Source of the DNA: a virus
Taxonomy: Duplodnaviria; Caudoviricetes
DNA length: 64,000 bases
Reading direction: 5' to 3' (one strand)
IMG/VR virus record: IMGVR_UViG_2824317532_000001
Coordinates: 40,923 to 104,922 of that record
Shown here: positions 1 to 64,000 of the stretch, piece after piece
Layout of the letters: the number at the start of each line of letters is the position of its first letter
How positions within the stretch are numbered: position 1 is the stretch's first letter
Program-made: the position numbers and the translations under genes
The notes under the pieces: model-generated
What the model saw: the letters and a program-made list of their open reading frames with translations, nothing else
Told to the model about the DNA's origin: nothing
The model's database searches: none

Positions 1-177
1 TCACCTTCACGTGGAGTCGACCTGCAACCCGTTCAGTCGTCCACCAGTCAACGGTGGAATGAAGCTTTTCGGCTTCCGGATTGAACCTCTTCGTCACTTA
101 TTAAAGGTACGTCGTTGCAACCAACGGCGCGTCGCTCAAATGGATGGTTGCAATCCATTCCGGAAAGGCTGGACGCC

Positions 178-1203
178 ATGGCCGACGACATTGTTTTACC
201 CGGTACCGCAGCCGTTGTCGCAACCGACGACATCGGCTCCGGCCGACAGGTCCAGCTCGTCAAGCCCGCGTTCGGGGCAGACGGCAGCGCGACCATGGTG
301 TCCGGTAGCAACCCGCTCCCAGTCGGCCCGCCCGCATACCAGCAGTGGTCAGGGTCGGTTACCGGCACAGGCACGCTAGTCGGCTCGTTTGACGTGTCGG
401 GCGGCTACACCGCAATCATCATCACCGTCACTGGGACCTTCAGTGGCACCACGGTGCTACAGGGCTCATTCGACGGCACTAACTGGACGACCGTGAGTCT
501 CTCCGCGATGGGAGCGTCGACGGCAGGCGTTGCCTCCAACGGCGACTTCACACAGTCGAGCACACCCAACGGCTCGAACGGCTACTACGTGCCCGTCTGG
601 TTCCGTTACTACCAGTTCGTGTGTACTGCCTATACCAGCGGCACGCGCACGTATCAGGTTGCCCTTACCGCCGCTCCGCTGCATGCGATGCGGGTCAATG
701 TCGCGAACTCGTCGCTGTCGGTCTCTTCCTCGGCGACCGGTACTACGACTCTGTCGGACGCCCAGGCCAATACGCCGTGGAGCACCGTGGGTTCGCTCGG
801 GCTGGGCTTTAACGGTGCCACCTGGTCCCGGCAGCGACTGGCGAACATCTTCAAGTCGGTCACCGCGACAGCCTCGGGTGACACGGCGGTGTGGACGCCG
901 ACGTCGGGTAAGCGCTGGCAGTTGCTGCGCTTCCAGTTGTTCGCTACCGCTGATGCCGCGCAGTCGAGCGGCGGGGTGATCACCGTTACGCTGCGGGACG
1001 TCACCACCTCCACCGGACTCGCCATCCCCGTCTACGTACCCGCTACCGGTGGGACCGCGCTGGGCGGCTGGTCGTCGGGCTGGATCGACGTCGGCCCGTA
1101 CGGCGTCCGCGCGGCAGCGATCAACACCAACCTGAACGTGAACCTCAGCGCAGCGCTCACTGCTGGGGCGATTGGCGTGGTGGCGGCTGGCACGGAAGAA
1201 TGA
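178..1203 (+). CDS. Putative virion structural/decoration protein (Thr/Ser/Gly-rich, beta-rich)
   Basis: ATG at 178 follows GAAAGG RBS; high GC3; composition typical of virion proteins; lies upstream of neck/tail genes. Confidence 0.65.
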   Translation: MADDIVLPGTAAVVATDDIGSGRQVQLVKPAFGADGSATMVSGSNPLPVGPPAYQQWSGSVTGTGTLVGSFDVSGGYTAIIITVTGTFSGTTVLQGSFDGTNWTTVSLSAMGASTAGVASNGDFTQSSTPNGSNGYYVPVWFRYYQFVCTAYTSGTRTYQVALTAAPLHAMRVNVANSSLSVSSSATGTTTLSDAQANTPWSTVGSLGLGFNGATWSRQRLANIFKSVTATASGDTAVWTPTSGKRWQLLRFQLFATADAAQSSGGVITVTLRDVTTSTGLAIPVYVPATGGTALGGWSSGWIDVGPYGVRAAAINTNLNVNLSAALTAGAIGVVAAGTEE

Positions 1204-1806
1204 TCAGGCAGCCTTCGACCGCCGGGGCTTGCGTTTCTTGAACGTGTCAATAAGCGCCACACTGTTGCGCCGAAGGTGAATCTCTGGCGCGGACTGCCCA
1301 GGGATGTCGTAGGCCCGGAACGGCATCCCTGTAGCCCTGCAAAGGGCTGACAAGGCTGTGGTTTCACGCGTCCGCACAACAACATGCCCGTCGACAGTGA
1401 CATAACCGTCGCTGTCGACCATCCCGGAGATGATCGCCAAGCATTCATCGGATGGGTAGCTGACGGTTCCTTCCCGGAGCGCCTGCCTATCTGCGATGAG
1501 TTGAGACACGAGCGGCTTGCTACGAATCCGCATGGTGAAACCGTTGAAGCAGTAGTCCTTCGGCAAGCCCTTGATGGTTGAGGTTGAAAAATTGGTTCGA
1601 GTTACAGGCCGATAGTTCACCGGCTTTTTGACAATTCTCGCAAGGGCCATTGTGAATCTGGACATGAAGACTTCATCCTTGCACTCCATTGAGATGGTGT
1701 ATCGCGTGTAGTACTTTCCGTTCCAGCTTTTTTCGCGGGTCAGGAAAAGAGATGCGTCGCCCAGCGTCACGCCAAGAATGTATGCATAGGGATTTTCTTC
1801 TAGCAC
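1204..1806 (-). CDS. Free-standing double-motif LAGLIDADG homing endonuclease-like protein
   Basis: Two LAGLIDADG-like helices (AYILGVTLGDASL; AIISGMVDSDGYV); lower GC than flanks; TACAAT -10 box 6 nt before GTG (leaderless); no intein splicing motifs. Confidence 0.75.
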   Translation of the reverse strand: MLEENPYAYILGVTLGDASLFLTREKSWNGKYYTRYTISMECKDEVFMSRFTMALARIVKKPVNYRPVTRTNFSTSTIKGLPKDYCFNGFTMRIRSKPLVSQLIADRQALREGTVSYPSDECLAIISGMVDSDGYVTVDGHVVVRTRETTALSALCRATGMPFRAYDIPGQSAPEIHLRRNSVALIDTFKKRKPRRSKAA

Positions 1807-1890
1807 GTATAAATTGTATCCGCTTTGGCCTCTGAACCTCAGTGCCTAATGGGGTGACAGGCACCTGATGCAAGCCAAGAGCGGGGAGGT

Positions 1891-3432
1891 GTGGGCGTGT
1901 CCCTGCTGCTGCTGTTCAATCAGGGTGGCGGCGGTAGCGGAGGCACCCACAACGCCGACGCCACCCTCACCGCCTCCGGCAGCCTCGCCGCGACAGCCAC
2001 CCAGGACACGAGCACCACCGCCACCCTCGCCGCCACCGGAACACTGGCGGCCGCCGGCGAACGCACCCAGGCGGCGACGGCAACGCTCAACGCGACCGGC
2101 GAGCTCACCAGCACCGGTGTTCGCGCCCAAGACACGACGGCCACGCTGGCGGCGACGGGCGCTCTGGCAGGCAGCGGCCTCCGCTCCACCGACGCCACCG
2201 CCACCCTGGCAGCAACCGGCACGCTCACCGCCGATGGTGAGATCCCTGGTCAGCTCCAGCATGTATTCACCGACCAGACGCCGACCATCACCGACGCGTC
2301 GGACGGCACTCCTGGCATCACCTTCGGCACCACGATTCGGTCCGCAGTGGACGGCTACGTCACCGGCGTCCGCTGGTACACCACCACCACGACCAGCGGC
2401 ACCTACATCGGCGCGCTCTACGAGGTCACCGCCGCCGACGACCCCACCCCGGCCGGCACCGAACTAGCGCAGAAGACCCTGGTGGGCTCGCCAACGAGCA
2501 GCGGCTGGAACAGCATCACCTTCGACTCGCCGGTCCCGATCACCGCCGGCGTCCTCTACCGCGCCGCCGTCCACAGCAGCGCCGGCCGGTACGTGTACTC
2601 GGCCAACGTGCACAACAGCGACATCACCAACGGCGACCTGATCGCCGATGCCGCCGGTGACGACCCGGTCGGGCTTGGCACGCTCAGGCAGGCCACGTTC
2701 ACGATCTCGGCCGGACTCGCCTACCCGGCCACCGGCGCCGGGAGCAACGGCAGCTACTTCGCCGACTGGGACTTCGTCGCCGACGCACTACCGGTCGAGG
2801 GCAGCGCCACCCTGGCCGCCACGGGCGGTCTCACAGCGGCCGGGGACCGTACCGCGGTCGCCACCGTCACTCTCTCCGGCAGCGGAAGCCTGGCAGCCGC
2901 CGCCGACCGCAGCCAGTTCGCCGACACCACACTCTCCGGCACCGGCACCCTCAACGCCACGGCGGCACTAGCTGCGGCCGATGCCGCCACGCTTTCGGCC
3001 TCAGGCGCGCTGGCTGCGACGGCGGCCCGGGAGACGTCCGACACTGCGACTCTGTCCGTTCAGGGCGCTCTCACTGCTGCCTCGACAGTCGAGCGGGTCA
3101 CTCTGGCGACGTTCGCCGGCACTGCTGCCCTCGCCGCGATAGGCGAGGTAGCGAACGAGCAGGCGGCAACGCTGGCGGCGTCCGCCAGTCTCACCGCCTC
3201 CGCGACTATCGCGCACAGTACGGCCGGGACGTTCGCTGCCGTCGGATCTTTGACGGCGGAGGCCGGATCATCCGTGTCCGCGACAGCAGTGCTAGCCGGA
3301 ACCGGAACCCTGTCCGCCGCTACGGTCACCCGGCGGCAGCCAGGCCGGTACACGACCGGCTCCACCCGGCCCCGAATCACCGCAGGCTCGGTACGGGCCG
3401 GCACCTACCGGACGGGAGGCGTCGATGGGTAG
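1891..3432 (+). CDS. Virion protein with central DUF4082-like domain flanked by Ala/Thr-rich ~17-aa repeats
   Basis: GITFGTTIRSAVDGYVTGVRWY...GWNSITFDSPVPITAG resembles DUF4082; repeats of ATATLAATGxLxA; GGAGGT RBS (start may be GTG 1897). Confidence 0.7.
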   Translation: MGVSLLLLFNQGGGGSGGTHNADATLTASGSLAATATQDTSTTATLAATGTLAAAGERTQAATATLNATGELTSTGVRAQDTTATLAATGALAGSGLRSTDATATLAATGTLTADGEIPGQLQHVFTDQTPTITDASDGTPGITFGTTIRSAVDGYVTGVRWYTTTTTSGTYIGALYEVTAADDPTPAGTELAQKTLVGSPTSSGWNSITFDSPVPITAGVLYRAAVHSSAGRYVYSANVHNSDITNGDLIADAAGDDPVGLGTLRQATFTISAGLAYPATGAGSNGSYFADWDFVADALPVEGSATLAATGGLTAAGDRTAVATVTLSGSGSLAAAADRSQFADTTLSGTGTLNATAALAAADAATLSASGALAATAARETSDTATLSVQGALTAASTVERVTLATFAGTAALAAIGEVANEQAATLAASASLTASATIAHSTAGTFAAVGSLTAEAGSSVSATAVLAGTGTLSAATVTRRQPGRYTTGSTRPRITAGSVRAGTYRTGGVDG

Positions 3433-4192
3433 CGACCTTGGAGTCGGTGACGCGGATCTGCCGTACATCACCGTGTTGCCGGCCGACACGGACACGGTGG
3501 CGACGCTAACCGCGACCGCCCCGGACGGCACCAGCACCGACGTTCCGGTCTCGGGTGGCGCGCTGGAGCCGGTAGCGGGCACGGATCCGGCCGAGTCACG
3601 GCAGACGTGGACCGCCGACGACCCGCTCGAATACACGCAGCCCGGCCGGTGGGTCCTCACCTGGACCGTCACGGGCACCGGCGAAGGCGTCGAAGACGTC
3701 GAGGTCTTCGTGGTCGCCTCACCCACAGCGGGCGGGCCGACCTGGACACCGGGCCGGTCGCGGGTCGCGAACTACGTGCCCCATCGCACTCTCGTCCGGT
3801 CCGCTGCCAGCACCGTCACATCCGAAGACGAACACGCCTACACGTTCGATGAGACGACCACCCCCACCGGCCGGCAAGTCGACGCACTCATCGTCGACTC
3901 GGCAGCCTGGGTGTCGGCACGGGTCCCCAACCTGACCGCCACCCACCACGCACTCGCCCGTGCCGCCGCCGCACTCCTGAGCGCCGCCTGGGTGGAACGG
4001 TCCTGGCCGAACGACGACCAGTCTTTGCAGCGCGCCAACGACATGGAGCGCCGGGCCGATCTGTTGATGGCCGATCTGGTGTCGGCGTCGAACACGGAGA
4101 CGGACTCCGGGGACTTCGGCCTGGACATCGCCTACCCGGTGTGGTCATTTCCAGTTGCCGACCCGCGCTACGACGACGCCAGCTACTGGTAG
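3425..4192 (+). CDS. Putative head-to-tail adaptor/neck protein
   Basis: Coupled to upstream gene; N-terminal Ig-like beta region and helical C-terminal part; position before gp10-like and terminator genes. Confidence 0.55.
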   Translation: MGSDLGVGDADLPYITVLPADTDTVATLTATAPDGTSTDVPVSGGALEPVAGTDPAESRQTWTADDPLEYTQPGRWVLTWTVTGTGEGVEDVEVFVVASPTAGGPTWTPGRSRVANYVPHRTLVRSAASTVTSEDEHAYTFDETTTPTGRQVDALIVDSAAWVSARVPNLTATHHALARAAAALLSAAWVERSWPNDDQSLQRANDMERRADLLMADLVSASNTETDSGDFGLDIAYPVWSFPVADPRYDDASYW

Positions 4193-4368
4193 CCGCCCGC
4201 CTCAACCTCCTGTCCGGCGATGGCCTCCGCCTGCAACGGCTCGAACGCGATCACGATGGCAAGCTGCTCGGCCCGATCCTCCGGGCTGTCCGGGTAATCA
4301 GGCATGGCCCGGCGGCGCTCGGCGGCGGCGGCCCGGAGTTCTCGCAGGCGTCGGCGCGGCTCAGTCAT
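4183..4368 (-). CDS. Small hypothetical protein
   Basis: ATGA overlap with upstream minus-strand gene; GC3-rich. Confidence 0.5.
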   Translation of the reverse strand: MTEPRRRLRELRAAAAERRRAMPDYPDSPEDRAEQLAIVIAFEPLQAEAIAGQEVEAGGYQ

Positions 4369-4691
4369 TCAGGTAGCCGCCACTCGTCACGGAAGTCCGG
4401 GTGGCCGGCGAACGGCTGCACGAGATGTCGAATCGCGCGGGTTTCGCCAGCCTCCCACGAGTACTCATCGAGGATGGCCCGCTTCGCCGCGATGTCGGCC
4501 AGCACGTGGTCCGGATTCCACGCGGCGATATGCACCGCGTCGCCGGGTTCAAGCGGGCCGACGGTGCGGTGGTGGTAGCCGGGCGGTGTGACGTACTCAC
4601 GGCTCCACACCCATAGCCCGGCAGTCGCCTGCTGGGCGATCTGCTCAGCCTCGTCGAGCCGCGCCCGGTAGAACTCGATCAGGTCGTCCAC
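4365..4691 (-). CDS. DUF6221-like protein
   Basis: MDDLIEFYRARLDE...HIAAWNPDHVLADIAAKRAIL...FAGHPDFRDEW signature; GGAG RBS. Confidence 0.75.
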   Translation of the reverse strand: MDDLIEFYRARLDEAEQIAQQATAGLWVWSREYVTPPGYHHRTVGPLEPGDAVHIAAWNPDHVLADIAAKRAILDEYSWEAGETRAIRHLVQPFAGHPDFRDEWRLPE

Positions 4692-4776
4692 GTGTCTCCT
4701 CTACTTGGCAGCAGCTTCGCACTACTTCACACCCAACATCGCACAGGTGCGAGGTAGTGCGAAGCTCGCGGCAGGC

Positions 4777-4995
4777 TCACTCGCCGTCGAGACCCGGATG
4801 GCCGAGTTCGTCGAACACCTCCGCCCGGATCGCCCGCCGCAGCGACCACAACTGGGCATTCGCGAGCTCCGCGTCGCCGCCATAGTGACGGGCGAGCGCA
4901 CCGGTGACAACCAGCCACACGTCGAGGCCAATCGCCCAGCCTTCGGCTTCCAGCGCCTCGTCGTCGTAGCCCTCGGGCTGAGTCGGACCGGGCAT
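4777..4995 (-). CDS. Small acidic hypothetical protein
   Basis: AAGGAG RBS before ATG; same operon as the GIY-YIG gene. Confidence 0.55.
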   Translation of the reverse strand: MPGPTQPEGYDDEALEAEGWAIGLDVWLVVTGALARHYGGDAELANAQLWSLRRAIRAEVFDELGHPGLDGE

Positions 4996-5122
4996 GTCTT
5001 CTCCTTCGGTGCGGTCTTGAACTTCTCACCGACGAGCAGCGGGCGGCATCGCTCGTCGAGGTGTTCTGCTCTTCCGGATCTTCACGTCGGCCGCGTCGAG
5101 CGAAGCGAGCGCGTGCAGTCGG

Positions 5123-5665
5123 TTACTGCGGATAGCTCATCTCCAGCCGCGCATGGTTGGCGTCGAGGCACCAGTCACAGTTGCACCCAGCGATGCGGTA
5201 GATCGCGTCCTCCCACTCCTCCTTCCACTCGTGCCCAATGATGCAGCGATAGCGGATCGTGAGGTTGCCTTCGGCCCATTCCATCCGTGTTGGCAGGTGC
5301 CCACGGTGCTTGCCGGTGACCGCGTAAGCGCACTTCCAGCACGAACCGCTGAAATGGGCTGGGTCAGTAGGTGGCCCGATCACGACGGCGGCGAGTCTCC
5401 GCTTGTCGGAGTTGTAAGTGATGTTGTGAACCGGACGCTCGGTGACAATCGCGGACTTCTCGGCGGCCTCGACCTCCTTGCGGGTGTCGAAGTGCTCCAC
5501 CTTGACCGTCATAACGTCCCGCCACCAGCCTTTGAGCTTGGCGTGGTCATACCAGCGGATTCCGGGGTCGCCGGTGATGCCGATGTAGAGCAGGGCATCA
5601 GAGGCGTCGTAGAAGCGATAAAGCGTCTGATCCTGGTCGGCATCTTCTTGTGCAACGATGGTCAC
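5123..5665 (-). CDS. GIY-YIG endonuclease with C-terminal Cys/His-rich region
   Basis: LYRFYDASDALLYIGIT...R...AEKSAIVTERPVHN motif; CxxC motifs C-terminally. Confidence 0.8.
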   Translation of the reverse strand: MTIVAQEDADQDQTLYRFYDASDALLYIGITGDPGIRWYDHAKLKGWWRDVMTVKVEHFDTRKEVEAAEKSAIVTERPVHNITYNSDKRRLAAVVIGPPTDPAHFSGSCWKCAYAVTGKHRGHLPTRMEWAEGNLTIRYRCIIGHEWKEEWEDAIYRIAGCNCDWCLDANHARLEMSYPQ

Positions 5666-5806
5666 GGGTCGCCTCCCGATAGGCGGTCAAGGGCCGGGAT
5701 TACAGGAGCGCCAACTCCTGCCCGGCCCGTCTTAATTTGAGCCTTGATTATCTCACGCAAAGACGATCATTAACGCCCGCGTCACCCCGAACGGGAGGTG
5801 GCGACA

Positions 5807-6199
5807 ATGGCCTCCGTCCGCGTGACTTTCCGCCCCAACTCGCGCGGCGTGCGCCAGGCCGGGTCGTCCAACGCGATCTACCGTGAGCTGGAACGACGCG
5901 CCAACAAAGTCATCACCCTCGCCCAACAAATCGCCGCACCCCACCGCGACACCGGCGAATACCACAACTCATTCCGCACCGAACGCACACGCATTCGCGG
6001 AATGGCAGCCGTACAAGTCGTGAACGACTCAGACCATGCCGTGATCTTGGAGAACGGGTCACGTCCCCACGTCATCGAACCCAAAAACAAGAAGGCACTC
6101 GCCTGGCCCGGCGCACGACACCCGGTGCGGCGCGTCAACCACCCCGGCACGCCGGCGCTCCACGTCCTTAGACGCGCGCTGAGAGCAGCAGGTCGCTGA
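5807..6199 (+). CDS. HK97 gp10-like neck/tail-completion protein
   Basis: AP.RDTGEY..SF...HAVILENGSRPHVIEPK...VNHPGTPA motif; GGAGG RBS. Confidence 0.75.
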   Translation: MASVRVTFRPNSRGVRQAGSSNAIYRELERRANKVITLAQQIAAPHRDTGEYHNSFRTERTRIRGMAAVQVVNDSDHAVILENGSRPHVIEPKNKKALAWPGARHPVRRVNHPGTPALHVLRRALRAAGR

Positions 6200-6588
6200 T
6201 GGCCGAGTACGCAGACCCCGAACTCATCATCAGCGAGTGGCTGGCTACCGTCACCGGGCTAAAGATCTGGTGCGATCCCAACCTGCCACCGAACCTCCGG
6301 TTTACGGCAGCGTTCAACCACCTGCAACGCGCGCCCGGCACCGACGACCTGGCGGTCAGCCTCGATGAGCCGCTGTTCGACGTCGACACCTACGCCGCCG
6401 AAGCCGCCCACGCCCGGAACGCCGCCCACACCATCTGGCAGGCGATGACGTTCCTGCTCCCCCGGCACACCTTCGCAAACGGGATCTTTGTGAAGCGAGT
6501 GAAGGCGTCACCGCCCTGCTGGTCACCCGACCCGACGGTCTACCGGCGCACCGCCTCATACCGCGTGCTCCTGCACGGCGTCATCTAA
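6199..6588 (+). CDS. Tail terminator-like protein
   Basis: Synteny; QRAPG...DVDTYA...YRVLL pattern of actinophage terminators. Confidence 0.65.
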   Translation: MAEYADPELIISEWLATVTGLKIWCDPNLPPNLRFTAAFNHLQRAPGTDDLAVSLDEPLFDVDTYAAEAAHARNAAHTIWQAMTFLLPRHTFANGIFVKRVKASPPCWSPDPTVYRRTASYRVLLHGVI

Positions 6589-6657
6589 CCCACCAATACT
6601 TCCCCACTACCCGGACGGCGGCGCCGTGTCGGGCCTTTCTGCATGCCCGGAGGAACC

Positions 6658-7170
6658 ATGTCGCTGACCAGCCGAATCACCATTGCCGCGTCCGCAATGC
6701 AGACCGCCGCCCTAGACCTGGGCTCCGCGTCCGCCCAGCTGGCCAAGAGCTACATGACGGACCTCACTGACGGTACGTCCGCCGGCCAGGCGAACCGGAT
6801 CTTCCACGACACGCGCACGCTCGCCGCGAGTTCGTCTGAGGACATCGACCTGGCGGGTGTGCTCACTGACGCGTTCGGGTCCACCATCACGCTCGCCCGG
6901 GTCAAGGGCCTGATCATCGCGGCGGCAGCGGCGAACACCAACAACGTGCTCGTGGGTGGAGCCTCGGCGACGCAGTTCGTGTCCTGGAACGGCGGTGCCA
7001 CGCACACGGTGACTGTCCGCCCGGGGGCGGTGTTCGCTCTGGTGGCCGGGTCCGCCGACGCGACCGGCTACGTGACGGCCGCCGGCTCTACCGACCTGTT
7101 GAAGATCGCGAACTCGTCGTCGGGCACGAGCGTCACCTACGACATCGTGGTCATCGGCTGCTCTGCCTGA
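6658..7170 (+). CDS. Conserved virion protein of unknown function
   Basis: GGAGG RBS; beta-rich Ala/Thr protein between terminator and major tail. Confidence 0.6.
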   Translation: MSLTSRITIAASAMQTAALDLGSASAQLAKSYMTDLTDGTSAGQANRIFHDTRTLAASSSEDIDLAGVLTDAFGSTITLARVKGLIIAAAAANTNNVLVGGASATQFVSWNGGATHTVTVRPGAVFALVAGSADATGYVTAAGSTDLLKIANSSSGTSVTYDIVVIGCSA

Positions 7171-7241
7171 TCCTTCTCGGCTTTCCGAATTCCCTACCCG
7201 GCGACCGCCGGGCCTTTGCCATGCCACAAGGAGGCTGACCC

Positions 7242-7802
7242 ATGGCGGTCGACATCACCCTGATCAGGGCGTACACCAACGGGGCCGTATACACCACCAG
7301 CTCTTCGGCGGTCACCGCTACCGCACCGACCGACGCGGGCTCCTCGCTCGACCCCGATTTCCAGGAGGTCGGCGCGATCTCCGAGGACGGCATCACCGAA
7401 TCCACCAGCCAGGACCGGACCGATGTGTTCATCTGGCAGAACAACACACTCGCCCGTCGTATCCCCGGTCAGACGACCAAAACCTGGACCCTGGCAGCGA
7501 GTGAAACGAACCTGATGACGCTGGGGGTTCAGTTCGCGGGCTCGACCATCACCCAGACAGCCGAGGGTGTTTCGATCGAGGAGAAGGCACCCGGAACCGA
7601 CATCCGTCAGTGGGTGCTGCACGGCATCGACGGCAGCGATCTGCAGCGCATCTACGTTCCGCTCGGTGAGGTGACCGAGCGGGGCGACGTGGTGTGGTCG
7701 GCGGCCGGGGTCACTGTCTACGAGTGGACCTTGAGCGCCTACGCCGACCCTTCGGGAAATTTCGCGTACCGGTACATCGCGTCAGACGCGCTTGCCCTCT
7801 GA
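7242..7802 (+). CDS. Major tail protein
   Basis: VGAISEDGIT...WQ...ETN...IYVPLGEVTERGDV...YEWTLSAY motifs; AGGAGG RBS. Confidence 0.85.
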   Translation: MAVDITLIRAYTNGAVYTTSSSAVTATAPTDAGSSLDPDFQEVGAISEDGITESTSQDRTDVFIWQNNTLARRIPGQTTKTWTLAASETNLMTLGVQFAGSTITQTAEGVSIEEKAPGTDIRQWVLHGIDGSDLQRIYVPLGEVTERGDVVWSAAGVTVYEWTLSAYADPSGNFAYRYIASDALAL

Positions 7803-7878
7803 CCCCCTATTCGACGTCGCCGGTCCCGCGCGGGTGACCGGCGGCGTCTCCTACCCGCGTACTCGCGCAAGGAGTGTC

Positions 7879-8241
7879 ATGACAGCAGTACAGATCATGC
7901 CCGGCGGGGAAGGCTCCGCCGGATACATCGCCACCCTCGCCGGTGTCAGCCTGCCCATCGACTCGTACGCCGCCGAACCCGACGCCGAGGGCAGGCTGAT
8001 CGTGTCGCTGGCCGTGTTCGCGGACAGCCTGCAGATCGGTGTGCCGCCGCGTCGTTCCGATCTGGAGTCCACGCGGCGCATGGAGACACCCAACCAGCCG
8101 CCGGTCAGCACGTGGGGCGACCCGCGCCAACCGGATCCGCGGGCGAACATTCCGGGCTGGCAGCCACCACCCGCGAGAGCGGATGCGGGCCGCGGGCAGA
8201 CCGGCGAGTACCCGCCCGTGTCGCACCGGAGGGCACAGTGA
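7879..8241 (+). CDS. Hypothetical protein between major tail and chaperone
   Basis: AAGGAG RBS, ATG 7879, GTGA overlap with the chaperone gene. Confidence 0.55.
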   Translation: MTAVQIMPGGEGSAGYIATLAGVSLPIDSYAAEPDAEGRLIVSLAVFADSLQIGVPPRRSDLESTRRMETPNQPPVSTWGDPRQPDPRANIPGWQPPPARADAGRGQTGEYPPVSHRRAQ

Positions 8242-8729
8242 CCGAGTTCGCGCCGCCCCCCGGCCAGGGCTACGACCTACAGCGCACCTACGCCGAAAAC
8301 AAGCCCGATTTCTGGTTCCGGTGGGCCGACCGCTGGTGGCGGCTACCGAACATGCACATGCTCGACTTTGATATCCAAGTCGACGTCATGGGCTTCCAAG
8401 GCCGGGTGTCGGAAGACAACCCCGACGTCAACGCCTTGAAGGCGATGGTCAACGACCTGTTCGACCTCATCATGGACGCCGGACATGAAGGCCAGGCCTC
8501 CGACTGGCGGGCCGTGAAGCCCCGGCCGCTGCCGATGCTGATGGACCTGCTGTCCCAGTGGTCCGAACAATCTGGCGTCGATGAGGGGGAATCCTCGGCC
8601 TCCACCAGCTCCTCACCGAGCACGGGGAGGCCATCGAAGCGGACCTCGAAGCCGTCTACGGCATCCGGCTCGGCGCGGCGCTCTACGGCCCGACCGCGGG
8701 AGGCCGGCGCACTGCCCGCGAACTCCTAG
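8238..8729 (+). CDS. Tail assembly chaperone (gpG-like, unshifted product)
   Basis: GGAGG RBS + GTG 8238; just upstream of tape measure; Ser-rich tail after slippery site. Confidence 0.75.
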   Translation: MTEFAPPPGQGYDLQRTYAENKPDFWFRWADRWWRLPNMHMLDFDIQVDVMGFQGRVSEDNPDVNALKAMVNDLFDLIMDAGHEGQASDWRAVKPRPLPMLMDLLSQWSEQSGVDEGESSASTSSSPSTGRPSKRTSKPSTASGSARRSTARPREAGALPANS

Positions 8730-8992
8730 TCCGGATCAAATACTTGCCGTCCGGTGGCGCCTTGGACCGGGCACGGCGGGGTCCGATGGCTGAGTGGGGT
8801 GTCAATGAGTTCCTGCTTCGCCAGATCGATCTGCGCCTGGCGGGCGCGAACTGGCAGCGCGGCGGCGGTAAGGGGCAGAAACCGAAACCGGTCGAGCTAC
8901 CGAAGCAGAAGGTGCCACGGACGAAACCGGCGGGCCCGGATGTCGCGCAGCGGCTGATGAATCTCGGACTGATCCCGCCTGGCGGTAGCTGA
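8238..8992 (+). CDS. Tail assembly chaperone gpGT (programmed -1 frameshift at GGGGGAA 8585-8591)
   Basis: -1 frame is open from the slippery site to 8992 and reads GILGLHQLLTEHGEAIEADLEAVYGIRL...LAGANWQRGGGKG..PKP, typical gpT sequence. Confidence 0.8.
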
Positions 8993-9009
8993 ATCAGCGG
9001 GTCGGGGGT

Positions 9010-12000
9010 GTGATGACATCCCCGGATTCGGTGGGCGAAGTCAGCGTAGAGGTTGTCGCCGATGCAGCGACGCTGGCGAAGGATCTGAAAGACAAAGTCG
9101 AGAAGGGGTTCAAGGACCTCGACCCGGCTAAGGGGCTCAAAGCCAAGCTCAAGGGGTCGAAGCCGATCCCGCTGCCGGTCGTGCCGGAGCCGGTGACGAA
9201 GGATTTGCCGGCCGACACTGAGGAGGAGGCGAAGAAGACTCGCACCCCGCGGGTGCCGGTCGGCTTGGATCCGCTGCTTGAGGCGTTCCAGCAAGAAGTG
9301 CAGCGGCAGATCAAGTCGCTGGCACGCACGATCAACGCCGAAATCCCGGTCGGCGCCGACACCGACGGGTTGCGCCGTGAACTCGCCGCCGAGCTGGCTG
9401 CGGTGGCGCAGCAGGCCAAAGCGAAGATTCCGGTCGAGGTCGACGACCGGGCAAAACTGGAAACCGAACTGCGGGCGTCCGTTGCTGCCCTGTCGGAGCG
9501 GGTCAAGGCTTCTATCAAGGTTGATCCGGACACGACCGGGCTCGGTGAGAAGGTCGAGGCTGCCGCCGACCGGGCGGTTGGCCGCGCCAAAGTCCGAGTC
9601 CCGGTCGATGTGGATGTTGACAAGGGCGGAGCCCTGTCCAAAATCCGCAGCCTGTTCTCGGGACTCGGTGGTGGGCTGCTCAACGGCCTAGACGCGGCGA
9701 TCACCCGCACCGCGTCCAGCGCGGCTCAGATGGGCGGGGCACTCGTCGGCGCCCTCAGCTCGTCAACGGGGCCGCTCGGCACCATCATCGGCCTGCTCGG
9801 TGGGGCTGTCGCGGCGATGGCTGCGCTGGCAGCAGCGGCGGTGGCGGCAGTGCCGGCTATCACGGCGGTGGCGGGTGCGGCGGCGGCGATCCCTGGCGCT
9901 CTCGCGGGTGCGGGTGCCGCATTTGGGGCGCTGGCACTCGGGTTCAAGGGCATCTCGGAGGCGTTCAAGCCGAGCGGGGGCGGTGGCGGGGGTGGTGGCG
10001 GGGCGGGCAACCAGGGCAAGCAGATCGCTGCGGCCGCGCGTCAGGTGGAGGCTGCCCGGCGTGGGATCGCCGCCGCGAACCGGCAGGTAGAGGCGTCCGA
10101 GCGGGCTTTGGCTGCCGCACACCGGGGGGTGGAGGCGGCGGAGCTGCGGCTGGTGGAGGCGCAGCGGCGTGCTCTGTCGGCGCAGCAGGCGATCGCCCGT
10201 GCCCGCGAGGAGGCGGCCGAGTCGATTGACGACTTGAACCGCAGTCTTCGTGGGGCCCGCCTGTCGGAGGAGGATGCTGCCCTCGGTGTCGAAGAGGCGC
10301 TGCGGGCCCTCAACGAGGCCAAACTGTCGGGCAACATTCCCGACATCAAGCGGGCGGATCTCGCCTACAGGCAGGCGCTGCAAACCCTCGACGAGGCCAA
10401 GGACACCACCAGCGACCTATCGGCGGAGACCGAGGAAGCCAACCGCAAGGGTGTTGAGGGCTCCGACCAGGTTCAAGACGCACTCCAGGAGCAGCGGGAC
10501 GCTTTGCAGGGTGTCCGGGATGCGCAGATCGGCATCATCGAGGCCAACGACAGCCTCGCCTCCGCGCAGGACGGTGTCGCCGCCGCGATGGACGGCGTCA
10601 AGTCGGCGGCGGACGGGCTGACGTCGGCGCAGGAGTCCCTGGCGCAGGCACAGCAGGGTGTCGCGGCGGGGGGCGGCGGCGTCGCCCGCGAGATCACGAG
10701 GCTGGCGCCGGCGGCGGCGAAGTTCGTGCAGGCGGTCAAGGACCTGAAACCGGCGTTCGAGGACTTGCGCCTGGACGTGCAGGAACGCCTGTTCCGTGAC
10801 TTGGACAAGACGGTCACCAATCTGGGGTCGGAGTGGATTCCGCGGCTACACAAGAACCTCGGCGACTATGCGACCACGTTCAACGGCTTCTTCAAGGATC
10901 TCGGCACGTCGCTGACAGACCGAGAGTTCATGAAGGACATCTCGATCGGGTTGGAGGGCTTCCGCGTCGGCATGGACGCCGTCTTCGACTCGGTGTCGCA
11001 GAAACTGGTGCCCGCGCTCGGTGACTTGGTCGAGGCGTCAGCGCCGTTCCTCGAGGCGCTCGGTGAGGGCATCGCCACGGTGGTCACGAAGTTCAGTGAC
11101 TGGGTGCAGGCTGGCGAGGATTCCGACGCGTTGAAGGACTTCTTCGAACGTGCCACCGTCGCACTCGGTGAGATCGGCCGGATCGGTGGCTCCGTAGTCC
11201 GCATCATCGGCGGCATCATCGAGACGATCACTGGGGCGCAGGCGACGGATTCGTCACAGTCGCCGCTGGAAGCGTTCCGGCGCGGCCTGGACCGGGTCGC
11301 GGACTGGCTGAACAACCCGACCAACCAGGAACAGATCCGCAACCTGATTCGCGACATCGCCAACGCGGCGGTCGAGTTCGGTGAGGCTGCGACCGCAATC
11401 AACGACTTCCTGAAGAGGATCGGCGTCGGAGGTTCGGAGAAGGGCGGCTCGGTCGGCGCCGACATCGGCCGGGCAATATTCGCTGGTCTGCTCGCGGGTC
11501 TAGGGGCGGCGTTCGAGGCGAATCTGAAATTTTTGCTGTCGCCGTTCACCAACTTCATCGACGCGGTGAAGACCACGTTCGGGATCAAGTCGCCTAGCAC
11601 GGTGTTCGCGGAGATCGGCAAGGATCTGGTTCGCGGTCTCCTCAACGGGATCGGCGCGATGGTGGAGTCGCTACGGCAAAAGGCAGTCGGACTCAAGACG
11701 ACGATCGGTAATGCCCTGTCGGGCGCCGGCTCGTGGCTGGTCCAGACCGGAAAGAACGCCGTCTCCGGGCTAGGCTCCGGGCTCTCGTCGCTGGGAACGT
11801 GGCTGCGCGAGAAGGCCACCGGCTTGAAGACGACGGTGACGGGCGCACTGTCGAACTCGATCAACTGGCTTTCTTCGACAGGAAAGAATGTCGTGTACGG
11901 CCTGTGGAACGGGATCTCCAGCCTCAGCACCTGGCTGTGGAACAAGGTCACCAGCTTTGCCCGCAACTACGTCACCAACGCCGTCAACTCGGCACTCGGC

Positions 12001-12333
12001 ATCGAATCGCCGTCGAAGGTGATGGCGCAGGCCGGCGCCTACACCGCCCAAGGTTTCGCCCTCGGCATGGAGGGTGAGGCCGGCCGGGTCGAGGCGGCCG
12101 CAGACCGGATCGCAGCGGCAGCGTTGCCGCAGGTTCAGGATGCGGCGCTCGGCCTCGGCTGGGAGGCGGACGCCACGATCGCGCAGAGTCTGTCGGTCGC
12201 CGACCAGCAGCGCATGCTGCTGGGCTGGAAGACCGGCGCCACGGGAGACCAACTGCTGGATGCGGTGGCCCGGCTGATCGACATCTCCTATCAGGGGGAT
12301 GTCGAGGCGGCGTTCACCCGCACCCGCCGATAA
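9010..12333 (+). CDS. Tape measure protein
   Basis: 1107 aa, Ala/Gly-rich coiled coil, FGIKSPS/LGIESPS motifs, Trp-periodic repeats, follows the chaperone. Confidence 0.9.
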   Translation: MMTSPDSVGEVSVEVVADAATLAKDLKDKVEKGFKDLDPAKGLKAKLKGSKPIPLPVVPEPVTKDLPADTEEEAKKTRTPRVPVGLDPLLEAFQQEVQRQIKSLARTINAEIPVGADTDGLRRELAAELAAVAQQAKAKIPVEVDDRAKLETELRASVAALSERVKASIKVDPDTTGLGEKVEAAADRAVGRAKVRVPVDVDVDKGGALSKIRSLFSGLGGGLLNGLDAAITRTASSAAQMGGALVGALSSSTGPLGTIIGLLGGAVAAMAALAAAAVAAVPAITAVAGAAAAIPGALAGAGAAFGALALGFKGISEAFKPSGGGGGGGGGAGNQGKQIAAAARQVEAARRGIAAANRQVEASERALAAAHRGVEAAELRLVEAQRRALSAQQAIARAREEAAESIDDLNRSLRGARLSEEDAALGVEEALRALNEAKLSGNIPDIKRADLAYRQALQTLDEAKDTTSDLSAETEEANRKGVEGSDQVQDALQEQRDALQGVRDAQIGIIEANDSLASAQDGVAAAMDGVKSAADGLTSAQESLAQAQQGVAAGGGGVAREITRLAPAAAKFVQAVKDLKPAFEDLRLDVQERLFRDLDKTVTNLGSEWIPRLHKNLGDYATTFNGFFKDLGTSLTDREFMKDISIGLEGFRVGMDAVFDSVSQKLVPALGDLVEASAPFLEALGEGIATVVTKFSDWVQAGEDSDALKDFFERATVALGEIGRIGGSVVRIIGGIIETITGAQATDSSQSPLEAFRRGLDRVADWLNNPTNQEQIRNLIRDIANAAVEFGEAATAINDFLKRIGVGGSEKGGSVGADIGRAIFAGLLAGLGAAFEANLKFLLSPFTNFIDAVKTTFGIKSPSTVFAEIGKDLVRGLLNGIGAMVESLRQKAVGLKTTIGNALSGAGSWLVQTGKNAVSGLGSGLSSLGTWLREKATGLKTTVTGALSNSINWLSSTGKNVVYGLWNGISSLSTWLWNKVTSFARNYVTNAVNSALGIESPSKVMAQAGAYTAQGFALGMEGEAGRVEAAADRIAAAALPQVQDAALGLGWEADATIAQSLSVADQQRMLLGWKTGATGDQLLDAVARLIDISYQGDVEAAFTRTRR

Positions 12334-12429
12334 GACGCCGGGCGGGCAAAGCGGCATGCCTCCCGCCCGGCACTCGGATCCTATCCACCACAGGCTCGGC
12401 TCCTGCCCGAGTTCACCCGGCAGGAGGTC

Positions 12430-14214
12430 ATGTTGGCGCGCACCATCTACGGCGGTTCCGTCGATGACGTGGTCATCACCCCAGTCACGATCGGCACCAC
12501 CCAGGTCGCCGGCCTGCCCGCCTCGCAGAACTTCGAAGTCTGGAACTACGCCAACACCGAGCAGCTCACCGACATCCAAGACGGATCCGGTGTCGCCCTG
12601 CCGTCAGGGATCGTCGTCTCCTCGAGCGCCGGCGTCATCCCTCAGTTCAAAGCCCCCGACGACTACACCGGACCGATCCGGCTCAAACACGTCACCTCCG
12701 GCTTGTCGTGGGTGATGCAGCCGTCCGACGGCACCAGCGGTGGCGGCGGGTCGAGCTTGCCGAACACGTTGGTCGTCGCCTCGGCCGACTCGGGGATCCT
12801 CGATGCCGACTGGGTGTGCGACGGCACCGCCGACGATGTCCAGCTTCAAGCAGCCGTCACCGCGACCGCACTCGGCGGCACCGTCCAGCTCACCTCCGGA
12901 ACGTTCAACCTCGCTGACGTAGTCGACGTGTGGGGCGCCGACGACGCCGACGTCGAAGGTGAGATCTACATTCGCGGGGCTGGCCCGTCGAACACCACCC
13001 TGGTCGTCGGCTCAGGTGTGGCCAGCGCGTTCAACCTCAGCAAGGCAGTGCGGGTACACATCTCCGACCTGGGCATCGAGGTCGGCGGCAGCTCGTCCGG
13101 CATCGTCGCCACCTATTCGGCGACACCTGCCGCCCTGTACCGGTCGGCGTGGTTCTCGAGTTTTGAGCGGTTGCAGGTGAAAGGCCCGTGGGACGGTAGC
13201 CACTCCGGCTGGGCGATCGACCTCGGCAACGTGTTCCGTGCCCGGATGGCCAACATGGAGGTCGGCGGTACCGGCAATGGCATCAGGTTGTTGAACCAGA
13301 CGTCGGAGTTCAACAGCGGTGACATGACCATCGACCGGTGTTTCGTCGAGGTGGTCGGCACGAACGCGGTCGCGTATTCGTGTGATTCGGCGGCAGGCAA
13401 CCTCAACCAGGTGACCTGGATAACCTGCCACTCTATTGCGAATCCGGCCAACACTGGCACGGTGGCATGGAAGTTCACCGGGACTACCGGTTCGACTAGC
13501 CACATCCGGTTGATCAACTGCAATGTTGAGCAGTTCGCCACCACGGTCTCAGCGGATGCGAATGCCAACGACCTGGAGATCGACCTCGTACACGTCACAC
13601 TGCGCAACGGGTCCACCCTGTTCAACAGTGCGGGCTCGAACAGCGTCTTTCGTTGCGGCTTGGCGTACATCGAACCGTCGGCAACCGTGTCGATCCTCAC
13701 CGACAGCAACGGCTACGACGCCAAGCCATCGGTGTACGACCGGATCAACATCTACGCCGACACCGGCGCGACCGCGAACGCCACGCCGGGCAACACGGCC
13801 GTGCTGCAACGCATCGTTCTCGACGGCGACTCCGCCACCTACGCGTCCACGCTTCGACGGCCGCCGGCACGGCCCGCCCCAACCCGGGCGATCACACTGT
13901 CGGATGCGGCGACGATCGCCACCGACGCCAGTCTGGGGAACCTGTTCGACTGCACGATCGCCGGGAACCGCACGCTCGGCGCGCCCACCAACCCACTCGA
14001 CGGGCAGACCGTGGTATGGCGGCTCACCGCGTCCGGTGGTGCCCGTACTCCTACTCTCGCCTCAGGCGCGGGCGGATTCGTCGTTGCGACGGGTAGCCCG
14101 GCAGTGACGGTGGCGGCGATCGCGTCCGGATCCACCGCGGAAATCGCGGCCACCTATTCTTCGGCAAATAGCAGATGGCGAGTGAGCCGGTATTCAATCT
14201 TCGCGGCTAGCTAG
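12430..14214 (+). CDS. Tailspike/receptor-binding protein with right-handed beta-helix (pectate-lyase-like) domain
   Basis: CDGTADDVQLQAA...GGTVQLTSGTF...IRGAG beta-helix start motif; Gly linker; C-terminal fibre domain (TIAGNRTLGAPTNP). Confidence 0.75.
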   Translation: MLARTIYGGSVDDVVITPVTIGTTQVAGLPASQNFEVWNYANTEQLTDIQDGSGVALPSGIVVSSSAGVIPQFKAPDDYTGPIRLKHVTSGLSWVMQPSDGTSGGGGSSLPNTLVVASADSGILDADWVCDGTADDVQLQAAVTATALGGTVQLTSGTFNLADVVDVWGADDADVEGEIYIRGAGPSNTTLVVGSGVASAFNLSKAVRVHISDLGIEVGGSSSGIVATYSATPAALYRSAWFSSFERLQVKGPWDGSHSGWAIDLGNVFRARMANMEVGGTGNGIRLLNQTSEFNSGDMTIDRCFVEVVGTNAVAYSCDSAAGNLNQVTWITCHSIANPANTGTVAWKFTGTTGSTSHIRLINCNVEQFATTVSADANANDLEIDLVHVTLRNGSTLFNSAGSNSVFRCGLAYIEPSATVSILTDSNGYDAKPSVYDRINIYADTGATANATPGNTAVLQRIVLDGDSATYASTLRRPPARPAPTRAITLSDAATIATDASLGNLFDCTIAGNRTLGAPTNPLDGQTVVWRLTASGGARTPTLASGAGGFVVATGSPAVTVAAIASGSTAEIAATYSSANSRWRVSRYSIFAAS

Positions 14215-14332
14215 AGCAATTCACTCCTGCGTGCAAGGTATAGCGCGCAAAAATCGATAGAATGAGATGGCCCCGGCGCGACTGCAATCGCCCGGGACCT
14301 GACGGAATAGCCTATCTCGGAGGTATCCCGTA

Positions 14333-14938
14333 ATGGGAGATCGTACCTGTCCCGTCGAGACCGACGGCAAGGCATGCGGCAAACCGTCCGCGCCGAAGGA
14401 TTCCCGCCTATGGTGCTCGATGCACCGCAACCGGTGGTACAGGCACGGCGACGTGCACTACCTCGGCAAGCACGGCCTCGCCAAGACGGCAACTCCGGAG
14501 CAGCGCTTCTGGGCGAAGGTGGACGCCGACGGTGACTGCTGGGTCTGGACGGGCGCGATTGGGACCCACGGTTACGGAATGTTCCGGAACGAGCATGGCA
14601 AGGCGGTTACTGCGCATCGTTACTCGTACGAGTCTTTGATTGGTCCCATTCCAGACGGACTCACCATCGACCATCTGTGTCGCAACCGCCCATGCATCAA
14701 TCCGGATCACCTGGAACCTGTGACGCAGGCTGAAAACAACCGCCGCGTCCCCGTTGAAGTGCGTCGCCTCAGCGCGCGGGTGCCGAGGCCGCCGCGTACG
14801 ACTTGCAAACACGGGCATCCGTTGTCGGGCGAAAATCTCTACGTGTCTCCCGGTGGCCACCGGGCCTGCCGAACCTGCGCCAAACGACGCGTCCTGGAGT
14901 TCTGCGCCCGAAAGCGGAATCAAGCGCAAGCAGCCTAG
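14333..14938 (+). CDS. HNH homing endonuclease
   Basis: CWVWTG...AHRYSY...IDHLCRNRPCINPDHLEPVTQAEN, plus CKHGH...CRTC zinc motif. Confidence 0.9.
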   Translation: MGDRTCPVETDGKACGKPSAPKDSRLWCSMHRNRWYRHGDVHYLGKHGLAKTATPEQRFWAKVDADGDCWVWTGAIGTHGYGMFRNEHGKAVTAHRYSYESLIGPIPDGLTIDHLCRNRPCINPDHLEPVTQAENNRRVPVEVRRLSARVPRPPRTTCKHGHPLSGENLYVSPGGHRACRTCAKRRVLEFCARKRNQAQAA

Positions 14939-14980
14939 GCCCTTGTCGGCACTAGCGACTTCTCTGTCAGGGGGTGGCTA

Positions 14981-17875
14981 GTGCCGGTTCTGCTGCCTGG
15001 CCTGCTCACCTCCCCCAGCCCAGGTACCACCGGCCTGTTTCCGGAAGAGGACCTGGAACTCACCTGCGAAGCAGCCTGGGGTGCCGACCTCGATGCAGAG
15101 CCCGACTCGTGGGAGTGGACGGACTTGTCGGATCGGGTCATCGACTCTCCGATCAGCATCACCCGCGGTGTGCTGGTCGGCGGCCGCACGTCGCGGGGTA
15201 CGTCGGGCACGGTTGCGCTGCTCAACGAAGACGGCTGGCTGTCGCTGCATCATCCGGGGAGCCCGTGGTGGCCGCACGTGGACGCCGGCACGCCGGTGCG
15301 GATCTCGGTGCGGACCCGCACCGTGCCGTATCTGACTGACACGTTCACGCGCACCGTGGCGTCCGGCTGGGGCACGGCAGAGGCTGTCAGCGGTGAGGGC
15401 GGCACGAGCTGGCTCAACACCAGCGGCCTGTCCGTCGACGGGACCGCGGCGCAGATCTCGTGCGCGGTGTCGAACACCGTCTACACGTCCCGCATCTTCA
15501 AGCCCCACCGGGATGTGGACGTCACCTACGACGTCGCCTCCTCGGTAGTCACCACCGGCGGACCGTTGGCCACCGGGCCGACACTGCGGGCCAGCACCTC
15601 CAACGCCGACCACAGTTGGCCGCTGCTGGAGTTTCAGCCCGACGCCTCTCTACGGTGGGCGCTGTGGAGACGGCTCAGCGGCTCCTACACGCAGCTCGAA
15701 ACCGCCACCATTCCCGGCCTCACCTACACAGTCGGCACCGTCATCCGGGTCCGATTCCTACTGATCGGCGCCCGGCTGCGGGCAAAAGCGTGGCTGGCCG
15801 CCGGGATCGAGCCGGGCGAGTGGACTCTCGACTACACGTTCACCGACGCCGCGTTGATCGCCGGAGGAAACTACTTCGGCATCGCGGCCTGGCCGATCTC
15901 GACGCTGAGTAATCCGCTGCCGGTCTCCGTGTCGATCGACAACCTCACGATCACCCAGCCCCGCTATCCGCGGATCGAGGGCTACATCGCCGACATCAAG
16001 GCCTCCTACCAGCCGGTCGACGACGAAACCACCCACTCGATCGCCGTGATCGACATCGGTGGGGTCGGAACCCGCCTTGAACTGCGGGACTCCGACGCGT
16101 GGTCGCCGATGCGGCGTTCCATCCAGTGGGGTGACGCCGATCCGGTCGCCTACTGGCATTGTGAGGACGCCGACCGTGCCACCCAGGCCGCGTCGGGGAT
16201 CACCGGCCAGCCGGCGTTGCAGGTGACCGGCCCGGTGGTGTTCTCGTTCGACACTGGCGAACCCGAAGACACCCTCATCAGCCGCTACGGATCCAAGAAT
16301 TTGTGTTCTGTTGCGGCGGGCGCCCGCTTGTCGACCGCGTTCACGCCCAGCTCGGTGCAGAACGAGTGGACGGTCGGGATCACCGCGCAGGTGATCGCCG
16401 CGCTGGTGCCGGTGTCCGAGATTCGCATGCTGGAATGGTCGACGCTCGGCACCTTCACCCGCTGGGCGCTCGTGTCCACGGCAACGGGTCATGAGGTACG
16501 CGCCTACAACGACGTCGCCGGGACGTCGACCACAGCGTGTTCGACAGTGAACTCGGTGAATGCGCTGTGCGGCTTCGACGTTCAGGCGGTCCAGGCCGGC
16601 GCCAACATCGACGTCACCCTGCTCCTGGACACGGTTGTCTACGCCGCCGGCAGCGTCGCCGGCACACTCGGGGCGCCGCATGCGATCGAAGTCAACCCGG
16701 ACCGGGCCAATACCACCGGCTCCACCAGCGCGTTCGGCATCAGGTGGCTGGCCGGGCATGTGGTCATCCACGACACGGCTACCGCCTCCTCGCTGCCGTA
16801 CTACTACGACGACGATCTCACCTTGTACCGGGCCGATCAGGGCTGGTATCGGGAGCCCACCCATTTGCGGGCGGATCGGGTCTCCCGGGAGGGCCGGGTA
16901 CCGTTCCGGCTGGTCGCGGAGCCGGACGAGGTGACCCGGCTCAACAGCCAGCAGGAGGGAACCACCCCGGACCTATTGGTTGCCGCGGTGGAGGCCGAGT
17001 CGGGTGGGCTGCTGTACGAGGCAGGGTTCGGCTACGAGATGCTGCCCCGTGTCGCCCGCTACAACCGGGCCGTCGATCTGACCATCGACCTGGCTACCTA
17101 CCGGCGCACTGGTGGCACGGATCCGGCCGAGGTTCTGCAACCACAGCTGCGGTTGAAGGAGCCGACGATCTGGACTGTTCAGCGGACCGGCGGTTCCCAG
17201 GCCATGTGGGCGGCGGACGCCGAGTACCGGAAGCGGCGCGGCAATCTGGCTGCCTCCAAAACCCTGGACCTGTTGGAGGACGGGGATCTGCTCGGGCACG
17301 CCCAGTGGCGCATCCACCTGGTCGAGGATGCCCGGGGCGCTCACTACCCGGGCGCGTCGATTGATTTGACCGCGAACCCCGATTTGATCGACGACTGGCT
17401 GCTGTGCGCCCCCGGTGCCCGGGTGCAGCGCATCAACCAGCCGCTTACTGCCGGGCTCGGCACGGTCGATCAGGTTGCGGAGGGTCTCTCGGAGACGCTC
17501 GGCCGCCGTACGTGGGTGGCGTCGATCGAGGGCGCGCCGGCTGAGGTGTGGGATGTGGGCCTGTACGACGACGCGTGGCTGGCCGATTCGGTGTCCACCA
17601 CTCTGGTTGCTGATCAGCCGGCGACGTCGGTGGGTGCGGTGGAGTCGTGGCAGATCTCCACGGCTCTGCTCGGGGACGTGTGGGAGACGGTCGACGTCGG
17701 CTACGTCTGGGAGTCGAACGGTGAAGAAGTCACGGTGACAGCGATGGGCGCGGTCACCGGGTCCGGCCCCTACCTGCAAACCGCCACCGTGGAACGCGGG
17801 GCAAACGGCATTGTGAAGGCACACCGCGCCGGTGACCTGATTCAGTTGGCGGACCCCGCCACCTACTCACTCTGA
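14981..17875 (+). CDS. Large minor tail/baseplate protein
   Basis: 964 aa; WTDLSDRV...ISITRG Dit-like N-terminus, PVAYW LamG-like segment, C-terminal RGANGIVKAH motif. Confidence 0.75.
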   Translation: MPVLLPGLLTSPSPGTTGLFPEEDLELTCEAAWGADLDAEPDSWEWTDLSDRVIDSPISITRGVLVGGRTSRGTSGTVALLNEDGWLSLHHPGSPWWPHVDAGTPVRISVRTRTVPYLTDTFTRTVASGWGTAEAVSGEGGTSWLNTSGLSVDGTAAQISCAVSNTVYTSRIFKPHRDVDVTYDVASSVVTTGGPLATGPTLRASTSNADHSWPLLEFQPDASLRWALWRRLSGSYTQLETATIPGLTYTVGTVIRVRFLLIGARLRAKAWLAAGIEPGEWTLDYTFTDAALIAGGNYFGIAAWPISTLSNPLPVSVSIDNLTITQPRYPRIEGYIADIKASYQPVDDETTHSIAVIDIGGVGTRLELRDSDAWSPMRRSIQWGDADPVAYWHCEDADRATQAASGITGQPALQVTGPVVFSFDTGEPEDTLISRYGSKNLCSVAAGARLSTAFTPSSVQNEWTVGITAQVIAALVPVSEIRMLEWSTLGTFTRWALVSTATGHEVRAYNDVAGTSTTACSTVNSVNALCGFDVQAVQAGANIDVTLLLDTVVYAAGSVAGTLGAPHAIEVNPDRANTTGSTSAFGIRWLAGHVVIHDTATASSLPYYYDDDLTLYRADQGWYREPTHLRADRVSREGRVPFRLVAEPDEVTRLNSQQEGTTPDLLVAAVEAESGGLLYEAGFGYEMLPRVARYNRAVDLTIDLATYRRTGGTDPAEVLQPQLRLKEPTIWTVQRTGGSQAMWAADAEYRKRRGNLAASKTLDLLEDGDLLGHAQWRIHLVEDARGAHYPGASIDLTANPDLIDDWLLCAPGARVQRINQPLTAGLGTVDQVAEGLSETLGRRTWVASIEGAPAEVWDVGLYDDAWLADSVSTTLVADQPATSVGAVESWQISTALLGDVWETVDVGYVWESNGEEVTVTAMGAVTGSGPYLQTATVERGANGIVKAHRAGDLIQLADPATYSL

Positions 17876-17888
17876 CAGGGGGTGGCGG

Positions 17889-18308
17889 GTGGCTGTCGCC
17901 GGGAAACGCATCCCCGCCAGCGAGATCAACGGACTGTTGGCGGGCTGGCAGACGTACAGCCCGCTGCTGTACTCGGCCATGAGCACGACCAAATCCTCGA
18001 TCACCCGCACGGTATCCGCAGCCCAGTACGTGGTTCGCGCCGGGCTGGTGAACGTCATGGTCGACGTGCTGGCCGGCGCCACCAGCTCGGGCGGGTGCGG
18101 GCTGCAGCTGCCGGTGTCGGCGTTGGCGTCGACTCCGCCGCTGCTCGGGCAGGCGATCATCACTGGTTCGGGGGCGCCGACGACACCGTTGGCGGCGATG
18201 GTGGTGTCGACCCTCGACACGATCGTGATCATGTTGCCGTCCACGTCGTTCCAGGACATCACCAGCGGCCAAAGGCTTCGGGTCAACCTCACCTACCGCA
18301 GCGTCTAG
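17889..18308 (+). CDS. Minor tail protein
   Basis: AGKRIPASEIN N-terminal motif typical of small actinophage tail proteins; synteny. Confidence 0.6.
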   Translation: MAVAGKRIPASEINGLLAGWQTYSPLLYSAMSTTKSSITRTVSAAQYVVRAGLVNVMVDVLAGATSSGGCGLQLPVSALASTPPLLGQAIITGSGAPTTPLAAMVVSTLDTIVIMLPSTSFQDITSGQRLRVNLTYRSV

Positions 18309-18321
18309 GAAAGGGGCGGCC

Positions 18322-19284
18322 GTGACCGCAGCGAAACCCCATCACCTCACCGCCCGCCGGCTGCTGCTTGACCACCTCGACGTGCATCCTGGTAAGACGG
18401 TCGGTAACGACCTCGACCCGCTGGAGTTGGGTCTGGTCGGCGACACTGCCCACCAGGCGGGCGGCGACTCCTACCATCTGGGCAAGGACAAGATCCGGGC
18501 GCGGGCGGGCCGGGACCGGTATTCGGTCGACGAGTCCCCGCGCGATCAGCGCGGCTTGAGCGACTACGCGTCGGCGATGGACATCGGCACCTTCAAGGTC
18601 ACCACAGGGCGCGGCGTGTTCGACCTGTACGACTTCAACGCCTGGCTCATCGCCCTGTGCAAGGCCGGGGATCCGGACACCGCCGACCTGCGGGAAGTCA
18701 TCTACAGCCCGGACGGCCGGACGGTGAAGCGCTGGGATCGGCTCGGCCGGCGTATGAGCGGCGACACCTCGCACCTGACCCACACCCACCTGTCGGAGCA
18801 CCGCGACGCCGACGGGCATCGCATGGTGCGGCTGGCCACCCGCTGGCTGCAGCACATCGGCAAAATCCCCGAGGAGGACGACGTGACGAAGGCCGAGTTC
18901 CTGGCCCTGCTCAAGGACAAGGACGTTCGGGTGGCACTGGCCAGCGCACTGCTGACCGCTGACGGGCTCATCCCCGGCCCGCCCGGATCGGTGAATGCGG
19001 ACGGCACCCCGAACACCCACTGGACGCTCGCCTCCTACGCCCAGTGGACCTACCGGCACGCCGATTCCGCACGGCTGCTCGCCGACACCGCCCTCAAGGC
19101 GATCACCGCGCTGGCGCAGCAGGACCACATCGACGAGCAGGCCCTCGCCGCGGCGATCGCCCCGCTCGTCGCGCAGGGCGTGGTGGCGGCGCTGCCCGCG
19201 GACCGCGACGACATCACCACGGCCGAACTCGAACAGGCGCTGGCAGGTGTGTTCGCCCGACTCGGCCAGCAGTCAGGCGCGTAG
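18322..19284 (+). CDS. Putative endolysin (Zn-peptidase, M15-like) with helical C-terminal domain
   Basis: GLVGDTAH...SYH...ASAMDIG...EVIY...SHLTHTHLS (HxH) motifs; first gene after tail module. Confidence 0.65.
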   Translation: MTAAKPHHLTARRLLLDHLDVHPGKTVGNDLDPLELGLVGDTAHQAGGDSYHLGKDKIRARAGRDRYSVDESPRDQRGLSDYASAMDIGTFKVTTGRGVFDLYDFNAWLIALCKAGDPDTADLREVIYSPDGRTVKRWDRLGRRMSGDTSHLTHTHLSEHRDADGHRMVRLATRWLQHIGKIPEEDDVTKAEFLALLKDKDVRVALASALLTADGLIPGPPGSVNADGTPNTHWTLASYAQWTYRHADSARLLADTALKAITALAQQDHIDEQALAAAIAPLVAQGVVAALPADRDDITTAELEQALAGVFARLGQQSGA

Positions 19285-19320
19285 CCGCCTTCCCACCACA
19301 ACTACATACGGGGAGCCGCC

Positions 19321-19632
19321 GTGCACCACCACATCGATGCCGTGTCGCTGCTGTTCCAGGCCGCCAATACTGCAATCGTCACCGGGTATCTGTCGGTGCC
19401 GTTCCTGGTGCTGCCCTATCTGCCGCTGACGCGCATGGTGCGGCTGTTCGGCGCGGGATTCTTCGTGGGCTGCGCGGGCAGCCACACGTGGATGGCGGTC
19501 ATGGGCCACGACGGCTGGCCGTGGATGCTGTGGCACGTCGCCCAGGCCGTATGCACCTGGGGGTTCATCCTCGCGTTCCGGCAGATGCTGCGCCGAGCCC
19601 AGCAGCGCCGTGGCGGTGGGGGCCCGCAGTGA
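19321..19632 (+). CDS. Membrane protein (lysis cassette)
   Basis: Three hydrophobic segments; GGAG RBS. Confidence 0.6.
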   Translation: MHHHIDAVSLLFQAANTAIVTGYLSVPFLVLPYLPLTRMVRLFGAGFFVGCAGSHTWMAVMGHDGWPWMLWHVAQAVCTWGFILAFRQMLRRAQQRRGGGGPQ

Positions 19633-20150
19633 CCGGCGAGGAAACGATCGACGCCCTCGCCCGAACCCTGGACGCCCTCGACGACCATCTGCGGTCGTCG
19701 GATGCGACGGCCCGCCGCTCGGAACGCAACCGGCTGTCGATGCTGCACCTCCACGCGCTGGCCGCCTGCTACATCGGCCCGCTGTTCACCCTGATCGGCG
19801 AGGAAAGCCGCCGCGGCGCCGCATGGGCGGTGATCCGGCTGATCCCGGGCAGCACCACCTCACTGGGTGTGCTCCTCACCGCCGGTGGTGTGGTGCTCGG
19901 CGTGGCCACGTGGCGGCGGGCCCTCGTCTGGGAGATGGCAGGGCTGTGTGTGCTGCTGTCCTGGTATCTGATCGTGGCGGTGTCGTTCGGGCTCGGCGCG
20001 GCGGGCTGGTATCTGCGCTGGGACTGGGTGGACGGGTCCCGGCCTGCACCGTACGCCCACGGCATCTATCTACACCTGTTCACCATCATGATCGTGCATT
20101 TGGGGACGTTAGCGAAGATCCGCCGGGCTCGGCGGAAGGCAGCCCGATGA
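19629..20150 (+). CDS. Membrane protein (lysis cassette)
   Basis: GTGA overlap; about four hydrophobic helices and a basic C-terminus. Confidence 0.6.
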   Translation: MTGEETIDALARTLDALDDHLRSSDATARRSERNRLSMLHLHALAACYIGPLFTLIGEESRRGAAWAVIRLIPGSTTSLGVLLTAGGVVLGVATWRRALVWEMAGLCVLLSWYLIVAVSFGLGAAGWYLRWDWVDGSRPAPYAHGIYLHLFTIMIVHLGTLAKIRRARRKAAR

Positions 20151-20638
20151 GATGGCTGTGGTGGGCCGGCGATGCCCCGGCTACTCCCCCGGCGTGGCAG
20201 ACGTGGGCGCCGGCGTTGATCGGTGTGATTGTGGCGGCCGTGGTGGGTGCTGTGGGCACGATCGTGGTGAAGCGGCTGAACCGGCGTTTGGATGAGGCGA
20301 CGACGGTGAAGACCGAGGCTGAGACCGGGAAGGCGCGCGCGGAGACCGTGTCGATCGAAGTCGCTACCGCCCGTGGGCTGCTCGCCGACGTGAAACAGAT
20401 GATGACCGAGCAGCGGGAAGCCTACGAGCAGCAGATCGCCATGGCGCGCGGCCAGCAGGAGGCACAGATCCAGTCGGTGCGGGTTCAGCATCAGGCGGAT
20501 ATGCGCACCATGGAAGCCCGCCTGTCCGGGGTGGAGAAGGCGTTCCGTCGGCACGCCGAGTGGGACGATCAGGCCACGACCGTTCTGCGGCGGGTGCATC
20601 CGGATTTCCCGGATCCGCCGCCGGTCACGTTCGACTGA
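20147..20638 (+). CDS. Single-TM coiled-coil protein (lysis-associated)
   Basis: ATGA overlap; N-terminal TM, then coiled coil, Pro-rich end. Confidence 0.6.
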   Translation: MRWLWWAGDAPATPPAWQTWAPALIGVIVAAVVGAVGTIVVKRLNRRLDEATTVKTEAETGKARAETVSIEVATARGLLADVKQMMTEQREAYEQQIAMARGQQEAQIQSVRVQHQADMRTMEARLSGVEKAFRRHAEWDDQATTVLRRVHPDFPDPPPVTFD

Positions 20639-20679
20639 ACATCCTTCACGCCTAGTCGTCGCGCAGCTAGAGTGTGCGC

Positions 20680-20883
20680 ATGACATCTAGCGTCAAGCTA
20701 ATGGGTGCGCACGAAATCCGGGTCCGGCTCGGCGGCGTTTCCCGCCAGCGCGCCTACCAGATCACCCAACGCGCAGACTTCCCCAAACCGGTCGCAGACC
20801 TGGAGCAGGGCAAAGTCTGGCTGGCCTCGGATGTCGAAGCCTGGGTGAAGGTCAAGCGCCCGCACCAGGACGACGAAGACTAA
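20680..20883 (+). CDS. AlpA/excisionase-like HTH DNA-binding protein
   Basis: LMGAHEI..RLGGVSRQRAYQI...DFPKPVA.L..GKVW motif; TAGAGT -10 just upstream. Confidence 0.7.
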   Translation: MTSSVKLMGAHEIRVRLGGVSRQRAYQITQRADFPKPVADLEQGKVWLASDVEAWVKVKRPHQDDED

Positions 20884-21065
20884 GCCGCTTCGACCAGCGT
20901 CTCGAACGCCGGTCCAAGGATTCGTTCCACCGTCGCGATCGCCGCTTTCTCGGCCACGACGGTGTTGGCATGCGACACCCGATACCAGCGTTCCCGCCCG
21001 GACCTGACGACCTCTACCCGCCAGTAGCCGTCGGGTGTCTGCATCGCCGCCTCGACCCGCTTCAT
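20880..21065 (-). CDS. Small hypothetical protein
   Basis: Convergent with the HTH gene; GC3-rich. Confidence 0.5.
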   Translation of the reverse strand: MKRVEAAMQTPDGYWRVEVVRSGRERWYRVSHANTVVAEKAAIATVERILGPAFETLVEAA

Positions 21066-21489
21066 GCCGCGAAGCTACCCGCCCTGATCGCTCAAATCAC
21101 GGGGCTGGCCTGGAATTACGCGGCTGTAGTTTCCTGCGCCGGCTCGACCGCTGACCACAGGCCACGACTCAGCATTCGCTCCGCCCGGTCACACGCGCCC
21201 CGCTCGGTCCAGTACGCGTAGCCGCCGCGCCGGGAATGCCAGGCCACCCACCGGCCGTCGCCGGTCTCCCCCAGCCGCACCGTGACCGGGCCCTGCCGCC
21301 ACGCCCGGGTCCAGGTCACCGCCGCGAGCTCGTCTGCCGTCATGCGTTCCGCCCCCATGTGCGCACCGTAACGGCGTCCGCGCATCTGGCGCACCAGCCA
21401 CGCCCTGTGGAGCACAGCCGCACCCCACATATGCACCACAGATCACTACACCGCCCCGCAGATTCCTACACAGCCCGGGAGGGCCCGTC

Positions 21490-21834
21490 ATGAAGATCAG
21501 CCGCGAGCCCGCGCTGTACCTGACCCTGTTCGCGACGCTGGTACGGCTGCTCGCCGCGTTCTGGCTCGACCTGTCCGACGGCCAACAGGCCGTTCTCAAC
21601 GCGACCGCCACCGCGGTCGCGGGTCTCATCGTCGCCGTCTGGGTTCGCCGCGACGGGCAGGTCGCCGCCCTGCTCGGTGTCGTCCAAGCCGTGCTTGCCC
21701 TGGCGGTCGGGTTCGGCGCGGACCTGTCCGCGGAGTCGCAGGCGGTCATCATGTCGTTCGTCGGCACCGCCGCCGCAATGTTCGTCCGCACGCAGGTCGA
21801 CGCGAAAACGCCAGCCGTCGTACACGCCGACTAG
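21490..21834 (+). CDS. Holin
   Basis: SREPAL N-terminus, four TM segments, FVRTQV C-terminus typical of actinophage holins; GGAGG RBS. Confidence 0.8.
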   Translation: MKISREPALYLTLFATLVRLLAAFWLDLSDGQQAVLNATATAVAGLIVAVWVRRDGQVAALLGVVQAVLALAVGFGADLSAESQAVIMSFVGTAAAMFVRTQVDAKTPAVVHAD

Positions 21835-21943
21835 CCCCGTTCTCCAACGTTGCTCCAAGGTTCTCCAAGAACTTGGAGCTGCCACTGATCGGCGTCGGCC
21901 GGTCTCGCGCCCCCGCGAAGTCACACCCGGCCGAACGCCATTG

Positions 21944-21994
21944 CGCCCCATCCCGTGAGCTGCCCGCCAGCAGCCACGGGATGGGGCGTTTCTC
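21944..21994 (+). terminator. Intrinsic terminator ending the late operon
   Basis: cgccccatcccgtg...cacgggatggggcg stem followed by tttctc, between convergent genes. Confidence 0.7.
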
Positions 21995-22005
21995 TCGTAC
22001 CCGAG

Positions 22006-22893
22006 CTAACGCCGCCAGACGTTGACCGTCGCCGTCTCCAGCGAATCAGCACCCTCCGGCCCCTTGACGTGACTAGCAATCCACGTCGGGCGACGCAACG
22101 ACCGCTGCGGGCCGTACGCCTGATCCCGCCAGTGCCCGCGGACGATCCACCGGTGCTTGTAGTGTCGGCCGGGCTGGTCGGGGTCGAGTGGAGGTTGCCC
22201 GGAGAGTCGGTACTGTCGGCGCAACTCCACGAGGGTCACCTCGGGATCACCGCGGCCAGCTCGGCCGTAAGCAGCCCGGATCTTGCGTTCGACCTCGACG
22301 GGAACCCGGTCGATGACCGTAGGCTGTTGCATGAGTGCCCACGCCGCAGCCAGGGTGGTCAGCACGGTCCTGTCCCGGTCCGGCAGCTCGCCCGGGTCCT
22401 GCCAATTGTCGTCAACGGCCAAACTCTGCCCGGCAATTGGTACCAGCGGCGGCACCGCAGTGGTGTCGATCCGGGCACCGCGCTCGGCAAGCTGGTCTTC
22501 GAGCCGGCCGCGGGCCACATAGTAGGAGACCAGCAGCCCTTGCGGGTGCGGACCCCACGACACGGCATCCACGGGGATCGGCACGTTCTCGTAGTCGAGG
22601 GTGCCAATGCCGCCGTCGAAGACCAGCAAACCATGAGTCGAGGGCCGATCTGCATCCGTCCACCGCACCTGCGGGATCGTTTCAGCGGCGCCGACGGACA
22701 ACGCGGCCATCTCCGGCGCCACCCAATACAGATCGGCAACGCCGAGGCTGCGGGCAACGTGGTCGAGTTGGGCAGCCGTGTCGTCGCGCCCGGATCGGGC
22801 CAGACTCGCACGCAGCGCGCTGCCTGGGTCGGCAAGCAGGCGTTGCAGCCCGTCACGGACCTTTGGGAGGCGGGAGGCTGTCCAGTTACTCAC
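22006..22893 (-). CDS. Conserved phage hypothetical protein (C-terminal VRGHWR..YGP...WI..H.KGP motif)
   Basis: GTGA-coupled to the Aca2-like gene; recognisable basic C-terminal motif. Confidence 0.65.
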   Translation of the reverse strand: MSNWTASRLPKVRDGLQRLLADPGSALRASLARSGRDDTAAQLDHVARSLGVADLYWVAPEMAALSVGAAETIPQVRWTDADRPSTHGLLVFDGGIGTLDYENVPIPVDAVSWGPHPQGLLVSYYVARGRLEDQLAERGARIDTTAVPPLVPIAGQSLAVDDNWQDPGELPDRDRTVLTTLAAAWALMQQPTVIDRVPVEVERKIRAAYGRAGRGDPEVTLVELRRQYRLSGQPPLDPDQPGRHYKHRWIVRGHWRDQAYGPQRSLRRPTWIASHVKGPEGADSLETATVNVWRR

Positions 22894-23303
22894 GGCTGGC
22901 CGTCCGGGGCAGGGTACGCAATGCGCAGGCCTGGCACTTCAAGGGCGATCCGGGCGACGACTGCCCGGTGCCACGAGGCCGGGAACTCGACCTCAGGGTG
23001 GGCTGCGTGGTACTCGTGGTCGTTGCGGTACACCAGCACGCCCGGGTCGGGAATGCCGACGAGTTTCTCGACACATCCGCCGATGAACTCGCCGGTACGC
23101 CGCTCTATATCCTCCATGGCCAGTCGCACCCCGTCGGGGATCGGGTATTTTCCCTGCTCCCAGTGGCGCACGGTGCGGGCCGAGACTCCGAGGTGGCCGG
23201 CGAGCCAGTCGCCGGTGAGGCCGAGGTGTTCGCGGACGACCCGGAACTCCGCATCGGTCATGCGCTCGTCTTCCGGCATGCCGGGCGGGTCGGTGTACTC
23301 CAC
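22890..23303 (-). CDS. HTH + DUF1870-like regulator (Aca2/YdiL-like)
   Basis: MTDAEFRVVREHLGLT..WLA..LGVSARTVRHWEQGKYPIPDGV; YRND.EY...PASWHRAVVAR. Confidence 0.7.
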   Translation of the reverse strand: MEYTDPPGMPEDERMTDAEFRVVREHLGLTGDWLAGHLGVSARTVRHWEQGKYPIPDGVRLAMEDIERRTGEFIGGCVEKLVGIPDPGVLVYRNDHEYHAAHPEVEFPASWHRAVVARIALEVPGLRIAYPAPDGQP

Positions 23304-23322
23304 GGTGTCTCCCTTTGGGTAA

Positions 23323-23358
23323 ACAGTGACCCCGGCCGAGACGGTCCGGGGTCACTGT
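23323..23358 (-). terminator. Stem-loop between the candidate acr and aca genes
   Basis: acagtgaccccgg-N10-ccggggtcactgt, 13-bp perfect stem. Confidence 0.6.
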
Positions 23359-23371
23359 CGGATGGTTCTGG

Positions 23372-23680
23372 TCAGGCAGGCTCGACTTCGGCGTACATGG
23401 CGTTGTCGACGATGTCCCAGGCGGCGGTGCGGGTCCAGGCGTTCTTGGTGAGCATCTCGTCGGCCTCGTTGGCTGCCTTGGCGAGCTTGTCCTCGTCGTT
23501 CACCAGCACGGTCAGGTCGGCGGTGAAGATGATGTTGTCGCTCATCGCGTACTCGGCGGTTTCGTTGCCGGCGTCGTCGAGTCGGTAGCCGGTGATGGTG
23601 GCGGTGCCGATGCTGAGGTCGCAGACGTTATCCGCGACTACATCGGGGGCGGTGGCGATGCAGGCGAAGTGAGTGGTCAT
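23372..23680 (-). CDS. Small acidic protein, candidate anti-defence (Acr-like)
   Basis: 102 aa, about 19 D/E versus 5 K/R; GAAGGA RBS; first gene of the operon upstream of the Aca2-like gene. Confidence 0.6.
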   Translation of the reverse strand: MTTHFACIATAPDVVADNVCDLSIGTATITGYRLDDAGNETAEYAMSDNIIFTADLTVLVNDEDKLAKAANEADEMLTKNAWTRTAAWDIVDNAMYAEVEPA

Positions 23681-23732
23681 GGCCGGTTCCTTCCGGTGGG
23701 GTCTGGGGCTGTTTCCCCTGACCGCTGACACC

Positions 23733-23757
23733 ACAGTAGCTTCCTAAAATAGGAAGC
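23733..23757 (-). promoter_or_regulatory. Promoter -10 (TACTGT) with adjacent palindromic operator GCTTCCTA-AAA-TAGGAAGC
   Basis: Perfect 8-bp inverted repeat 23739-23757 abutting the -10 at 23733-23738. Confidence 0.65.
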
Positions 23758-24098
23758 GATAGGGGTTGTATCGAACGAAGGACCCCGCAGCCTCTCTCTG
23801 GTTTCGGAGCACTACTCGTAGCCGGCCGCCAGCAACAGCCCGGTCAGCGCGTCTCGCAGCTCGGCGGTGTCGAGCAGCGCGATGTCTACGGAAACGCCGA
23901 CCATGTGGGCGGCGTTGATGGTCAGCCACGTCGGCCCGTCACCGGTCTGGGTGAGACAGGCGGTGACTTCACCGCGGTCACCGATCCGGCGCCGGGCGCC
24001 CACCCGAAACCGCCGGGATCGGTGCCGCACCAGACGGCCAGCACCTTCGTCGTGTTCGCACCACGGCGGGTGCCCGGCACGCTCGTTGCGGGGCCGGG

Positions 24099-24821
24099 TC
24101 ACCGTGACCGCCTCCACTGGAGACGCTTGCGGACCCGGGCTGCGGCTTTCCGGCGCCCGCGTCTGCGGATGGGGCAGCCCGCCCACACCCATACCGGCAG
24201 CACCAGGGACGCCACCACCACGGCGAGGGCCGTCTCCTGACGCCACTGCCCGTACACCAGCAGCGCGAGCCAGCCAGCCAGCAGCAACACCGCCTGTGCG
24301 ACGCCGAGGCCGGTCAGATGCCGCCGCCGCGAACTCCATGGGCGCCGGACCTTCGGCTGACGCGTTGGCTGTACGGGTGCGGACTCCCACTCGAGCAGGC
24401 CCTCTCGCCGCCGCTCGTCAACGGGCACCCACCGCGGCCGACCCTCCCGGTCGTCGCGTTCATGGCGCTGGTCGACCAGCACCCACTTCGGCACGTGGCG
24501 GGGGTTGTCCTCGTTCAACAGCCAGTTCAGGCGAGGCCGCTCACCAGTCGGTGGCTCTTGAATGAACAGGCGTTCCATCTCGTCGAGTTCGACGTCGGTA
24601 CACAGGCCTTCCCACAGCACTCGCGGTGATCCGACGATCAGGTCGGCCCACGGCTGCGAGTCGCGGTGCTGGTTCTCCCGGCCCCGGCCACGTTGCCGAG
24701 TTTGGCCGACGTAGTCGTTGCGGACGATCTGCCCCGTGTCGTGGTCGATGACGTCGAGGCCGTAGACGACACCCCGGTAGCGGGCATCGGCGCGGCGTCG
24801 GGACGAGTAGGTCGCGGTCAT
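24099..24821 (-). CDS. GIY-YIG-like domain protein with two C-terminal TM helices
   Basis: GVVYG...DYVGQTRQ...R..QH...E..FI...PRLN; hydrophobic C-terminal helices and basic tail. Confidence 0.6.
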   Translation of the reverse strand: MTATYSSRRRADARYRGVVYGLDVIDHDTGQIVRNDYVGQTRQRGRGRENQHRDSQPWADLIVGSPRVLWEGLCTDVELDEMERLFIQEPPTGERPRLNWLLNEDNPRHVPKWVLVDQRHERDDREGRPRWVPVDERRREGLLEWESAPVQPTRQPKVRRPWSSRRRHLTGLGVAQAVLLLAGWLALLVYGQWRQETALAVVVASLVLPVWVWAGCPIRRRGRRKAAARVRKRLQWRRSR

Positions 24822-24880
24822 TGAGGCACTTCCCCACCGGGCAGATCGCCGTACAGCGATCCGGCCGCTACCCTCGGCTC

Positions 24881-25075
24881 ATGTCCGATGCTGAGATCGC
24901 CCGGCAACTCCAGCGGCTCGTCGATGACGCCGAGAAACGAGACCGGGTCGCCGCCGAACGCCATGCTGCCCTCATCAAAGCCGTCACAGTCGGGTTCGCC
25001 GTGGTAGCCAAAGAGATCCGCGATGGGTTCACCCTGATGCAGCACACCATCATCGACGAGTTCCGGCAGCGCTGA
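24881..25075 (+). CDS. Small coiled-coil protein antisense within the tra operon
   Basis: Strong GC3 bias on +; TACCCT -10-like box shortly before ATG. Confidence 0.45.
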   Translation: MSDAEIARQLQRLVDDAEKRDRVAAERHAALIKAVTVGFAVVAKEIRDGFTLMQHTIIDEFRQR

Positions 25076-25077
25076 CG

Positions 25078-27510
25078 TCACGCCATCACCTCGTCCAGCA
25101 CACCGATCTGCTCGGCCCCGGACTCGGTCAGCCAATAGCCGCCACGGCCATCGGTGTCGAGGATCTGCTCCCCCGCCAGCTTGTTGACCGCGTTGGTGCA
25201 GGCCCGAGTCTTGATGACGGATCGGACAGCGGCAGCCAGGTCGCCGAACTGGACCGGGTCGCGGTCGCCGTCGAGCCACCGGTCGGCGAAGAACCGGAGT
25301 ACCGCCTCCCGGCCGCCCGCGGGCGGGGTGGTGTCGCCGGGTGCGGAGTCCAGCAGGTTCGACGGGATTCCCGCACCGAGGATCTCGGCCGGGTCCATGT
25401 TGTCGAACGCTTCGAGCCGCTTCCACCGGTCCGCGTATAGCGGGCCTGCCGCTCCGAGCACGGCCGTTTCCAGGCTGACGGTGTCACCCCTGGTCATGAC
25501 GTCCCACAGGTCGCCGGCGTAATCCGATCGCATCCGCATGCGGGCGGTCGCCGAGTTGTAGCCGACCCCTGCAGCGGTGGTGCCGTCCTCCCATTCGGCC
25601 GGCAGGGCGGACGGGTCGCCGGGCATCTTCCCGCCGGGCCAGGCGGCGGGGCCGGTGAGCCGGTCGGCGGTGCGGAACACGGTGACGACGCCGGAGGCGA
25701 GCTGGGCGCGCAGCACACTGTCTTTGAGTTCGGACAGCAGCGGTGACTGCACCAACAGCCGCACCTTCACGTTGGCCTTACGCCCGGACTTGGCGAGCAG
25801 CGCCAACAGTTTGACGATCTCCTTGCCGACGTCGGGGTCGTTCATCGGCAGGTGCGCCTCGTCGATGGTGATCGACAGCAGGGGGAAGTCCGGGGAGACC
25901 TCCACGTATTTGACGCGCCGCTGCACCACTGTCCCGTCGGGCCGGGTCTCGGTGACCCGCATCCGTGTGATCAGCAGGTTGCGGGCGAGCATCACCGTCA
26001 CGGCGGTGCGCAGCATGACGAGGATTTCCTCGTTCGTCGGCGCGAACCAGTCGACACCGTCGCGCACGTCACCGAGAGACTGGCCCATCTGCGGGTCGCC
26101 GACCCACGACACCACCCGCCCGGACTTGCGTTCCAGGGCGAGGAGCAGGTTGACGTATTCGCTCTTGCCGGATCCGGTGCAGCCGGCGATGAGTTCCATG
26201 AGGGCGCCCCAGCCGGGCCGCCAGAACGGGTGCCGTCCGCGGTTGCCGTCTTCGAGGGTCATGGTTTCGGCGGTGCCAGTGGTGAGGTCGATGCCGTCGC
26301 CGTTCCAGCGGCTGCCGGTCGAGAGTGGGCTGGTCCGCTGGACGAGGATCATGGCCCGGTTCGCGTCGAGGGGATCCGCGATGATCGACACCATGGAGGT
26401 GCCGACCGAGTAGGCGCGGGCGATCTTCCGGACCGGTTCGGGCATGTCGAACTTCTCGGGATCCAGGTCCGAGTCGTCGTGCGCCACGATGATCGCCGAC
26501 CAGCCACCGACCGACGCCTGAATGTTCTCGAGGCTGGTGCCGTGCAGCACCCGACCCTTCGCGGACACCTTCTCCCAGCGGGCGAGCACGTACTCGCGCA
26601 GCAGGTCTTCCTCGCTGGGCTGCGGCGTGTCGTCGTACAGGTCGTCCTCGTCGTCGAGCGGCACAGGCGGGCGGAGTGCCTGGGCGCGCCGGTCAGCCAG
26701 CCACCGCCGGTACGGGCGGGAGCCGACCACCCCGAGCCCGAACAACGCGGTGAGCGCGACTGCCGCATGGTCAGCGAAGCCGATCACGTCGGTTAGTTCG
26801 ATCCACAGTCCGGCCGCTGCCGCCAGGTAGCCGGCGCCGCGCGCGCGGCGGGCAATGGTGTCACGGGTGAGTTCCTCGTCCGTCTCGGCCTGCCGGCGTA
26901 GCCAGGCACGGGTCATCCACCAGGACCCGGCCACGATGGCGGGGATCGCCGCGAACTGAGCGACCTCTCCCGCCAGTGACAGGTCAGCGACGTCCGCCGC
27001 CACACCCGCCATCCCCACAAGGCTGGTAGCGGCGGCACTGTTCACAGACCCCGTGTGATCCCGGTACAGGCGCCCCCACGGAATGGAGATGCGCCGGTCG
27101 CTGGTCTTGTGAAGGCGTACCCCGCAGATACCGCACAGCGGGCGTTCGATCTTCGACTTGGCGGAGAACCACTGCCCGCTGTCCGGGCACTCGGGGCACT
27201 CCCATTCCACGTGGGTGACCTCGCCGCTGTCGTTGACCGGCACCGGCTGCCGCCGTGCTTTCACGGTCTGCCCGTTCGGGCCGGCGTGGTGCCAGGAGAA
27301 CGACACAGCGCCGGACGGCAGCAGCAGCTTGCCGTCCAGGTCACGCGACGCCTGACGGGCACGGCCCTGCTGCGGTGCGCCCGGAGGTCCGCCGTTCGGT
27401 AGCGGCACGGGCCGGTTCTCGGTCTTCACGGAAAAACTCCAGGTGTGGTCGGGGTGGTGGTGCCGGGCTGGTGCCGCAACCGCCAAACCAACAGAGGGTT
27501 CGGCGATCAC
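25078..27510 (-). CDS. TraB/FtsK-SpoIIIE-family DNA translocase
   Basis: Walker A IAGCTGSGKS, Walker B ITIDEAH, SGRKANV arginine region, N-terminal CxxC..CxxC plus TM helices, C-terminal winged-helix-like domain. Confidence 0.85.
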   Translation of the reverse strand: MIAEPSVGLAVAAPARHHHPDHTWSFSVKTENRPVPLPNGGPPGAPQQGRARQASRDLDGKLLLPSGAVSFSWHHAGPNGQTVKARRQPVPVNDSGEVTHVEWECPECPDSGQWFSAKSKIERPLCGICGVRLHKTSDRRISIPWGRLYRDHTGSVNSAAATSLVGMAGVAADVADLSLAGEVAQFAAIPAIVAGSWWMTRAWLRRQAETDEELTRDTIARRARGAGYLAAAAGLWIELTDVIGFADHAAVALTALFGLGVVGSRPYRRWLADRRAQALRPPVPLDDEDDLYDDTPQPSEEDLLREYVLARWEKVSAKGRVLHGTSLENIQASVGGWSAIIVAHDDSDLDPEKFDMPEPVRKIARAYSVGTSMVSIIADPLDANRAMILVQRTSPLSTGSRWNGDGIDLTTGTAETMTLEDGNRGRHPFWRPGWGALMELIAGCTGSGKSEYVNLLLALERKSGRVVSWVGDPQMGQSLGDVRDGVDWFAPTNEEILVMLRTAVTVMLARNLLITRMRVTETRPDGTVVQRRVKYVEVSPDFPLLSITIDEAHLPMNDPDVGKEIVKLLALLAKSGRKANVKVRLLVQSPLLSELKDSVLRAQLASGVVTVFRTADRLTGPAAWPGGKMPGDPSALPAEWEDGTTAAGVGYNSATARMRMRSDYAGDLWDVMTRGDTVSLETAVLGAAGPLYADRWKRLEAFDNMDPAEILGAGIPSNLLDSAPGDTTPPAGGREAVLRFFADRWLDGDRDPVQFGDLAAAVRSVIKTRACTNAVNKLAGEQILDTDGRGGYWLTESGAEQIGVLDEVMA

Positions 27511-27528
27511 GGGTGGAGTCCGGCAGGG

Positions 27529-28776
27529 TCAGCGGCCGTTCAGCACGGACCCGTCGGCGCCATTGAGCTGCGACTCCAGCTCCTGCAGCCGCCGCAGCTC
27601 CTCCTCGGCGGCCTGCACACCCTGCTTGGCGGCGCTGATCGCGTCGATCAGCGCCTTGATGTGGGTGGGCGACAGCATGTCGCGGGCCACGGACATGCCG
27701 CCGACCGCGCAGTCGTCGACTCTCTTCGACATCAGGAACGCCTCGATTCGCTCCGCGGCGGCGCCGGCGGAGGTGATGGCCTCGTCGATGACGTCGAGGG
27801 AGGTGTCGATGCGGGTCAGGTCGTCGCCGAGCAGGCTGCACTCGTTGAGGGCGGATTCGACGTCGTGGGCGTCGCCGGTCGCGGCGGGCATGGTGTCGGT
27901 CATGGGGTTCTCCTCTTCGTCACGTGTCGTGCTGTGGTTGTCGACGGGCGGAGTGTGGCTGTGGGGGGCGGTGCAGGTAGGGCAGCCGGGCCGGCGGCAG
28001 TTCCGCCCGTGCCTGTGGTCTGCGGCGATCCGTTTCGTCACGCACCGGCTGCACAGGGCGGCGTCCGGGTCCGGGGTTGGCCCGCAGCCGGGGCAGTCGG
28101 CCGCGACGCGGTCGGGGATCGGCGTGGGCCGCCACATCGGACGCCCGCGGCCGCCGTGCACGGTGTCGATGTGCTGCTGGCCGGCGGCTGCTGCCGCGTC
28201 GTCGTCGGGGTAGCCGTCGCAGCCGATACCGCAGTCGTCGCAGTCCCAGCGGTGCAGCAGTTTCGTTGCCGATGGTTTGGGGGTGCCGGCCGGGTCGGTG
28301 AACTTCGGTTCGGTTGAGGCGTCACCTGCCGGTGCCGGTGTGGTTTCGGTGTCGCCGGGGTGTCGGGCGTCGCCGACCGGGCGGACCAGCATTTGAGCGA
28401 GCCGGGCGAGGCGTTCTTTCCACAGCGGTCGCACGCGGCGGGCCGGGCGCTGTTCCTCGGCGGCTGCCCGGTCCTCGTCGCGCTGGGCGTGCTTCTCGGT
28501 GCGCCGCCGGTCGTGGGCGGCGATCACGTCGGCGAGGGCGTCGCCCCAATAGACGCGGGCCACGTCGCCGATGGTCGGCTTGTCCTCACCGGGCCGGGGC
28601 CGCCGGTTCTCGGTCTTGGCCTGTTTCGCGGCGAGCCGCAGCTTCTCGGTTTCGGCACGTAGCCTGGCCTTGGTGAGGTGGGGCGGTTCCTGGCCTCTCA
28701 TGAGGTGCACCAGGTCGCTGACCGGCCGGAAACCGGTGATCAGCGATGCCAGGAGCATGCAGACGATGAACTCCAC
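27529..28776 (-). CDS. Tra-associated protein (N-terminal hydrophobic, Cys-rich middle, C-terminal helical bundle)
   Basis: Directly upstream of traB; internal RBS+ATG at 27903. Confidence 0.6.
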   Translation of the reverse strand: MEFIVCMLLASLITGFRPVSDLVHLMRGQEPPHLTKARLRAETEKLRLAAKQAKTENRRPRPGEDKPTIGDVARVYWGDALADVIAAHDRRRTEKHAQRDEDRAAAEEQRPARRVRPLWKERLARLAQMLVRPVGDARHPGDTETTPAPAGDASTEPKFTDPAGTPKPSATKLLHRWDCDDCGIGCDGYPDDDAAAAAGQQHIDTVHGGRGRPMWRPTPIPDRVAADCPGCGPTPDPDAALCSRCVTKRIAADHRHGRNCRRPGCPTCTAPHSHTPPVDNHSTTRDEEENPMTDTMPAATGDAHDVESALNECSLLGDDLTRIDTSLDVIDEAITSAGAAAERIEAFLMSKRVDDCAVGGMSVARDMLSPTHIKALIDAISAAKQGVQAAEEELRRLQELESQLNGADGSVLNGR

Positions 28777-28779
28777 GGG

Positions 28780-29151
28780 CTACCGCCCACCGCGCGGCAT
28801 CGCCTTGTGGGAGACGAGGAAACTGATGACGACCGCGGCCAGGGCCAGGCCGACGGTGGTCGTGCCGACCCAGTCGCCGAGGTTGCGATCGGCCCAGTCC
28901 CACAAGCTGGTCAATCCGTCGCTGATCTTCTCGGTGGCCTTGCCGTTCATGCCGACGATCAGCGACGGGACGACGAACGCGCCGATGACGGCGTACTGGT
29001 TGGGGGTCTTGTCCTTGTAGATATCGATGCCGATGACAGTGAGAACGCCGAGGACGGCGATGACCTGCACGACGGTGGCGTAGCCAGCGCCGACGAGCCC
29101 GGCGCCGCCGATGATGGCGAGCACGAACCCGAACCAAGCGAGAACCTTCAT
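28780..29151 (-). CDS. Spd-like small membrane protein
   Basis: Four hydrophobic segments; in the traB operon; GAAAGGA RBS. Confidence 0.6.
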   Translation of the reverse strand: MKVLAWFGFVLAIIGGAGLVGAGYATVVQVIAVLGVLTVIGIDIYKDKTPNQYAVIGAFVVPSLIVGMNGKATEKISDGLTSLWDWADRNLGDWVGTTTVGLALAAVVISFLVSHKAMPRGGR

Positions 29152-29176
29152 GACGTATGTGTCCTTTCCGGGGTGG

Positions 29177-29608
29177 TCAGTGGGTGACGAGGTAGATCAG
29201 GTAGATGGCGAACGTGCCGGTGCCGGTCAGCAGGATTCGGGCGGGGTGGATGAGCAGCCACTTGACGCCGTCGAGCGCCAGTGCGACCACGACGGCGACG
29301 GGCCGGTAGCAGTAGGCCCACGCCTGGTAGGGCTTCCACGGCTTGTCGAGGTGGGCGGTGTGGTCGGTGTGCCACACGGTCTTCGCCGACGGCGACTGCT
29401 CCTCGGTGATCCACGAGTCGGCGGCGTCGGTGTAGACGACCCTGGCCAGCCGGCGGACGGCGACAGCTCGGGGCATGCGGCGGGTGCGGCTGTCTGTGGG
29501 CGCGTCGGGGTGGATGCGCACCACCTTCGCCGGCGGGGTGAGTCGGGGGGCGGCGGGTGACACCGGGCGGGCCGGGATCACCCCGTCGAACGCTTCACTG
29601 ATCGACAT
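29177..29608 (-). CDS. Spd-like membrane protein
   Basis: WLLIHPARILL + C-terminal TM, reminiscent of plasmid/AICE transfer-region proteins; GAGGAGG RBS. Confidence 0.55.
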   Translation of the reverse strand: MSISEAFDGVIPARPVSPAAPRLTPPAKVVRIHPDAPTDSRTRRMPRAVAVRRLARVVYTDAADSWITEEQSPSAKTVWHTDHTAHLDKPWKPYQAWAYCYRPVAVVVALALDGVKWLLIHPARILLTGTGTFAIYLIYLVTH

Positions 29609-29792
29609 GGCGGTGCACCTCCTCAGGGTTGCATTTGCTGGTGACAGGCACTGCTGTGTAAGATCGCGCGCCCGCAGGCGTGCAGGCCTACAGGCCTGCG
29701 CTCGCCCTGTGCAGTCGGGTCGGGCACTGCCACAGCGACTGCTATGCCATGACTGCCATGCCCGGTCGCCGGTCCGTGCTGGCTTCGCGGGC

Positions 29793-30029
29793 TCACCGCG
29801 GGTTCCGCCGATCGGCTATTTCTGCGATCGCTTTCGCGAGTTCGTTGCGGCCGTGCTCGTCGAGTTCGTCACCGACTGCCTTCGCGAACTGGCAGGCCTG
29901 TTGGAGCCGCTGACGCCCGTTCGCCGCCTTGCGGATCTCTTCGGTGAAGAACGCCAACCGGCGCTGACCTCGGCGGGTACGCCGTGCCGCCGAACGTTCT
30001 TCGGCGGTGGTTCCACGAACGGCTTTCAA
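29793..30029 (-). CDS. Small basic hypothetical protein
   Basis: GAGGAG RBS + TTG. Confidence 0.5.
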   Translation of the reverse strand: MKAVRGTTAEERSAARRTRRGQRRLAFFTEEIRKAANGRQRLQQACQFAKAVGDELDEHGRNELAKAIAEIADRRNPR

Positions 30030-30151
30030 GCGACTTCTCCTCAGTGTTTGCGCAGGTCAGGCCACAAGCGCGATGACGTAGACGAAGCCGATCACCATGA
30101 CGGTGAGCACAATGAACGGAACACGCGGGCTCGCCCGGCGCGGCATGCGCT

Positions 30152-30508
30152 TCACCGGGCGTTCCCGGAAGGGGTGCGCAGCAGCACGACCGCGCCGATC
30201 ACCATGGCCGCGAAGCTCGCGGTGATCGGGTATCCGACCAGGTCAGGACGGGTCATGGCGGTTTGCGCGAGTCCGGTGAGCGCGCCGGCGAGCACAATGA
30301 GCGACCCGGCGGTGTTGATGTGCTGGTCGGTCGCCGTCTCGGCCACGGGGGCGGCCCGCCGGTTCATCTCGGTATGAGCGGCACGCATCAGGGCGAGCGT
30401 CTGCTCGGCGGTGAGGTCCGGGAGTTCCGCCTTGTTGGAAGCGAGCAGCCCATGGCACTCGTCGAACACGACGATGACGGGGGCCAAGTCGGTGGGGGTG
30501 GTGGTCAT
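30152..30508 (-). CDS. Small membrane protein with N-terminal Walker-B-like peptide
   Basis: PVIVVFDECHGLL; two C-terminal TM helices; GAGGAG RBS. Confidence 0.55.
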   Translation of the reverse strand: MTTTPTDLAPVIVVFDECHGLLASNKAELPDLTAEQTLALMRAAHTEMNRRAAPVAETATDQHINTAGSLIVLAGALTGLAQTAMTRPDLVGYPITASFAAMVIGAVVLLRTPSGNAR

Positions 30509-30714
30509 CGGGTCTCCTCGGGGGTCTGGTGGTTATCGCGTTGGGCCACAGTCCTCATGCGGCGGTAGGTGGCGATGACACCGAGGCTCGCAACGAGCCA
30601 CACCCACGCCGCCTGGTTCGGAAACTCACCGGCGTACGCATCGCGGATCCCGATGACACCGGCGGCGATGGCTGTCACCGCGAACAGCCGATGCACGATG
30701 CGAAGCCATCTCAT
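30505..30714 (-). CDS. Small two-TM membrane protein
   Basis: ATGA overlaps at both ends. Confidence 0.55.
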   Translation of the reverse strand: MRWLRIVHRLFAVTAIAAGVIGIRDAYAGEFPNQAAWVWLVASLGVIATYRRMRTVAQRDNHQTPEETR

Positions 30715-32216
30715 TGGCCAACCGCCCACGGCTCACCGCTGTCATCGTCGGCACTGTCATCGGCTGCCTTATCGGTGGCCGCCTCACGCCACGCCGCGAC
30801 GAGCCGTGGGATACGGGCCCCGTACCCGGCGCCGGTGGTCTTGCGGACCGCATAGTCCGACCACTCATGGTTCGGGTCGCTGTGCACGGCGAGCATGGCC
30901 TGAACTGCTTCTTCGTCGGTCATGAGCTGCTTGCTCGCCGCCGCTGATGCCACCTTCGATGAGGCATGTTTCGGCCCCTTCGATGAGCCGTTCTTGGGAT
31001 GCCCATGGCGGTACTGGGCAAGGTTTGTCAGCTTCGCCGCGGCGAGCTTCGCGTTGAACTCGTCAGTGAGTTCCTTGGTGCGCTTGGCCAAAGCCTCATC
31101 GCGTTCGGTGTCCTTGGCGGCGATGATGTTCGCCTTCTCGGTCTCGTGGGCGGCGATGAGTGCCTCCCGGTCGGCGCCGGCCTGGTCGGTGAGTTCCCGC
31201 AATGAGGTGTCGGCGGTGACGCTCTTGGCGGTCGCCTCATCGAGGGCGGCGGTCGTCTCGGTGAGTTCGGTGTGCGCGGCGGTGAGTGCCTGCATGACAT
31301 CGGCGATGCGGTTGTCCCGGTCGGCGATGGCATCGGCCTGCCGTTCGGTGATGGCACGAAGTTCGGTGGTGGCCGCAACCAGTTGCCGGACGCGGGCGGC
31401 CGGGTTGATGCGCAGCCACCAGCCGGGCTGGTCGGTGGATTCGACGGCCCACCGGGTGCGGAGTTCGGTGTTGTAGCCCTCCCACGCCTGACGGGGGTCG
31501 GTGACGTAGTGGTCGATGGACCAGCGGCGGGCGAGGTAGGAGCGGATCGGGAATGAGCGGATCCGTTCGCCGGAGAATGTGGCGCCGGCTTCGTCGACGC
31601 GGCCTTCGCGGAGTAGTTGGACGCGTTGTTCGCGGCGGGTGTGCAGGCCCCACAGCCAGGGGCTGAGTAGGGACAGCATGCCGAACGCGACGGCGGCGGC
31701 GTTGATGCCGAGCGGGCCGGTGTCGTCGGCGAAGTGGGCGTAGTTGATGGCGGCGACACCGGCGGCGATGAGGTATGACCAGCGGCGGAGCCGGGCGGCG
31801 GTGTTGGTGGCCTTCTTGAGCAGCGCGTCGTGGGCGTGCCAGCCGACGTAGACGGACACGGATTCGATGGCGAGCGCGATGACGAGGGCGAGGACGACCT
31901 TGCCGAGGGTGGGCCAGGTGTGGGGTGCGACTTCTTCGTAGAAGAACGCGACCTGGCCGTAGACGGCGGCGCCGTTGACCAGCAGCAAGGGCGCGTACAT
32001 GAGCCGTTTGCCGAGGTCGGTTTTCGAGGGCCGGCGGGTGAGTGCGTAGACGGCGAGGCCAGTGACCAGGGCGGCGAGGATCGCGCAGGTGATGGTGACT
32101 GCGGGGCTGCCCGCGGCCTGGTTCCAGGCAGCGTCGTACCAGCTCGGGTCTGCGGCGGGTTGTGGGGTGCCGGAGACGGAGCCGGTGTCGGGGCGCAGCA
32201 CGGCGGTCAAGGACAT
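30711..32216 (-). CDS. SpdA/DUF2637-like multi-TM, coiled-coil, C-terminal HTH protein
   Basis: ALAIES..VY...A..INYAH TM block, long coiled coil, WSDYAVRKTTGAGYGARIPRL HTH-like end. Confidence 0.6.
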   Translation of the reverse strand: MSLTAVLRPDTGSVSGTPQPAADPSWYDAAWNQAAGSPAVTITCAILAALVTGLAVYALTRRPSKTDLGKRLMYAPLLLVNGAAVYGQVAFFYEEVAPHTWPTLGKVVLALVIALAIESVSVYVGWHAHDALLKKATNTAARLRRWSYLIAAGVAAINYAHFADDTGPLGINAAAVAFGMLSLLSPWLWGLHTRREQRVQLLREGRVDEAGATFSGERIRSFPIRSYLARRWSIDHYVTDPRQAWEGYNTELRTRWAVESTDQPGWWLRINPAARVRQLVAATTELRAITERQADAIADRDNRIADVMQALTAAHTELTETTAALDEATAKSVTADTSLRELTDQAGADREALIAAHETEKANIIAAKDTERDEALAKRTKELTDEFNAKLAAAKLTNLAQYRHGHPKNGSSKGPKHASSKVASAAASKQLMTDEEAVQAMLAVHSDPNHEWSDYAVRKTTGAGYGARIPRLVAAWREAATDKAADDSADDDSGEPWAVGQ

Positions 32217-32284
32217 GTAAGCAACGTACCACGCAACTTCATAGGTTGCTAGCAACAAATTAGAAGTTGCTTTAAGGTCGTTGC
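32217..32284. promoter_or_regulatory. Divergent promoter region with symmetric GCAAC/GTTGC operator array
   Basis: GCAAC at 32221, 32233, 32252; GTTGC at 32245, 32266, 32280; central palindrome GTTGCTAGCAAC; AT-rich. Confidence 0.65.
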
Positions 32285-32587
32285 ATGACCACGACACGCC
32301 AGCGGGGCTCAGTACCCCTTATGCAGCGGATCCGGTCCGCGCGCCTGCCCTCCCCCGAGGAGCGATTGGCCATCAGGAAAAGGGCACGCGTTAGCCGAGA
32401 AGACATCGCACGCGAACTCCGGGCACAGGGCATCGCCGTGACAGAGGGCGCCGTCAAGTGGTGGGAGAAGCCGAAGGCCGAAGGCGGAGTAGACCCTCGA
32501 CCGGACAAGGCGATTTTGTACCGGCGGCTGCTCGAACAGCTGCAAGCGGAGACCGCCAAGACGCGGACCGCTCAACCCTCCGCATAA
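32285..32587 (+). CDS. XRE/Cro-like HTH regulator
   Basis: LPSPEERLAIRKRARVSREDIAREL...VTEGAVKWWE. Confidence 0.75.
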   Translation: MTTTRQRGSVPLMQRIRSARLPSPEERLAIRKRARVSREDIARELRAQGIAVTEGAVKWWEKPKAEGGVDPRPDKAILYRRLLEQLQAETAKTRTAQPSA

Positions 32588-32698
32588 GGACGGCCGCGGT
32601 GCACGAACACCACGGCCGTCTCGCCATACCCCGCCCTTGACTACGGAGCTGACTCCCTTGACGTTAGACCACGTTCCTGAGGCGCCGGGAGGTACCGG

Positions 32699-34546
32699 AT
32701 GACGGTCCCCCACCAGGACCAGCGCCACAAGACCCGTAACGGGCATCCCGCCGCCGCCCAGTCGCCTGGACCCGGCAATCTCGCCGCGTTGCGGGTTCAC
32801 GAGCAGACGGTTCTGGGCTGGCTCCTGTCGCCGGCCAACCATGCCGAGGCGGAGGAGCGAGTTCGCGACCTCAGCATCCGGCATCTTGTTGAGCCTGCCC
32901 ACCGCGAGATCTTCGGCAGCATCCTGGCGCATGTCGGTGCCCCGAATCTGGCGCTGCTTGTCACCGCAGACCTGGCGACGGCGGATGCTCACCGTTCGGT
33001 GAAGGCGCTGCCAGGTGGGATTGCCGCATACCTGTCCGACTGCAAGGACTACGCCGACCTTTACGGCACACGGGAGTTCGCTTTCCACGTGCGGCAGGTG
33101 AAGGACGCCTACGTGCGCCGGCGGCGGCTGGAGCTCCACTCTCAGGCCGCGCGGGCTCTCGAGGAGGACAACCTCCAGGCGTACGACGCCGCGTTGGCGA
33201 ACATGCAGCATCTCGACGCGGATGCGGAACCTGCTGAGGATCCCGGAAGCGCACGCGACCGGGCACTGCAGCGGGCCATCGGCGATGCGGCTGCTGGTCG
33301 GTATTTGGCGATGCTGGCGGAGGAGATTCTTCGAACCCGGGCGCGGCGCGAGGCCCGCCAGTTCGTGGACGCCGAACTGGCTGACGTGTCACCGCTCGAG
33401 TTGCCCGTCTCGCTGACTGATCTTCTCGGCGAGGACGATGAACAGGACTCGTGGCGGATGTCCGGGTTGTGGCCGTCCGGTGCTCGGATCTTGTTGGCCG
33501 CGGGCGCGAAGTCGGGCAAGACGACGACGGTGGGGAACGTGGTGCGTTGCCTGGCCGACGGTGACCGGTTTCTGGGGATCGCCGACGTCGAGCCGGTGGC
33601 GCCGGGCCGGACTGTGGCGGTGCTGGATTACGAGATGCCCCGTGCGAAGGTGAGGGGCTGGTTACGTGACCAGCGGATCCGGAACACCGATGCGGTGCTG
33701 GTGTGGACGGAGCGAGGCAGGGCGGGGCGCTTTGATACTCGCGATCGGGCGGCACGAGTGCTGTGGGTGGAGCGTTTACGGACGGCGAACGTGTCGGTGT
33801 GGGTCATCGACTGCCTGTCGCCGGTGCTGTCGGCGTTGGGTATCGATGAGAACAACAACACCGAGGTCGGTGCTGTTCTCGACGGGATCAACACGATCGC
33901 TGCTGAGGCCGGCATTGATGATGTCCTGCTGATTCATCACATGGGGCATGGGGCGGAGCGGTCTCGTGGCGCGTCGCGGTTGATTGGCTGGCCGGATGTG
34001 AATTGGAAGTTGACTCGGCAGCGGGATGAGAAGGATCCGTCGGCGGAGCCGGATCCGAATGCGACCCGGTATTTCTCGGCGTACGGCCGGGATGTGGATG
34101 TTCGTGAGGGTCGGTTGGTGTTCGAGTCGGAGTCGCGGCATCTGACGTACATGGAGGGCGGCCGGAAGCAGGACGATGACACGGTCGCGCTGGGCAAGTT
34201 GTTGGTGTTTGTGCGGGATCATCCTGGGCTCGGGACTCGTGGCTTGCAGGAGGGCGCTGCGGCGCTGCTGGGGAGCAGGGATACGGTGCGGAAGGCGTTG
34301 AAGGCGGCGACGGCCAAGGGTTACGTCGTTGCGGCGGATGCTCCGCGTAACGGCTTGCAGCACACGATCTCGGCGTTGGGCCGGGGACAGATCTTGGCGT
34401 TGTCGTCGGTTCCGGTGAGTGACGCGGAGTTCCTTGCCGGTCCGCGGGGGAACGTGGTGTGCGACTGCGGCTACTACATCACTTCGGCGGCGTTCGAGGC
34501 TGGCGCTCGGTCGTGCATCGAGTGTTTGAAGGCGGTGCCGGCGTGA
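32699..34546 (+). CDS. DnaB-N-terminal-like + AAA_25/RepA-family (SF4) helicase
   Basis: EQTVLGWLL...PAHREIF (DnaB N); AAGAKSGKTT Walker A; VIDCLS Walker B; LIHHMGH..ERSRGAS...W.D; C-terminal HTH and Cys motif. Confidence 0.8.
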   Translation: MTVPHQDQRHKTRNGHPAAAQSPGPGNLAALRVHEQTVLGWLLSPANHAEAEERVRDLSIRHLVEPAHREIFGSILAHVGAPNLALLVTADLATADAHRSVKALPGGIAAYLSDCKDYADLYGTREFAFHVRQVKDAYVRRRRLELHSQAARALEEDNLQAYDAALANMQHLDADAEPAEDPGSARDRALQRAIGDAAAGRYLAMLAEEILRTRARREARQFVDAELADVSPLELPVSLTDLLGEDDEQDSWRMSGLWPSGARILLAAGAKSGKTTTVGNVVRCLADGDRFLGIADVEPVAPGRTVAVLDYEMPRAKVRGWLRDQRIRNTDAVLVWTERGRAGRFDTRDRAARVLWVERLRTANVSVWVIDCLSPVLSALGIDENNNTEVGAVLDGINTIAAEAGIDDVLLIHHMGHGAERSRGASRLIGWPDVNWKLTRQRDEKDPSAEPDPNATRYFSAYGRDVDVREGRLVFESESRHLTYMEGGRKQDDDTVALGKLLVFVRDHPGLGTRGLQEGAAALLGSRDTVRKALKAATAKGYVVAADAPRNGLQHTISALGRGQILALSSVPVSDAEFLAGPRGNVVCDCGYYITSAAFEAGARSCIECLKAVPA

Positions 34547-34559
34547 CTGGAACGGGTCG

Positions 34560-34796
34560 AGTGTGCGGAGTGTGCGGGAGTGTGCGGCTTGATCGTCCGC
34601 ACACTCGATTTCGCAGTGATGATTTTGAATTTTCGCAGCTCAACCCAGTGTGCGGGAGTGTGCGGAGATCAAAAACAGGCGAAAAGCGGCCTTGACCTGC
34701 GAAAACGCCGTCGAGCGAGTGTGCGGCGGCTTAAGAAAGCCGCACGCTCGCACACTCACTCGCCTAAACGATCTCCGCACAGTCGTCCGCACACTC
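34560..34796. repeat. Cluster of ~10 AGTGTGCGG repeats in both orientations (candidate origin iterons)
   Basis: Direct copies at 34560, 34569, 34579, 34647, 34657, 34718; inverted or degenerate CCGCACACT-like copies near 34597, 34740-34756, 34775, 34787; AT-rich tract gattttgaatttt. Confidence 0.7.
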
Positions 34797-35170
34797 ATCC
34801 ATCGATGAAGAAGATCCGAAACGGAGGGCAGCCAAGACGACAATCCAGACCGAGGCAGTCCGGGCACGGCGAATGCCCTCGCCGACCGGAAGGTCGCACT
34901 ACGCCGCCCGATTCGCCCGCGACCAACCCATCACCGATGGTCCTACTTAACGGCAGTTCAGCCGAGTTCGCAGATGAAGGAAGCCTGACCATGCCGAACA
35001 AGTCTCAGATCCGACACCAAACAAGTAGCCGCATCGATACCTTTCGTAATGGCAGCGGCTCCGACGAGGAGGAACCGACGGTGACCACAACCACCCCACC
35101 TCCAAGCGGGCACTTGCCGGTATCAGACGGAGGATCGCGTATCACCCGCCTCGACCACTACCTTGCGCCG

Positions 35171-35623
35171 ATGACCACCACCGCCAACTCCGTCATCAAA
35201 GCCATAGAGTCCCGCCGCCCCGACCAGACCGGCACCCGCCTGAACCTGCTGCTCTTCCTCTGCCAGGGACACTTCCTGGCAGGCACCGGCGCACCTCTAT
35301 TCGCCGAACCCATCTACGCCACCCCCGCCGGCGTCCACATCGACGCCGACCCCGACGAACCCGCCGCCGACATGAACAACCGGCAACTCGGCTTTGTCGG
35401 CTACACCCTGCACCGGTACGCCGACATGACCGATGCCGACCTGCTGTCGCTGGTCCAGGTGTCCAGCGCCTGGCAACTTGCCGCCCGTGCCGAGGATGAC
35501 CCCCGCATCGAGTGGGCGTGGCTCACCGATTGGTTCCGGCGCCCCGCCGAACGGCATGGCAAACCGACCGCCGAGGAAACCGCCGATTTCGCGGCACGGC
35601 GAAAGGCACGCACCGGGGGCTGA
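35171..35623 (+). CDS. Panacea/SocA (DUF4065)-like antitoxin
   Basis: RLNLLLFLCQGHFLA..G.PLFAEPIYA...G...YADMT..DL.......W pattern; degenerate. Confidence 0.6.
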   Translation: MTTTANSVIKAIESRRPDQTGTRLNLLLFLCQGHFLAGTGAPLFAEPIYATPAGVHIDADPDEPAADMNNRQLGFVGYTLHRYADMTDADLLSLVQVSSAWQLAARAEDDPRIEWAWLTDWFRRPAERHGKPTAEETADFAARRKARTGG

Positions 35624-35641
35624 CCGCCCGAAGGAGCACGC

Positions 35642-35956
35642 ATGCCCGACTGGCCCGACAAGTGGAAGCTGGACAACTTCCCGGAGGCTCTGCACACGTG
35701 GACCATCGCCGCGGAGCCTCCGCCGGAGGTCCTCGCCGAGGTGGAACGCTGGCATCACAGCCGCCAGGACGACCCGTACGGCGACACCGACCCTTTCGCC
35801 GAAGAGGGCATGTTCGACGACTACTTCGGGTTGCGGGCCAGGGTGTACGACCTGTATCGAAGGCCGGTGCAGGTCGATGGCCGGCCCGTGGTCTGCTACT
35901 ACGAGGTGCAGGAGAACGAGCATCGTGTTGTTTTCTCGCACTTCGGTGTGATTTAG
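35642..35956 (+). CDS. Hypothetical protein, possible RelE/ParE-fold toxin
   Basis: 104 aa; helix-DPY-strands ending VVCYYEVQENEHRVVFSHF; AAGGAG RBS; follows Panacea-like gene. Confidence 0.45.
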   Translation: MPDWPDKWKLDNFPEALHTWTIAAEPPPEVLAEVERWHHSRQDDPYGDTDPFAEEGMFDDYFGLRARVYDLYRRPVQVDGRPVVCYYEVQENEHRVVFSHFGVI

Positions 35957-36015
35957 GTTAGGTGCGGGTCGAGCAGTGCTGTTGGCGGCTGGTGGCGCCG
36001 CGTACGCTGGTTCTC

Positions 36016-36366
36016 GTGACTTCCCGGGCAGCACCGTCTACGGCGTGGCAGAGCAGGCCAGGCCGACGTGCGCTCGTCGCCGCCAACCTGAGCGTGCTGC
36101 GGGGGCCGACGTCGGGAACTGTCGTCCTACCGAACCGGCTGGTGTGGGCGCCGGATCCGGCGGGCCGTTTCGACCTGGACGACCCTTTCGACCGGTTGCG
36201 GGTGTACGAGATTGTGCTCCGTGAGGCGGTTCAGGAAGCCGAGCTGCGTACGTGGCTAAACGGCACGCTGCTGACCGCATTGTGGCCACACCTGTACCTG
36301 CCTCGTGGTGTACGGCAGGCGTGGGAGACCAGCCACCCGCAGTTGGCGGCCGTACCAGCACAGTGA
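36016..36366 (+). CDS. Putative antitoxin partner of AbiEii-type toxin
   Basis: LRGPTSGTVVLP...FDLDD...YEIVLREA...LWP.LYLP..VR.AWE; GTGA-coupled to the NTase. Confidence 0.65.
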   Translation: MTSRAAPSTAWQSRPGRRALVAANLSVLRGPTSGTVVLPNRLVWAPDPAGRFDLDDPFDRLRVYEIVLREAVQEAELRTWLNGTLLTALWPHLYLPRGVRQAWETSHPQLAAVPAQ

Positions 36367-37016
36367 CGATCGAATCCGTAGACGCCTTCCATCTACAGGT
36401 TGCCCGGACCGCGCTGGCAGTCGCCAACCGGTACGGGTTCGCGCTCGGCGGCGGTCTGGCGCTGATCCTGCACGGCATCGTGTCCCGGCCGACCGAGGAC
36501 GTCGACGTGTTCGGTGAGGAGGGCTGCAGCGTGGTCGGCGCCGCGGCCGCGGTGACGGCGGCCCTGCAGGATGCGGGCATCCGGGTCGAGCCGGTGGACA
36601 TGAGTTCGGAGGTCGTTGACCTCGACTATCTGATGGCCGAACTGGTCGCCTACCGGCCCGATGGTCGGGCGGTGCGGTTGAGTTTCGGTCATCTGTCCCG
36701 CACCCGGCAGCCTGTGCTGTTGGACATCGGCCCGGTGATGGCCGTTGACGACCTGATCGCGTGGAAGGTCGCCGCGCTGGTAAACAGGGCTGAGGTTCGT
36801 GACTTCGTGGATGTGGCGGCGTTCCTCGCCGACCGGTCCCCCAGCACGCTGTTGGCGTTGGCGCGGACGGTCGATCCGGGCCTGTTCGAGGAAGATGTTG
36901 CTGCGGCGGGACGCAGGCTGGATCAGACTCCGGATCGGGCGTTCGCCGCCTACGGGCTCGACGCCCGCCAGGTGGCGCAGATGCGGGCCCGCTTCCATGA
37001 CTGGCCTCGCAGCTAG
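36363..37016 (+). CDS. AbiEii/AbiGii-family nucleotidyltransferase toxin
   Basis: FALGGGLAL..HG..SRPTEDVDVF; K..AL..R...RDFVD. Confidence 0.85.
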   Translation: MTIESVDAFHLQVARTALAVANRYGFALGGGLALILHGIVSRPTEDVDVFGEEGCSVVGAAAAVTAALQDAGIRVEPVDMSSEVVDLDYLMAELVAYRPDGRAVRLSFGHLSRTRQPVLLDIGPVMAVDDLIAWKVAALVNRAEVRDFVDVAAFLADRSPSTLLALARTVDPGLFEEDVAAAGRRLDQTPDRAFAAYGLDARQVAQMRARFHDWPRS

Positions 37017-37252
37017 CCTCGGCGGCCGTATCCCCGGCGCCGACCGCCAGGTGAGTGATCAGTAGGCACCCGCGGGTGAACGCCGACATTCACCCCGATA
37101 GGGCATTGCTCATCCGTTTGTCGTTCGTTGCCGCCGTAACGGCCCATCGTCGTCGATGAGTGTGTCGGCGTTGGAGTGGTGCGGCTGGGTTTCGTGGACT
37201 GGGGCCCGGCCGCATTCCAGTCCACTCCCCCGGTCCGTGGAGCCGATTCCGC

Positions 37253-37873
37253 ATGTCGCATCAGCAGTCCTCATACCCGCCGGCCACCGGAGACCCGTAC
37301 AGCGCACCTCCGCCGCCAAAGAAGAAGCGCTGGCCGTGGATCGTTGCCGGTGTCGTCGTTGTCGGGATCCTCGGCTGTGTCGGCCTGTTCACGTTGGTCC
37401 TCGGCGGCACCGCAAAGGTGGTCAGCGATGCTGCCACCGAGATGGATGACAACAACAAGGGCAAGAACGCTGCCGCTGGTGAGCTCGGCAAGCCCGCCAA
37501 GGACGGCAAGTTCGAGTTCACGGTCACCGGCATGAAATGCGGCGCCAAAAAGGTGGGCGGCCAGTTCAACGAGGTCCGCGCCCAGGGCGAGTTCTGCCAG
37601 GTCAGTGTGACGGTGAAGAACGTCGGCACCTCGGCGGAGATTTTCGACAGCAACTCACAGAAGGCCTACGACGAGGCCGGCACCGAATATTCCGTCGACT
37701 CTGCCGCGGAACTGGCGGTGAACGACGACAACCAGACGTGGCTGGAGAACATCAACCCCGGAAACAAGATCAAGGGTGTGCTGGTGTTCGACGTACCCGC
37801 CGGCACGAAACCCGCGACGATCGTCGTTCATGAGTCGATGTTCACCGCAGGCGTTCGAGTGCCCCTGGCATAG
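37253..37873 (+). CDS. DUF4352 (Mpr-like) membrane-anchored protein, candidate superinfection exclusion
   Basis: PPPKKKRWPW + TM; DGKFEFTVT..CG...AQGEFC.V.V.VKNVG...INPGN...VFDVP. Confidence 0.8.
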   Translation: MSHQQSSYPPATGDPYSAPPPPKKKRWPWIVAGVVVVGILGCVGLFTLVLGGTAKVVSDAATEMDDNNKGKNAAAGELGKPAKDGKFEFTVTGMKCGAKKVGGQFNEVRAQGEFCQVSVTVKNVGTSAEIFDSNSQKAYDEAGTEYSVDSAAELAVNDDNQTWLENINPGNKIKGVLVFDVPAGTKPATIVVHESMFTAGVRVPLA

Positions 37874-37881
37874 CGGAAACC

Positions 37882-37917
37882 AAGACGGCCCGCGCCATCA
37901 CCGGCGCGGGCCGTCTT
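37882..37917. terminator. Bidirectional hairpin terminator
   Basis: aagacggcccgcgcc-N6-ggcgcgggccgtctt between convergent genes. Confidence 0.75.
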
Positions 37918-37928
37918 CCGTCGTTCGT

Positions 37929-38471
37929 TCAGTGCTGCGAGGTGGCAGCCTCCCTGTTCGCAGCTGCGATAGCGAGCGCCCGCCAACGCAGAGCTTGCTC
38001 CACCTCCGGCTCGTCCTCGACGAGCTCGTACCGCACCGGCCGGCCCTGCTCGTCGTGGTACATCACCATGAGGCGCTGATCGTCGAACAGCCACCAATCT
38101 TGAGGGCCGATCGCCGGAATGATGCCCTCCGCCTCGGCGACACTGCGAGTCAGGTACTGCACCGTTTCACCGGATTCACGGTTCCAGCGGTCCATCCACC
38201 GCATCCACTGCTGGTAGTCGGTAGGTGGCGTGTCGACGACCCGAACTCGGCCGATCGTTTTGCCGCTCGAGGTCTGCTGCCGCACCTGGGCCATCCACTC
38301 CCCGAGCTCCTTGTTCTCGGTCGGCGGGATCGGCCGCCCTGCCAGCCACGCCTGCCACTGATCCTGCTCGTAGGTCACGTCGTACGCGGCCTGCTGTTCC
38401 CACCGCCAGGCAGACCGTTGGTAGCCGGCGAGTTGGGCCCAGAATTCGTCGTTGGTGATAGTGCGGCGCAC
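37929..38471 (-). CDS. DUF6879-like protein
   Basis: SAWRWEQQ..Y...GRVRVV..PPTDYQ.W...GE.VQYL.R...DWWLFDD. Confidence 0.75.
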   Translation of the reverse strand: MRRTITNDEFWAQLAGYQRSAWRWEQQAAYDVTYEQDQWQAWLAGRPIPPTENKELGEWMAQVRQQTSSGKTIGRVRVVDTPPTDYQQWMRWMDRWNRESGETVQYLTRSVAEAEGIIPAIGPQDWWLFDDQRLMVMYHDEQGRPVRYELVEDEPEVEQALRWRALAIAAANREAATSQH

Positions 38472-38480
38472 AGCGATCTC

Positions 38481-39323
38481 CTAGGCGGGAAGGTGATTGA
38501 TGGCGTCGAGGATGAGGTGGCGGGCGTCTTCGCCGGTGACGGCGTCCTGCCAGTAGCGAGCGAACAGGGCTTCGAGGATCTCCACCTTGTCCGCCAAATG
38601 TTCCTCGTCGGTGACGGCGGTTTCGATACATGCCTCGTCGTCGAAGATTTCGAACGATGATTCGGTGTTGCTGTTTACCGGCCGGGACAGGGACGGGTAG
38701 ATGGCGAGGGTGACGTTGTCGAGGCCGATGGCGGAGCTGAGGTGGAACAGTTGGGCTCGCATGATTGAGGTCGGGAATCGGCGTCGCCGGAGCACGGGCT
38801 CGTCGATGAGGAACGTGAACTGCTTGTCGGGGTCGGTGAGGAAGCGAACCGACTCCTGCCGTTTGCGGACGGCGGCGGCCACGTCGTTGACGCTGCCATG
38901 TTTGTCGTGGTGCTCCTGCAGGATGGCCCGCATGTAGTCGGGGGTTTGCAGGTAGCGCGGGATGAACGTCATCTCGAAGAACGTGAACCGCTTGGTGCGG
39001 GCTGCGCGTTTGGTGTAGTCGTCCTGGATGGGCTCCTGGCCATGGGCTGCGCGTTTGCTGTAGGTGTCGCGGCTGGCTTCGGCTTCGGCGGCCATGTGGA
39101 TGAGTTGGTCGCGGAGGCGTTCGTTCATGCCGGTGGCCTGCGCCCAGGCGGTGATTTCGTCGGCGGTGGGGATCTGTCGGCCGCGTTCGATCTTGGAGAC
39201 CTTGAACTTGCCGGTGCTGGCTGCCCAGCCGAGCATCTCGGCGAGTTCGGTGCCGGTGAATCGTGCGTTTTCGCGGGCGGCTTTGAGCCTGCCGCCGATG
39301 GGGTCACGTTCTTCGGTGGTCAT
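38481..39323 (-). CDS. XRE HTH + DUF5753 regulator
   Basis: GGRLKAARE..FTG.ELA...KVSKIERGRQIPT; IPRYLQTPDY; LIDEPVL. Confidence 0.85.
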   Translation of the reverse strand: MTTEERDPIGGRLKAARENARFTGTELAEMLGWAASTGKFKVSKIERGRQIPTADEITAWAQATGMNERLRDQLIHMAAEAEASRDTYSKRAAHGQEPIQDDYTKRAARTKRFTFFEMTFIPRYLQTPDYMRAILQEHHDKHGSVNDVAAAVRKRQESVRFLTDPDKQFTFLIDEPVLRRRRFPTSIMRAQLFHLSSAIGLDNVTLAIYPSLSRPVNSNTESSFEIFDDEACIETAVTDEEHLADKVEILEALFARYWQDAVTGEDARHLILDAINHLPA

Positions 39324-39431
39324 GTGTTCTCTCTTCTCTCCGGGCGGTGGACTGCCAGGTCGAATCCCAGGGAAAAGATCATGGTGTGCATGGTGCGCCG
39401 ACCTTTCGGACGGTTGCTGCTACATGAGCTA

Positions 39432-39466
39432 AGCCCCGGACCCCGTTCGCTCGGGTCCGGGGCTTC
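39432..39466. terminator. Hairpin
   Basis: aagccccggaccc...gggtccggggctt. Confidence 0.6.
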
Positions 39467-39481
39467 GGTGTTGTTCGGGTG

Positions 39482-39703
39482 TTACTGGCCTCGCCGGGCG
39501 TTCACCATGTCGGCGATCTGCTCAGCGAGTGTGTAGGGGATCTCGATGCCGCTTTCATTGGCGGCGACGTTGACCATCTGGGCGGCGGCGTCGGTGCCGA
39601 GGGTGTAGCCCTGCACGACGAGGCTGTCGCGGTCGGTGGCATAGACGGCGGGGCAGTTGCCGCCGCCGGAGTTCTTCCACGTGAACAGGTGGGTGAGTTG
39701 CAT
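39482..39703 (-). CDS. Small protein typical of DUF6879/DUF5753 gene triads
   Basis: SGGGNCPAVYATD...VVQG motif; GAAGG RBS. Confidence 0.7.
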   Translation of the reverse strand: MQLTHLFTWKNSGGGNCPAVYATDRDSLVVQGYTLGTDAAAQMVNVAANESGIEIPYTLAEQIADMVNARRGQ

Positions 39704-39719
39704 GGTCTCGCCTTCCGCT

Positions 39720-39901
39720 GGGTTGCTTACGGCTTGAGCAACTTTGCTTGATGGTCGCATCAGGTTGGGCCGAAACACAACGACCCCGGCCCTCTTTACG
39801 GAGAGTCCGGGGTTGTTGGTGCTGGGATTCCAACCTGGCATCACTGATGCTAGCAAATGTTGCTTGAGTTGCTTGACTGAGTTGCTCGCAGGGTGCACGG
39901 T
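39720..39901. promoter_or_regulatory. Divergent control region with GTTGCT/AGCAAC boxes and TTGACT-N17-CACGGT promoter
   Basis: GTTGCT at 39722, 39859, 39868, 39881; AGCAAC at 39737; TGCTAGCA at 39848. Confidence 0.55.
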
Positions 39902-39942
39902 GGAGGTAGGCATTCAGCCGCCTTCTCCCGGCCGGGGTTGGC

Positions 39943-42900
39943 GTGACAGAGACTCCCCTGCCCCGGCCGGAATACCTCCTGGAGGATCCCGTGCCTAGTG
40001 CGACTCTCACCCGCACCTGCCCCGCCTACTGCGCACGCATCCACGACGAACAGCCCGACGAGGTCGTCGCCCACGAAACCCCCGTCGTTGGCATCCCCGC
40101 CCTCGGCAGCCGCCCGCTGCGACTGCAGATGTCACAGGCCGACTGCGACCCGGCGCCACGGCTGCACGTCGGCAGTTACGACCTGGACCTCTACAACGCT
40201 GAGCGGCTTCTCGCCGAACTGCATATGAAGGTCACGATCATGCGGGAGGCGCAGGCGCGTCTCCACGCCAGCCTGACGGTCGCCTGATGACCGGCACCGA
40301 CCGCGAGCGGCTCGACACCGCGCTCGCGAACCTCCGCGGCCAGGGTGTCGCCGTTGTCGTCGACCTGTCCGGCTCGTCGGGGGTCCGCGACTGGGACCAC
40401 GCCGACTATCTGAAAGCCGCCGCTACGGCGGGTACCGGCCGGTGGGTCGGCACGCATGTTGGCTGCGACGAGCATCGCGGGGCCTACTGGGACGCCGACG
40501 GCACCCTCCGGTACGGACACACCAACAAGCCGGTGACGGAGGTGTGGCTGCACCACAGCCATCCGGAGGTTGCCCGGCTGCTGGTCGACGCGCTGGCAGC
40601 CGCCGGGCTCGCCGTGTCGTGGGACGGCAACCCTGACAGCAGTGTCCTGCTCGCCCTGGCCGGTGGCCGATGATCGCGCTCGCCAGCACCCAGCGTTACC
40701 TGATCGACGGCGCCGTCCGCGACACGCTCACCTACCAGGACGGTGTGTTCCGGCTCGACGGCGTGCTGCTGCCCGAGCCGGACGCCCAGCAGGCGCGTGC
40801 GCTCGTGTTCGCCGGCCTGCTGGCCGTGAACCGCACGGACGTCCAGCCCACCACTACTGGCCGGGCTGCCGCCGGACTCCCCCACTGACCTTTCCCACTG
40901 ACGCACGACCCGTATCCGAGGAGGACCACATGTCCACCACCGTGTACGCCCCGCCCACCGGCGGCTTCGACGACTTCCGGCAGTGGCAGATCGAGCTGGA
41001 CACCAGTCGGCCGGCGCTGTCCGAGCCCCGGCTCCCCCATCACCCGTCCCGCGCCGCACTGCGCCGCGACGCCGACTCGCAGATCGCGGAGGGTGTCGCT
41101 GACTGGCTGCGCACCCACAGCAAGGGGGCGTGATGGCTACCTATTCGTGGGCGCTGATCCGTGACGGCCAGCCGGTCGCCGACGGTACCGAGTTTCACAG
41201 CGGGTTCGAGACGCCGGAGGAGTACGGGCGTTTCCAGGCCGCCCGGCCGCGGCCGTTCCCGGTGGACGAGGTTCACGTCTGGGCGGGTGACGTGCCGGCC
41301 GGTGAGCCGGTTCGGGTACGCCGGCACCCGCGGCGCCGGGCCCTGGCCGGAGCGGTGTCGTGACCGCCCAGGCCGCCCGCCTGATGCGGGCGCGTCGTGC
41401 CCGCCGCCTGCCGACCGCGCATGACGGGTTCGGCTACTCGCGGGACATGTCCGACCCGGAGCCCATGGCGGTACCCGCTGGGGTCGAGTTGGTCTGTCTG
41501 GACTCCCGCGGCGGCGCCCGATGACCGTCACGACCGCTCCCGCATTGACGTTCGCTGACATTCCCGGACAGCGCGCCTGGTACCGGGTCGACGACGTGTT
41601 CGACCCCGCCACCCGCATCCACATCGACGTGCCCTACCTGCATCACGACCTGGACTGCCGGTGGCCGGTGTATGACGACTACCGGGTCGTCACCCGTGGT
41701 GGTGCCAGCATCGTGGAGCAGGAGCCGTTCTTCGACGGCTGCGACTCGTGGGGTGATTCGTCGTGCCCCGACGCCCCGTTCGGGCATCGCCGGCCCGTAC
41801 CGGTCTGCCCCGCATGTGCGCCCGCCCTCACCGGCCGGAGCCTGTGATGGCGCCGCTGCCCGAGCCGACACCGCGGTCGTCCTGGCCGGACGACGAGCAC
41901 GCCACCTGCCCTCCCCCGTGCGGCGGACTGATGTCGGTGACCTCGTCCGGTGAGCTGCGCTGCGACGAGTGCGGCCTGCGCGCCGCCGACGCCTCCGTGC
42001 GGCAGGAGGTTCAGTGGTGACCGGCGCTGAACTGATCGTCGCCGCCGAGGCGCTGCACGCTTCCACTGTTCAGCCGTCCGACGATCCGACGCCCGGCCTG
42101 ATCCACCAGGCCGTCGTTGGCGCCGTCACTGCGTACGGGGTCGACGGCTGCGCGGCACGGCTTGCCCAGCGGTACGGCGACCACCCCACCGAGACAGCGG
42201 CCCGCATGCGGTGGTGCCTGGCAACTGTCCGAGCCGTCTACCCGGCCGTCACTGCCAGCACGGTCTGACCGGCCACCCGGCCACCAGCACCAACCGATCT
42301 AGCCCCCTGGATCGGTTGGTGCTGGTGGTCCGGCGGCCGGTCAGACCCCCTGGACGCCGAGAAACGAGGACCGATGTTCGGCATCACCCGCGACAACAGC
42401 CCCCAACCCGCCGGCCCGGCGGTGCCGCCCCTGCACTACCAGCACTGCCGCGAAGACGTTAACGCCTACTACCAACAGTTCGGCGACAAGTACGACTACG
42501 ACAAGAAGCTCGCGCTGGGCGTCGTGGACGCCGCCGAAGCCGCCGGCGTGTCCGTATGGAAGGCCCTTCCCACCGAAGACGGCTTCACCTACGAGTCGCG
42601 CCTCCGACTGGCCGCCGTGTGGAAGAAGGCAGGCCGCGGCCCGGCCGCCGACCGTGAGGAGTTCTACGCGTGAGCATCGACTACACCGGTGGCGTGGCCG
42701 GGCGGGATCCGATCGGCAAGACGATGGTCGAGTCGTTCCTCGCCCAGCATCCGAACGAGTCCGACGAGCAGATCCACGCCCGTATGTGCCGGGCGTGGAA
42801 CAGTGTTCCCGGCTCCGGCGAGATGCCGATTCCGGTCGACGAGATCGCCCACTGGCGGGCCGGATGGACGGCGCGGTGAACGAGCCCGACAACCTGACCG

Positions 42901-43896
42901 GCTGGGTCGATCGGCTCGGCGGCACATGGGTTCGGGTCGACGACTGCCCGGCGCCGTCGTACGCCATCTTTGCTGGCAGTTCGTGGTATCCCCGCACCGA
43001 TGGCCCCGGCTTCGATCCGCAGGTCCATGACGGTATCGGCCAGCCTCGGTCCTGGGATCAAGTCGAGTACGACTTCGCGCCGCTCACCCCGGCAAGCCCG
43101 GAGTTGACGGCGGAGACGATCGCGCTGGTGCGGCGGGCCGTATCCGAGTAGTGCCCGGCGGGTCGTAACAGACGAGACGGGCGGCCCGCAGCAGTGAGAC
43201 GCCGGGCCGCCCAACGATTCCTATCGGAGGAACCATGTTCAACGGTAAACGACGCTGGCGGCGGCAGCCGGTTCCGGTGCTCGACACCGCCGCCCAGGCG
43301 CTGGCCGAACTGCTGGCCGAGTCCGCACGCAAGCACGATGATCGGGAGCCGTTCCGTGGCTGACCTGCCCGCTGACCTGTTGATCGTGCGGCACGCCGAC
43401 GACACGACCACCACCTACGAGGACGTGCGCTACTGCCTGTGGCGTGACGGCGTGACCGTCTACCAGCATGGCGAGGAGATTCACCACGGCGATGTTGTCG
43501 AGGTGCGGGCCGAGCGGGCGGCGGTGCCGGCGTGAGCGCACGCGTCGGGACGCTCGACTACTACCTCGGCATGGACGCGGCCGAGCTGGACTTGCTGGAG
43601 CAGCGGGTCCAGGCTGAGCCCGCTGTTGGCTGGGTGGCGGAGACGGCGAAACAGCGGCTCCTCGACCGGATCGCCGCCGTGCGGGAGATGCGCGGCGAGC
43701 AGGTGGCCGGCTGATGGCGCGGGTGCTGGTGGTGTCGGATGACGGCGCGACCGTGATCCAGGTTCGTGACGCGGACCGCCCGGACGGTGAACCGTGGGCG
43801 GAAGGCGTGTGCCCGTGCGGTGAAGTCATCTCCGACCGCGGGCATTTCGAGGACACCGTGCAGGCGTGCGAGATCCATCTGGACGAGCAGCACTGA
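39943..43896 (+). CDS. Operon(s) of ~15 small early hypothetical genes (e.g. 39943-40287, 40287-40673, 40670-40888, 41133-41363, 41521-41847, 42017-42268, 42374-42673, 42670-42879, 42876-43151, 43235-43363, 43356-43535, 43532-43714, 43714-43896)
   Basis: Tightly packed, ATGA/GTGA-coupled GC3-rich ORFs; several carry CxxC motifs. Confidence 0.6.
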
Positions 43897-43897
43897 C

Positions 43898-43927
43898 AGC
43901 GCCCCGCCGAGATGTTGGCGGGGCGCT
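43898..43927. terminator. Hairpin terminator
   Basis: agcgccccgcc...ggcggggcgct between convergent genes. Confidence 0.65.
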
Positions 43928-43929
43928 CG

Positions 43930-44142
43930 CTATTTCATCGGCTTGCCGAGGTGTCGGTAGATCGTCTTTCGAGCCAGGTCGGCGGCCTCAGCAATTCGGT
44001 TGATTGGAACCCTTAGCCGCCCAGCCTCGACGATCAGTCTGTCGATCTGCTCCTCGATGGCTTGCCGTTGAGCGGCGAGGTTGACCAAGGCGAGCAGCAC
44101 CTTTTGCTGTTCGTCGTCGGGCTCGAAGGGTGGACGCGGCAC
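43930..44142 (-). CDS. Small HTH regulator
   Basis: LIVEA...VPINRIAEAADLARKTIYRHL. Confidence 0.7.
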   Translation of the reverse strand: MPRPPFEPDDEQQKVLLALVNLAAQRQAIEEQIDRLIVEAGRLRVPINRIAEAADLARKTIYRHLGKPMK

Positions 44143-44170
44143 ACGATCAGGCTATCGGTTCCTGTTCCCC

Positions 44171-44217
44171 TTGACCCAGTAACCTCGCCTGTTAGTGTTT
44201 ACATGTACTCAGTAACG
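44171..44217 (+). promoter_or_regulatory. Sigma-A-like promoter TTGACC-N16-TAGTGT with two CAGTAAC boxes
   Basis: AT-rich divergent gap; CAGTAAC immediately after the -35 and again near +1. Confidence 0.6.
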
Positions 44218-44231
44218 AGCCAGAGGCGACC

Positions 44232-47200
44232 ATGAGCGACTCACTTGACCGACAGGACGCATCAGGCTCCATGCCGCTGTCGATCTGTCACAACGGCCGG
44301 GTCCTCGCTTTGGTACCTGCGCACCTCGTCAACGACTTCGGAGCCGATGCGCGCCCAGCGCCCGCGTTGTGGGAGCACATCACTCGGGTCGCCGCGCTCC
44401 ATTGGCTGAGCCCGGACGACACCGAACTCCTGCTGCCCTGCCACCTACACCCGGCGTTCTCCGCAGTCGACTGCCTCGACTGCGAACCCGCCTGATCTGA
44501 AAGGAACCACATGCCTCACAGCGAGCAGGCCACCGCCGTCCTCACCGCGAACGAGCCGAAGGACGGCACCGTCCTTCTCGTGCGCAGCGGCGATGAATGG
44601 AAGGTCATTGAGCGCGACGACGCACTCTCCCGCGACTACGACCCACAGGACCACTGGTTCGATGTCACCACCGAAGCGATCGGCGACTCGGACCCGATGG
44701 CACTGCACCAGCACGTCAAGTACGCCGACGCCGTGTACGCGCTGGGCGAGAAGCTGGCCGAGTTCCGGTGAGCTACGACGTTCGTTTCACCGGCGAGATC
44801 GGCATCCATCCGCCCATCCCCGCCGACGATGTCATCGCCGCCGGGTTCCACGCCCCTGGCCGATTCGGTGACAAGGACGTGGCCGTAACGGTCATCGAAA
44901 CGCCGATCGACGGGGTGCCCGGCGCCTACCGGCGGCAGGTGACTGCGATTGCCGCTTGTATGGGTTCGTACACCGCCTACAAGGCTGTCGAGCATGTGCA
45001 GGAGATCGTGTCCCGTTGGGGTGAGGGCCGTACGTTTACCGGCTATCTGCAGGGCTGGGGTGAGGAACCCGGCGACGTGTTCCGAATCGTCATCCGTGAC
45101 GGCCGGGCAGTGGAGGTCCAGCCTCGGATCGTGTGGCCGGACGGATCGGAGGGCGTCTGATGATCGTGGACATCATCACCAAGACCGTCCGGATCCCGGC
45201 CAGCGAACACCACGCTGGCTTCCACTCCGTTGACGTCACCCTGATCTGGGAATGCCCAACCTGCGGCGGGCCGAGAGGCGAGGTCTTCGACACCCTCTCC
45301 TACGACGGATCACGTCGGCTCAACGTGCACGGATGGAAGAACCCATGCGGACACATCGACTACTACCGCGCCGTACGCCGCGAGGCAGGTATCGGCCAAT
45401 GACTGCCATCACCCTGGACCTGGTGCTCGCCGTGCACGCGGCTGCCGACCTGGGCGGTGACACCGGTCTAACGGTCGACTCGATCGCCGCGATGACCAAC
45501 CTCGCCGTTGAGGACGCCGAGCAGGCGCTGGAATCCGGTGCCCGCCGCGGCATCGTGTCCCGTCTCGGCGACGGCCGCTGGATTGCCTGGCCGATCTGCC
45601 CCACCTGCGGGTACGGCGCCGACGACCGGCATCACTCCACCGACCATCCGCAGCCGGGCGTCTGTGAGACGCACCCGGTGGACTACTGCGCCGGCTACCC
45701 GCTCCCCCGCTGACTTGGAGGCCACTATGCCCCGCACCATCGATTCGATGCTCGCCGCGCACCGCGTGGCCACCGAGCGCCGTAACAACGGCCAGCCCGT
45801 CTGGGACGAGACCGTCGACCTGGCCGACCTGTTCCACAACACCGACCTGTCCCAGGCCGAGCGGTACGCCCGCATCGCCGACCGGATCAAGCGTTCGCGC
45901 TGGTACCAGAACCGGGACGCGGACGGTTTCGACGAGTTCGGGGAGGCCGTCGAGAACCTAGCGGTCGCTTCCGGGCCGGACGAGTTCGACGGCTGGTTCG
46001 ACGAGATTTACGACCAGGCTGACCGCGACCGGGTTTGGATCAAGACCCGATGATCGCCTACTTCACCGTCGACAGCGACGGCCGCCTGCCCCGCCAGGAC
46101 GGCACCATCAGGGTCGACGGCCAGGACTACCTACTTCCGATGAAGGCACAGGTGGGTGGTTTCCTGGCCCCACGCCGCATCCTGGAAGGGCTGCAGGCTG
46201 CCGGCTGGAAACCGGCCACCGACTACTACTCCGATTTGGACGTGGACGGACCTGGGTCGATCCGGGTGGTTCCGCTGGACGGCGACGCCTGATGGCTGCT
46301 CAACACATGGTCACCGAACACGCCGTGTGTGCCCTGCCCGGCGACCACCGGGATTGGCGACACCTGGTCATCCGGGTCCAGCGTCGGGGCGCCACCGATC
46401 GGTGGCTGGTGACCTGGGGCGCCTACTACTTGACCGCCGACGGCGACTGGTATCCGTCCATGTCTCGGGCGGTCGAGTACGACGAGGACGAGGCCCTGAT
46501 CGCCGCCGACATGGTGTCTAAGACGGTCGACGTGAATGGTCTGACCGCCGCCGACCTGCTCAACCGTTGAGGAGCCCGCAATGTTGACTGAAAGCCACAC
46601 CACCAGACCCGCCGACAACGGCACCTACCACTACTGGGAGGTTCGCGGCCCGTACGGCGCCGTCTCCCTGTCGCTGCTGCATTCCCGGGCCGCCGGGTTC
46701 ACGTCGCTGGCCCGAATGAGCCCTGCCCTGGCCGGCAACCTGGCGCCCACTGAGTCCGGGCACTGGGTGTTCAACGTGATTGGCGAGCACCGCCCGAACG
46801 GGCCCGAGTCAGGCTGGTCGTGCTCGGTGCACGGCGATACCTGTGATGAGGACGCGATCGTCACCGATCTGGCCTGGCCGATCTGGGAGCGGCTGCGTGA
46901 CGGCGGTGTCACCGACCGGGCGGTGTACGCCGAGTTGGAGGCGCTCGCCGGCCGGGTGTTCGAGGTGGCGGCGTGACTGCGGTGCCCTTCGCTGTCGAGT
47001 GGGTGTTCCTCGACGAGTCCACCCCGCGCCAGATCCACACCAGCACTGTCACCGCGGTTGACGCCGACGATGCGCGGATGACGCTGCTGGGTTCCATACC
47101 TGAGGACCGGGTGTCGGTCCTCAGGGTTTCTGCCGAGGAGGACCAGCAGTGAGCACCGACCACGGCCCGTACATTGCCGCCGTTCAGGAGGCGCTGATTC

Positions 47201-48993
47201 ATGCCGGGTTCGAGACCCTGAACGAGCACGCCGAGGACGAGGATCCGCGCGGCGGTGGCATCCAGCTCGACCCCCGGTCGCCGGCTGCGGCGGACTGGTT
47301 TGCGAACTGGGATGAGGTGTGGCTGGGCTGGAACGAGGACCGCGGCTGGGCGCTGGTCTGCACCGAGGAATTAGCCGGCGGCGAGCCGAAGACGTTCACG
47401 TTCGACTCGCACCTGCCGCGGCTGGCGGCGCCGGTGTCGGTCGTGCGCATGGCGTGCGGGCACGCTGGCGTGTCCGTGCAGGCCATCGATGCCCTGCCGG
47501 AGCCGGCCATCCCGGACGCCGACTTCCCCGGCCACAGCTTCCTGGACGACGATCCCGTGTTCGAGCAGGCGCTGGCCCGCTACCGGGAGCCGTCGTGCCC
47601 ACGGTCCTGATCCGCTGGCACACCCCGTCGGCATTGACGATCTACGCCGACGGTAAGCCGATCGGGTCAGCGTCCGACGACTCCGATTTTCCCGACGAGC
47701 CGCCGCTGTCGACGCCGCTGGTTGCCGCGGTCGTGGCGGAGGATGTGGCCCGCGCTTTGGGCGCCGACGTCAAGGTGCAGCGGCCGTGAGCGCCCGTGAC
47801 ATCACCGCTGACACGGTGCTCGCCGCGATCGCGGCCGGCGCTTCCACCCGCACAGATCTGGCCGCCCGGTTTCAGGTGCTGTCGACGTCCCGGTTCCTGA
47901 CGGATGCGCTCGCCGAGCTGGGTGTGGTCGAGGACGCGCACGGCCGGCTGTCTGCGCCTGCCCTTCCGTGCCCGACGTGCGGCTTAAGGCCGTGGGATGC
48001 GCCCGACCTGACGCCAGGCGAGTTCGTGTGTACCTGCAACGACACCTTCGAGGAGATCTGATGACCTCTGTTCCGCAGTACGTGATCCTGCACCGTCGGG
48101 ATCGCGGCAGCGAGGCTACTGAGCAACTGTTCAGCGTGTGGCCCGAAACCGACCGGGCGCAGGCCGTCGAACACGCGGCCGAACTGCAGTCCGATGCCAA
48201 CAACCTGTACGGCCGGCCCCGTGACACGTATCGGGTCGCGCGGCTCGCATTCCTGGACGAGGAGAACTGAACCATGGGACATGACGATCGACTGGAACTA
48301 ATGGCGGCGGACCACGACCGGTTCCGGGCCGCACTGGTGCAGATCATTCTGGTGGCGGATGGTGGGGCCGAGGCGCCGCACACCGCGCTGGAGAACATTC
48401 GGGCCGAGGCCAACAAGGCGCTCGCCGAGGCGGGTGCGCAGTGACCGCCACGATGACGCCGCCCGCGTCCACCACGATGCCGCAGTCGCAGGATCCGCGG
48501 GTGTTGCGGGAGATCCTGGACGACCCGAACCTGTCCGGCTGGCACGAGGCCGCCCATCTCGCGCTGGAGGACCTGGAGCAGCGGATCGGCCGGCACGTCC
48601 GCCACGGGCTAGGTGCCTGATGGGCGACGAGACGCCTGCTCTGACGGTGGTCGGCATGGGTCTGTTCCCGCTGCCGGGTGAGAAGAAGCGGCGTCAGCGG
48701 GCGGTTGCGGAGGCTCGGGAGCTTCTCCGCCAAGTGGCGGAGATCGAGCAGCGGAGTAGCGGGCACACGAGAGTTGAGGGTGAGCAGTGACCGGCGAGCC
48801 GCAGGAGACGTACTACGTCGAGTATCCGTGTGGGAAGTACTGCAAGGTCGAGATCGATCTGGCGGAGGCTCACGGCGGGTTCACGCACCGGCAGATGCGT
48901 GCCGCGGCGGACGTCCAGCATGCGGAGCGGCACGAGTTGGAGTCGACGCCGGTGCTGGCCCGGGTTTCTGCGGAGTTCCGGGCTCCGGCGTAG
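44232..48993 (+). CDS. Operon of ~18 small, mostly acidic hypothetical genes (e.g. 44232-44495, 44511-44771, 44768-45160, 45160-45402, 45727-46053, 46292-46570, 46581-46976, 47149-47610, 47786-48061, 48061-48270, 48787-48993)
   Basis: Coupled small ORFs downstream of the promoter at 44171. Confidence 0.6.
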
Positions 48994-49025
48994 GCTCACC
49001 CCACCCGTGTGATCTTGGAGGCGTC

Positions 49026-49502
49026 ATGCAGTTGGTCGACGTACTGGACCTGCTCCAACGGCTGTTCGTTGCCGCGCAGCATCCGGACGTTGCCGACGTG
49101 CGCCTCTACGGGGAAGGCACCCCGCAGTCGCCGGCCGGGGTTGCGGTGAAGGACACGCGGGGCGGTTCCACCTACCTGTGGGGCACCACCTGGCGGGGCG
49201 AAACCCCGGTCGACCTGCCGGAGGTGCTGCCGCCGCCGAAGCTCGGCGCCCAGCGGATCGCCGTGCTGGCGGTCAAGCTGCTCGATGCTGCCCGCCCGGC
49301 CGAGTTGAAGGCGTGGCGTTTGGTCGCGCTGCCGGATCTCGGCCCGACGGATGCTCGTGGTGTCGCGCCGGCCGGGGTCGGCCTGGTCGCCGCGGACGGC
49401 AGCCGGTTCCTGTTGCGGGCGACGCATGGTGGTTCGCAGACCGGTGACCCTGCCGAGGATCCGCACCCGGAGTGGCGGGTGCCGGAAGCACTGGCCATCT
49501 GA
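49026..49502 (+). CDS. Hypothetical protein
   Basis: GGAGG RBS + ATG; GC3-rich. Confidence 0.6.
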   Translation: MQLVDVLDLLQRLFVAAQHPDVADVRLYGEGTPQSPAGVAVKDTRGGSTYLWGTTWRGETPVDLPEVLPPPKLGAQRIAVLAVKLLDAARPAELKAWRLVALPDLGPTDARGVAPAGVGLVAADGSRFLLRATHGGSQTGDPAEDPHPEWRVPEALAI

Positions 49503-49509
49503 CCTGACA

Positions 49510-49544
49510 AAAAGGCCCTGTGCTGTTACGGCACGGGGCCTTTT
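49510..49544. terminator. Bidirectional intrinsic terminator
   Basis: aaaaggccctgtgc...gcacggggcctttt. Confidence 0.75.
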
Positions 49545-49654
49545 CCGCTGCTCAGCAGCGAATGTGACGCCGAATATAACGCACATCGGGTCCGTCAGCG
49601 CCAACAGGAAGCGATCTAGCTTCGCCTCATGGAAACGATCACCCCGAGCGCCGT

Positions 49655-51709
49655 TTGAGCAGCGACCGCGACCCACGTCGACGCTTCAGTAACCGGCAAC
49701 GCAACCTGCTCTACATCTCCTCCGACGGCACCTGCGAAGAATGCGGCAACCCGCTGCCGCCCGGATGGCATGCCGACCACAAAAAGGCCCACACCCACGG
49801 CGGGGCCACCGAACTCGTCAACGGCCAAGCGCTCTGCGCTGGCTGCAACCTGCGCAAAGGAGCCCAGCCCATGGCCTACGCCGACACATTCAAACCCCGC
49901 CCGTTCCAAGGCGAGGTCGTCAAAAGCGTCCTCGACGGTTTCTCCTCTGACCGGAAAACCACCGTCGTCCTCGCCAGCCCCGGCTCCGGCAAAACCCTCA
50001 CCTACCAGGCCGTCGCCACCTACCTGTACCGGGAAGGCCTCATCGACTACGCCGCCGTGTTCGTACCCCGCCTCGTTCTTGCCCGCCAGTGCGAAGTGTC
50101 ATGGCTGCACCGCCTCGACCAGCCCGAACCGAACGGCAACATCTTCGGCGGCGACCATCGGCTGTTCGACTCCCGAAGCCGTCTGTCTGCGTTCCGGCAC
50201 GTCCCGAACCGGCTGCCGCTTATCCCGCCGGGTGAACGCGGCGTCGGCATGGTCACCACCTATTCGGCGTTGGTGAAGTCTCCCGACATCTACATCGACC
50301 ATTGGGCCGCCAAGAACAAAGGCCGGTTCCTGCTGGTCGCCGACGAAGCCCAGTTCTGTGGAACGTCCGGCGACGACGACGAGACCGGTGGAACCGCGGC
50401 CGGCCGGTGGATGCGGGAGATGCACGAGTACGCCGCCCACACGCTGCTGCTGACCGGAACGCCGTACCGTTCCGACGGCCAGCCGCTGATCCTCGCCGAC
50501 TACGAACCGGAGGACGAGGAAGGGAAACGCAAACTCGTTCACCATGCCGAGGCCGGCTATGCCACGGGCATCGCGGAGGGCTATCTGCGGCGCTTCGAAG
50601 CGACGATGATCGACGCCCGGGTGCGGTACAAGTACGTCGACAACACCGTCAACGAGTACGACCTGTCTCTCAGTGGCGCAGACCTGCGGGAAGTCATGTG
50701 TAAGCCCGACGTGTGGAAGCCGATCGCGGACGAGGTTGTTGCCGCGGTGCGGGAGAAGCAGCGCTTGCACCGCTCGTATCGCGGTCTGATCTCGTGCATG
50801 CAGCAGAGCGAGGCCAAGGCGGTGGAGGCGTACCTGCGTCGCCAGTACCCAGACCTCAAGGTGATGATCTCCGTTTCCGGTGATGGCGAGGAGGCCGAAC
50901 GGTCGCTGCGCAACTTCAAGTCCCAGGCCGCCGACGTGCTGGTCACGGTCCGTAAGGCGTTCATCGGCTATGACTGCCCCGAGATCACGGTGGTGGGGGT
51001 GCTCACCAACTACCGCGACTGGGGGCACTTGTCGCAGTTGGTGGGCCGAGGGTTGCGCATGTGGAAGGGCGCCGAACGGCGGGGCCAGTCGTGTCGTGTG
51101 ATCTGCCCCGACGACCCTGAGATGACGAGGTTCATCGAGTTCATGCGTGGCGAGTCGGAGCAGGGGCTGCGGGAGCGTGCGCGCCGTGAGGCCGACGCGG
51201 ACCGGGAAGCGGGCGCAAGCCGCACCCGAGAGGACGAACTCGGCTGGGTCGAGTCGGCGCACGCTACCCAGGTCAGGGCTGTCGGTAACGATTCGGAGGT
51301 GGACGCCGATGAGTTGATGCTGATTCGGGCGATCAAGCACGACATCGACTCGGTGGAGGACGTGACGAAGCTGAAGGAGTTCGCCGAGAAGTTGGGGCTG
51401 CGACTGTCGGAGATGGCCGCCACACGCGCCGATGTTCCTGAACAGGCTCTGCCGGTGTCGACGGCGGCACCACTGACCGAGCAGGAGCAGATCAAGGCAA
51501 TCAACCGGGAGACCAGTAAGGCCATCACGTCGTATCTGGCGCGGCGGGGCATGGACCCGAAGCACCCGCAGTTCCGGGCGAACGTGAAGCGGGTGACGGC
51601 GTCCGTGAACGCGGCGGCGGGCTGCTATGCCGATGACGTGTGGACCGTTGAGCAGGCGTTGAAGAGGTTGAACACGGCCCGCTCGCTGCCTGAGGAGGCG
51701 ATCGTGTGA
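49655..51709 (+). CDS. HNH endonuclease fused to an SF2 (ResIII/DEAD-like) helicase
   Basis: CEECG...HADH...GG.T...NGQALC..CN..KG; PRPFQ Q motif; ASPGSGKT; VADEAQ; LTGTPYRSD; GYDCP; QLVGRGLR. Confidence 0.85.
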   Translation: MSSDRDPRRRFSNRQRNLLYISSDGTCEECGNPLPPGWHADHKKAHTHGGATELVNGQALCAGCNLRKGAQPMAYADTFKPRPFQGEVVKSVLDGFSSDRKTTVVLASPGSGKTLTYQAVATYLYREGLIDYAAVFVPRLVLARQCEVSWLHRLDQPEPNGNIFGGDHRLFDSRSRLSAFRHVPNRLPLIPPGERGVGMVTTYSALVKSPDIYIDHWAAKNKGRFLLVADEAQFCGTSGDDDETGGTAAGRWMREMHEYAAHTLLLTGTPYRSDGQPLILADYEPEDEEGKRKLVHHAEAGYATGIAEGYLRRFEATMIDARVRYKYVDNTVNEYDLSLSGADLREVMCKPDVWKPIADEVVAAVREKQRLHRSYRGLISCMQQSEAKAVEAYLRRQYPDLKVMISVSGDGEEAERSLRNFKSQAADVLVTVRKAFIGYDCPEITVVGVLTNYRDWGHLSQLVGRGLRMWKGAERRGQSCRVICPDDPEMTRFIEFMRGESEQGLRERARREADADREAGASRTREDELGWVESAHATQVRAVGNDSEVDADELMLIRAIKHDIDSVEDVTKLKEFAEKLGLRLSEMAATRADVPEQALPVSTAAPLTEQEQIKAINRETSKAITSYLARRGMDPKHPQFRANVKRVTASVNAAAGCYADDVWTVEQALKRLNTARSLPEEAIV

Positions 51710-52356
51710 CCGGTATGCGTGAGGTGTCGATGCCTGAACTGACCGATGAGCAGCGCCGGGTGCACCGGGCAGGGGAGGCGCTGCATCGCGATGGAGCGTC
51801 GCCGGCCGGGGCGCTGGATCTCCTTGCGGCGATTGTCGAAGACCGCACGTGGGAGCGGATGTGTGACGCGAAGGGGGTGTCGTTCGCGGGCCGGTTCCGG
51901 GACTTCGTTGAAGCGCGAAAGCCGTTTGGTCTGGGCTTCGATCCGGACCAGCTGCCGAAGGTCCTTGGCCTGCGTCATCCCCACGAGGCGGTTCCAAAGG
52001 TTGCCTACCGCATAGCTGCAATGCGAGATCAGGTGAAGACGTTGCTCCTGTCGGAGATTCCCATTGCCTCGTCCAGGGGAGGAGATCGACGCTCTGACTA
52101 CCTTCAAAACAGTGCCACTGTTTTGAAACGAGAAACAGCTGATCACATTCTTTCCAGACTCAAGTCATCCGCTCCTGAGATGGCCGCTCGCGTAATCTCG
52201 GGCGAATTGACCGCCAATGCCGCCGCGCATCAGTTGGGTTGGCGTCGCCCACGCATCGTCGTGTCTTCCCCTGAGCGGGTGGCTGAGGCGCTGCGCCGCA
52301 CCATGGATCCGGACGACATCAAGCGGTTGGCCGCAATTCTCGGTGGTGATGAGTGA
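51706..52356 (+). CDS. Hypothetical DNA-binding-like protein coupled to the HNH-helicase
   Basis: GTGA overlap; GGDRRS motif; C-terminal domain paralogous to the next gene. Confidence 0.65.
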   Translation: MTGMREVSMPELTDEQRRVHRAGEALHRDGASPAGALDLLAAIVEDRTWERMCDAKGVSFAGRFRDFVEARKPFGLGFDPDQLPKVLGLRHPHEAVPKVAYRIAAMRDQVKTLLLSEIPIASSRGGDRRSDYLQNSATVLKRETADHILSRLKSSAPEMAARVISGELTANAAAHQLGWRRPRIVVSSPERVAEALRRTMDPDDIKRLAAILGGDE

Positions 52357-52592
52357 CTGTGCACCGCGGCACCAGTCGCCGATACGCCTTGAATCGCCTT
52401 GAGCGCGACGCGCCGGAGTTGTATCAGCAGGTGGTGCAAAAGAAGATGACAGCGCATGCTGCCATGGTTCAGGCCGGCTTCCGCCCACCAACATTTACGG
52501 TCCGTGCGGACTCGGCGGAACAGGTGGCTGAGACCTTGAAGCGGCGCCTTCCGCCGGAGATGGTGGCCGAGCTGGCGGCGAAGCTGGCCTGA
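52353..52592 (+). CDS. Small paralog of the C-terminal domain of 51706-52356
   Basis: RL..(D/S)APE....V....(L/M)TA.AA....G(W/F)R.P...V...E.VAE.L.R shared between the two. Confidence 0.65.
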   Translation: MTVHRGTSRRYALNRLERDAPELYQQVVQKKMTAHAAMVQAGFRPPTFTVRADSAEQVAETLKRRLPPEMVAELAAKLA

Positions 52593-52664
52593 GCGCAGTA
52601 GGCCCTGGGTTTCGGTCCGGGGCTCTCTGCTGCCCATTCCATGATCATGCGCTACAGTCACGTC

Positions 52665-52680
52665 TAGAACATCCGTTCGA
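52665..52680 (+). promoter_or_regulatory. LexA (SOS) box TAGAAC-ATCC-GTTCGA downstream of -10 TACAGT (52653-52658)
   Basis: One mismatch to the actinobacterial consensus TCGAAC-N4-GTTCGA; upstream of imuA'-like gene. Confidence 0.75.
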
Positions 52681-52755
52681 GTCGGCCCGCGAACCGGCTG
52701 GTCAACGACGTGTCGCCTCTTCCCCGGCGGCCAGCACTGGCACGGGGAGCACAGC

Positions 52756-53598
52756 ATGGCGCCATGGAACGGCGGTCTCATCGGCGACGTAGACGACGTC
52801 CACGCCGCTCTCGCACGCGTCAACCAGCAGGCCCAGACTCGCGGCACCACCGCCCTGCTGACCCAGCCGGTCACCACCGGCGACGACATCACCCCCGCCA
52901 CCACCCAACTGCTGCCGTGCGATCCGCAGATCCTGCCGCTGCTGCCGTGGACCGGCCTGCGCCGCGGCACCACGATCGCGGCGGTCGGTTCGACCAGCCT
53001 GCTCATCACCCTGCTCGCCGCCGCCATGCGCGACACCGGCAGTTGGGCTGCGGTTGTCGGGAAACCCGAGTTCGGGTGCCTCGCCGCCGCAGAGGCCGGC
53101 GTGCCCCTCGACCGGCTCGCCCTCGTGCCGGAGCCCGGCCCGGACTGGCCGACCATCGTCGCCTCCCTGCTCGACGGCATCGACCTGGTCGCCGTTCAAC
53201 CTCCGCCCGGCACCAGCGACACGGTCATGAAGGCTCTGTCGGCGCGGGCCCGACAGAAAGGCGCCGTCCTCATCCCCACTCGCGCTTGGACGGGCGCCGA
53301 AGTCGTCCTCGAGGTGACCGGCCGCCGCTGGCACGGACTCCGTGACGGCGGCGGCCGCCTCCGCGACAGCCAGATCGACGTGCGGGCGGCCGGGCGCGGT
53401 AGGGCTGTCCGGCCGAAAACGGCCACCCTTGCTGTCGGTGACACCCGCCCGCCGATCCAGATTCCGGCGTCGCCCGTCGATGCCGGGCCGCCGCCAGCGG
53501 CGGGCAACGCCCTGTGGGAGCGTGTGGAACCGTTACCGCCGCCTGCCGACCTGTGGGCGGGCATGCGTGTCCCCGTCACGGGCCGGCGGCTGAGTTAG
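52756..53598 (+). CDS. imuA: ImuA'-like (Rv3395c-type) RecA-fold protein
   Basis: LLP..GLRRG...GSTSLL..LLA...GSWAAVVG.P.FG.LAAAEAGV.LDRLALVP.PG......LLDG.DLV...L.ARARQ.GAVL; degenerate Walker A. Confidence 0.8.
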   Translation: MAPWNGGLIGDVDDVHAALARVNQQAQTRGTTALLTQPVTTGDDITPATTQLLPCDPQILPLLPWTGLRRGTTIAAVGSTSLLITLLAAAMRDTGSWAAVVGKPEFGCLAAAEAGVPLDRLALVPEPGPDWPTIVASLLDGIDLVAVQPPPGTSDTVMKALSARARQKGAVLIPTRAWTGAEVVLEVTGRRWHGLRDGGGRLRDSQIDVRAAGRGRAVRPKTATLAVGDTRPPIQIPASPVDAGPPPAAGNALWERVEPLPPPADLWAGMRVPVTGRRLS

Positions 53599-53599
53599 G

Positions 53600-56500
53600 T
53601 CAGCCCTGGAGCGGCCATCGTGCAGGGCGGGGCCGACGCATGCGGGGGTCGGTGGTCATGTCGGCGAGCCGGATGGTGAGGGCGTCTCGTAGGTTGTCGC
53701 AGGTGCGGCAGATCGGCTCGTCGCAGTCGGTGTGGTGGTCGTCGGCGATCCGGACCAGCAGCGCGGTGAGGTTGCCGTTCAAATAGCCTTCGGCGTAGCC
53801 GGGTTTGCCGTGGATGCGGTTGCGGAGTTCGGCGACGGTGGTGTCGGTGACGCCGTAGCGTGCGGCGGATTCGGTGACGGCAGTGACTGCCATCTGGATG
53901 ACCTCGGCTGATGTCGGCATCGTTGCCTCCTGTAGCGTCAGGTGATCGTGGTGGGACGGAACGTTACGCCCGCGTAAGGGGTGCCTCCATGGGCCTTTCT
54001 GACCGCGATCGATCATTCTGGGTGATGTGGTGTGGCCGGTCGGAGGATCCCGTCGGGTAACAACGCCGTTCCGGGGATTACCGCCACCCGATCGAACCGC
54101 CGATCGGGGCCGTTCGGGCAGCAGAAACCCGCCGTGTGCCTACGCGTCACGGCGGGCTGGGTGGCTCGATGCTGGTGTGGTCCGCCCCGTTCCCCGTGCC
54201 GGGGCGGGCACCTACGCTGTCGCGCTGCGGATCTGGTCGAGGCTGATCCAGCCTTCCCGCAGCAGCCAGCCGATCACGAAGTCGTTCTCCGGCTCCATCC
54301 CGGCACCGATCTTGCAGGTGACCGGATAGCCGGGACACGCGCACTGGTCCTCGTGGATCCCGGCCCGGTACTCGACGGCCATCCGCTCGACCAGGGCGTC
54401 GATGTCGGCGGCGGCATGCTCCAGGTCGAACGTGTCCCTCAGCGGCAGGTAGCCCATCAGACGTTCTCCTCGCCGTTCTTACCCTCGATCCAGGCAAGAA
54501 CGGCGTCGGGCGTCTTGCCCCACGCGGTACAACCGCACGAGCACACCCGGTCCAGTCCGGGCACGCTGCCGTAGTGCCGCCACACGGGGTGCCCGCAGCG
54601 CTGGTTGGTACAGGTGACCGAGTCGTCCTCGGCGGCGTAGTGCTGCTCCCACAGGTCCAGGCTGGGATCGTCTGAGCGGTCGACGCGCATCAGGGAATCT
54701 CCTCGTCGATGCTCATCCCCCACAGTTGGCCGCGGTGCCAGCCGCCGGGCTGGAAGTTGTCGGGATGGTCGGCGATCTCCCACGGTGGGCCGCCGGCGAG
54801 GCGGTCGCGTTCTTCCATGGCGGCGACTTCGGCGAGGGTTTCGTCGGAGATGAGCAGCTGCGGGTTGTCGTTCATGCGGGTTCTCCTCGGGTGGGGCCGG
54901 GCGACCGGAGCCGCCCGGCAGGCGGTCAGTTGGCGGCGATGGAGCGAATGCGGTCGAGTACGGCTTGCCCGTCGGCGGCCAACTGTTCCGGGGTCGGGTC
55001 CGGTGCGGGGTATTCCAGGTCTGCATGTGCGGCATCCTCTCCGAACATGGGGGCACACGGCTGACACGGTTCCGGCCGGTAGTTGGTGTCCTTGCTGCGG
55101 TCACGGTGCATGGCGCGCTCCTTCGGGTCGCGAATCAGTGTGTGCGTGCGTGGTCGCGGCCGATCGCCGTCGATGGTGAGGATGTCGGCGCCGAGCCGGC
55201 GGATCGCGTAGTCGCGGGTGGCGGTCACAGCGTCTCCTCGGCGGGTTCGGCGTAGTACTCGGTCAGGTCGTTGTCGTCGAGCAGGTTCGCGAGCTCGGCG
55301 GCGGCGTCTTCGGCTTCACGCTGGGTGGGGTAGGTGCCGTGGCGGGTGACCCCGTCCAGGCCGGTGCCGACTACCTGCCACAAGGCGGCGCTCATGCCGC
55401 CGTCCCCGCAGCCTCGACCACGGCGGCCTTCTCCCGAATCGCCGCCACCAACTCCACGTAGAACCGCGAAGCACCGAGCGCCTCCAAATCGACTTGGGTG
55501 GGCTGGTCGGCACGCCGCGGGTAGTCCACCGACACGGCCCTGCCGATGATGTCGGTGCCGAGCGGTGTCGGGCCTTGCGCGGAAACCGCCACGTACAGGC
55601 TGCTCGGCAGCACCAGCACGAACCAGGAGCCGGCGTTCGCGGTGTAGGCCACGTCGCGGTCGTTGCCCCTGCCGCGGTAGAACTCGGCGACGATCGGCAG
55701 GTGCGGGTATTCGGCCATGACGGTGCGGACCTGCTGCTCGGCGATGGCGTGTTCGAGGTGCTCGGTCGGCTTGTCGGTCATGGCGTGTCCTTGGTGTTGT
55801 CGGGGCGGGGCAGGATTCGATAGCGCTGGCCGGGCTGCACGGGGAGCAGTACGTAGCCCTCGGTCCAGGCGTCCCGCGCTTCTGGGTCGTCGAGAACGGT
55901 GCCCTCGTAGGGGGTGAACCGGTCGATGCGGAAGCAGCGGCCGAGGAGGACCAGAACGTCTCCGGTTTGGACTTCGTCGCCGGAGACGATCCAGGCGTTG
56001 TGCTGCCGCTCGTAGGTGGTGAGCTGATCGGCGGGAGGGTTCTTCCAGATCACGCCGCCACCGGCCCTTGGTCGGCAGCGCTCAGGCCACGCTCGTTGAG
56101 CCGGAGGCTGGCGATGATGCGGGTGCCGGGCCGGTAGGTGGGGGTGCCGCCGACACGCTCGTAGATGCCACGCAACACGGTCCACGACTGGCCGGGGCGG
56201 GTGGTGACGACGCCGTTGCGGTGGTGGCAGATCAGGTCGAGCATCGCGGGGGTGAGCGGCTTGACGTGCACGTTAGTGCGGGTGGGCCGGATCCGGCGCT
56301 CGGGGTGCAGGGCGGCGTTCTTCGCGTTGGTGCGGGCACCGGTCCAGCCGCCCGTGCGCTTGCTGTCGGCCATGATGTCGGCGACCGCGGCCTGGTCGGC
56401 GGCGAGCTCGGCGCGCATGGTGGCGGTGGCCTGGTCGAGGACGGCGTTGATGTCGGCTGCCAGCTCGGCGTCCGCTCCCCCGGCGGCCTGCGCGGCGGCG

Positions 56501-57133
56501 ATGAGGCAAGCCACCTGGGCTTCGATCTGCCAGATCGGGGTGCGGGCGAGGGCGGCGTCGCGGATGGTCCGGTACCAGGCGATCGCCTCGGCGCGTTGGG
56601 CGTGCGGGTAGGTGGCGGACAGCGCGGACTGGCGGGTGGGGCCGGCGAACACCTGGATGCTGATGCCCTGGTGGTCGGTCCAGGTGGTGATGATGAGTGC
56701 CCCGAACTGCTGGCCGGTCTGGTCGGTAACCTGCATGTGGATCGGCTCCCTGGTGGTTCAGGTGGTCGGTCGGGTGGGGCTGTTGGCGCAGCCCTGCTCT
56801 GGCCCCGTTCTCCGTTGGCGCGGAGGCGGGGCCGTTCTGCTAGGCGGCGGCGTACGCCCGGAACATCGCGGTGAGCACGTCGAACGCGGTCGGCCGGTAG
56901 GTGGCGCAACGGATCGCGGTGTGGCGGGCGTGCTTGCTGGTGGCGATGTCGAAGCTGCTGAGGACCGAGGCGAGGTATTCGGTGCCGTCGGTGAAGGTGA
57001 TGAGCCGCTCGGCCCACGGCGTCGGCTTGGTGATGGTGGCGACCTGCCGGAACGGGGCGCCGCCGAGGGCGAACTGGCTGCGGATGACCATGCCGGGCTT
57101 GAGCTGGCGGGTGGTGGCGGTCTTGAGGCGCAT
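53600..57133 (-). CDS. Leftward run of small hypothetical genes (53600-53920, 54212-54457, 54457-54690, 54690-54875, 54926-55228, 55392-55781, 55778-56053, 56050-56736, 56840-57133)
   Basis: Coupled GC3-rich ORFs downstream of the promoter at 57224-57252. Confidence 0.6.
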
Positions 57134-57223
57134 CGCGGCGGGCTCCGTTCGTGGTCTGGGATGGAGAAAGCCCCGCCGGATTCCGCCGATACGGAGAACC
57201 CGGCGGGGCTTGTCGCACCCACC

Positions 57224-57270
57224 ACTTTGCCAGACTGTCACGTAAGAGGCAATAGTCTTACGTGACAGTC
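57224..57270 (-). promoter_or_regulatory. Leftward promoter (TTGCCT-N17-CAAAGT) overlapped by 15-bp-arm inverted repeat operator
   Basis: GACTGTCACGTAAGA-N8-TCTTACGTGACAGTC at 57233-57270. Confidence 0.7.
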
Positions 57271-57994
57271 AGCCTTTCGCGGCCTTCTTCCGCAGCACCG
57301 TCTCGTGCGTGACCTGATACAACTCCGCGTTCAGGATCGCCCGACCCGCCTCCACCGCCCGTCGGCCCGCCCACGTCGTCCTGGTCACCTCCAGCACCGG
57401 AACCTCCTGCCGAACCGCGAGCAACTCCGCCTCCGCCGGCGACGGAAGCCGGGCGACAATCTCCTCGACGAACCGGTCCACCCGAGCCCCCCGCTCCGCC
57501 AGCCGCTCGTACACGCCGCCCTCCCCCACGTCATGCAGGAGGATGTCGGTACCGAACGCCAGGTCGGCCGGATAGTAGGTCCACTCCAGATGCCCCGGCG
57601 CGCCGCGGAAGTCGACGCGAGCATGCCGCTCCACCACCTGCTCATCGGCGGCGACGCCGAGGATCTCCTGCACGGGCGGCGGCGGCAGCACCTTCGCCAC
57701 ACGCAGCACCGTGGCAATCCGGTCAGGGTCGGTGCCGCGCTGGACGGCGTCAGCCCAGTTGTCGGTGACGTTCACCTTCGGCGGTGGCGCTTTGACGAAG
57801 TTCCCGCGGCCGTGCTGCGACTCGATGAGGCCCTCCGACCGCAGCTTGCCGATCGCCCGGCCCGCAGCGCCGGCGCCGACGCCGTGCAGTTGCTGCAGTT
57901 CGGCCAGCGACGGGAGCCTGTCTCCGGGTTTCAACTGTTCGGCGTGGATGCGCTCGCGGTACAGCGCGGCCAGCCCATCGGCGGTCATGGTCAT
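57269..57994 (-). CDS. GntR/HutC-family (wHTH+UTRA) repressor, KorSA-like
   Basis: LKPGDRLPSLAEL...GV......RAI..LRSEGLIES.HGRGNFV; UTRA: ARLPSPAEAELL...PVLEVTRT. Confidence 0.9.
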   Translation of the reverse strand: MTMTADGLAALYRERIHAEQLKPGDRLPSLAELQQLHGVGAGAAGRAIGKLRSEGLIESQHGRGNFVKAPPPKVNVTDNWADAVQRGTDPDRIATVLRVAKVLPPPPVQEILGVAADEQVVERHARVDFRGAPGHLEWTYYPADLAFGTDILLHDVGEGGVYERLAERGARVDRFVEEIVARLPSPAEAELLAVRQEVPVLEVTRTTWAGRRAVEAGRAILNAELYQVTHETVLRKKAAKG

Positions 57995-58030
57995 ATCGGC
58001 TCCTGGCTGCGAATCTGTAGCACCGTATCA

Positions 58031-58133
58031 GTCTGACGTGACACCGTCGCATACCGAAGCCCATAGGGCGGATCTTCACGTTCGAGTACTGTTACGTGTG
58101 AGTCTTGACTGTCACGCAAGTGTCAGTGAGGAT
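58031..58133 (+). promoter_or_regulatory. Rightward promoter TTGACT-N17-GAGGAT with three variant operator boxes
   Basis: gtctgacgtgacac (58031), actgttacgtgtgag (58088) and gactgtcacgcaag (58107) resemble the 57233 arms. Confidence 0.65.
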
Positions 58134-58139
58134 GGGTCC

Positions 58140-58394
58140 ATGACTTCTCCGAGCCCACTGCAGGTCCTCATGGCCCGCCGCATGCTCGCCACCTGCAACC
58201 CGCGACAGATCCGTGAAGACGCCGATCTCACTCAGGCAGAGATGGCTGTACTCGTCGGTGTCAGCGCCTCCGCCATGAGCCGCCTCGAAGCCGGCAACCG
58301 CAAACCCTGGTCGAAGACCGCTGTCCGTTGGGCCGGCATCCTCGCCCAACTCCAGGCCCAAGGTGCCATCTACGACCGGGCCATCGCCGCCTGA
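58140..58394 (+). CDS. Cro-like XRE HTH protein (leaderless)
   Basis: RQIREDADLTQAEMAVLVGVSASAMSRLEAGNRKP; divergent from GntR. Confidence 0.8.
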   Translation: MTSPSPLQVLMARRMLATCNPRQIREDADLTQAEMAVLVGVSASAMSRLEAGNRKPWSKTAVRWAGILAQLQAQGAIYDRAIAA

Positions 58395-58518
58395 AACGAC
58401 GAACGCCGGGGTTTGCAGACCCCGGCGCCGACACCCTCGAAAGGCGCAACCTCGTGGCCCCAGAGTACGACGCCCCGGCGTCGTCGAGCACCGTCACGCC
58501 CGCCCCGGCGGCGCGCTG

Positions 58519-59622
58519 ATGGGTTACAAGCTGCGCCGAGAAGTGCGCGACTTGCTCTGGGCCGGAGCTCTCACCGCCTCCGAACGGGTTCTGCTTCTTG
58601 AGCTCGCCGACAACGCCAACGACGACACCCGCGTGGCATACCCCGGCATGGGCTGGATCCTCGCCGCATGCGACATTCCGAGCAAGAAGCGCGCTGGGGA
58701 GCATCTGGCATCGATCGCCGCGAAGTGGTTCGAGATCCGCGTCGAGGTCGGCAAGGACAAGAACGGCAACGCGCTGTACGCCATGCCGAAGATTCAGACG
58801 CGGTACCGGTTCCCGACTCGGGATGAGTTGGTGGCCCGGCACGGCGAACGGAAGGTCCCCAAAATTCAGGGACTTGACGCCTGCAAAGTCCCTGAAAATC
58901 AGGGGCCTAAGGTCCCTGAAAATCAGGGTGCTGACGGCCCGAAGGCCCCTGATTTTCAGGGACCCTTCTCCTCAAAGAACTTCTCTCCTCAAAGTTCTAA
59001 CTCCTCACCTCCCCCTACCCCCTCGTTGTTCGGCACCGACCACGTCGTGATCGACGCCGAAATCGTGGAGGAGGCGGAGGAGATTGATGCTTCGCCAGAA
59101 ACCCAACTTCAAAACCTCACCGACCAGATCCGGGCCATCCGCCCCAACTGGAACCCAGCCGAGATCCGCCGGCACCTCGACGCAGCACTCCGTCTCGTCG
59201 ATGAGAACTTCGAAGCCCTCACCACGCTCGCCGTGAACACCGCCAAGGACCGCAGCACCGCACAACCATCCCGGCTGACCGCATCCGGAAACCCCCATCT
59301 TCAAAGGGTCGGCCTGGCGTTGCTCGTTGCCCGCGCCGACGCCATGCCCGACACCGGTCCGATCAAGCCGCTGCATCCCAACGCGCACGTCTTCCAGCCG
59401 AAGACGGACGGCTCCAAGGTGTGCGGCTGGAACGAGTGCGAACTACCTGAGGCCAACGACCGGCACCGGGTCGGTAACCGCGACGGCGGCTATGTCGGCC
59501 AGACCCGGTCAAGCCACACCGATGGCCTCGACGAATACGGCAACGGCTTCCGTAAAGGCGGCACCCGCCATCACCTGACCGATTCGCGGGCACCGAACCG
59601 CGACTACAGCGAACCGCTCTGA
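58519..59622 (+). CDS. Replication initiator-like protein (N-terminal wHTH, internal iterons)
   Basis: LTASERVLLLELADNANDDTRVAYPG; KVPENQG peptide repeats reflecting DNA iterons. Confidence 0.7.
   Translation: MGYKLRREVRDLLWAGALTASERVLLLELADNANDDTRVAYPGMGWILAACDIPSKKRAGEHLASIAAKWFEIRVEVGKDKNGNALYAMPKIQTRYRFPTRDELVARHGERKVPKIQGLDACKVPENQGPKVPENQGADGPKAPDFQGPFSSKNFSPQSSNSSPPPTPSLFGTDHVVIDAEIVEEAEEIDASPETQLQNLTDQIRAIRPNWNPAEIRRHLDAALRLVDENFEALTTLAVNTAKDRSTAQPSRLTASGNPHLQRVGLALLVARADAMPDTGPIKPLHPNAHVFQPKTDGSKVCGWNECELPEANDRHRVGNRDGGYVGQTRSSHTDGLDEYGNGFRKGGTRHHLTDSRAPNRDYSEPL
58852..58962. repeat. Four palindromic iterons CCCTGA(A/T)4CAGGG-like within the initiator gene
   Basis: aaggtccccaaaattcaggga, aaagtccctgaaaatcagggg, aaggtccctgaaaatcagggt, aaggcccctgattttcaggga, followed by a pyrimidine/AT-richer tract. 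Confidence 0.8.
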
Positions 59623-59636
59623 CGAAAGGACCCGCG

Positions 59637-62600
59637 ATGACCACCGAGATCCCCGACATCCTCCGCCACGAGCGCATCTTCTGGCAGGGCGTCGACTCCA
59701 CCACGCCGCCCGGGTGCACCCTGATCACCGCCGAAGTCCTTGGCCTTGCCACCACCTACGTCCTCCGTGACGGCAACGTCCTCGGCCGCATCGAAACCCA
59801 CGGCAGCGGGCAGGCCGGCTACGTCGGTGACCGCCTCAAGGGCGGCTACTACCGCGGCGCCGGCGATGCCACCACGCTCGCCCAGCGCATCGTCGACCAC
59901 CGGGAGCCCAGTTCATGAGCGAGTTCATCACCGAGGAGCAGTTCCTCAACCTGGTCGCCGACCGGCTCGCCACCCAACCCAACATCGAATTCGACGGCCA
60001 AACCGACCAGATCACCGGCAACCTCGCCGACATCGCCGTCATCGTGCTGGACGTGCACTCCGAGCACGGGCCCGTTCTGTTCGGTGACTGACTCTCGATG
60101 CGATCTTGAAAGGACCCGCCATGACCCTGCCCGCGATCGGCGCTACCGCCACCATGACCACCAGCCACGGCACCGTCCGCATCCGCATCACCGACCCGAA
60201 CCCGGACCCGCAGCGCCAGCCCACCCATGTCCTCGGAGACATCATCGGCGGCACTGACCAGCGGTTTCGCTACTCCGAACCCGTCCTGCTGCCCCTCAAC
60301 CGGATCATCATCGACCCCACCGAAGTCGAGATTTGGGCGGCTGCCGCCGAAGACTCCGCCGACGTGGCCGCCTGCCACGGTGAGCTCTACCGCTGAAAGG
60401 GAACCAGCCATGACCGACATCCCACCCGCCTGCCCCACCTGCTCCGACGTGGGCTTCGTCGACGACCTGGCCGGTGAGACCGGCACGGCGAACTGCTACG
60501 ACTGCAACCCACTGCCCGAACACAAGGACGCCGTCTACATCGAGATCGACAGCATCCTCACCCCCACCAAGGCCGCGAACCCCGGAATCAGCAACGGGGA
60601 GATCGCCGAACACCTGCCCGAGCATCTACGGCAGCCATTCTGGGCGCGAGCCGTCGAGAACTACCTGACAACAGCGCTCGCCGGCATGCCGCCCACCGAC
60701 GTGACCACCGTCGCCACCATCCTCGACAGCCCGGACGCCAACTGATGGCCCTCCGCGAGCACACCTGCTGGTCGCTGCACTGCGACCGCTGCGACACCGA
60801 CTACTGGGACGACGGAATCCCCCACTTCGACAGCCGACAAGAAGCCCTCGACTACGTCAAGGACTCATGGCTGATCGTCGGCGACACCATGCTGTGCACT
60901 CACTGCGCCGACAAGGCCGGATGCGAAAGCCTCGGCCACCAGGTCGGCGACTGGACCGACAACACCCACGCGACCGGGATCACCTACCGGCATCGGGCCT
61001 GCCACTGCCGCGCCCGCTCGGAGTGGGACCCGCCGTCCGAACACGTCCTCACGCTGATCGACGCGGCCCGTGTGGTTAACGACGCCGACACGAAGGAGTA
61101 GCTGTGACTGCTTCGAACCGCGACGTCCACGCCCGCCTGGCGCGGGTCAAGGACCACCTGCAACGTCACGGGTTCGCGCTCACCGCCGACCAACTCGACC
61201 AGATGGCCGGCGGCGCCAGCCCGAACCTGTTCAAGTCGACCGAGCCCCGGTGCGACCCGGACCAGCGCTGCGAGGCCACCACCACCGTCGACATGCCCCA
61301 CGGTGTCGACGAGCCGTACCAGGTCGACTGCGTCCTCGAGGACGCCCACGACCCACACGCCGACCCGGACGACTACGCGCACACCGATGGTGACGGCACC
61401 TGGTGGAACACCGACGGCGACATCGAATACCGCTGACCCGAAAGGACCCCACTATGGGATCGACGCCCCGCGCGCACCTCGCCTACGGCTATGACCTCGG
61501 CAGCCCGGATGACTTCAAGGCCGCTGAACGCACCGAGGACGGCAGCCCGAACCTGCCCGGACTGGCGCCCTACCCCTCAGTTTGGTCCTTCCTCGAACAC
61601 GTCGACAGGCAATTCCCGGCCGCTGGGGTCGTAGCGCGCACCTCCGGATCCGAAGGCAGCTACGGCCTGGTGCTCATCGTTGATGACTCGCAACGCTCAG
61701 TCGACTGGGACGAAGTTATGACGCTCGACCTCAACGAGATGGACGGACGACCTTCAGTTGCCGACTGGAACACGGACCTTGCCGAGGCTCTGACCGCGCT
61801 CGGCGTCACCCCGTTCCAGGAAGGCCCGTGCTGGCTGGTCTTTCCGTCCTACGGCTGACCCAACATCAACCGCTAAAGGACCAGCCATGACCGCAACCAC
61901 CAACCTCACCGAGATCCGCTGTGACGGGCCGCCTGGACTCCAGGCATGCCCCGACTGGGCAGCCGACAGCAGCACACACGGGGCCGAATCGCTGCGGGCG
62001 CGTCTCGCCGAAGAGGGCTGGGAAGCCATCCACACCGGGGATCTGATCCTCGATCGCTGCTCGCGCTGCGGCAACGGAACCGCCTGACCGAAAGGACCCG
62101 CCATGACCGACGCCCCACACCACACGCTCACCGTCACCCGCGATCCGGACCCCGAGTTCGGGCCCACCGCCGACATCACCTGCCACGGCGTCACCGACAA
62201 CTGCGCCGAATGGACCGAATGCAAGATCGCCGAATGCCCCGGCAACACCGGCCAAGACGACACGCTCTACGACGTCAGCCCCTACGCTCACGGCCAGGAA
62301 CACCGCCGCTTCGACGAACAGGCCGCCGACGACTACTGGGCGGTCCGGACCGGGCATTGCTGGGCCGAAAACCACGGCGACGCGGAAGCTGAGGAGTTTG
62401 CTGAGAAGCAGCAGCTTGGCGCCGGCGAGTACGCGGTCGCTGTCGTCGTCGACGACACCAGCATGACGATCACGTTCGTCGACGAGACGGCCGCCGCATG
62501 AACGCCACGATCACGCCCTACCGGCTGTGGGAGATCGAGCACCCCCACTACTGCGAGACATCCCGCTGGTGCGAGCACCAAGGCAACCCGCGATTCACCT

Positions 62601-62890
62601 CCTGGGCCGACTTCACCGACAGCGCCTTCTACGACGGTGACCGCGACCAGAACCTGCTCATCCGCTGGGACTGGGACACCCACGACGACTACAACAACCC
62701 CGACAGCGGCGAGCAGGTCCACGACCTGCTGCTGTTCTTCGTCCTCCAACGCAAACCGATCTTCACCGCAGCCAAGGTCCGCGTGCAGCCCGCTGGTGCA
62801 CCACCTGGTGCGGCTACCCCAAGCAACTCGCCCGCCTCGGCCGGCTGCTCGAACTCGACCTGCCGTCGGCGTTCGGGGACCGGCCTGTGA
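59637..62890 (+). CDS. Run of small hypothetical genes (59637-59918, 59915-60091, 60121-60396, 60410-60745, 60745-61101, 61104-61436, 61454-61858, 61887-62087, 62103-62501, 62498-62890), many Cys-rich or acidic
   Basis: Strong C-ending codon bias; repeated AAAGGACC(C/A)GCCATG start context. Confidence 0.65.
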
Positions 62891-63144
62891 GCAAGACGTG
62901 GGGCGACCTCAAGCTCGAAGCCGCACTCACCGTCCTCGACGAAGACCGACCGCTCGTCTGGGTCGACGACGAAGAAGCCGCCGCAGCCAGACGGCTGTCC
63001 CCGGCGATCGCGCGGGCCGAACGCCTCGGCCGGGCACTGCTGGTCACGCCCGCATCCGATCGTGGGCTACAGCCCGAACACCTGGACCGCATCGAAGCGT
63101 TCTTGAAGGAACCTGCCACAGACGCTGACCGAAATTTAGGCTAG
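62791..63144 (+). pseudogene. 5'-truncated HAD-family (HAD_SAK_2-like) gene remnant
   Basis: Frame reads RWCTTW...K..AA......RPLVWVDDE...LLV.P....GL..EHL; N-terminal DxDG motif and start are missing. Confidence 0.55.
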
Positions 63145-63418
63145 CCTTCACTCGGCCCGGCGCGCCGGGCACCACGGCACAGTCCTGCGATCATCCCCCG
63201 GCCCAGGCATCGCAGCGTCCGAATATGTACATGAGTGCGGGTGACGTATCGACCGCAACCAACGAACGGGCGCGATCTTCGAGCCGCATGGATCGACACA
63301 CCACAACTGTCCAGATGCGATCAGCCCACACCGGCACACAGCCCGTAACCCTCTGATAGATCATCGGTTACATACGTCAAAGAGTGAGTGAATCGATCCA
63401 AGGGGAGGCACTCACAAC

Positions 63419-64000
63419 ATGTACGAATTCGGGGAAACCACCAGCGATCTCCACGACCTCGGCATCCCCCACCCCACCGAGACCACCCACCAACTCCCCC
63501 ACAGCGAACGCGAACAACAACTCCGCCGCAACGGCGCCCTCTACCGGCGAACCGGCATCACCCTCATCACCGCCGACGCCCTCGCCATCCTCACCCTCAT
63601 GGCACTCCCCGAAAACGCCATCTGGAACAACCCCACCCACCGGCAACTCATCCTCCTCGCCGTCCTATTGACAGGCTTCACCGCCACCGCCCTACTCACC
63701 GTCGGGCTACTCGAACGCCAAGGACGGCAAACCCGCACCCTCATCCGCCGTGCCATGGCCCGCGCCGACACCAACGCCGACCTCGGTGACGCCAACCGGG
63801 CCGCCATTGACGCCAACCGGGCCGCCATCATGGAGAACACCAAACTCGTTGCCGAAGCCATCATCACCCTCACCGGCATTGAGAAGCGGCTCCATGCGCT
63901 CGAAACCGCCGTCGAAGCGGTTCCGGGCTACGCGGACGGGCTTGCCCGAGGCGCCAGGGTGGCGGCCAGCGTTCTCGGCATCGACCCCAAGGAAGACTAG
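63419..64000 (+). CDS. Two-TM coiled-coil hypothetical protein
   Basis: GGAGG upstream; two hydrophobic helices and a coiled coil; stop at window end. Confidence 0.6.
   Translation: MYEFGETTSDLHDLGIPHPTETTHQLPHSEREQQLRRNGALYRRTGITLITADALAILTLMALPENAIWNNPTHRQLILLAVLLTGFTATALLTVGLLERQGRQTRTLIRRAMARADTNADLGDANRAAIDANRAAIMENTKLVAEAIITLTGIEKRLHALETAVEAVPGYADGLARGARVAASVLGIDPKED

Follow-up and report, generated by a model that had tools for sequence, protein, structure and literature searches.

The closest published precedent for the locus described here is the Streptomyces plasmid-phage pZL12/phage ZL12 (GQ919031; Zhong et al. 2010, J Bacteriol 192:3747). According to its GenBank annotation, pZL12 has a block on one strand in which 73c encodes a membrane protein, 72c a large protein and 71c an FtsK-like ATPase, with small ORFs upstream of the block, a divergent GntR gene and a pump gene adjoining head genes. 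A second relevant system is Tra/TraB-clt-Spd, exemplified by Tra, SpdA, SpdB and KorA of pIJ101 and by TraB, TraR and SpdB2 of pSVH1 (Thoma et al. 2015, PMC4447253). FtsK/SpoIIIE-like genes are also present in the cultured Streptomyces phages Jaresh, AndoPrime and Geonosis, where the reports treat them as developmental or replication accessories and describe no operon with membrane partners (PMC13587820, PMC11536984).

The DNA analysed here, a 64-kb stretch termed the window, is part of a large temperate siphovirus-type prophage belonging to a lineage spread through the Micromonosporaceae. Over the pump gene it is 100% identical to a contig of Actinoplanes campanulatus JCM 3059. The head and packaging genes and the ends of the element lie outside the window. 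The prophage keeps a resident operon on the minus strand (23812-32297), placed between the tail/lysis genes and a plasmid-type replicon. This operon comprises genes for a multi-pass membrane protein, a 415-aa protein, an ATPase (the pump) and a GIY-YIG-like protein, along with four small membrane ORFs. All of the module parts named in an initial annotation were found on this strand where it had placed them, as judged from an ORF list and a GC3-based gene map. This is a new lineage of phage with a plasmid-type pump, the principle being already known from one plasmid-phage, pZL12. A dormant tailed virus of a filamentous soil actinomycete, equipped with a membrane DNA pump of the type by which actinomycete plasmids hand DNA from filament to filament, may also spread without virus particles.

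Comparison of the locus with known systems

The view of pZL12 as a partial precedent was borne out: it is a tailed-phage genome with the same one-strand block of membrane protein, large protein and FtsK-like ATPase, and its 71c protein is a remote homologue of the window pump (hhalign 92%, E 6.6e-7, 197 columns), with BLASTP identity of 23% over 155 residues only. The window has, in addition, a pump with an N-terminal Zn-ribbon, a GIY-YIG protein with membrane helices and, next to the operon, a Rep-iteron replicon. pZL12 is a circular Streptomyces plasmid with ParA/ParB, whereas the hosts of the window lineage are Micromonosporaceae and, of its relatives, the closest one examined in full has an integrase and is integrated in the chromosome.

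The Tra/TraB-clt-Spd system has in common with the window that one FtsK-like pump, ending in a winged helix, is encoded in an operon together with several small membrane proteins, that the element bears a GntR and that a plasmid replicon adjoins the tra genes. The window differs in that no 8-bp clt array was found, the membrane proteins had no detectable relation to SpdB, the candidate promoter regulator is a small non-GntR protein and a GIY-YIG nuclease domain lies beside the pump. The carriers also differ, being a tailed prophage of well over 60 kb in one case and a plasmid or AICE of ~9 to 17 kb in the other. An actinophage-encoded FtsK-superfamily ATPase is common to the window and the cultured Streptomyces phages; the pump did not match PHROGs phrog_1358, 3551 or 13700 (FtsK/SpoIIIE-like, cultured Streptomyces phages) at E ≤ 1e-3.

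Family relationship of the pump

The pump gene (25078-27510, minus strand) is an 810-aa ORF with a Zn-ribbon, hydrophobic helices, a motor domain and a C-terminal winged helix; the database copy is 783 aa, 27 codons shorter at the start and 100% identical, and the likely start is at 27429. Its annotation as an FtsK-type ATPase with a Zn finger, TM segments, Walker motifs and a wHTH was confirmed from the ORF motifs, namely GCTGSGKS (Walker A), TIDEAH (Walker B) and a four-cysteine CPEC...CGIC, and from an AF2 model. The Walker A and B motifs and three of the cysteines were invariant or nearly so in 22 homologues, down to 28% identity. In the model (mean pLDDT 76.9), an FtsK-like motor is followed at the C-terminus by a winged helix of helix-helix-helix-strand-strand topology, and its top PDB matches were FtsK motor domains (6t8o, E 4.5e-14).

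In the HMM check suggested at the outset, plasmid_TraB was the sole NCBIfam match (E 3.7e-9). Pfam FtsK_SpoIIIE remained sub-threshold (E 0.023, 14.6 bits vs a cut-off of 24). The NCBIfam score was also well under the curated TraB cut-off (35.6 vs 800 bits), and both shortfalls were counted against the explanation favoured below, as was the moderate hydrophobicity of the N-terminal TM helices (peaks of only 1.2 to 1.6). The bona fide pIJ101 Tra likewise misses the NCBIfam TraB model. With hhalign, the family profile aligned to pIJ101 Tra over 334 columns extending from the motor through the C-terminal wHTH (96.6%, E 5.7e-10) and to a canonical plasmid FtsK/SpoIIIE protein over 148 columns (70%, E 4e-5). 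The ATPase profile was matched by 408 cluster representatives at E ≤ 1e-30. By tblastn, relatives were detected on 129 actinomycete plasmids and in none of 50,697 phage records, ZL12 included; one of these plasmids, a linear Streptomyces plasmid without annotated phage genes, carries a GntR, a DUF2637 protein and a related pump in the same layout. The sole TraB match, the alignment with pIJ101 Tra and the plasmid-borne relatives support the ATPase being a distant relative of plasmid Tra/TraB proteins, nearer to these than to FtsK or EccC.

Our best explanation of the whole, held with slightly better than even confidence, is that a virus-borne Tra/TraB-type pump moves the element between hyphae beside virion spread. 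With the oligomeric state, DNA binding, direction of pumping, substrate and regulation that we infer, the element would replicate from the Rep-iteron origin upon excision or infection, and the pump, a hexamer anchored in the membrane alongside its partner proteins, would bind the element via the C-terminal winged helix. Double-stranded copies would be driven across hyphal septa and into touching hyphae, and the phage could colonise its own and neighbouring mycelia without virions, besides spreading as particles.

A possible but doubtful alternative is that the pump serves the lysogen or phage otherwise than by cell-to-cell transfer, for example in spore inheritance, with element DNA being cleared or segregated across the septa of sporulating hyphae or sporangia, or in superinfection exclusion, with incoming foreign DNA being kept out or expelled and perhaps cut by the membrane GIY-YIG nuclease. 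The fold, which is that of septal FtsK, and the accessory roles accorded to FtsK-like genes in accounts of cultured Streptomyces phages are in keeping with such a role. The closest characterised relatives, however, are plasmid transfer proteins and not FtsK, the wHTH aligns to that of pIJ101 Tra, and the pump family makes up, with a GntR and a DUF2637 protein, a module of plasmids without phage genes.

Membrane partners and the GIY-YIG-like protein

Related loci around TraB homologues (n = 26) are designated L followed by a number. The 'helical partner' of the initial annotation is the 415-aa ORF at 27529-28776 (minus), with an N-terminal hydrophobic segment, a Cys-rich middle and a conserved helical C-terminus; its C-terminal 150 aa are 52 to 68% identical in L001, L004 and L005, and the full protein is 38% identical in L006. 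Four small minus-strand ORFs with hydrophobic segments encode 123 aa (28780-29151), 143 aa (29177-29608; kept in L001, L002, L004, L005 and L006), 118 aa (30152-30508) and 74 aa (30505-30729), and two doubtful ORFs (29623-30029, minus) lie inside this stretch (28780-30729). Neither the 415-aa protein nor the four small ORFs matched a Pfam, PHROG or NCBIfam family. The small membrane proteins noted earlier correspond to these four ORFs and to a 240-aa ORF with two C-terminal TM segments.

The first gene of the operon (30711-32216, or to 32297 from a GTG; minus) encodes 501 aa (528 aa from GTG 32297), with four to five hydrophobic helices and a coiled coil; its C-terminal domain is conserved. 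A description of this product as a multi-TM coiled-coil-HTH protein held for the hydrophobic segments and the coiled coil, the HTH at the C-terminal end being only a weak lead. Pfam DUF2637 was matched by 2 of 11 aligned relatives (best 7e-8) and the atlas score to DUF2637 clusters was 0.85, making a DUF2637-like identity a lead only. This protein was not similar to pIJ101 SpdB or pZL12.73c, and the accessory proteins generally had no detectable similarity to these or to the accessory proteins of a related plasmid, a result counted against transfer; the operon encodes a lineage-specific set of membrane proteins.

The 240-aa protein (24099-24821, minus) comes after the pump gene in 12 loci and combines an N-terminal GIY-YIG-like domain, in which Y20, Y37, G39, R48, H52, E83 and N99 were invariant among 12 homologues, with the two C-terminal TM helices. 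Its AF2 model (pLDDT 78.4) aligned in VIA-align with I-TevI (1ln0; Z 6.2, rmsd 2.6, 76 aligned) and UvrC (1ycz; Z 5.6); Foldseek yielded no significant match, and atlas leads were at 0.84. We regard it as a membrane-anchored, predicted GIY-YIG-type nuclease domain. The canonical Tra system moves unprocessed DNA and has no nuclease beside the pump, a point counted against transfer. A membrane-anchored nuclease domain at this position suits DNA destruction as well as processing, and this, together with AbiEii, a further defence-type cargo in the window, fits a non-transfer role.

Downstream of the GIY-YIG gene is a small conserved ORF (23812-24110, minus) with tblastn matches in L004, L008, L011, L013, L017 and L020; in the 192-aa ORF at 23812-24390, conservation is confined to the C-terminal part. 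More distal genes on the operon's strand are a 120-aa ORF (23372-23734), an XRE/Aca2-like HTH gene (22890-23303; Pfam HTH_31 1.1e-7, Aca2_YdiL 1.6e-4; 81% identical in L011 and 70% in L021) and a 295-aa ORF (22006-22893). A 13-nt perfect hairpin lies at 23323-23358.

Promoter region and regulators

An A+T-richer divergent promoter/operator region (32217-32284) lies between the operon and a plus-strand HTH gene for a small basic protein of 100 aa (32285-32587). This protein, a candidate local regulator, shows 56% identity in L004, and L001 and L020 have it too. The region contains the palindrome GTTGCTAGCAAC (32245-32256), flanked by GCAAC and GTTGC half-sites and present as a single exact copy in the window. 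Palindrome and half-sites were found at the same place in Paractinoplanes maris (L004) but not in L001. By binding to the GTTGCTAGCAAC operator, the small divergently encoded protein probably holds the operon off in the lysogen.

The GntR noted elsewhere in the window was present at 57269-57994 (minus), 25 kb from the operon, and belongs to the KorA/TraR-type family (Pfam GntR 1.4e-12, UTRA 1.1e-19). Its homologues are located upstream of the TraB homologue, at 5 to 8 kb in L002, L005, L007, L009 and L018 and at ~9 kb in L025. The pump gene and its vicinity yielded no clt-like 8-bp array, nor did the relatives share one, a result counted against transfer and in favour of a non-transfer role.

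Rep-iteron replicon

On the far side of the promoter region is a plus-strand gene for a Rep-like AAA_25 (RepA/DnaB-type) protein (32699-34546; Pfam AAA_25 2.6e-24, PHROGs primase/helicase families), followed by an iteron array in lower-G+C DNA (34559-34796) with 11 copies of GAGTGTGCGG in both orientations, 7 exact and 4 with one mismatch. No par genes were seen in the window. Relatives have iteron arrays at the same position, with ACCTGTCC in L008/L020 and TGTCACAA in L013/L017. The motif follows Rep type and not TraB: Rep identity was 67 to 76% within an iteron-motif group vs 29 to 31% between groups, with TraB at 77 to 80% in all those pairs. The idea of a phage-plasmid/AICE hybrid fits, as the Rep-like gene and iterons adjoin the module, and the co-location of a plasmid-type replicon with the pump argues against a non-transfer role.

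Residency and integrity of the module

On its other side the operon is flanked by a plus-strand siphovirus-type tail block (5798-19284; PHROGs phrog_5, phrog_117 [3e-25], phrog_4197 [7.6e-77], phrog_5313 [1.6e-85] and phrog_826) and a holin gene (21490-21834, plus; phrog_9752, E 2e-27), which also lies beside the TraB module in L001 and L008. Within the block, PHROGs identified a neck/tail completion protein, overlapping tail chaperone ORFs, the tape measure (9010-12333) and a 964-aa tail protein (14981-17875); also present are the major tail protein (7242-7802; PHROGs, Pfam Phage_TTP_17), an HNH endonuclease (14333-14938) and ORFs of 594, 139 and 320 aa, all on the plus strand. An intact-looking tail and lysis block had been noted; tail genes and holin were confirmed by PHROGs, and no endolysin was recognised in the window with PHROGs or Pfam.

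In a check of synteny between traB and phage genes, structural or lysis genes lay within 10 kb of the TraB homologue in 12 of the 26 loci and, after a 40-kb extension, in a 13th (L005). In 11 of the loci, a scan of the larger ORFs revealed no phage gene inside the 10 kb, and this was counted against the favoured explanation. The tail-to-TraB arrangement recurred in relatives whose TraB was 29 to 34% identical. The 964-aa tail protein was 46 to 52% identical whether TraB was ~72% or ~30% identical, indicating that the slot was kept while its content was exchanged. In P. maris the module is deep inside a complete ~81-kb prophage with the order integrase, early genes, RecET, DnaBC, TerL, portal, capsid, tail, TraB module and host-like genes, the one integrase being at the far end, ~58 kb from the module. 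As the initial annotation had stated, no integrase or att-like boundary was found: inside or around the block, the 64-kb window showed neither an integrase nor a tRNA, and direct repeats of ≥20 nt resembling att sites were absent. The conserved synteny, the remote P. maris integrase and the absence of these boundary features support the module being an old, conserved, resident part of the prophage and not a recent AICE insertion, in agreement with that annotation.

These data also bear on whether the 23- to 39-kb block is a separate AICE or integrated plasmid beside or inside the prophage, acquired by tandem integration or by targeting of a phage site and self-transferring with a recombinase in trans. 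The block does combine the Tra and Rep parts of an AICE, swapping of TraB types between otherwise similar phages suggests that it acts as a module, and the window's own element ends lie outside view. Against this, besides the missing boundary features and the single P. maris integrase, this location between the lysis and the early genes is shared by at least six Micromonosporaceae genomes, in which TraB identity falls as low as 29%, and the pump lies elsewhere in others (directly upstream of the terminase in Streptomyces relatives, beside head genes in pZL12), making a separate element very unlikely.

Decay of a defective prophage, with the module a relic without present function, would account for the lack of visible head and packaging genes and of a recognised endolysin, and for the interruption of the structural block by homing endonucleases. 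We consider this extremely unlikely, as the module ORFs are all open with coding-type GC3 of 0.83 to 0.93, relatives show no variation at the catalytic residues of the pump and the nuclease, the operator is kept in non-coding DNA across two genera, and relatives with full head, tail and terminase sets exist.

Phage genes and a TraB-like operon in the window

Genes in the window, which has a G+C content of 0.61 to 0.72, were called by third-position G+C. PHROGs and Pfam searches detected a siphovirus-type tail block on the plus strand (5.8-19.3 kb), consisting of a neck/tail completion protein, a major tail protein, two overlapping chaperone-type ORFs, a 1107-aa tape measure, a 964-aa tail protein and an interposed HNH homing endonuclease. 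This block was followed by a holin gene (21490-21834; phrog_9752, 2e-27). No endolysin was identified with these databases among the window ORFs, and no head or packaging genes were found within the 64 kb, head genes being detected in relatives only. Beyond the tail and lysis genes, the initial annotation had described an operon for an FtsK-type ATPase and membrane proteins; every feature listed there was present on the minus strand, from 32297/32216 to approximately 23.8 kb, and the observation was thus confirmed.

The ATPase (25078-27510; 810 aa, likely 783 aa), termed here the pump, carries the Walker A motif GCTGSGKS and the Walker B motif TIDEAH, both of which were invariant in 22 homologues. 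Sequence, an AF2 model and Foldseek all indicated a motor domain of the FtsK type in which both Walker motifs are intact. The model, built from the 22 homologues, had a pLDDT of 76.9 and contained the motor domain; its best PDB match was the FtsK motor (6t8o; E of 4.5e-14), followed by the conjugation coupling protein TcpA (8e-12) and then by EccC/EssC (EccC, 8e-9). A C-terminal winged helix was also modelled (helices 706-719, 728-734 and 741-753; strands 757-759 and 764-767) with a pLDDT of about 85-89, and this domain aligned with the C-terminus of pIJ101 Tra. The N-terminal region, a candidate membrane anchor, was modelled as long helices (126-252; pLDDT, 45-75), the hydropathy peaks of which, at 1.2-1.6, were slightly below the usual threshold.

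Curated HMMs, a search with which had been proposed in the initial annotation, hardly recognised the pump. The match to Pfam FtsK_SpoIIIE was sub-threshold (E of 0.023; 14.6 bits against a curated cut-off of 24 bits), while the one match in NCBIfam was to plasmid_TraB (NF041214; 3.7e-9), at 35.6 bits against a curated cut-off of 800 bits. The latter model is narrow: bona fide pIJ101 Tra had no match to it and pZL12.71c, the FtsK-like protein of a Streptomyces plasmid-phage, reached only 1.7e-4; the Micromonosporaceae relatives of the pump gave values of 1e-8 to 5e-19. A PHROGs search with the pump produced no match and a sequence search of PDB chains produced only a weak Zn-ribbon match to ribosomal protein eS31. 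Profile comparisons by hhalign aligned the pump family to pIJ101 Tra at 96.6% (E of 5.7e-10) over 334 columns, a span that opens with the motor and closes with the final helix of the winged helix, as compared with 92% (6.6e-7; 197 columns) for pZL12.71c and 70% (148 columns) for a canonical plasmid FtsK/SpoIIIE protein. By these profile comparisons and the single NCBIfam match, the nearer kin of the predicted pump are plasmid Tra/TraB proteins, with FtsK and EccC more distant.

Relatives of the pump were detected by tblastn on 129 plasmid records, mostly from Streptomyces, the alignments covering roughly one-third to one-half of the protein at <60% identity, and on none of 50,697 phage records. 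A search with the family profile recovered 408 cluster representatives at an E of ≤1e-30. One relative was present on a linear 81.8-kb Streptomyces plasmid that encodes ParAB and has no annotated phage genes, in the order GntR, small genes, a DUF2637 protein, small genes and pump; judged by gene content, this block is a plasmid version of the module. NZ_CP108729, a Streptomyces plasmid, has both a gene of the TraB-like clade and, at a distance of 4 kb, one for a canonical FtsK/SpoIIIE-type protein (phrog_1358, 1e-104; NCBIfam FtsK, 3.8e-126), located at 9458-11584 and 15698-18286. Members of the pump clade are usually annotated as 'hypothetical' or 'HTH domain protein'. As the clade escapes annotation with Pfam and PHROGs and bears such labels, it will be missed by surveys of conjugative elements and phage-plasmids.

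Partner proteins and a candidate operator

All genes of the operon are on the minus strand. The first (start at 32297/32216) encodes, as part of a tra-like operon, a multi-pass protein of 501/528 aa that combines 4-5 hydrophobic helices with a coiled coil or long helical region. Between this gene and that of a 415-aa protein lie six small ORFs, of which four encode hydrophobic segments and two are doubtful. The 415-aa protein, encoded upstream of the pump, carries a hydrophobic segment at its N-terminus, is Cys-rich in the middle and ends in a conserved helical region. The pump gene is followed by a gene for a 240-aa protein with two C-terminal TM helices and then by a short conserved ORF. Pfam DUF2637 was matched by 2 of 11 aligned relatives of the first-gene protein, and Atlas gave this protein scores of 0.85 and 0.83 to DUF2637 and a lead (0.78) to a cluster carrying SpdB-named Pfam families; these matches hint weakly at a DUF2637-like protein. 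Comparison of the 11-member alignment with pIJ101 SpdB and pZL12.73c by hhalign gave values of 1.5% and 0.3%, respectively. The accessory proteins exhibited no similarity to pIJ101 SpdB, to pZL12.73c or to the pump neighbors on plasmid NZ_CP119148. The membrane proteins of the operon are possibly functional counterparts of Spd proteins from outside the Spd family.

The 240-aa protein has a GIY-YIG pattern, with residues Y20, Y37, G39, R48, H52, E83 and N99 invariant in 12 loci. Its N-terminal domain was modelled with a pLDDT of about 90 and was aligned by VIA-align to I-TevI (Z of 6.2; rmsd of 2.6 Å over 76 residues) and to the UvrC N-terminal domain (Z of 5.6). Foldseek gave nothing significant with this model (E of >1) and a Pfam scan gave no match at 0.05. 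A canonical plasmid Tra/TraB system has no membrane-tethered nuclease beside the pump, whereas one is predicted here; the pump neighbor on NZ_CP119148 is unrelated to this GIY-YIG-like protein.

A 68-bp interval separates the first operon gene from a divergent 100-aa ORF and contains the palindrome GTTGCTAGCAAC, present as a single exact copy in the window and flanked on each side by GCAAC/GTTGC half-sites. This palindrome recurs, together with its half-sites, at the same spot in the related element of Paractinoplanes maris, where the small protein is 56% identical, while a different palindrome occupies the operator position in another related locus (L001). We infer from this arrangement that the 100-aa protein and GTTGCTAGCAAC form a local repressor-operator pair. 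The GntR gene that had been noted elsewhere in the window is real and is 25 kb from the operon; in several relatives, a GntR gene is situated 5-8 kb upstream of the pump.

Phage genes surrounding the module in related loci

The pump gene matched, at 100% identity, part of a 205-kb Actinoplanes campanulatus JCM 3059 contig. In 26 related loci (2 from IMG/VR and 24 from genomes), 10 kb on each side of the pump homologue was examined. Phage structural or lysis genes were found within 10 kb in 12 of the 26. The tail or holin proteins of the window were matched by tblastn in six loci (L001, the P. maris locus L004, L008, L011, L013 and L017), Pfam identified a portal and a prohead protease near the pump in L007, and PHROGs identified terminase, portal, capsid or minor tail genes near the pump in L009, L010, L014, L015 and L019. 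Locus L005 had no phage gene within the initial 10 kb; 40 kb more of sequence revealed genes for scaffold, protease, portal, DnaB and a capsid, the last 68% identical to its P. maris counterpart, in the same convergent arrangement. L006 and L016 share with the window only a 320-aa ORF of the tail region. In the remaining 11 of 26 loci, no phage structural or lysis gene was seen within 10 kb in partial scans: 16 loci were scanned for ORFs of at least 230 aa only (115 of 131, pump genes left out), and Pfam alone was used for L002 and L005-L007.

Among the Micromonosporaceae relatives, the tail protein was 46-52% identical to that of the window, and the pump was either ~72% or ~29-34% identical. 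By these identities, the module slot is conserved and versions of the module are swapped within it, as in ordinary phage mosaicism. In Streptomyces loci L007, L009, L014, L015 and L019, the pump was located 4-6 kb upstream of the large terminase and portal genes, a placement that differs from that in the Micromonosporaceae phages. The IMG/VR record of L002 (G006; 172.9 kb, 99% complete by CheckV) has its pump at about 114-116 kb and large-terminase matches at 31107-32309 and 154293-155765, 83 and 38 kb from the pump and on either side of it; this record may represent two phages or one very large element.

The P. maris element was examined from end to end. After host-type genes comes a tyrosine integrase (Pfam, 3.6e-18) at 257.2 kb, followed by XRE, GIY-YIG, C5-methylase, RecE/RecT, SSB, DnaC and DnaB genes, and then by the large terminase (287.1 kb), portal, protease, scaffold, capsid and tail genes. 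The TraB module (315.5-324.3 kb) comes next, then regulators and small genes; from about 338.1 kb the genes, NACHT and BTAD, are host-like. This gene order places the module about 58 kb from the only integrase seen, inside an element of ~81 kb. Comparison of the two ends, of which the right one is approximate, found no exact repeat of >13 nt.

An alternative was that the block is an actinomycete integrative and conjugative element (AICE), a class made up of Int, Rep and Tra functions (Ghinet et al. 2011, PMC3218068), lodged beside phage genes. Tra and Rep are present in the window. An integrase and att site of the block's own, beside Rep/Tra, were both sought there and neither was found, as the initial annotation had stated: there was no integrase among the scanned ORFs, no tRNA gene and no direct repeat of ≥20 nt able to bound the block. 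The structural reading of the initial annotation was supported, and structural genes of a tailed phage are, on the basis of homology, combined in one element with genes for plasmid replication and transfer.

A candidate replicon and the search for clt

Divergent from the operon is a Rep-like AAA_25 gene (32699..34546, plus strand; Pfam, 2.6e-24). Directly after it, in DNA of lower G+C content, are 11 copies of GAGTGTGCGG in both orientations (34559-34796). This was the only strong array in a window-wide octamer scan and was considered as a clt, the 8-bp-repeat recognition locus of TraB plasmids. Arrays were present at the same place in L008 and L020, with the motif ACCTGTCC and Rep proteins 67% identical, and in L013 and L017, with the motif TGTCACAA and Rep proteins 76% identical. 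Between these two groups the Rep identity was 29-31%, while the pumps were 77-80% identical in every pair. As the motif varies with Rep and not with the pump, the array was read as iterons of an origin and rejected as a clt; the GAGTGTGCGG array is probably, by this comparison, an iteron origin.

No repeat array was detected at or after the 3′ end of the pump gene, and no octamer array common to the relatives was found. Exact copies of CCGTCACC, 9-11 in number and all on the same strand, were observed within the first gene of the module, in its 3′ half, in L005 (5921-6217) and L021 (6189-6411); these runs are in phase with PTVT-type peptide repeats and were read as coding, though a DNA site could be hidden within them. 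The clt may otherwise be a dispersed or degenerate site. The missing clt candidate is the main gap for naming the module a TraB-clt system.

Proposed role of the module

On balance, we favor the view that this prophage has two means of spread, virions and hyphal DNA transfer. The main rival is that the pump serves another role, such as spore inheritance or exclusion. Under hyphal transfer, an excised copy would replicate from the Rep-iteron origin, double-stranded DNA would be pumped through septa and hyphal contacts, and the whole mycelium and its neighbors would be lysogenised without particles, receptors or lysis. More tentatively, temperate tailed phages whose hosts are mycelial actinomycetes, including those that integrate, may routinely keep a plasmid-derived pump and membrane-channel set, with a membrane nuclease in this lineage, as a third route of spread; we regard this generalization as somewhat doubtful. 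If it held, a lineage of 'conjugative prophages' with its own recognition site would extend across Micromonosporaceae and Streptomyces. Movement of the prophage between hyphae by the pump would mean that receptors and particles are not the sole determinants of host range and spread in these phages, and prophages could then carry genes through mycelial communities as plasmids do. A cultured, non-pathogenic host (A. campanulatus JCM 3059, by sequence identity), a defined operon, a candidate operator and a nearby origin open the question of phage versus conjugation to genetics.

The principle of a plasmid-phage with a transfer-type block has a published precedent in pZL12 (Zhong et al. 2010), which the initial annotation had cited as a partial one. 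In its GenBank annotation, pZL12 has a like-ordered block of membrane protein 73c, 72c, FtsK-like 71c and a divergent GntR, adjoining head genes, and it combines tailed-phage structural genes with plasmid replication and transfer genes as the window does. pZL12 itself is a circular plasmid with ParA/ParB, whereas no ParA/ParB was found among the scanned window ORFs and the relative in P. maris resides in the chromosome, where it has an integrase and is flanked by host-like genes. FtsK-like genes are also mentioned in accounts of cultured Streptomyces phages (PMC13587820, PMC11536984). Among the titles and abstract openings surveyed, none concerned a TraB-like module in Micromonosporaceae prophages. 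What is new is the Micromonosporaceae prophage lineage, integrated in the one relative examined from end to end; a pump clade that Pfam and PHROGs do not detect and that sequenced phages lack; and a Rep-iteron replicon adjoining the module, together with the conserved operator and the GIY-YIG partner.

Other features of the window

Megablast of positions 1-24000 and 23000-33000 against phages yielded no match, and that of 20001-45000 against plasmids yielded a single match of 93 nt. Only one sequencing run with this stretch was detected, a DNA run that is probably its source; no RNA run was listed. Homing-type endonuclease genes are inserted in the structural block, a GIY-YIG gene at 5123-5665 (minus strand) and the HNH gene at 14333-14938 (plus strand); in relatives, both the HNH gene and a 594-aa ORF are missing from the interval that separates the tape measure from the 964-aa tail protein. 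An XRE HTH gene, with a weak Aca2/YdiL match (1.6e-4), and a 295-aa ORF of no known family occupy 22006-23303 on the minus strand. The XRE/Aca2-like HTH protein is 81% identical in L011 and 70% in L021, with far less conserved neighbors.

An AbiEii-type nucleotidyltransferase toxin domain (36252-37016; Pfam, 5e-12) lies within 35642-37016, where small upstream ORFs could encode an antitoxin; this region looks like defence or addiction cargo adjoining the replicon. A DUF6879 protein and an HTH_31/DUF5753 regulator are encoded as a pair at 37929-39323 (minus strand) and occur at the same place in P. maris with 60% and 44% identity; the pair may constitute an immunity region. Finally, 3-4 tandem 24-nt units (AAGGTCCCTGAAAATCAGGG-like) at 58852-58956 encode a repeated KVPENQG peptide within a 419-aa ORF (58363-59622), the N-terminal HTH region of which is Rep-like.

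Follow-up and report, generated by a model that had tools for sequence, protein, structure and literature searches.

The cassette described here comes from a prophage of Actinoplanes campanulatus and consists of three open reading frames, whose products we call HEL, p216 and p79 (Table 1). Throughout, the window is the whole stretch of 64,000 nucleotides that was analysed. All three frames were found on the plus strand where an earlier note on this DNA had placed them, and the translational coupling that it had proposed agreed with a 4-nt GTGA overlap at both the HEL/p216 and the p216/p79 junctions.

Table 1. Features of the cassette in the window.
Feature	Position	Strand	Description	Match
Upstream hairpin	49510..49544	+	15-bp stem, 5-nt loop, flanked by an A run and a U run	
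HEL	49655..51709	+	684 aa: HNH, SF2 motor (DExH-type, here DEAQ), ~200-aa C-terminal extension	
HNH domain of HEL	49733..49864	+	residues 27-70, CxxC...DH...N...CxxCN	PF01844, 3.5e-8
SF2 core of HEL	49889..51073	+	residues ~79-473, motifs Q, I, Ia, II, III, V, VI	
C-terminal extension of HEL	51107..51706	+	residues 485-684, acidic, pI 5.0	
p216	51706..52356	+	216 aa: N-domain ~14-116, linker ~121-144, C-domain ~145-212	
p79	52353..52592	+	79 aa, stand-alone C-domain paralogue	
Downstream hairpin	52590..52636	+	weak, past the p79 stop, without a U tract	

The cassette had also been described as bounded by hairpins, and this was borne out upstream but not downstream. The upstream hairpin, directly past the stop codon of the preceding ORF, stands between the early operon upstream and the cassette. 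It resembles a terminator read in either direction, and its stability (-34.5 kcal/mol, z -6.0) was equalled by none of 200 shuffled sequences. The downstream hairpin (-25.5 kcal/mol, z -1.75) was equalled by 10 of 200 and is thus at chance level, so that the term 'terminator-insulated' is true on one side only. A consensus terminator scan recovered neither hairpin. With its own 110-nt spacer behind a strong terminator, the cassette has a moron-like arrangement in the window, and no att-like direct repeat was found within these 64 kb.

Analysis of HEL with Pfam confirmed the N-terminal HNH domain (33.9 bits against a cut-off of 21.4) and gave a ResIII match of 34.2 bits against a cut-off of 22.5, while Helicase_C scored 19.8 bits, under its cut-off of 23.5. 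The C-terminal RecA-like lobe is backed by residues Q461, G464, R465 and R468, which are conserved in 15 of 15 divergent members of the HEL family, and profile matches to XPB and RadD cover both RecA lobes. Conserved residues of the N-terminal lobe among the divergent members are G110, G112, K113, T114, D230 and E231. In the HNH domain, all 15 divergent members share H42 and at least 90% of them N56; C27, C30, D41, H42, N56, C61, C64 and N65 do not vary among 25 close members, and the Cys pairs are absent from three divergent ones (L020, L022 and L031). The Walker A motif ASPGSGKT, DEAQ (residues 230-233), TGTP and QLVGRGLR are present in HEL and conserved in its relatives. The full SF2 motif set that had been claimed for HEL therefore stands, but the supposedly atypical DEAQ is confined to the close clade, and the distant members carry DE[IVC]H; DEAQ is thus a clade variant of DExH. 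Down to ~13-24% identity, the HNH His and Asn, Walker A, the DE of motif II and motifs III and VI are retained.

Profile searches of the PDB placed the HEL motor closest to XPBII (5.7e-25), RadD (2.8e-23) and Rad25 (2.6e-23), followed by type I HsdR (1.2e-19) and the type ISP motors LlaBIII (1.9e-14) and LlaGI (3.9e-14). The NCBIfam models stayed far below their cut-offs, with RadD at 35 bits against 720 and type I R models at, for example, 28 against 550. No named family was found for the C-terminal extension of HEL, which is conserved within the close clade; the Atlas returned only sub-threshold leads, among them EcoEI_R_C (score 0.76, 13% share), under the tool's bar. This extension may be a docking region for p216. 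A weak PHROG hit of HEL to a 'terminase small subunit' family (8e-4) covers the HNH region and is explained by that domain. Searches of PADLOC-DB v2.0.0 gave only partial helicase-core and HNH matches for HEL, the best being PbeA (8.2e-6, residues 76-236), and none for p216 or p79.

The N-domain of p216 accompanies HEL in phages and plasmids alike. The linker is variable and modelled at low confidence, and the GGDRRS stretch within it, previously read as a motif of p216, did not hold up, since GD[RH]RS was present in just 6 of the 36 relatives in the alignment. Models of Pfam, PHROG, NCBIfam and PADLOC all failed to match p216, and the description of a prophage-borne nuclease-helicase cassette with an undescribed partner family was thereby upheld. 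A profile of the C-domain nevertheless matched 4,292 representative clusters, of which 1,873 reached E 1e-10 or better. Fold searches with p216 gave no match: for the p216 model (pLDDT 80) there was no Foldseek match at E ≤0.001, and the best VIA Z of 5.4 (rmsd 4.0, 87 residues aligned) is within the tool's quoted noise for helical proteins. Profile searches of the PDB with p216 and the C-domain returned chance-level rows only (CdvB, 0.067 and 0.14). With the p79 model (pLDDT 85), Foldseek came no lower than E 5 and VIA no higher than Z 3.0, and DNA binding by the C-domain found no structural support among these matches. The missing fold matches for p216 and p79 do not show that the folds are new.

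We also compared the C-domain with ParB proteins. Pfam found no HTH_ParB family in the p216 C-domain or in p79, Atlas structure rows for ParB/HTH_ParB clusters gave TM values of 0.26-0.38, under the tool's bar, and VIA of the C-domain fold against pNOB8 ParB gave a Z of 2.2-2.3. A local HMM match of 23 residues to one cargo protein that we read as ParB-like scored 9.1 bits, and the best of 500 shuffles scored 3.6.

As the earlier note had stated, p79 duplicates the C-terminal domain of p216, its counterpart being p216 residues 147-213 (41% identity, E 2e-13). The protein is basic (pI 10.3), and the tree shows that it is an anciently diverged paralogue rather than a copy of its neighbour p216. 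A grouping of p79 with P0230, P0277, P0375 and P0333 as one 'second-repeat' subtype was not supported, as it required three changes on the tree and the proteins were not one clade; this tree came from a short alignment with many unresolved forks. A second C-domain copy was seen only in the window and, decayed to a 49-codon remnant, in the sibling prophage L005.

Linkage was then assessed across loci. Among 31 viral loci seeded with p216, three lacked usable upstream DNA, and HEL lay directly upstream of p216 in 27 of the 28 informative ones, L010 being the single exception. In the reverse direction, a p216-type gene followed HEL in all seven loci that were seeded with HEL, and phage PIS 136 showed the same order; the HEL-seeded scan used alignment A4 with a DEAQFCG pattern, which finds only close relatives, and the reverse test is therefore narrow. 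In each of the 18 pairs with gene calls the two ORFs overlapped, and the overlap ranged from 4 to 55 nt. Of the three-gene unit proposed earlier, HEL and p216 thus co-occur as claimed but p79 does not, recurring only as the L005 remnant. The conserved unit is the HEL-p216 pair and not a triad, and p79 is a local extra outside this core. Decayed copies were also found, with HEL split into three frames in L032, p216 truncated in L010 and p79 reduced in L005. Among 50,697 deposited phage records there was one carrier.

At most loci the pair is found beside replication or recombination genes or right after a repressor/cro-type switch. A replication-initiator gene directly follows p216 in nine loci, of which five were tested (L009, L016, L017, L021, L029) and four assigned by clustering (L013, L014, L018, L032). 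Other such neighbours are a DnaC-like loader (L006, L008, L010), Erf (L033) and a primase (L034), and divergent XRE repressor-type genes lie directly upstream in L014, L016 and L020. In the 95-kb phage PIS 136 the pair sits amid genes for a methylase, Pol III epsilon, a YqaJ-type exonuclease, VRR-NUC and dCTP deaminase. Genes in positions by replication genes or a cro-type switch are expected to be normally silent in lysogens. In L003 the cassette is convergent with the repressor gene and outside the cro-side operon.

A second setting is the interval between the genes for TerL (phrog_15) and portal (phrog_21), where the pair was found in L022-L025 and L027, three of these five loci being near-identical. 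Portal also directly follows p216 in L019, and TerL lies 2 kb downstream in L012; adjacency to terminase is absent in the window and most loci and is not conserved. Among 32 loci seeded with TerL, four contained the cassette, 14 an empty site and 14 other cargo, and in phages with TerL 99-100% identical this site holds HEL-p216, different cargo or no insert. The insertion is precise, between conserved TerL and x84/portal. Related TerL types carry the cassette at two different genomic positions (L016 and L024), and none of six informative relatives with the L016-type replication initiator had it. Taken together, these results show that the cassette is accessory and horizontally mobile, and that replication in at least two phage groups does not need it. 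The hotspot cargo is of many unrelated types, including other DNA-acting cargo, and the site itself may therefore be permissive. From a DGxHR/DGxNR motif we read cargo proteins in L050, L051, L054, L060 and L077 as possibly ParB-like. A ParB/Srx-like nature was considered for the C-terminal extensions of P0367 and P0336 and was not confirmed, as no Pfam family was matched at E ≤0.01; tblastn of an ImuA'-like protein and a 419-aa ORF against phages gave no match.

HEL was also present in 11 Streptomyces plasmid records (46-49% identity), followed after 10 nt by a partner of 426-454 aa. The partner matched the HMM of the N-domain only (1e-15 to 1e-19) and not that of the C-domain, and over residues 123-222 it matches mycobacteriophage proteins that carry a MerR-like HTH annotation. 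In 9 of the 11 records HEL lies within 15 kb of the record end, and four of these nine were checked as linear; its orientation relative to the plasmid end is mixed. Annotated neighbours include SLATT with a nucleotidyltransferase, a restriction endonuclease and a zeta-toxin family protein. In pSRIMHP, a separate 941-aa DEAD/DEAH helicase is terminal and HEL lies 2 kb further in; the HEL HMM matches this terminal helicase marginally (1e-3).

The location recalls TtrA, a DEAD-box helicase of Streptomyces linear replicons, which according to two sources has a subtelomeric gene and is required for SLP2 to be transferred by conjugation (PMC8743542; bioRxiv 10.1101/2024.11.13.623437), with tandem helicase-associated (HA) domains (bioRxiv 10.1101/2024.11.13.623437). 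Like TtrA, HEL is an SF2 helicase encoded near the ends of linear Streptomyces plasmids. Unlike TtrA, compared here by its description only, HEL has an N-terminal HNH and no HA domain (Pfam, E up to 0.1), and it is not the terminal-most, usually inward-facing helicase, as pSRIMHP and the mixed orientations indicate.

We tentatively favour the explanation that the cassette is a mobile two-part DNA-processing module, an accessory HNH nuclease-translocase that belongs to actinobacterial phages and has a sister form on the linear plasmids of Streptomyces. HEL would supply the HNH nuclease, an XPB/RadD-like ATP-driven SF2 motor and the C-terminal extension, and p216 would be co-produced with it through translational coupling. 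As the N-domain always accompanies HEL, we infer that it binds or controls the enzyme; as the C-domain is exchangeable, the plasmids swapping in a region that resembles a MerR-like HTH, it would be a DNA reader that sets the site of action. In the window, p79 may add a DNA site or compete for one; the role of regulator or dominant-negative partner that the earlier note suggested for it is hypothetical. The most likely target of the module is the DNA of its own element, once this has entered the cell or been induced, and probable substrates are DNA ends, nicks and branched replication or recombination intermediates, at which the HNH would cut and the motor would unwind or translocate. Defence expressed in the lysogen is a less likely role. 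Of the earlier proposal of a 'defence or DNA-processing system', the DNA-processing half fits the evidence, and for the defence half we found nothing specific. Against processing of the element's own DNA count the presence or absence at a hotspot, which is typical of conflict genes and homing elements, the TerL-portal location in five loci and the moron-like setting in the window.

A possible, if somewhat unlikely, alternative is that the pair serves conflict between elements, either as prophage or plasmid defence or superinfection exclusion that degrades foreign DNA, or as an early counter-defence or host-takeover nuclease; in the defence version p216 would be the sensor or specificity subunit and HEL the effector. 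Defence or inter-element conflict keeps this standing because the cassette is accessory and in a hotspot, where it alternates with DNA-acting cargo in near-identical phages. Nuclease-helicase enzymes are common defence effectors, the HEL core resembles the motors of HsdR, LlaBIII and LlaGI, the terminator in the window and the convergent repressor in L003 set the cassette apart from early transcription, and the plasmid neighbours are of a kind that suits conflict. However, PADLOC matches do not go beyond short helicase stretches, most loci lie by replication genes in operons expected to be silent in the lysogen, PIS 136 carries the pair in a DNA-metabolism block, and the pair has no linked gene for a methylase or another means of self-protection.

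A joint reading, which we regard as unlikely, is that HEL and p216 form a nuclease-translocase guided by the partner, with which phages and linear plasmids attack one another. Which DNA is cut would be programmed by the exchangeable module of the partner (C-domain clades in phages, the MerR-like HTH on plasmids), the helicase would turn the cut into destruction of a rival genome or into gene conversion that spreads the cassette, and stand-alone C-domains of the p79 type would be decoys or immunity factors occupying the carrier's own target site. If true, such an element, which would combine homing and exclusion with the help of a helicase, would belong to a kind so far undescribed.

Quite improbable, in our view, is a selfish homing cassette of little benefit to its carrier, in which p216 would pick a site in cassette-free relatives upon co-infection, the HNH would cut it and the helicase would help to process the ends, so that repair would copy in the cassette. 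The HNH nuclease, the precise insertion at a site that is empty in 14 of 32 related loci, the two genomic positions, the sporadic distribution and the decayed copies all suit such an element, as does the variation of the partner's DNA-side module, which would be needed for target specificity to change. The HNH homing endonucleases that are known are small, whereas the nuclease here is joined to a 600-aa motor whose ATPase motifs are all intact even in the most divergent members, which implies selection on helicase function, and the same hotspot holds many unrelated cargos. A packaging cofactor, in which the HNH-helicase would assist terminase at cos/pac cleavage in the manner of terminase-associated HNH proteins, with p216 as a small-terminase-like DNA-recognition subunit, is very improbable: the seven loci near TerL or portal and the weak PHROG match are set against a pair that is far from the packaging genes in the window and most loci, near-identical phages that package without it, and a p216 that matches no terminase family.

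Enzymes that combine nuclease and helicase are well known, but this one is accompanied by an obligate partner from a very large nameless family. The pair provides a functional anchor for this dark family: the enzyme is of the HNH-SF2 type, and the partner joins an N-domain linked to the helicase with a second module that can be swapped. The pair connects, through one shared module, the early regions of phages with the subtelomeric regions of Streptomyces linear plasmids, and it has brought to light a hotspot for cargo in the terminase-portal interval. Should the partner indeed steer the enzyme to chosen DNA, nature would have supplied a compact and modular nuclease-motor that is targeted, and competition among phages, or between phages and plasmids, would have gained a new player.

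The module that we favour can be set beside several known systems. XPB/Rad25 and RadD are the best relatives of the HEL motor among solved structures, and HEL shares with XPB/Rad25 the logic of helicase plus nuclease; the similarity lies at the level of the motor and not of the family. Archaeal XPB pairs with the Bax1 nuclease. Unlike in XPB-Bax1, the nuclease of HEL is an HNH and is fused, and neither Bax1 nor any protein of solved structure is detectably related to p216. HEL follows the order of HsdR and of the type ISP enzymes LlaGI and LlaBIII, with an N-terminal nuclease, an SF2 translocase and a C-terminal helical part, which in HsdR docks onto a separate DNA-recognition complex. It differs from type I and ISP enzymes in that its nuclease is HNH and not PD-(D/E)xK, and in that no methyltransferase or specificity subunit gene is linked.

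Nuclease-helicase anti-phage effectors include Hna, Nhi and Hachiman. With these the cassette shares a nuclease and a helicase in a short operon on a mobile element and a patchy, hotspot-type distribution; unlike them, it lies mostly inside replication and early modules. Finally, known homing HNH endonucleases are free-standing, and cos phages carry terminase-associated HNH proteins of the HK97 gp74 type. The HNH domain, the TerL/portal insertion in some phages and the presence or absence among close relatives are common to these proteins and to HEL, but HEL is fused to a complete, conserved motor of 400 aa and always occurs with its partner gene.

The cassette in the window comprises the three open reading frames with coupled starts that the earlier note described: a 684-aa HNH and SF2 helicase protein (HEL), a 216-aa partner (p216), and a 79-aa protein that duplicates the C-terminal domain of the partner (p79; 41% identity to p216 residues 147-213, E = 2e-13). 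The GTG start codon of p216 overlaps the HEL stop codon (GTGA), and the start of p79 overlaps the p216 stop likewise. The same description called the cassette terminator-insulated, which held for the 5' side, where a hairpin flanked by an A run and a U run (-34.5 kcal/mol, z = -6.0) was matched in stability by 0 of 200 shuffled sequences. The 3' hairpin was at chance level (z = -1.75, 10 of 200 shuffles as stable) and had no U tract. Because only the 5' hairpin beats the shuffles, the cassette is insulated on one side only, and a scan for consensus terminators reported neither hairpin. Third-position GC was lower in p216 (0.66) and p79 (0.75) than in HEL (0.84) and the ImuA'-like gene that follows the cassette (0.86), which may indicate a different origin or different constraints.

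In HEL, residues 27-70 match Pfam HNH, ResIII exceeds its cut-off and Helicase_C scores slightly under its own. The helicase motifs are ASPGSGKT (I), DEAQ (II), TGTP (III) and QLVGRGLR (VI). In a set of 15 members, extending down to 13-24% identity, H42 of the HNH domain, G110, G112 and K113 of Walker A, D230/E231, Q461, R465 and R468 were invariant, while N56, T114, T269 and G464 were at least 90% conserved. HEL is thus an HNH and SF2 enzyme with conserved catalytic motifs. DEAQ, present as had been noted, proved clade-specific; it is invariant in the close HEL clade, whereas distant members carry DE[IVC]H. HEL has many homologues in Streptomyces, Kitasatospora, Micromonospora, Nonomuraea and other genera, where annotation goes no further than 'HNH endonuclease' or 'DEAD/DEAH box helicase'. 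HEL itself scored far under the cut-offs of NCBIfam equivalogs. Its C-terminal ~200 residues are acidic (pI 5.0) and matched no named family.

We then asked which of the three genes travel together. A profile scan of viral contigs for p216 gave 31 loci, and HMMs built from divergent members placed HEL directly 5' of the p216-type gene in 27 of these, though the loci are not all independent (L017/L018, L024/L025/L027 and L028/L030 are near-identical, and L007 lies on the L003 contig). Three others (L012, L015 and L019) had no usable DNA upstream. The exception, L010, is a decayed module (3242-3640) in which p216 is cut short and HEL is missing from the upstream side. In the reverse scan, which reaches close relatives only, p216 was found downstream in 7/7 HEL-seeded loci (six on known contigs and L042). 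Saccharomonospora phage PIS 136, the sole carrier of either gene among 50,697 phage records, has both adjacently (PIS_093 and PIS_094). The two ORFs overlapped by 4-55 nt in 18 of 18 gene-called pairs, and clustering revealed no other neighbour conserved across the loci. Apart from the window, L005 alone has a second C-domain copy, reduced there to a remnant of 49 codons. The conserved unit is therefore the HEL-p216 pair and not the three-gene set proposed earlier, and p216 is a partner obligately linked to, and translationally coupled with, HEL. Decay was also observed in L032 (2657-4482), with HEL split over three frames and the C-domain only partly kept.

Proteins of ~215 aa make up the p216 family; clustered at 90% identity they form 108 groups, for which no Pfam domain is recorded, and all are named 'hypothetical protein' at source bar one 'MerR regulator'. 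The AlphaFold model of p216 (pLDDT 80) has two helical domains, at 14-116 and 145-212, and confidence is low for the linker between them. This linker holds the GGDRRS sequence, earlier put forward as a motif of the protein; GD[RH]RS occurs in just 6 of 36 aligned relatives and is clade-specific. The best-conserved element is instead the core of the C-domain, approximately GTSxxYTLxRLKRDxPELxxxVxxGELSANAAAIxAGFR. Fold and sequence searches gave no convincing match for p216 or p79 (model pLDDT 85); in the ESM Atlas p216 fell among unnamed, mostly viral clusters, with ParB/HTH_ParB entries at TM 0.26-0.38 only. The C-domain profile matched 4,292 representative clusters at E <=0.001 (1,873 at E <=1e-10). 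Among the best 150 of the 4,292, 82 also had the N-domain, 68 had the C-domain only and five had two C-domain stretches; 35 of the 68 C-domain-only proteins are <=135 aa, and some may be fragments. The partner of this nuclease-helicase belongs to a large unnamed protein family. In a C-domain tree, the p216 C-domain of the window grouped with its orthologues (support 99/97, short alignment), and p79 fell outside this clade beside a 100-aa stand-alone protein, P0333 (support 91/94, resolution elsewhere being weak). This position makes p79 an old paralogue and no fresh copy of the C-domain of its neighbour.

A sister form of the pair occurs on Streptomyces linear plasmids. Full-length HEL matches of 46-49% identity lay on 11 plasmid records, which include SAP1 (twice) and two S. 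rimosus records; 10 nt after HEL comes a hypothetical protein of 426-454 aa. This partner matched the p216 N-domain HMM (1e-15 to 1e-19) and not the C-domain HMM, and therefore the N-domain is the part that travels with HEL, while the second module is exchangeable. Instead, mycobacteriophage proteins with a MerR-like HTH DNA-binding annotation match residues 123-222 of the plasmid partner (<=45% identity, 4e-13). The pair lay <15 kb from the record end in 9 of 11 records, topology was linear in all four inspected, and the S. albidoflavus plasmid has a 'terminal protein' gene ~1 kb 3' of the pair. TtrA and telomere-proximal genes are treated in bioRxiv 10.1101/2024.11.13.623437 and PMC8743542, and the former describes tandem HA domains in TtrA. 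No HA domains were found in HEL, and on pSRIMHP the terminal position is taken by a separate 941-aa helicase; HEL was accordingly rejected as a TtrA. On SAP1, the S. albidoflavus plasmid and pSRIMHP (L043, L046 and L047), a gene for an HTH regulator (547-752 aa) and one for a 185-191-aa protein precede the pair, and together these may form a wider conserved subtelomeric block.

In phages, the pair frequently adjoins replication and recombination genes. A replication-initiator gene lies directly 3' of p216 in L009, L016, L017, L021 and L029 by PHROG hits, and in L013, L014, L018 and L032 by cluster membership. A DnaC-like loader is close to the pair in L008 (and, by cluster, in L006 and L010), an Erf-like protein in L033, a primase in L034 and a repair exonuclease in L031; the PIS 136 pair sits amid genes for a methylase, Pol III epsilon, a YqaJ-type exonuclease, VRR-NUC and dCTP deaminase. 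Regulators also occur: a divergent XRE-type repressor gene just 5' of the pair in L014, L016 and L020, and in L003 a 401-aa XRE-family regulator upstream, with a convergent XRE-like gene and a cro-like gene after the pair. In L022-L025 and L027 the order is large terminase (TerL, phrog_15), HEL, p216, a small gene and portal (phrog_21); the portal gene is directly 3' of p216 in L019, and TerL is further downstream in L012.

The distribution in phages is sporadic and of the hotspot type. Seeding with the L024 TerL gave 32 loci (TerL 63-100% identical). An 84-aa gene (x84) and portal followed TerL within 71-253 nt, with no insert, in 14; HEL-p216 lay between TerL and x84 in four (L025, L027, L048 and L049, the last running to the contig end); and other inserts of 1.1-2.5 kb were present in 14, including phages that share 99% TerL identity with cassette carriers. 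The TerL-x84 interval (L048-L077) is a cargo hotspot holding at least five gene sets other than HEL-p216. In the nine of 14 other-insert loci whose contents were inspected, cargo included a 365-aa SF2 helicase without HNH together with a 177-aa protein, an HNH protein of 97 aa, and a group with a DGxHR/DGxNR motif (258-268 aa, some larger), which we take to be putative ParB/Srx-like proteins. An L016-type replication initiator seeded 11 loci, and HEL-p216 was found on the L016 contig only, being absent from all six other loci with >=3 kb of upstream DNA. The TerL proteins of L016 and L024 are related, but the cassette occupies different positions in the two.

The surroundings of the cassette in the window are listed below. 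Contig NZ_BMPW01000020.1 of Actinoplanes campanulatus JCM 3059 carries a stretch 100% identical to the helicase gene. No tRNA genes or att-like repeat pairs were found within the window, and the 810-, 415- and 528-aa ORFs had no Pfam or PHROG match at E <=0.001. The ImuA'-like gene matched NCBIfam NF058630 (7e-49, 165 bits, cut-off 65); no imuB or dnaE2 partner was evident among flanking ORFs, no tblastn match was found in the 50,697 phage records, and other HEL loci had no counterpart. Each AAAGTCCCTGAAAATCAGGGGCCT-type repeat copy is an imperfect palindrome, and the repeats resemble iterons or an operator; the surrounding ORF had no PHROG match and no tblastn match in phages. The GAAAGGACCCGCCATGACC copies stand where successive plus-strand ORFs begin and resemble a recurring context of ribosome-binding site and start codon.

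Features of the window in and around the cassette
Feature	Position	Strand	Remark
Tape measure protein	9010-12333		phrog_4197, 7.6e-77
Tail-region protein	14981-17875		phrog_5313
Large ORF, 810 aa, high GC3	25078-27510	-	between tail and replication regions
Large ORF, 415 aa, high GC3	27529-28776	-	between tail and replication regions
Large ORF, 528 aa, high GC3	30711-32297	-	between tail and replication regions
AAA_25 primase/helicase-like protein	32699-34546		
XRE-type repressor-like gene	38481-39323	-	
Run of small ORFs	~39943 to 49502	+	5' of cassette
5' hairpin	49510-49544		
HEL	49655-51709	+	
p216	51706-52356	+	
p79	52353-52592	+	
3' hairpin	52590-52636		
ImuA'-like gene	52756-53598	+	stand-alone, directly 3' of cassette
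419-aa ORF	58363-59622	+	
AAAGTCCCTGAAAATCAGGGGCCT-type repeats	58852-58932		~24-nt unit, three in tandem, inside 419-aa ORF
GAAAGGACCCGCCATGACC element, 19 nt	59624, 60108, 61874, 62090	+	four copies, 89-100% identical

Taken together, the observations of the earlier note were largely correct, and its interpretation is amended on three points: the conserved unit, the defence role, and the clade-specific GGDRRS and DEAQ. In the mechanism we propose, the N-domain of p216 would bind HEL, and HEL would cut and then unwind or translocate. The second module is predicted to recognise DNA, because an HTH-like region replaces it on plasmids, p79 is basic (pI 10.3) and there are weak ParB-type leads. 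We tentatively favour accessory processing of the element's own DNA (ends, nicks or branched intermediates) in the early lytic phase or after plasmid entry; the accessory distribution is the chief argument against a core replication role. That same distribution keeps two other readings alive. Conflict between elements, whether defence, exclusion or counter-defence, is somewhat less probable; defence, as first suggested, is unproven, and the cassette proteins matched no described defence system. A selfish cassette of the homing type is a good deal less probable again. A packaging cofactor is very improbable, and a small share of the probability goes to none of these readings.

In full-text searches, no published account of a phage or plasmid HNH-SF2 helicase paired with a p216-type protein came up, the supplementary figures of the telomeric-transposon preprint (bioRxiv 10.1101/2024.11.13.623437) lying outside their reach. 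The Cas3-like protein of bioRxiv 10.1101/2025.09.30.679098 has its HNH at the C-terminus and is unrelated to HEL. Against solved structures, the HEL family profile matched XPBII (5.7e-25), RadD (2.8e-23) and Rad25 (2.6e-23), followed by type I HsdR (1.2e-19) and type ISP enzymes. The cassette is a nuclease-helicase with a putative adaptor subunit, a variation on a known theme.
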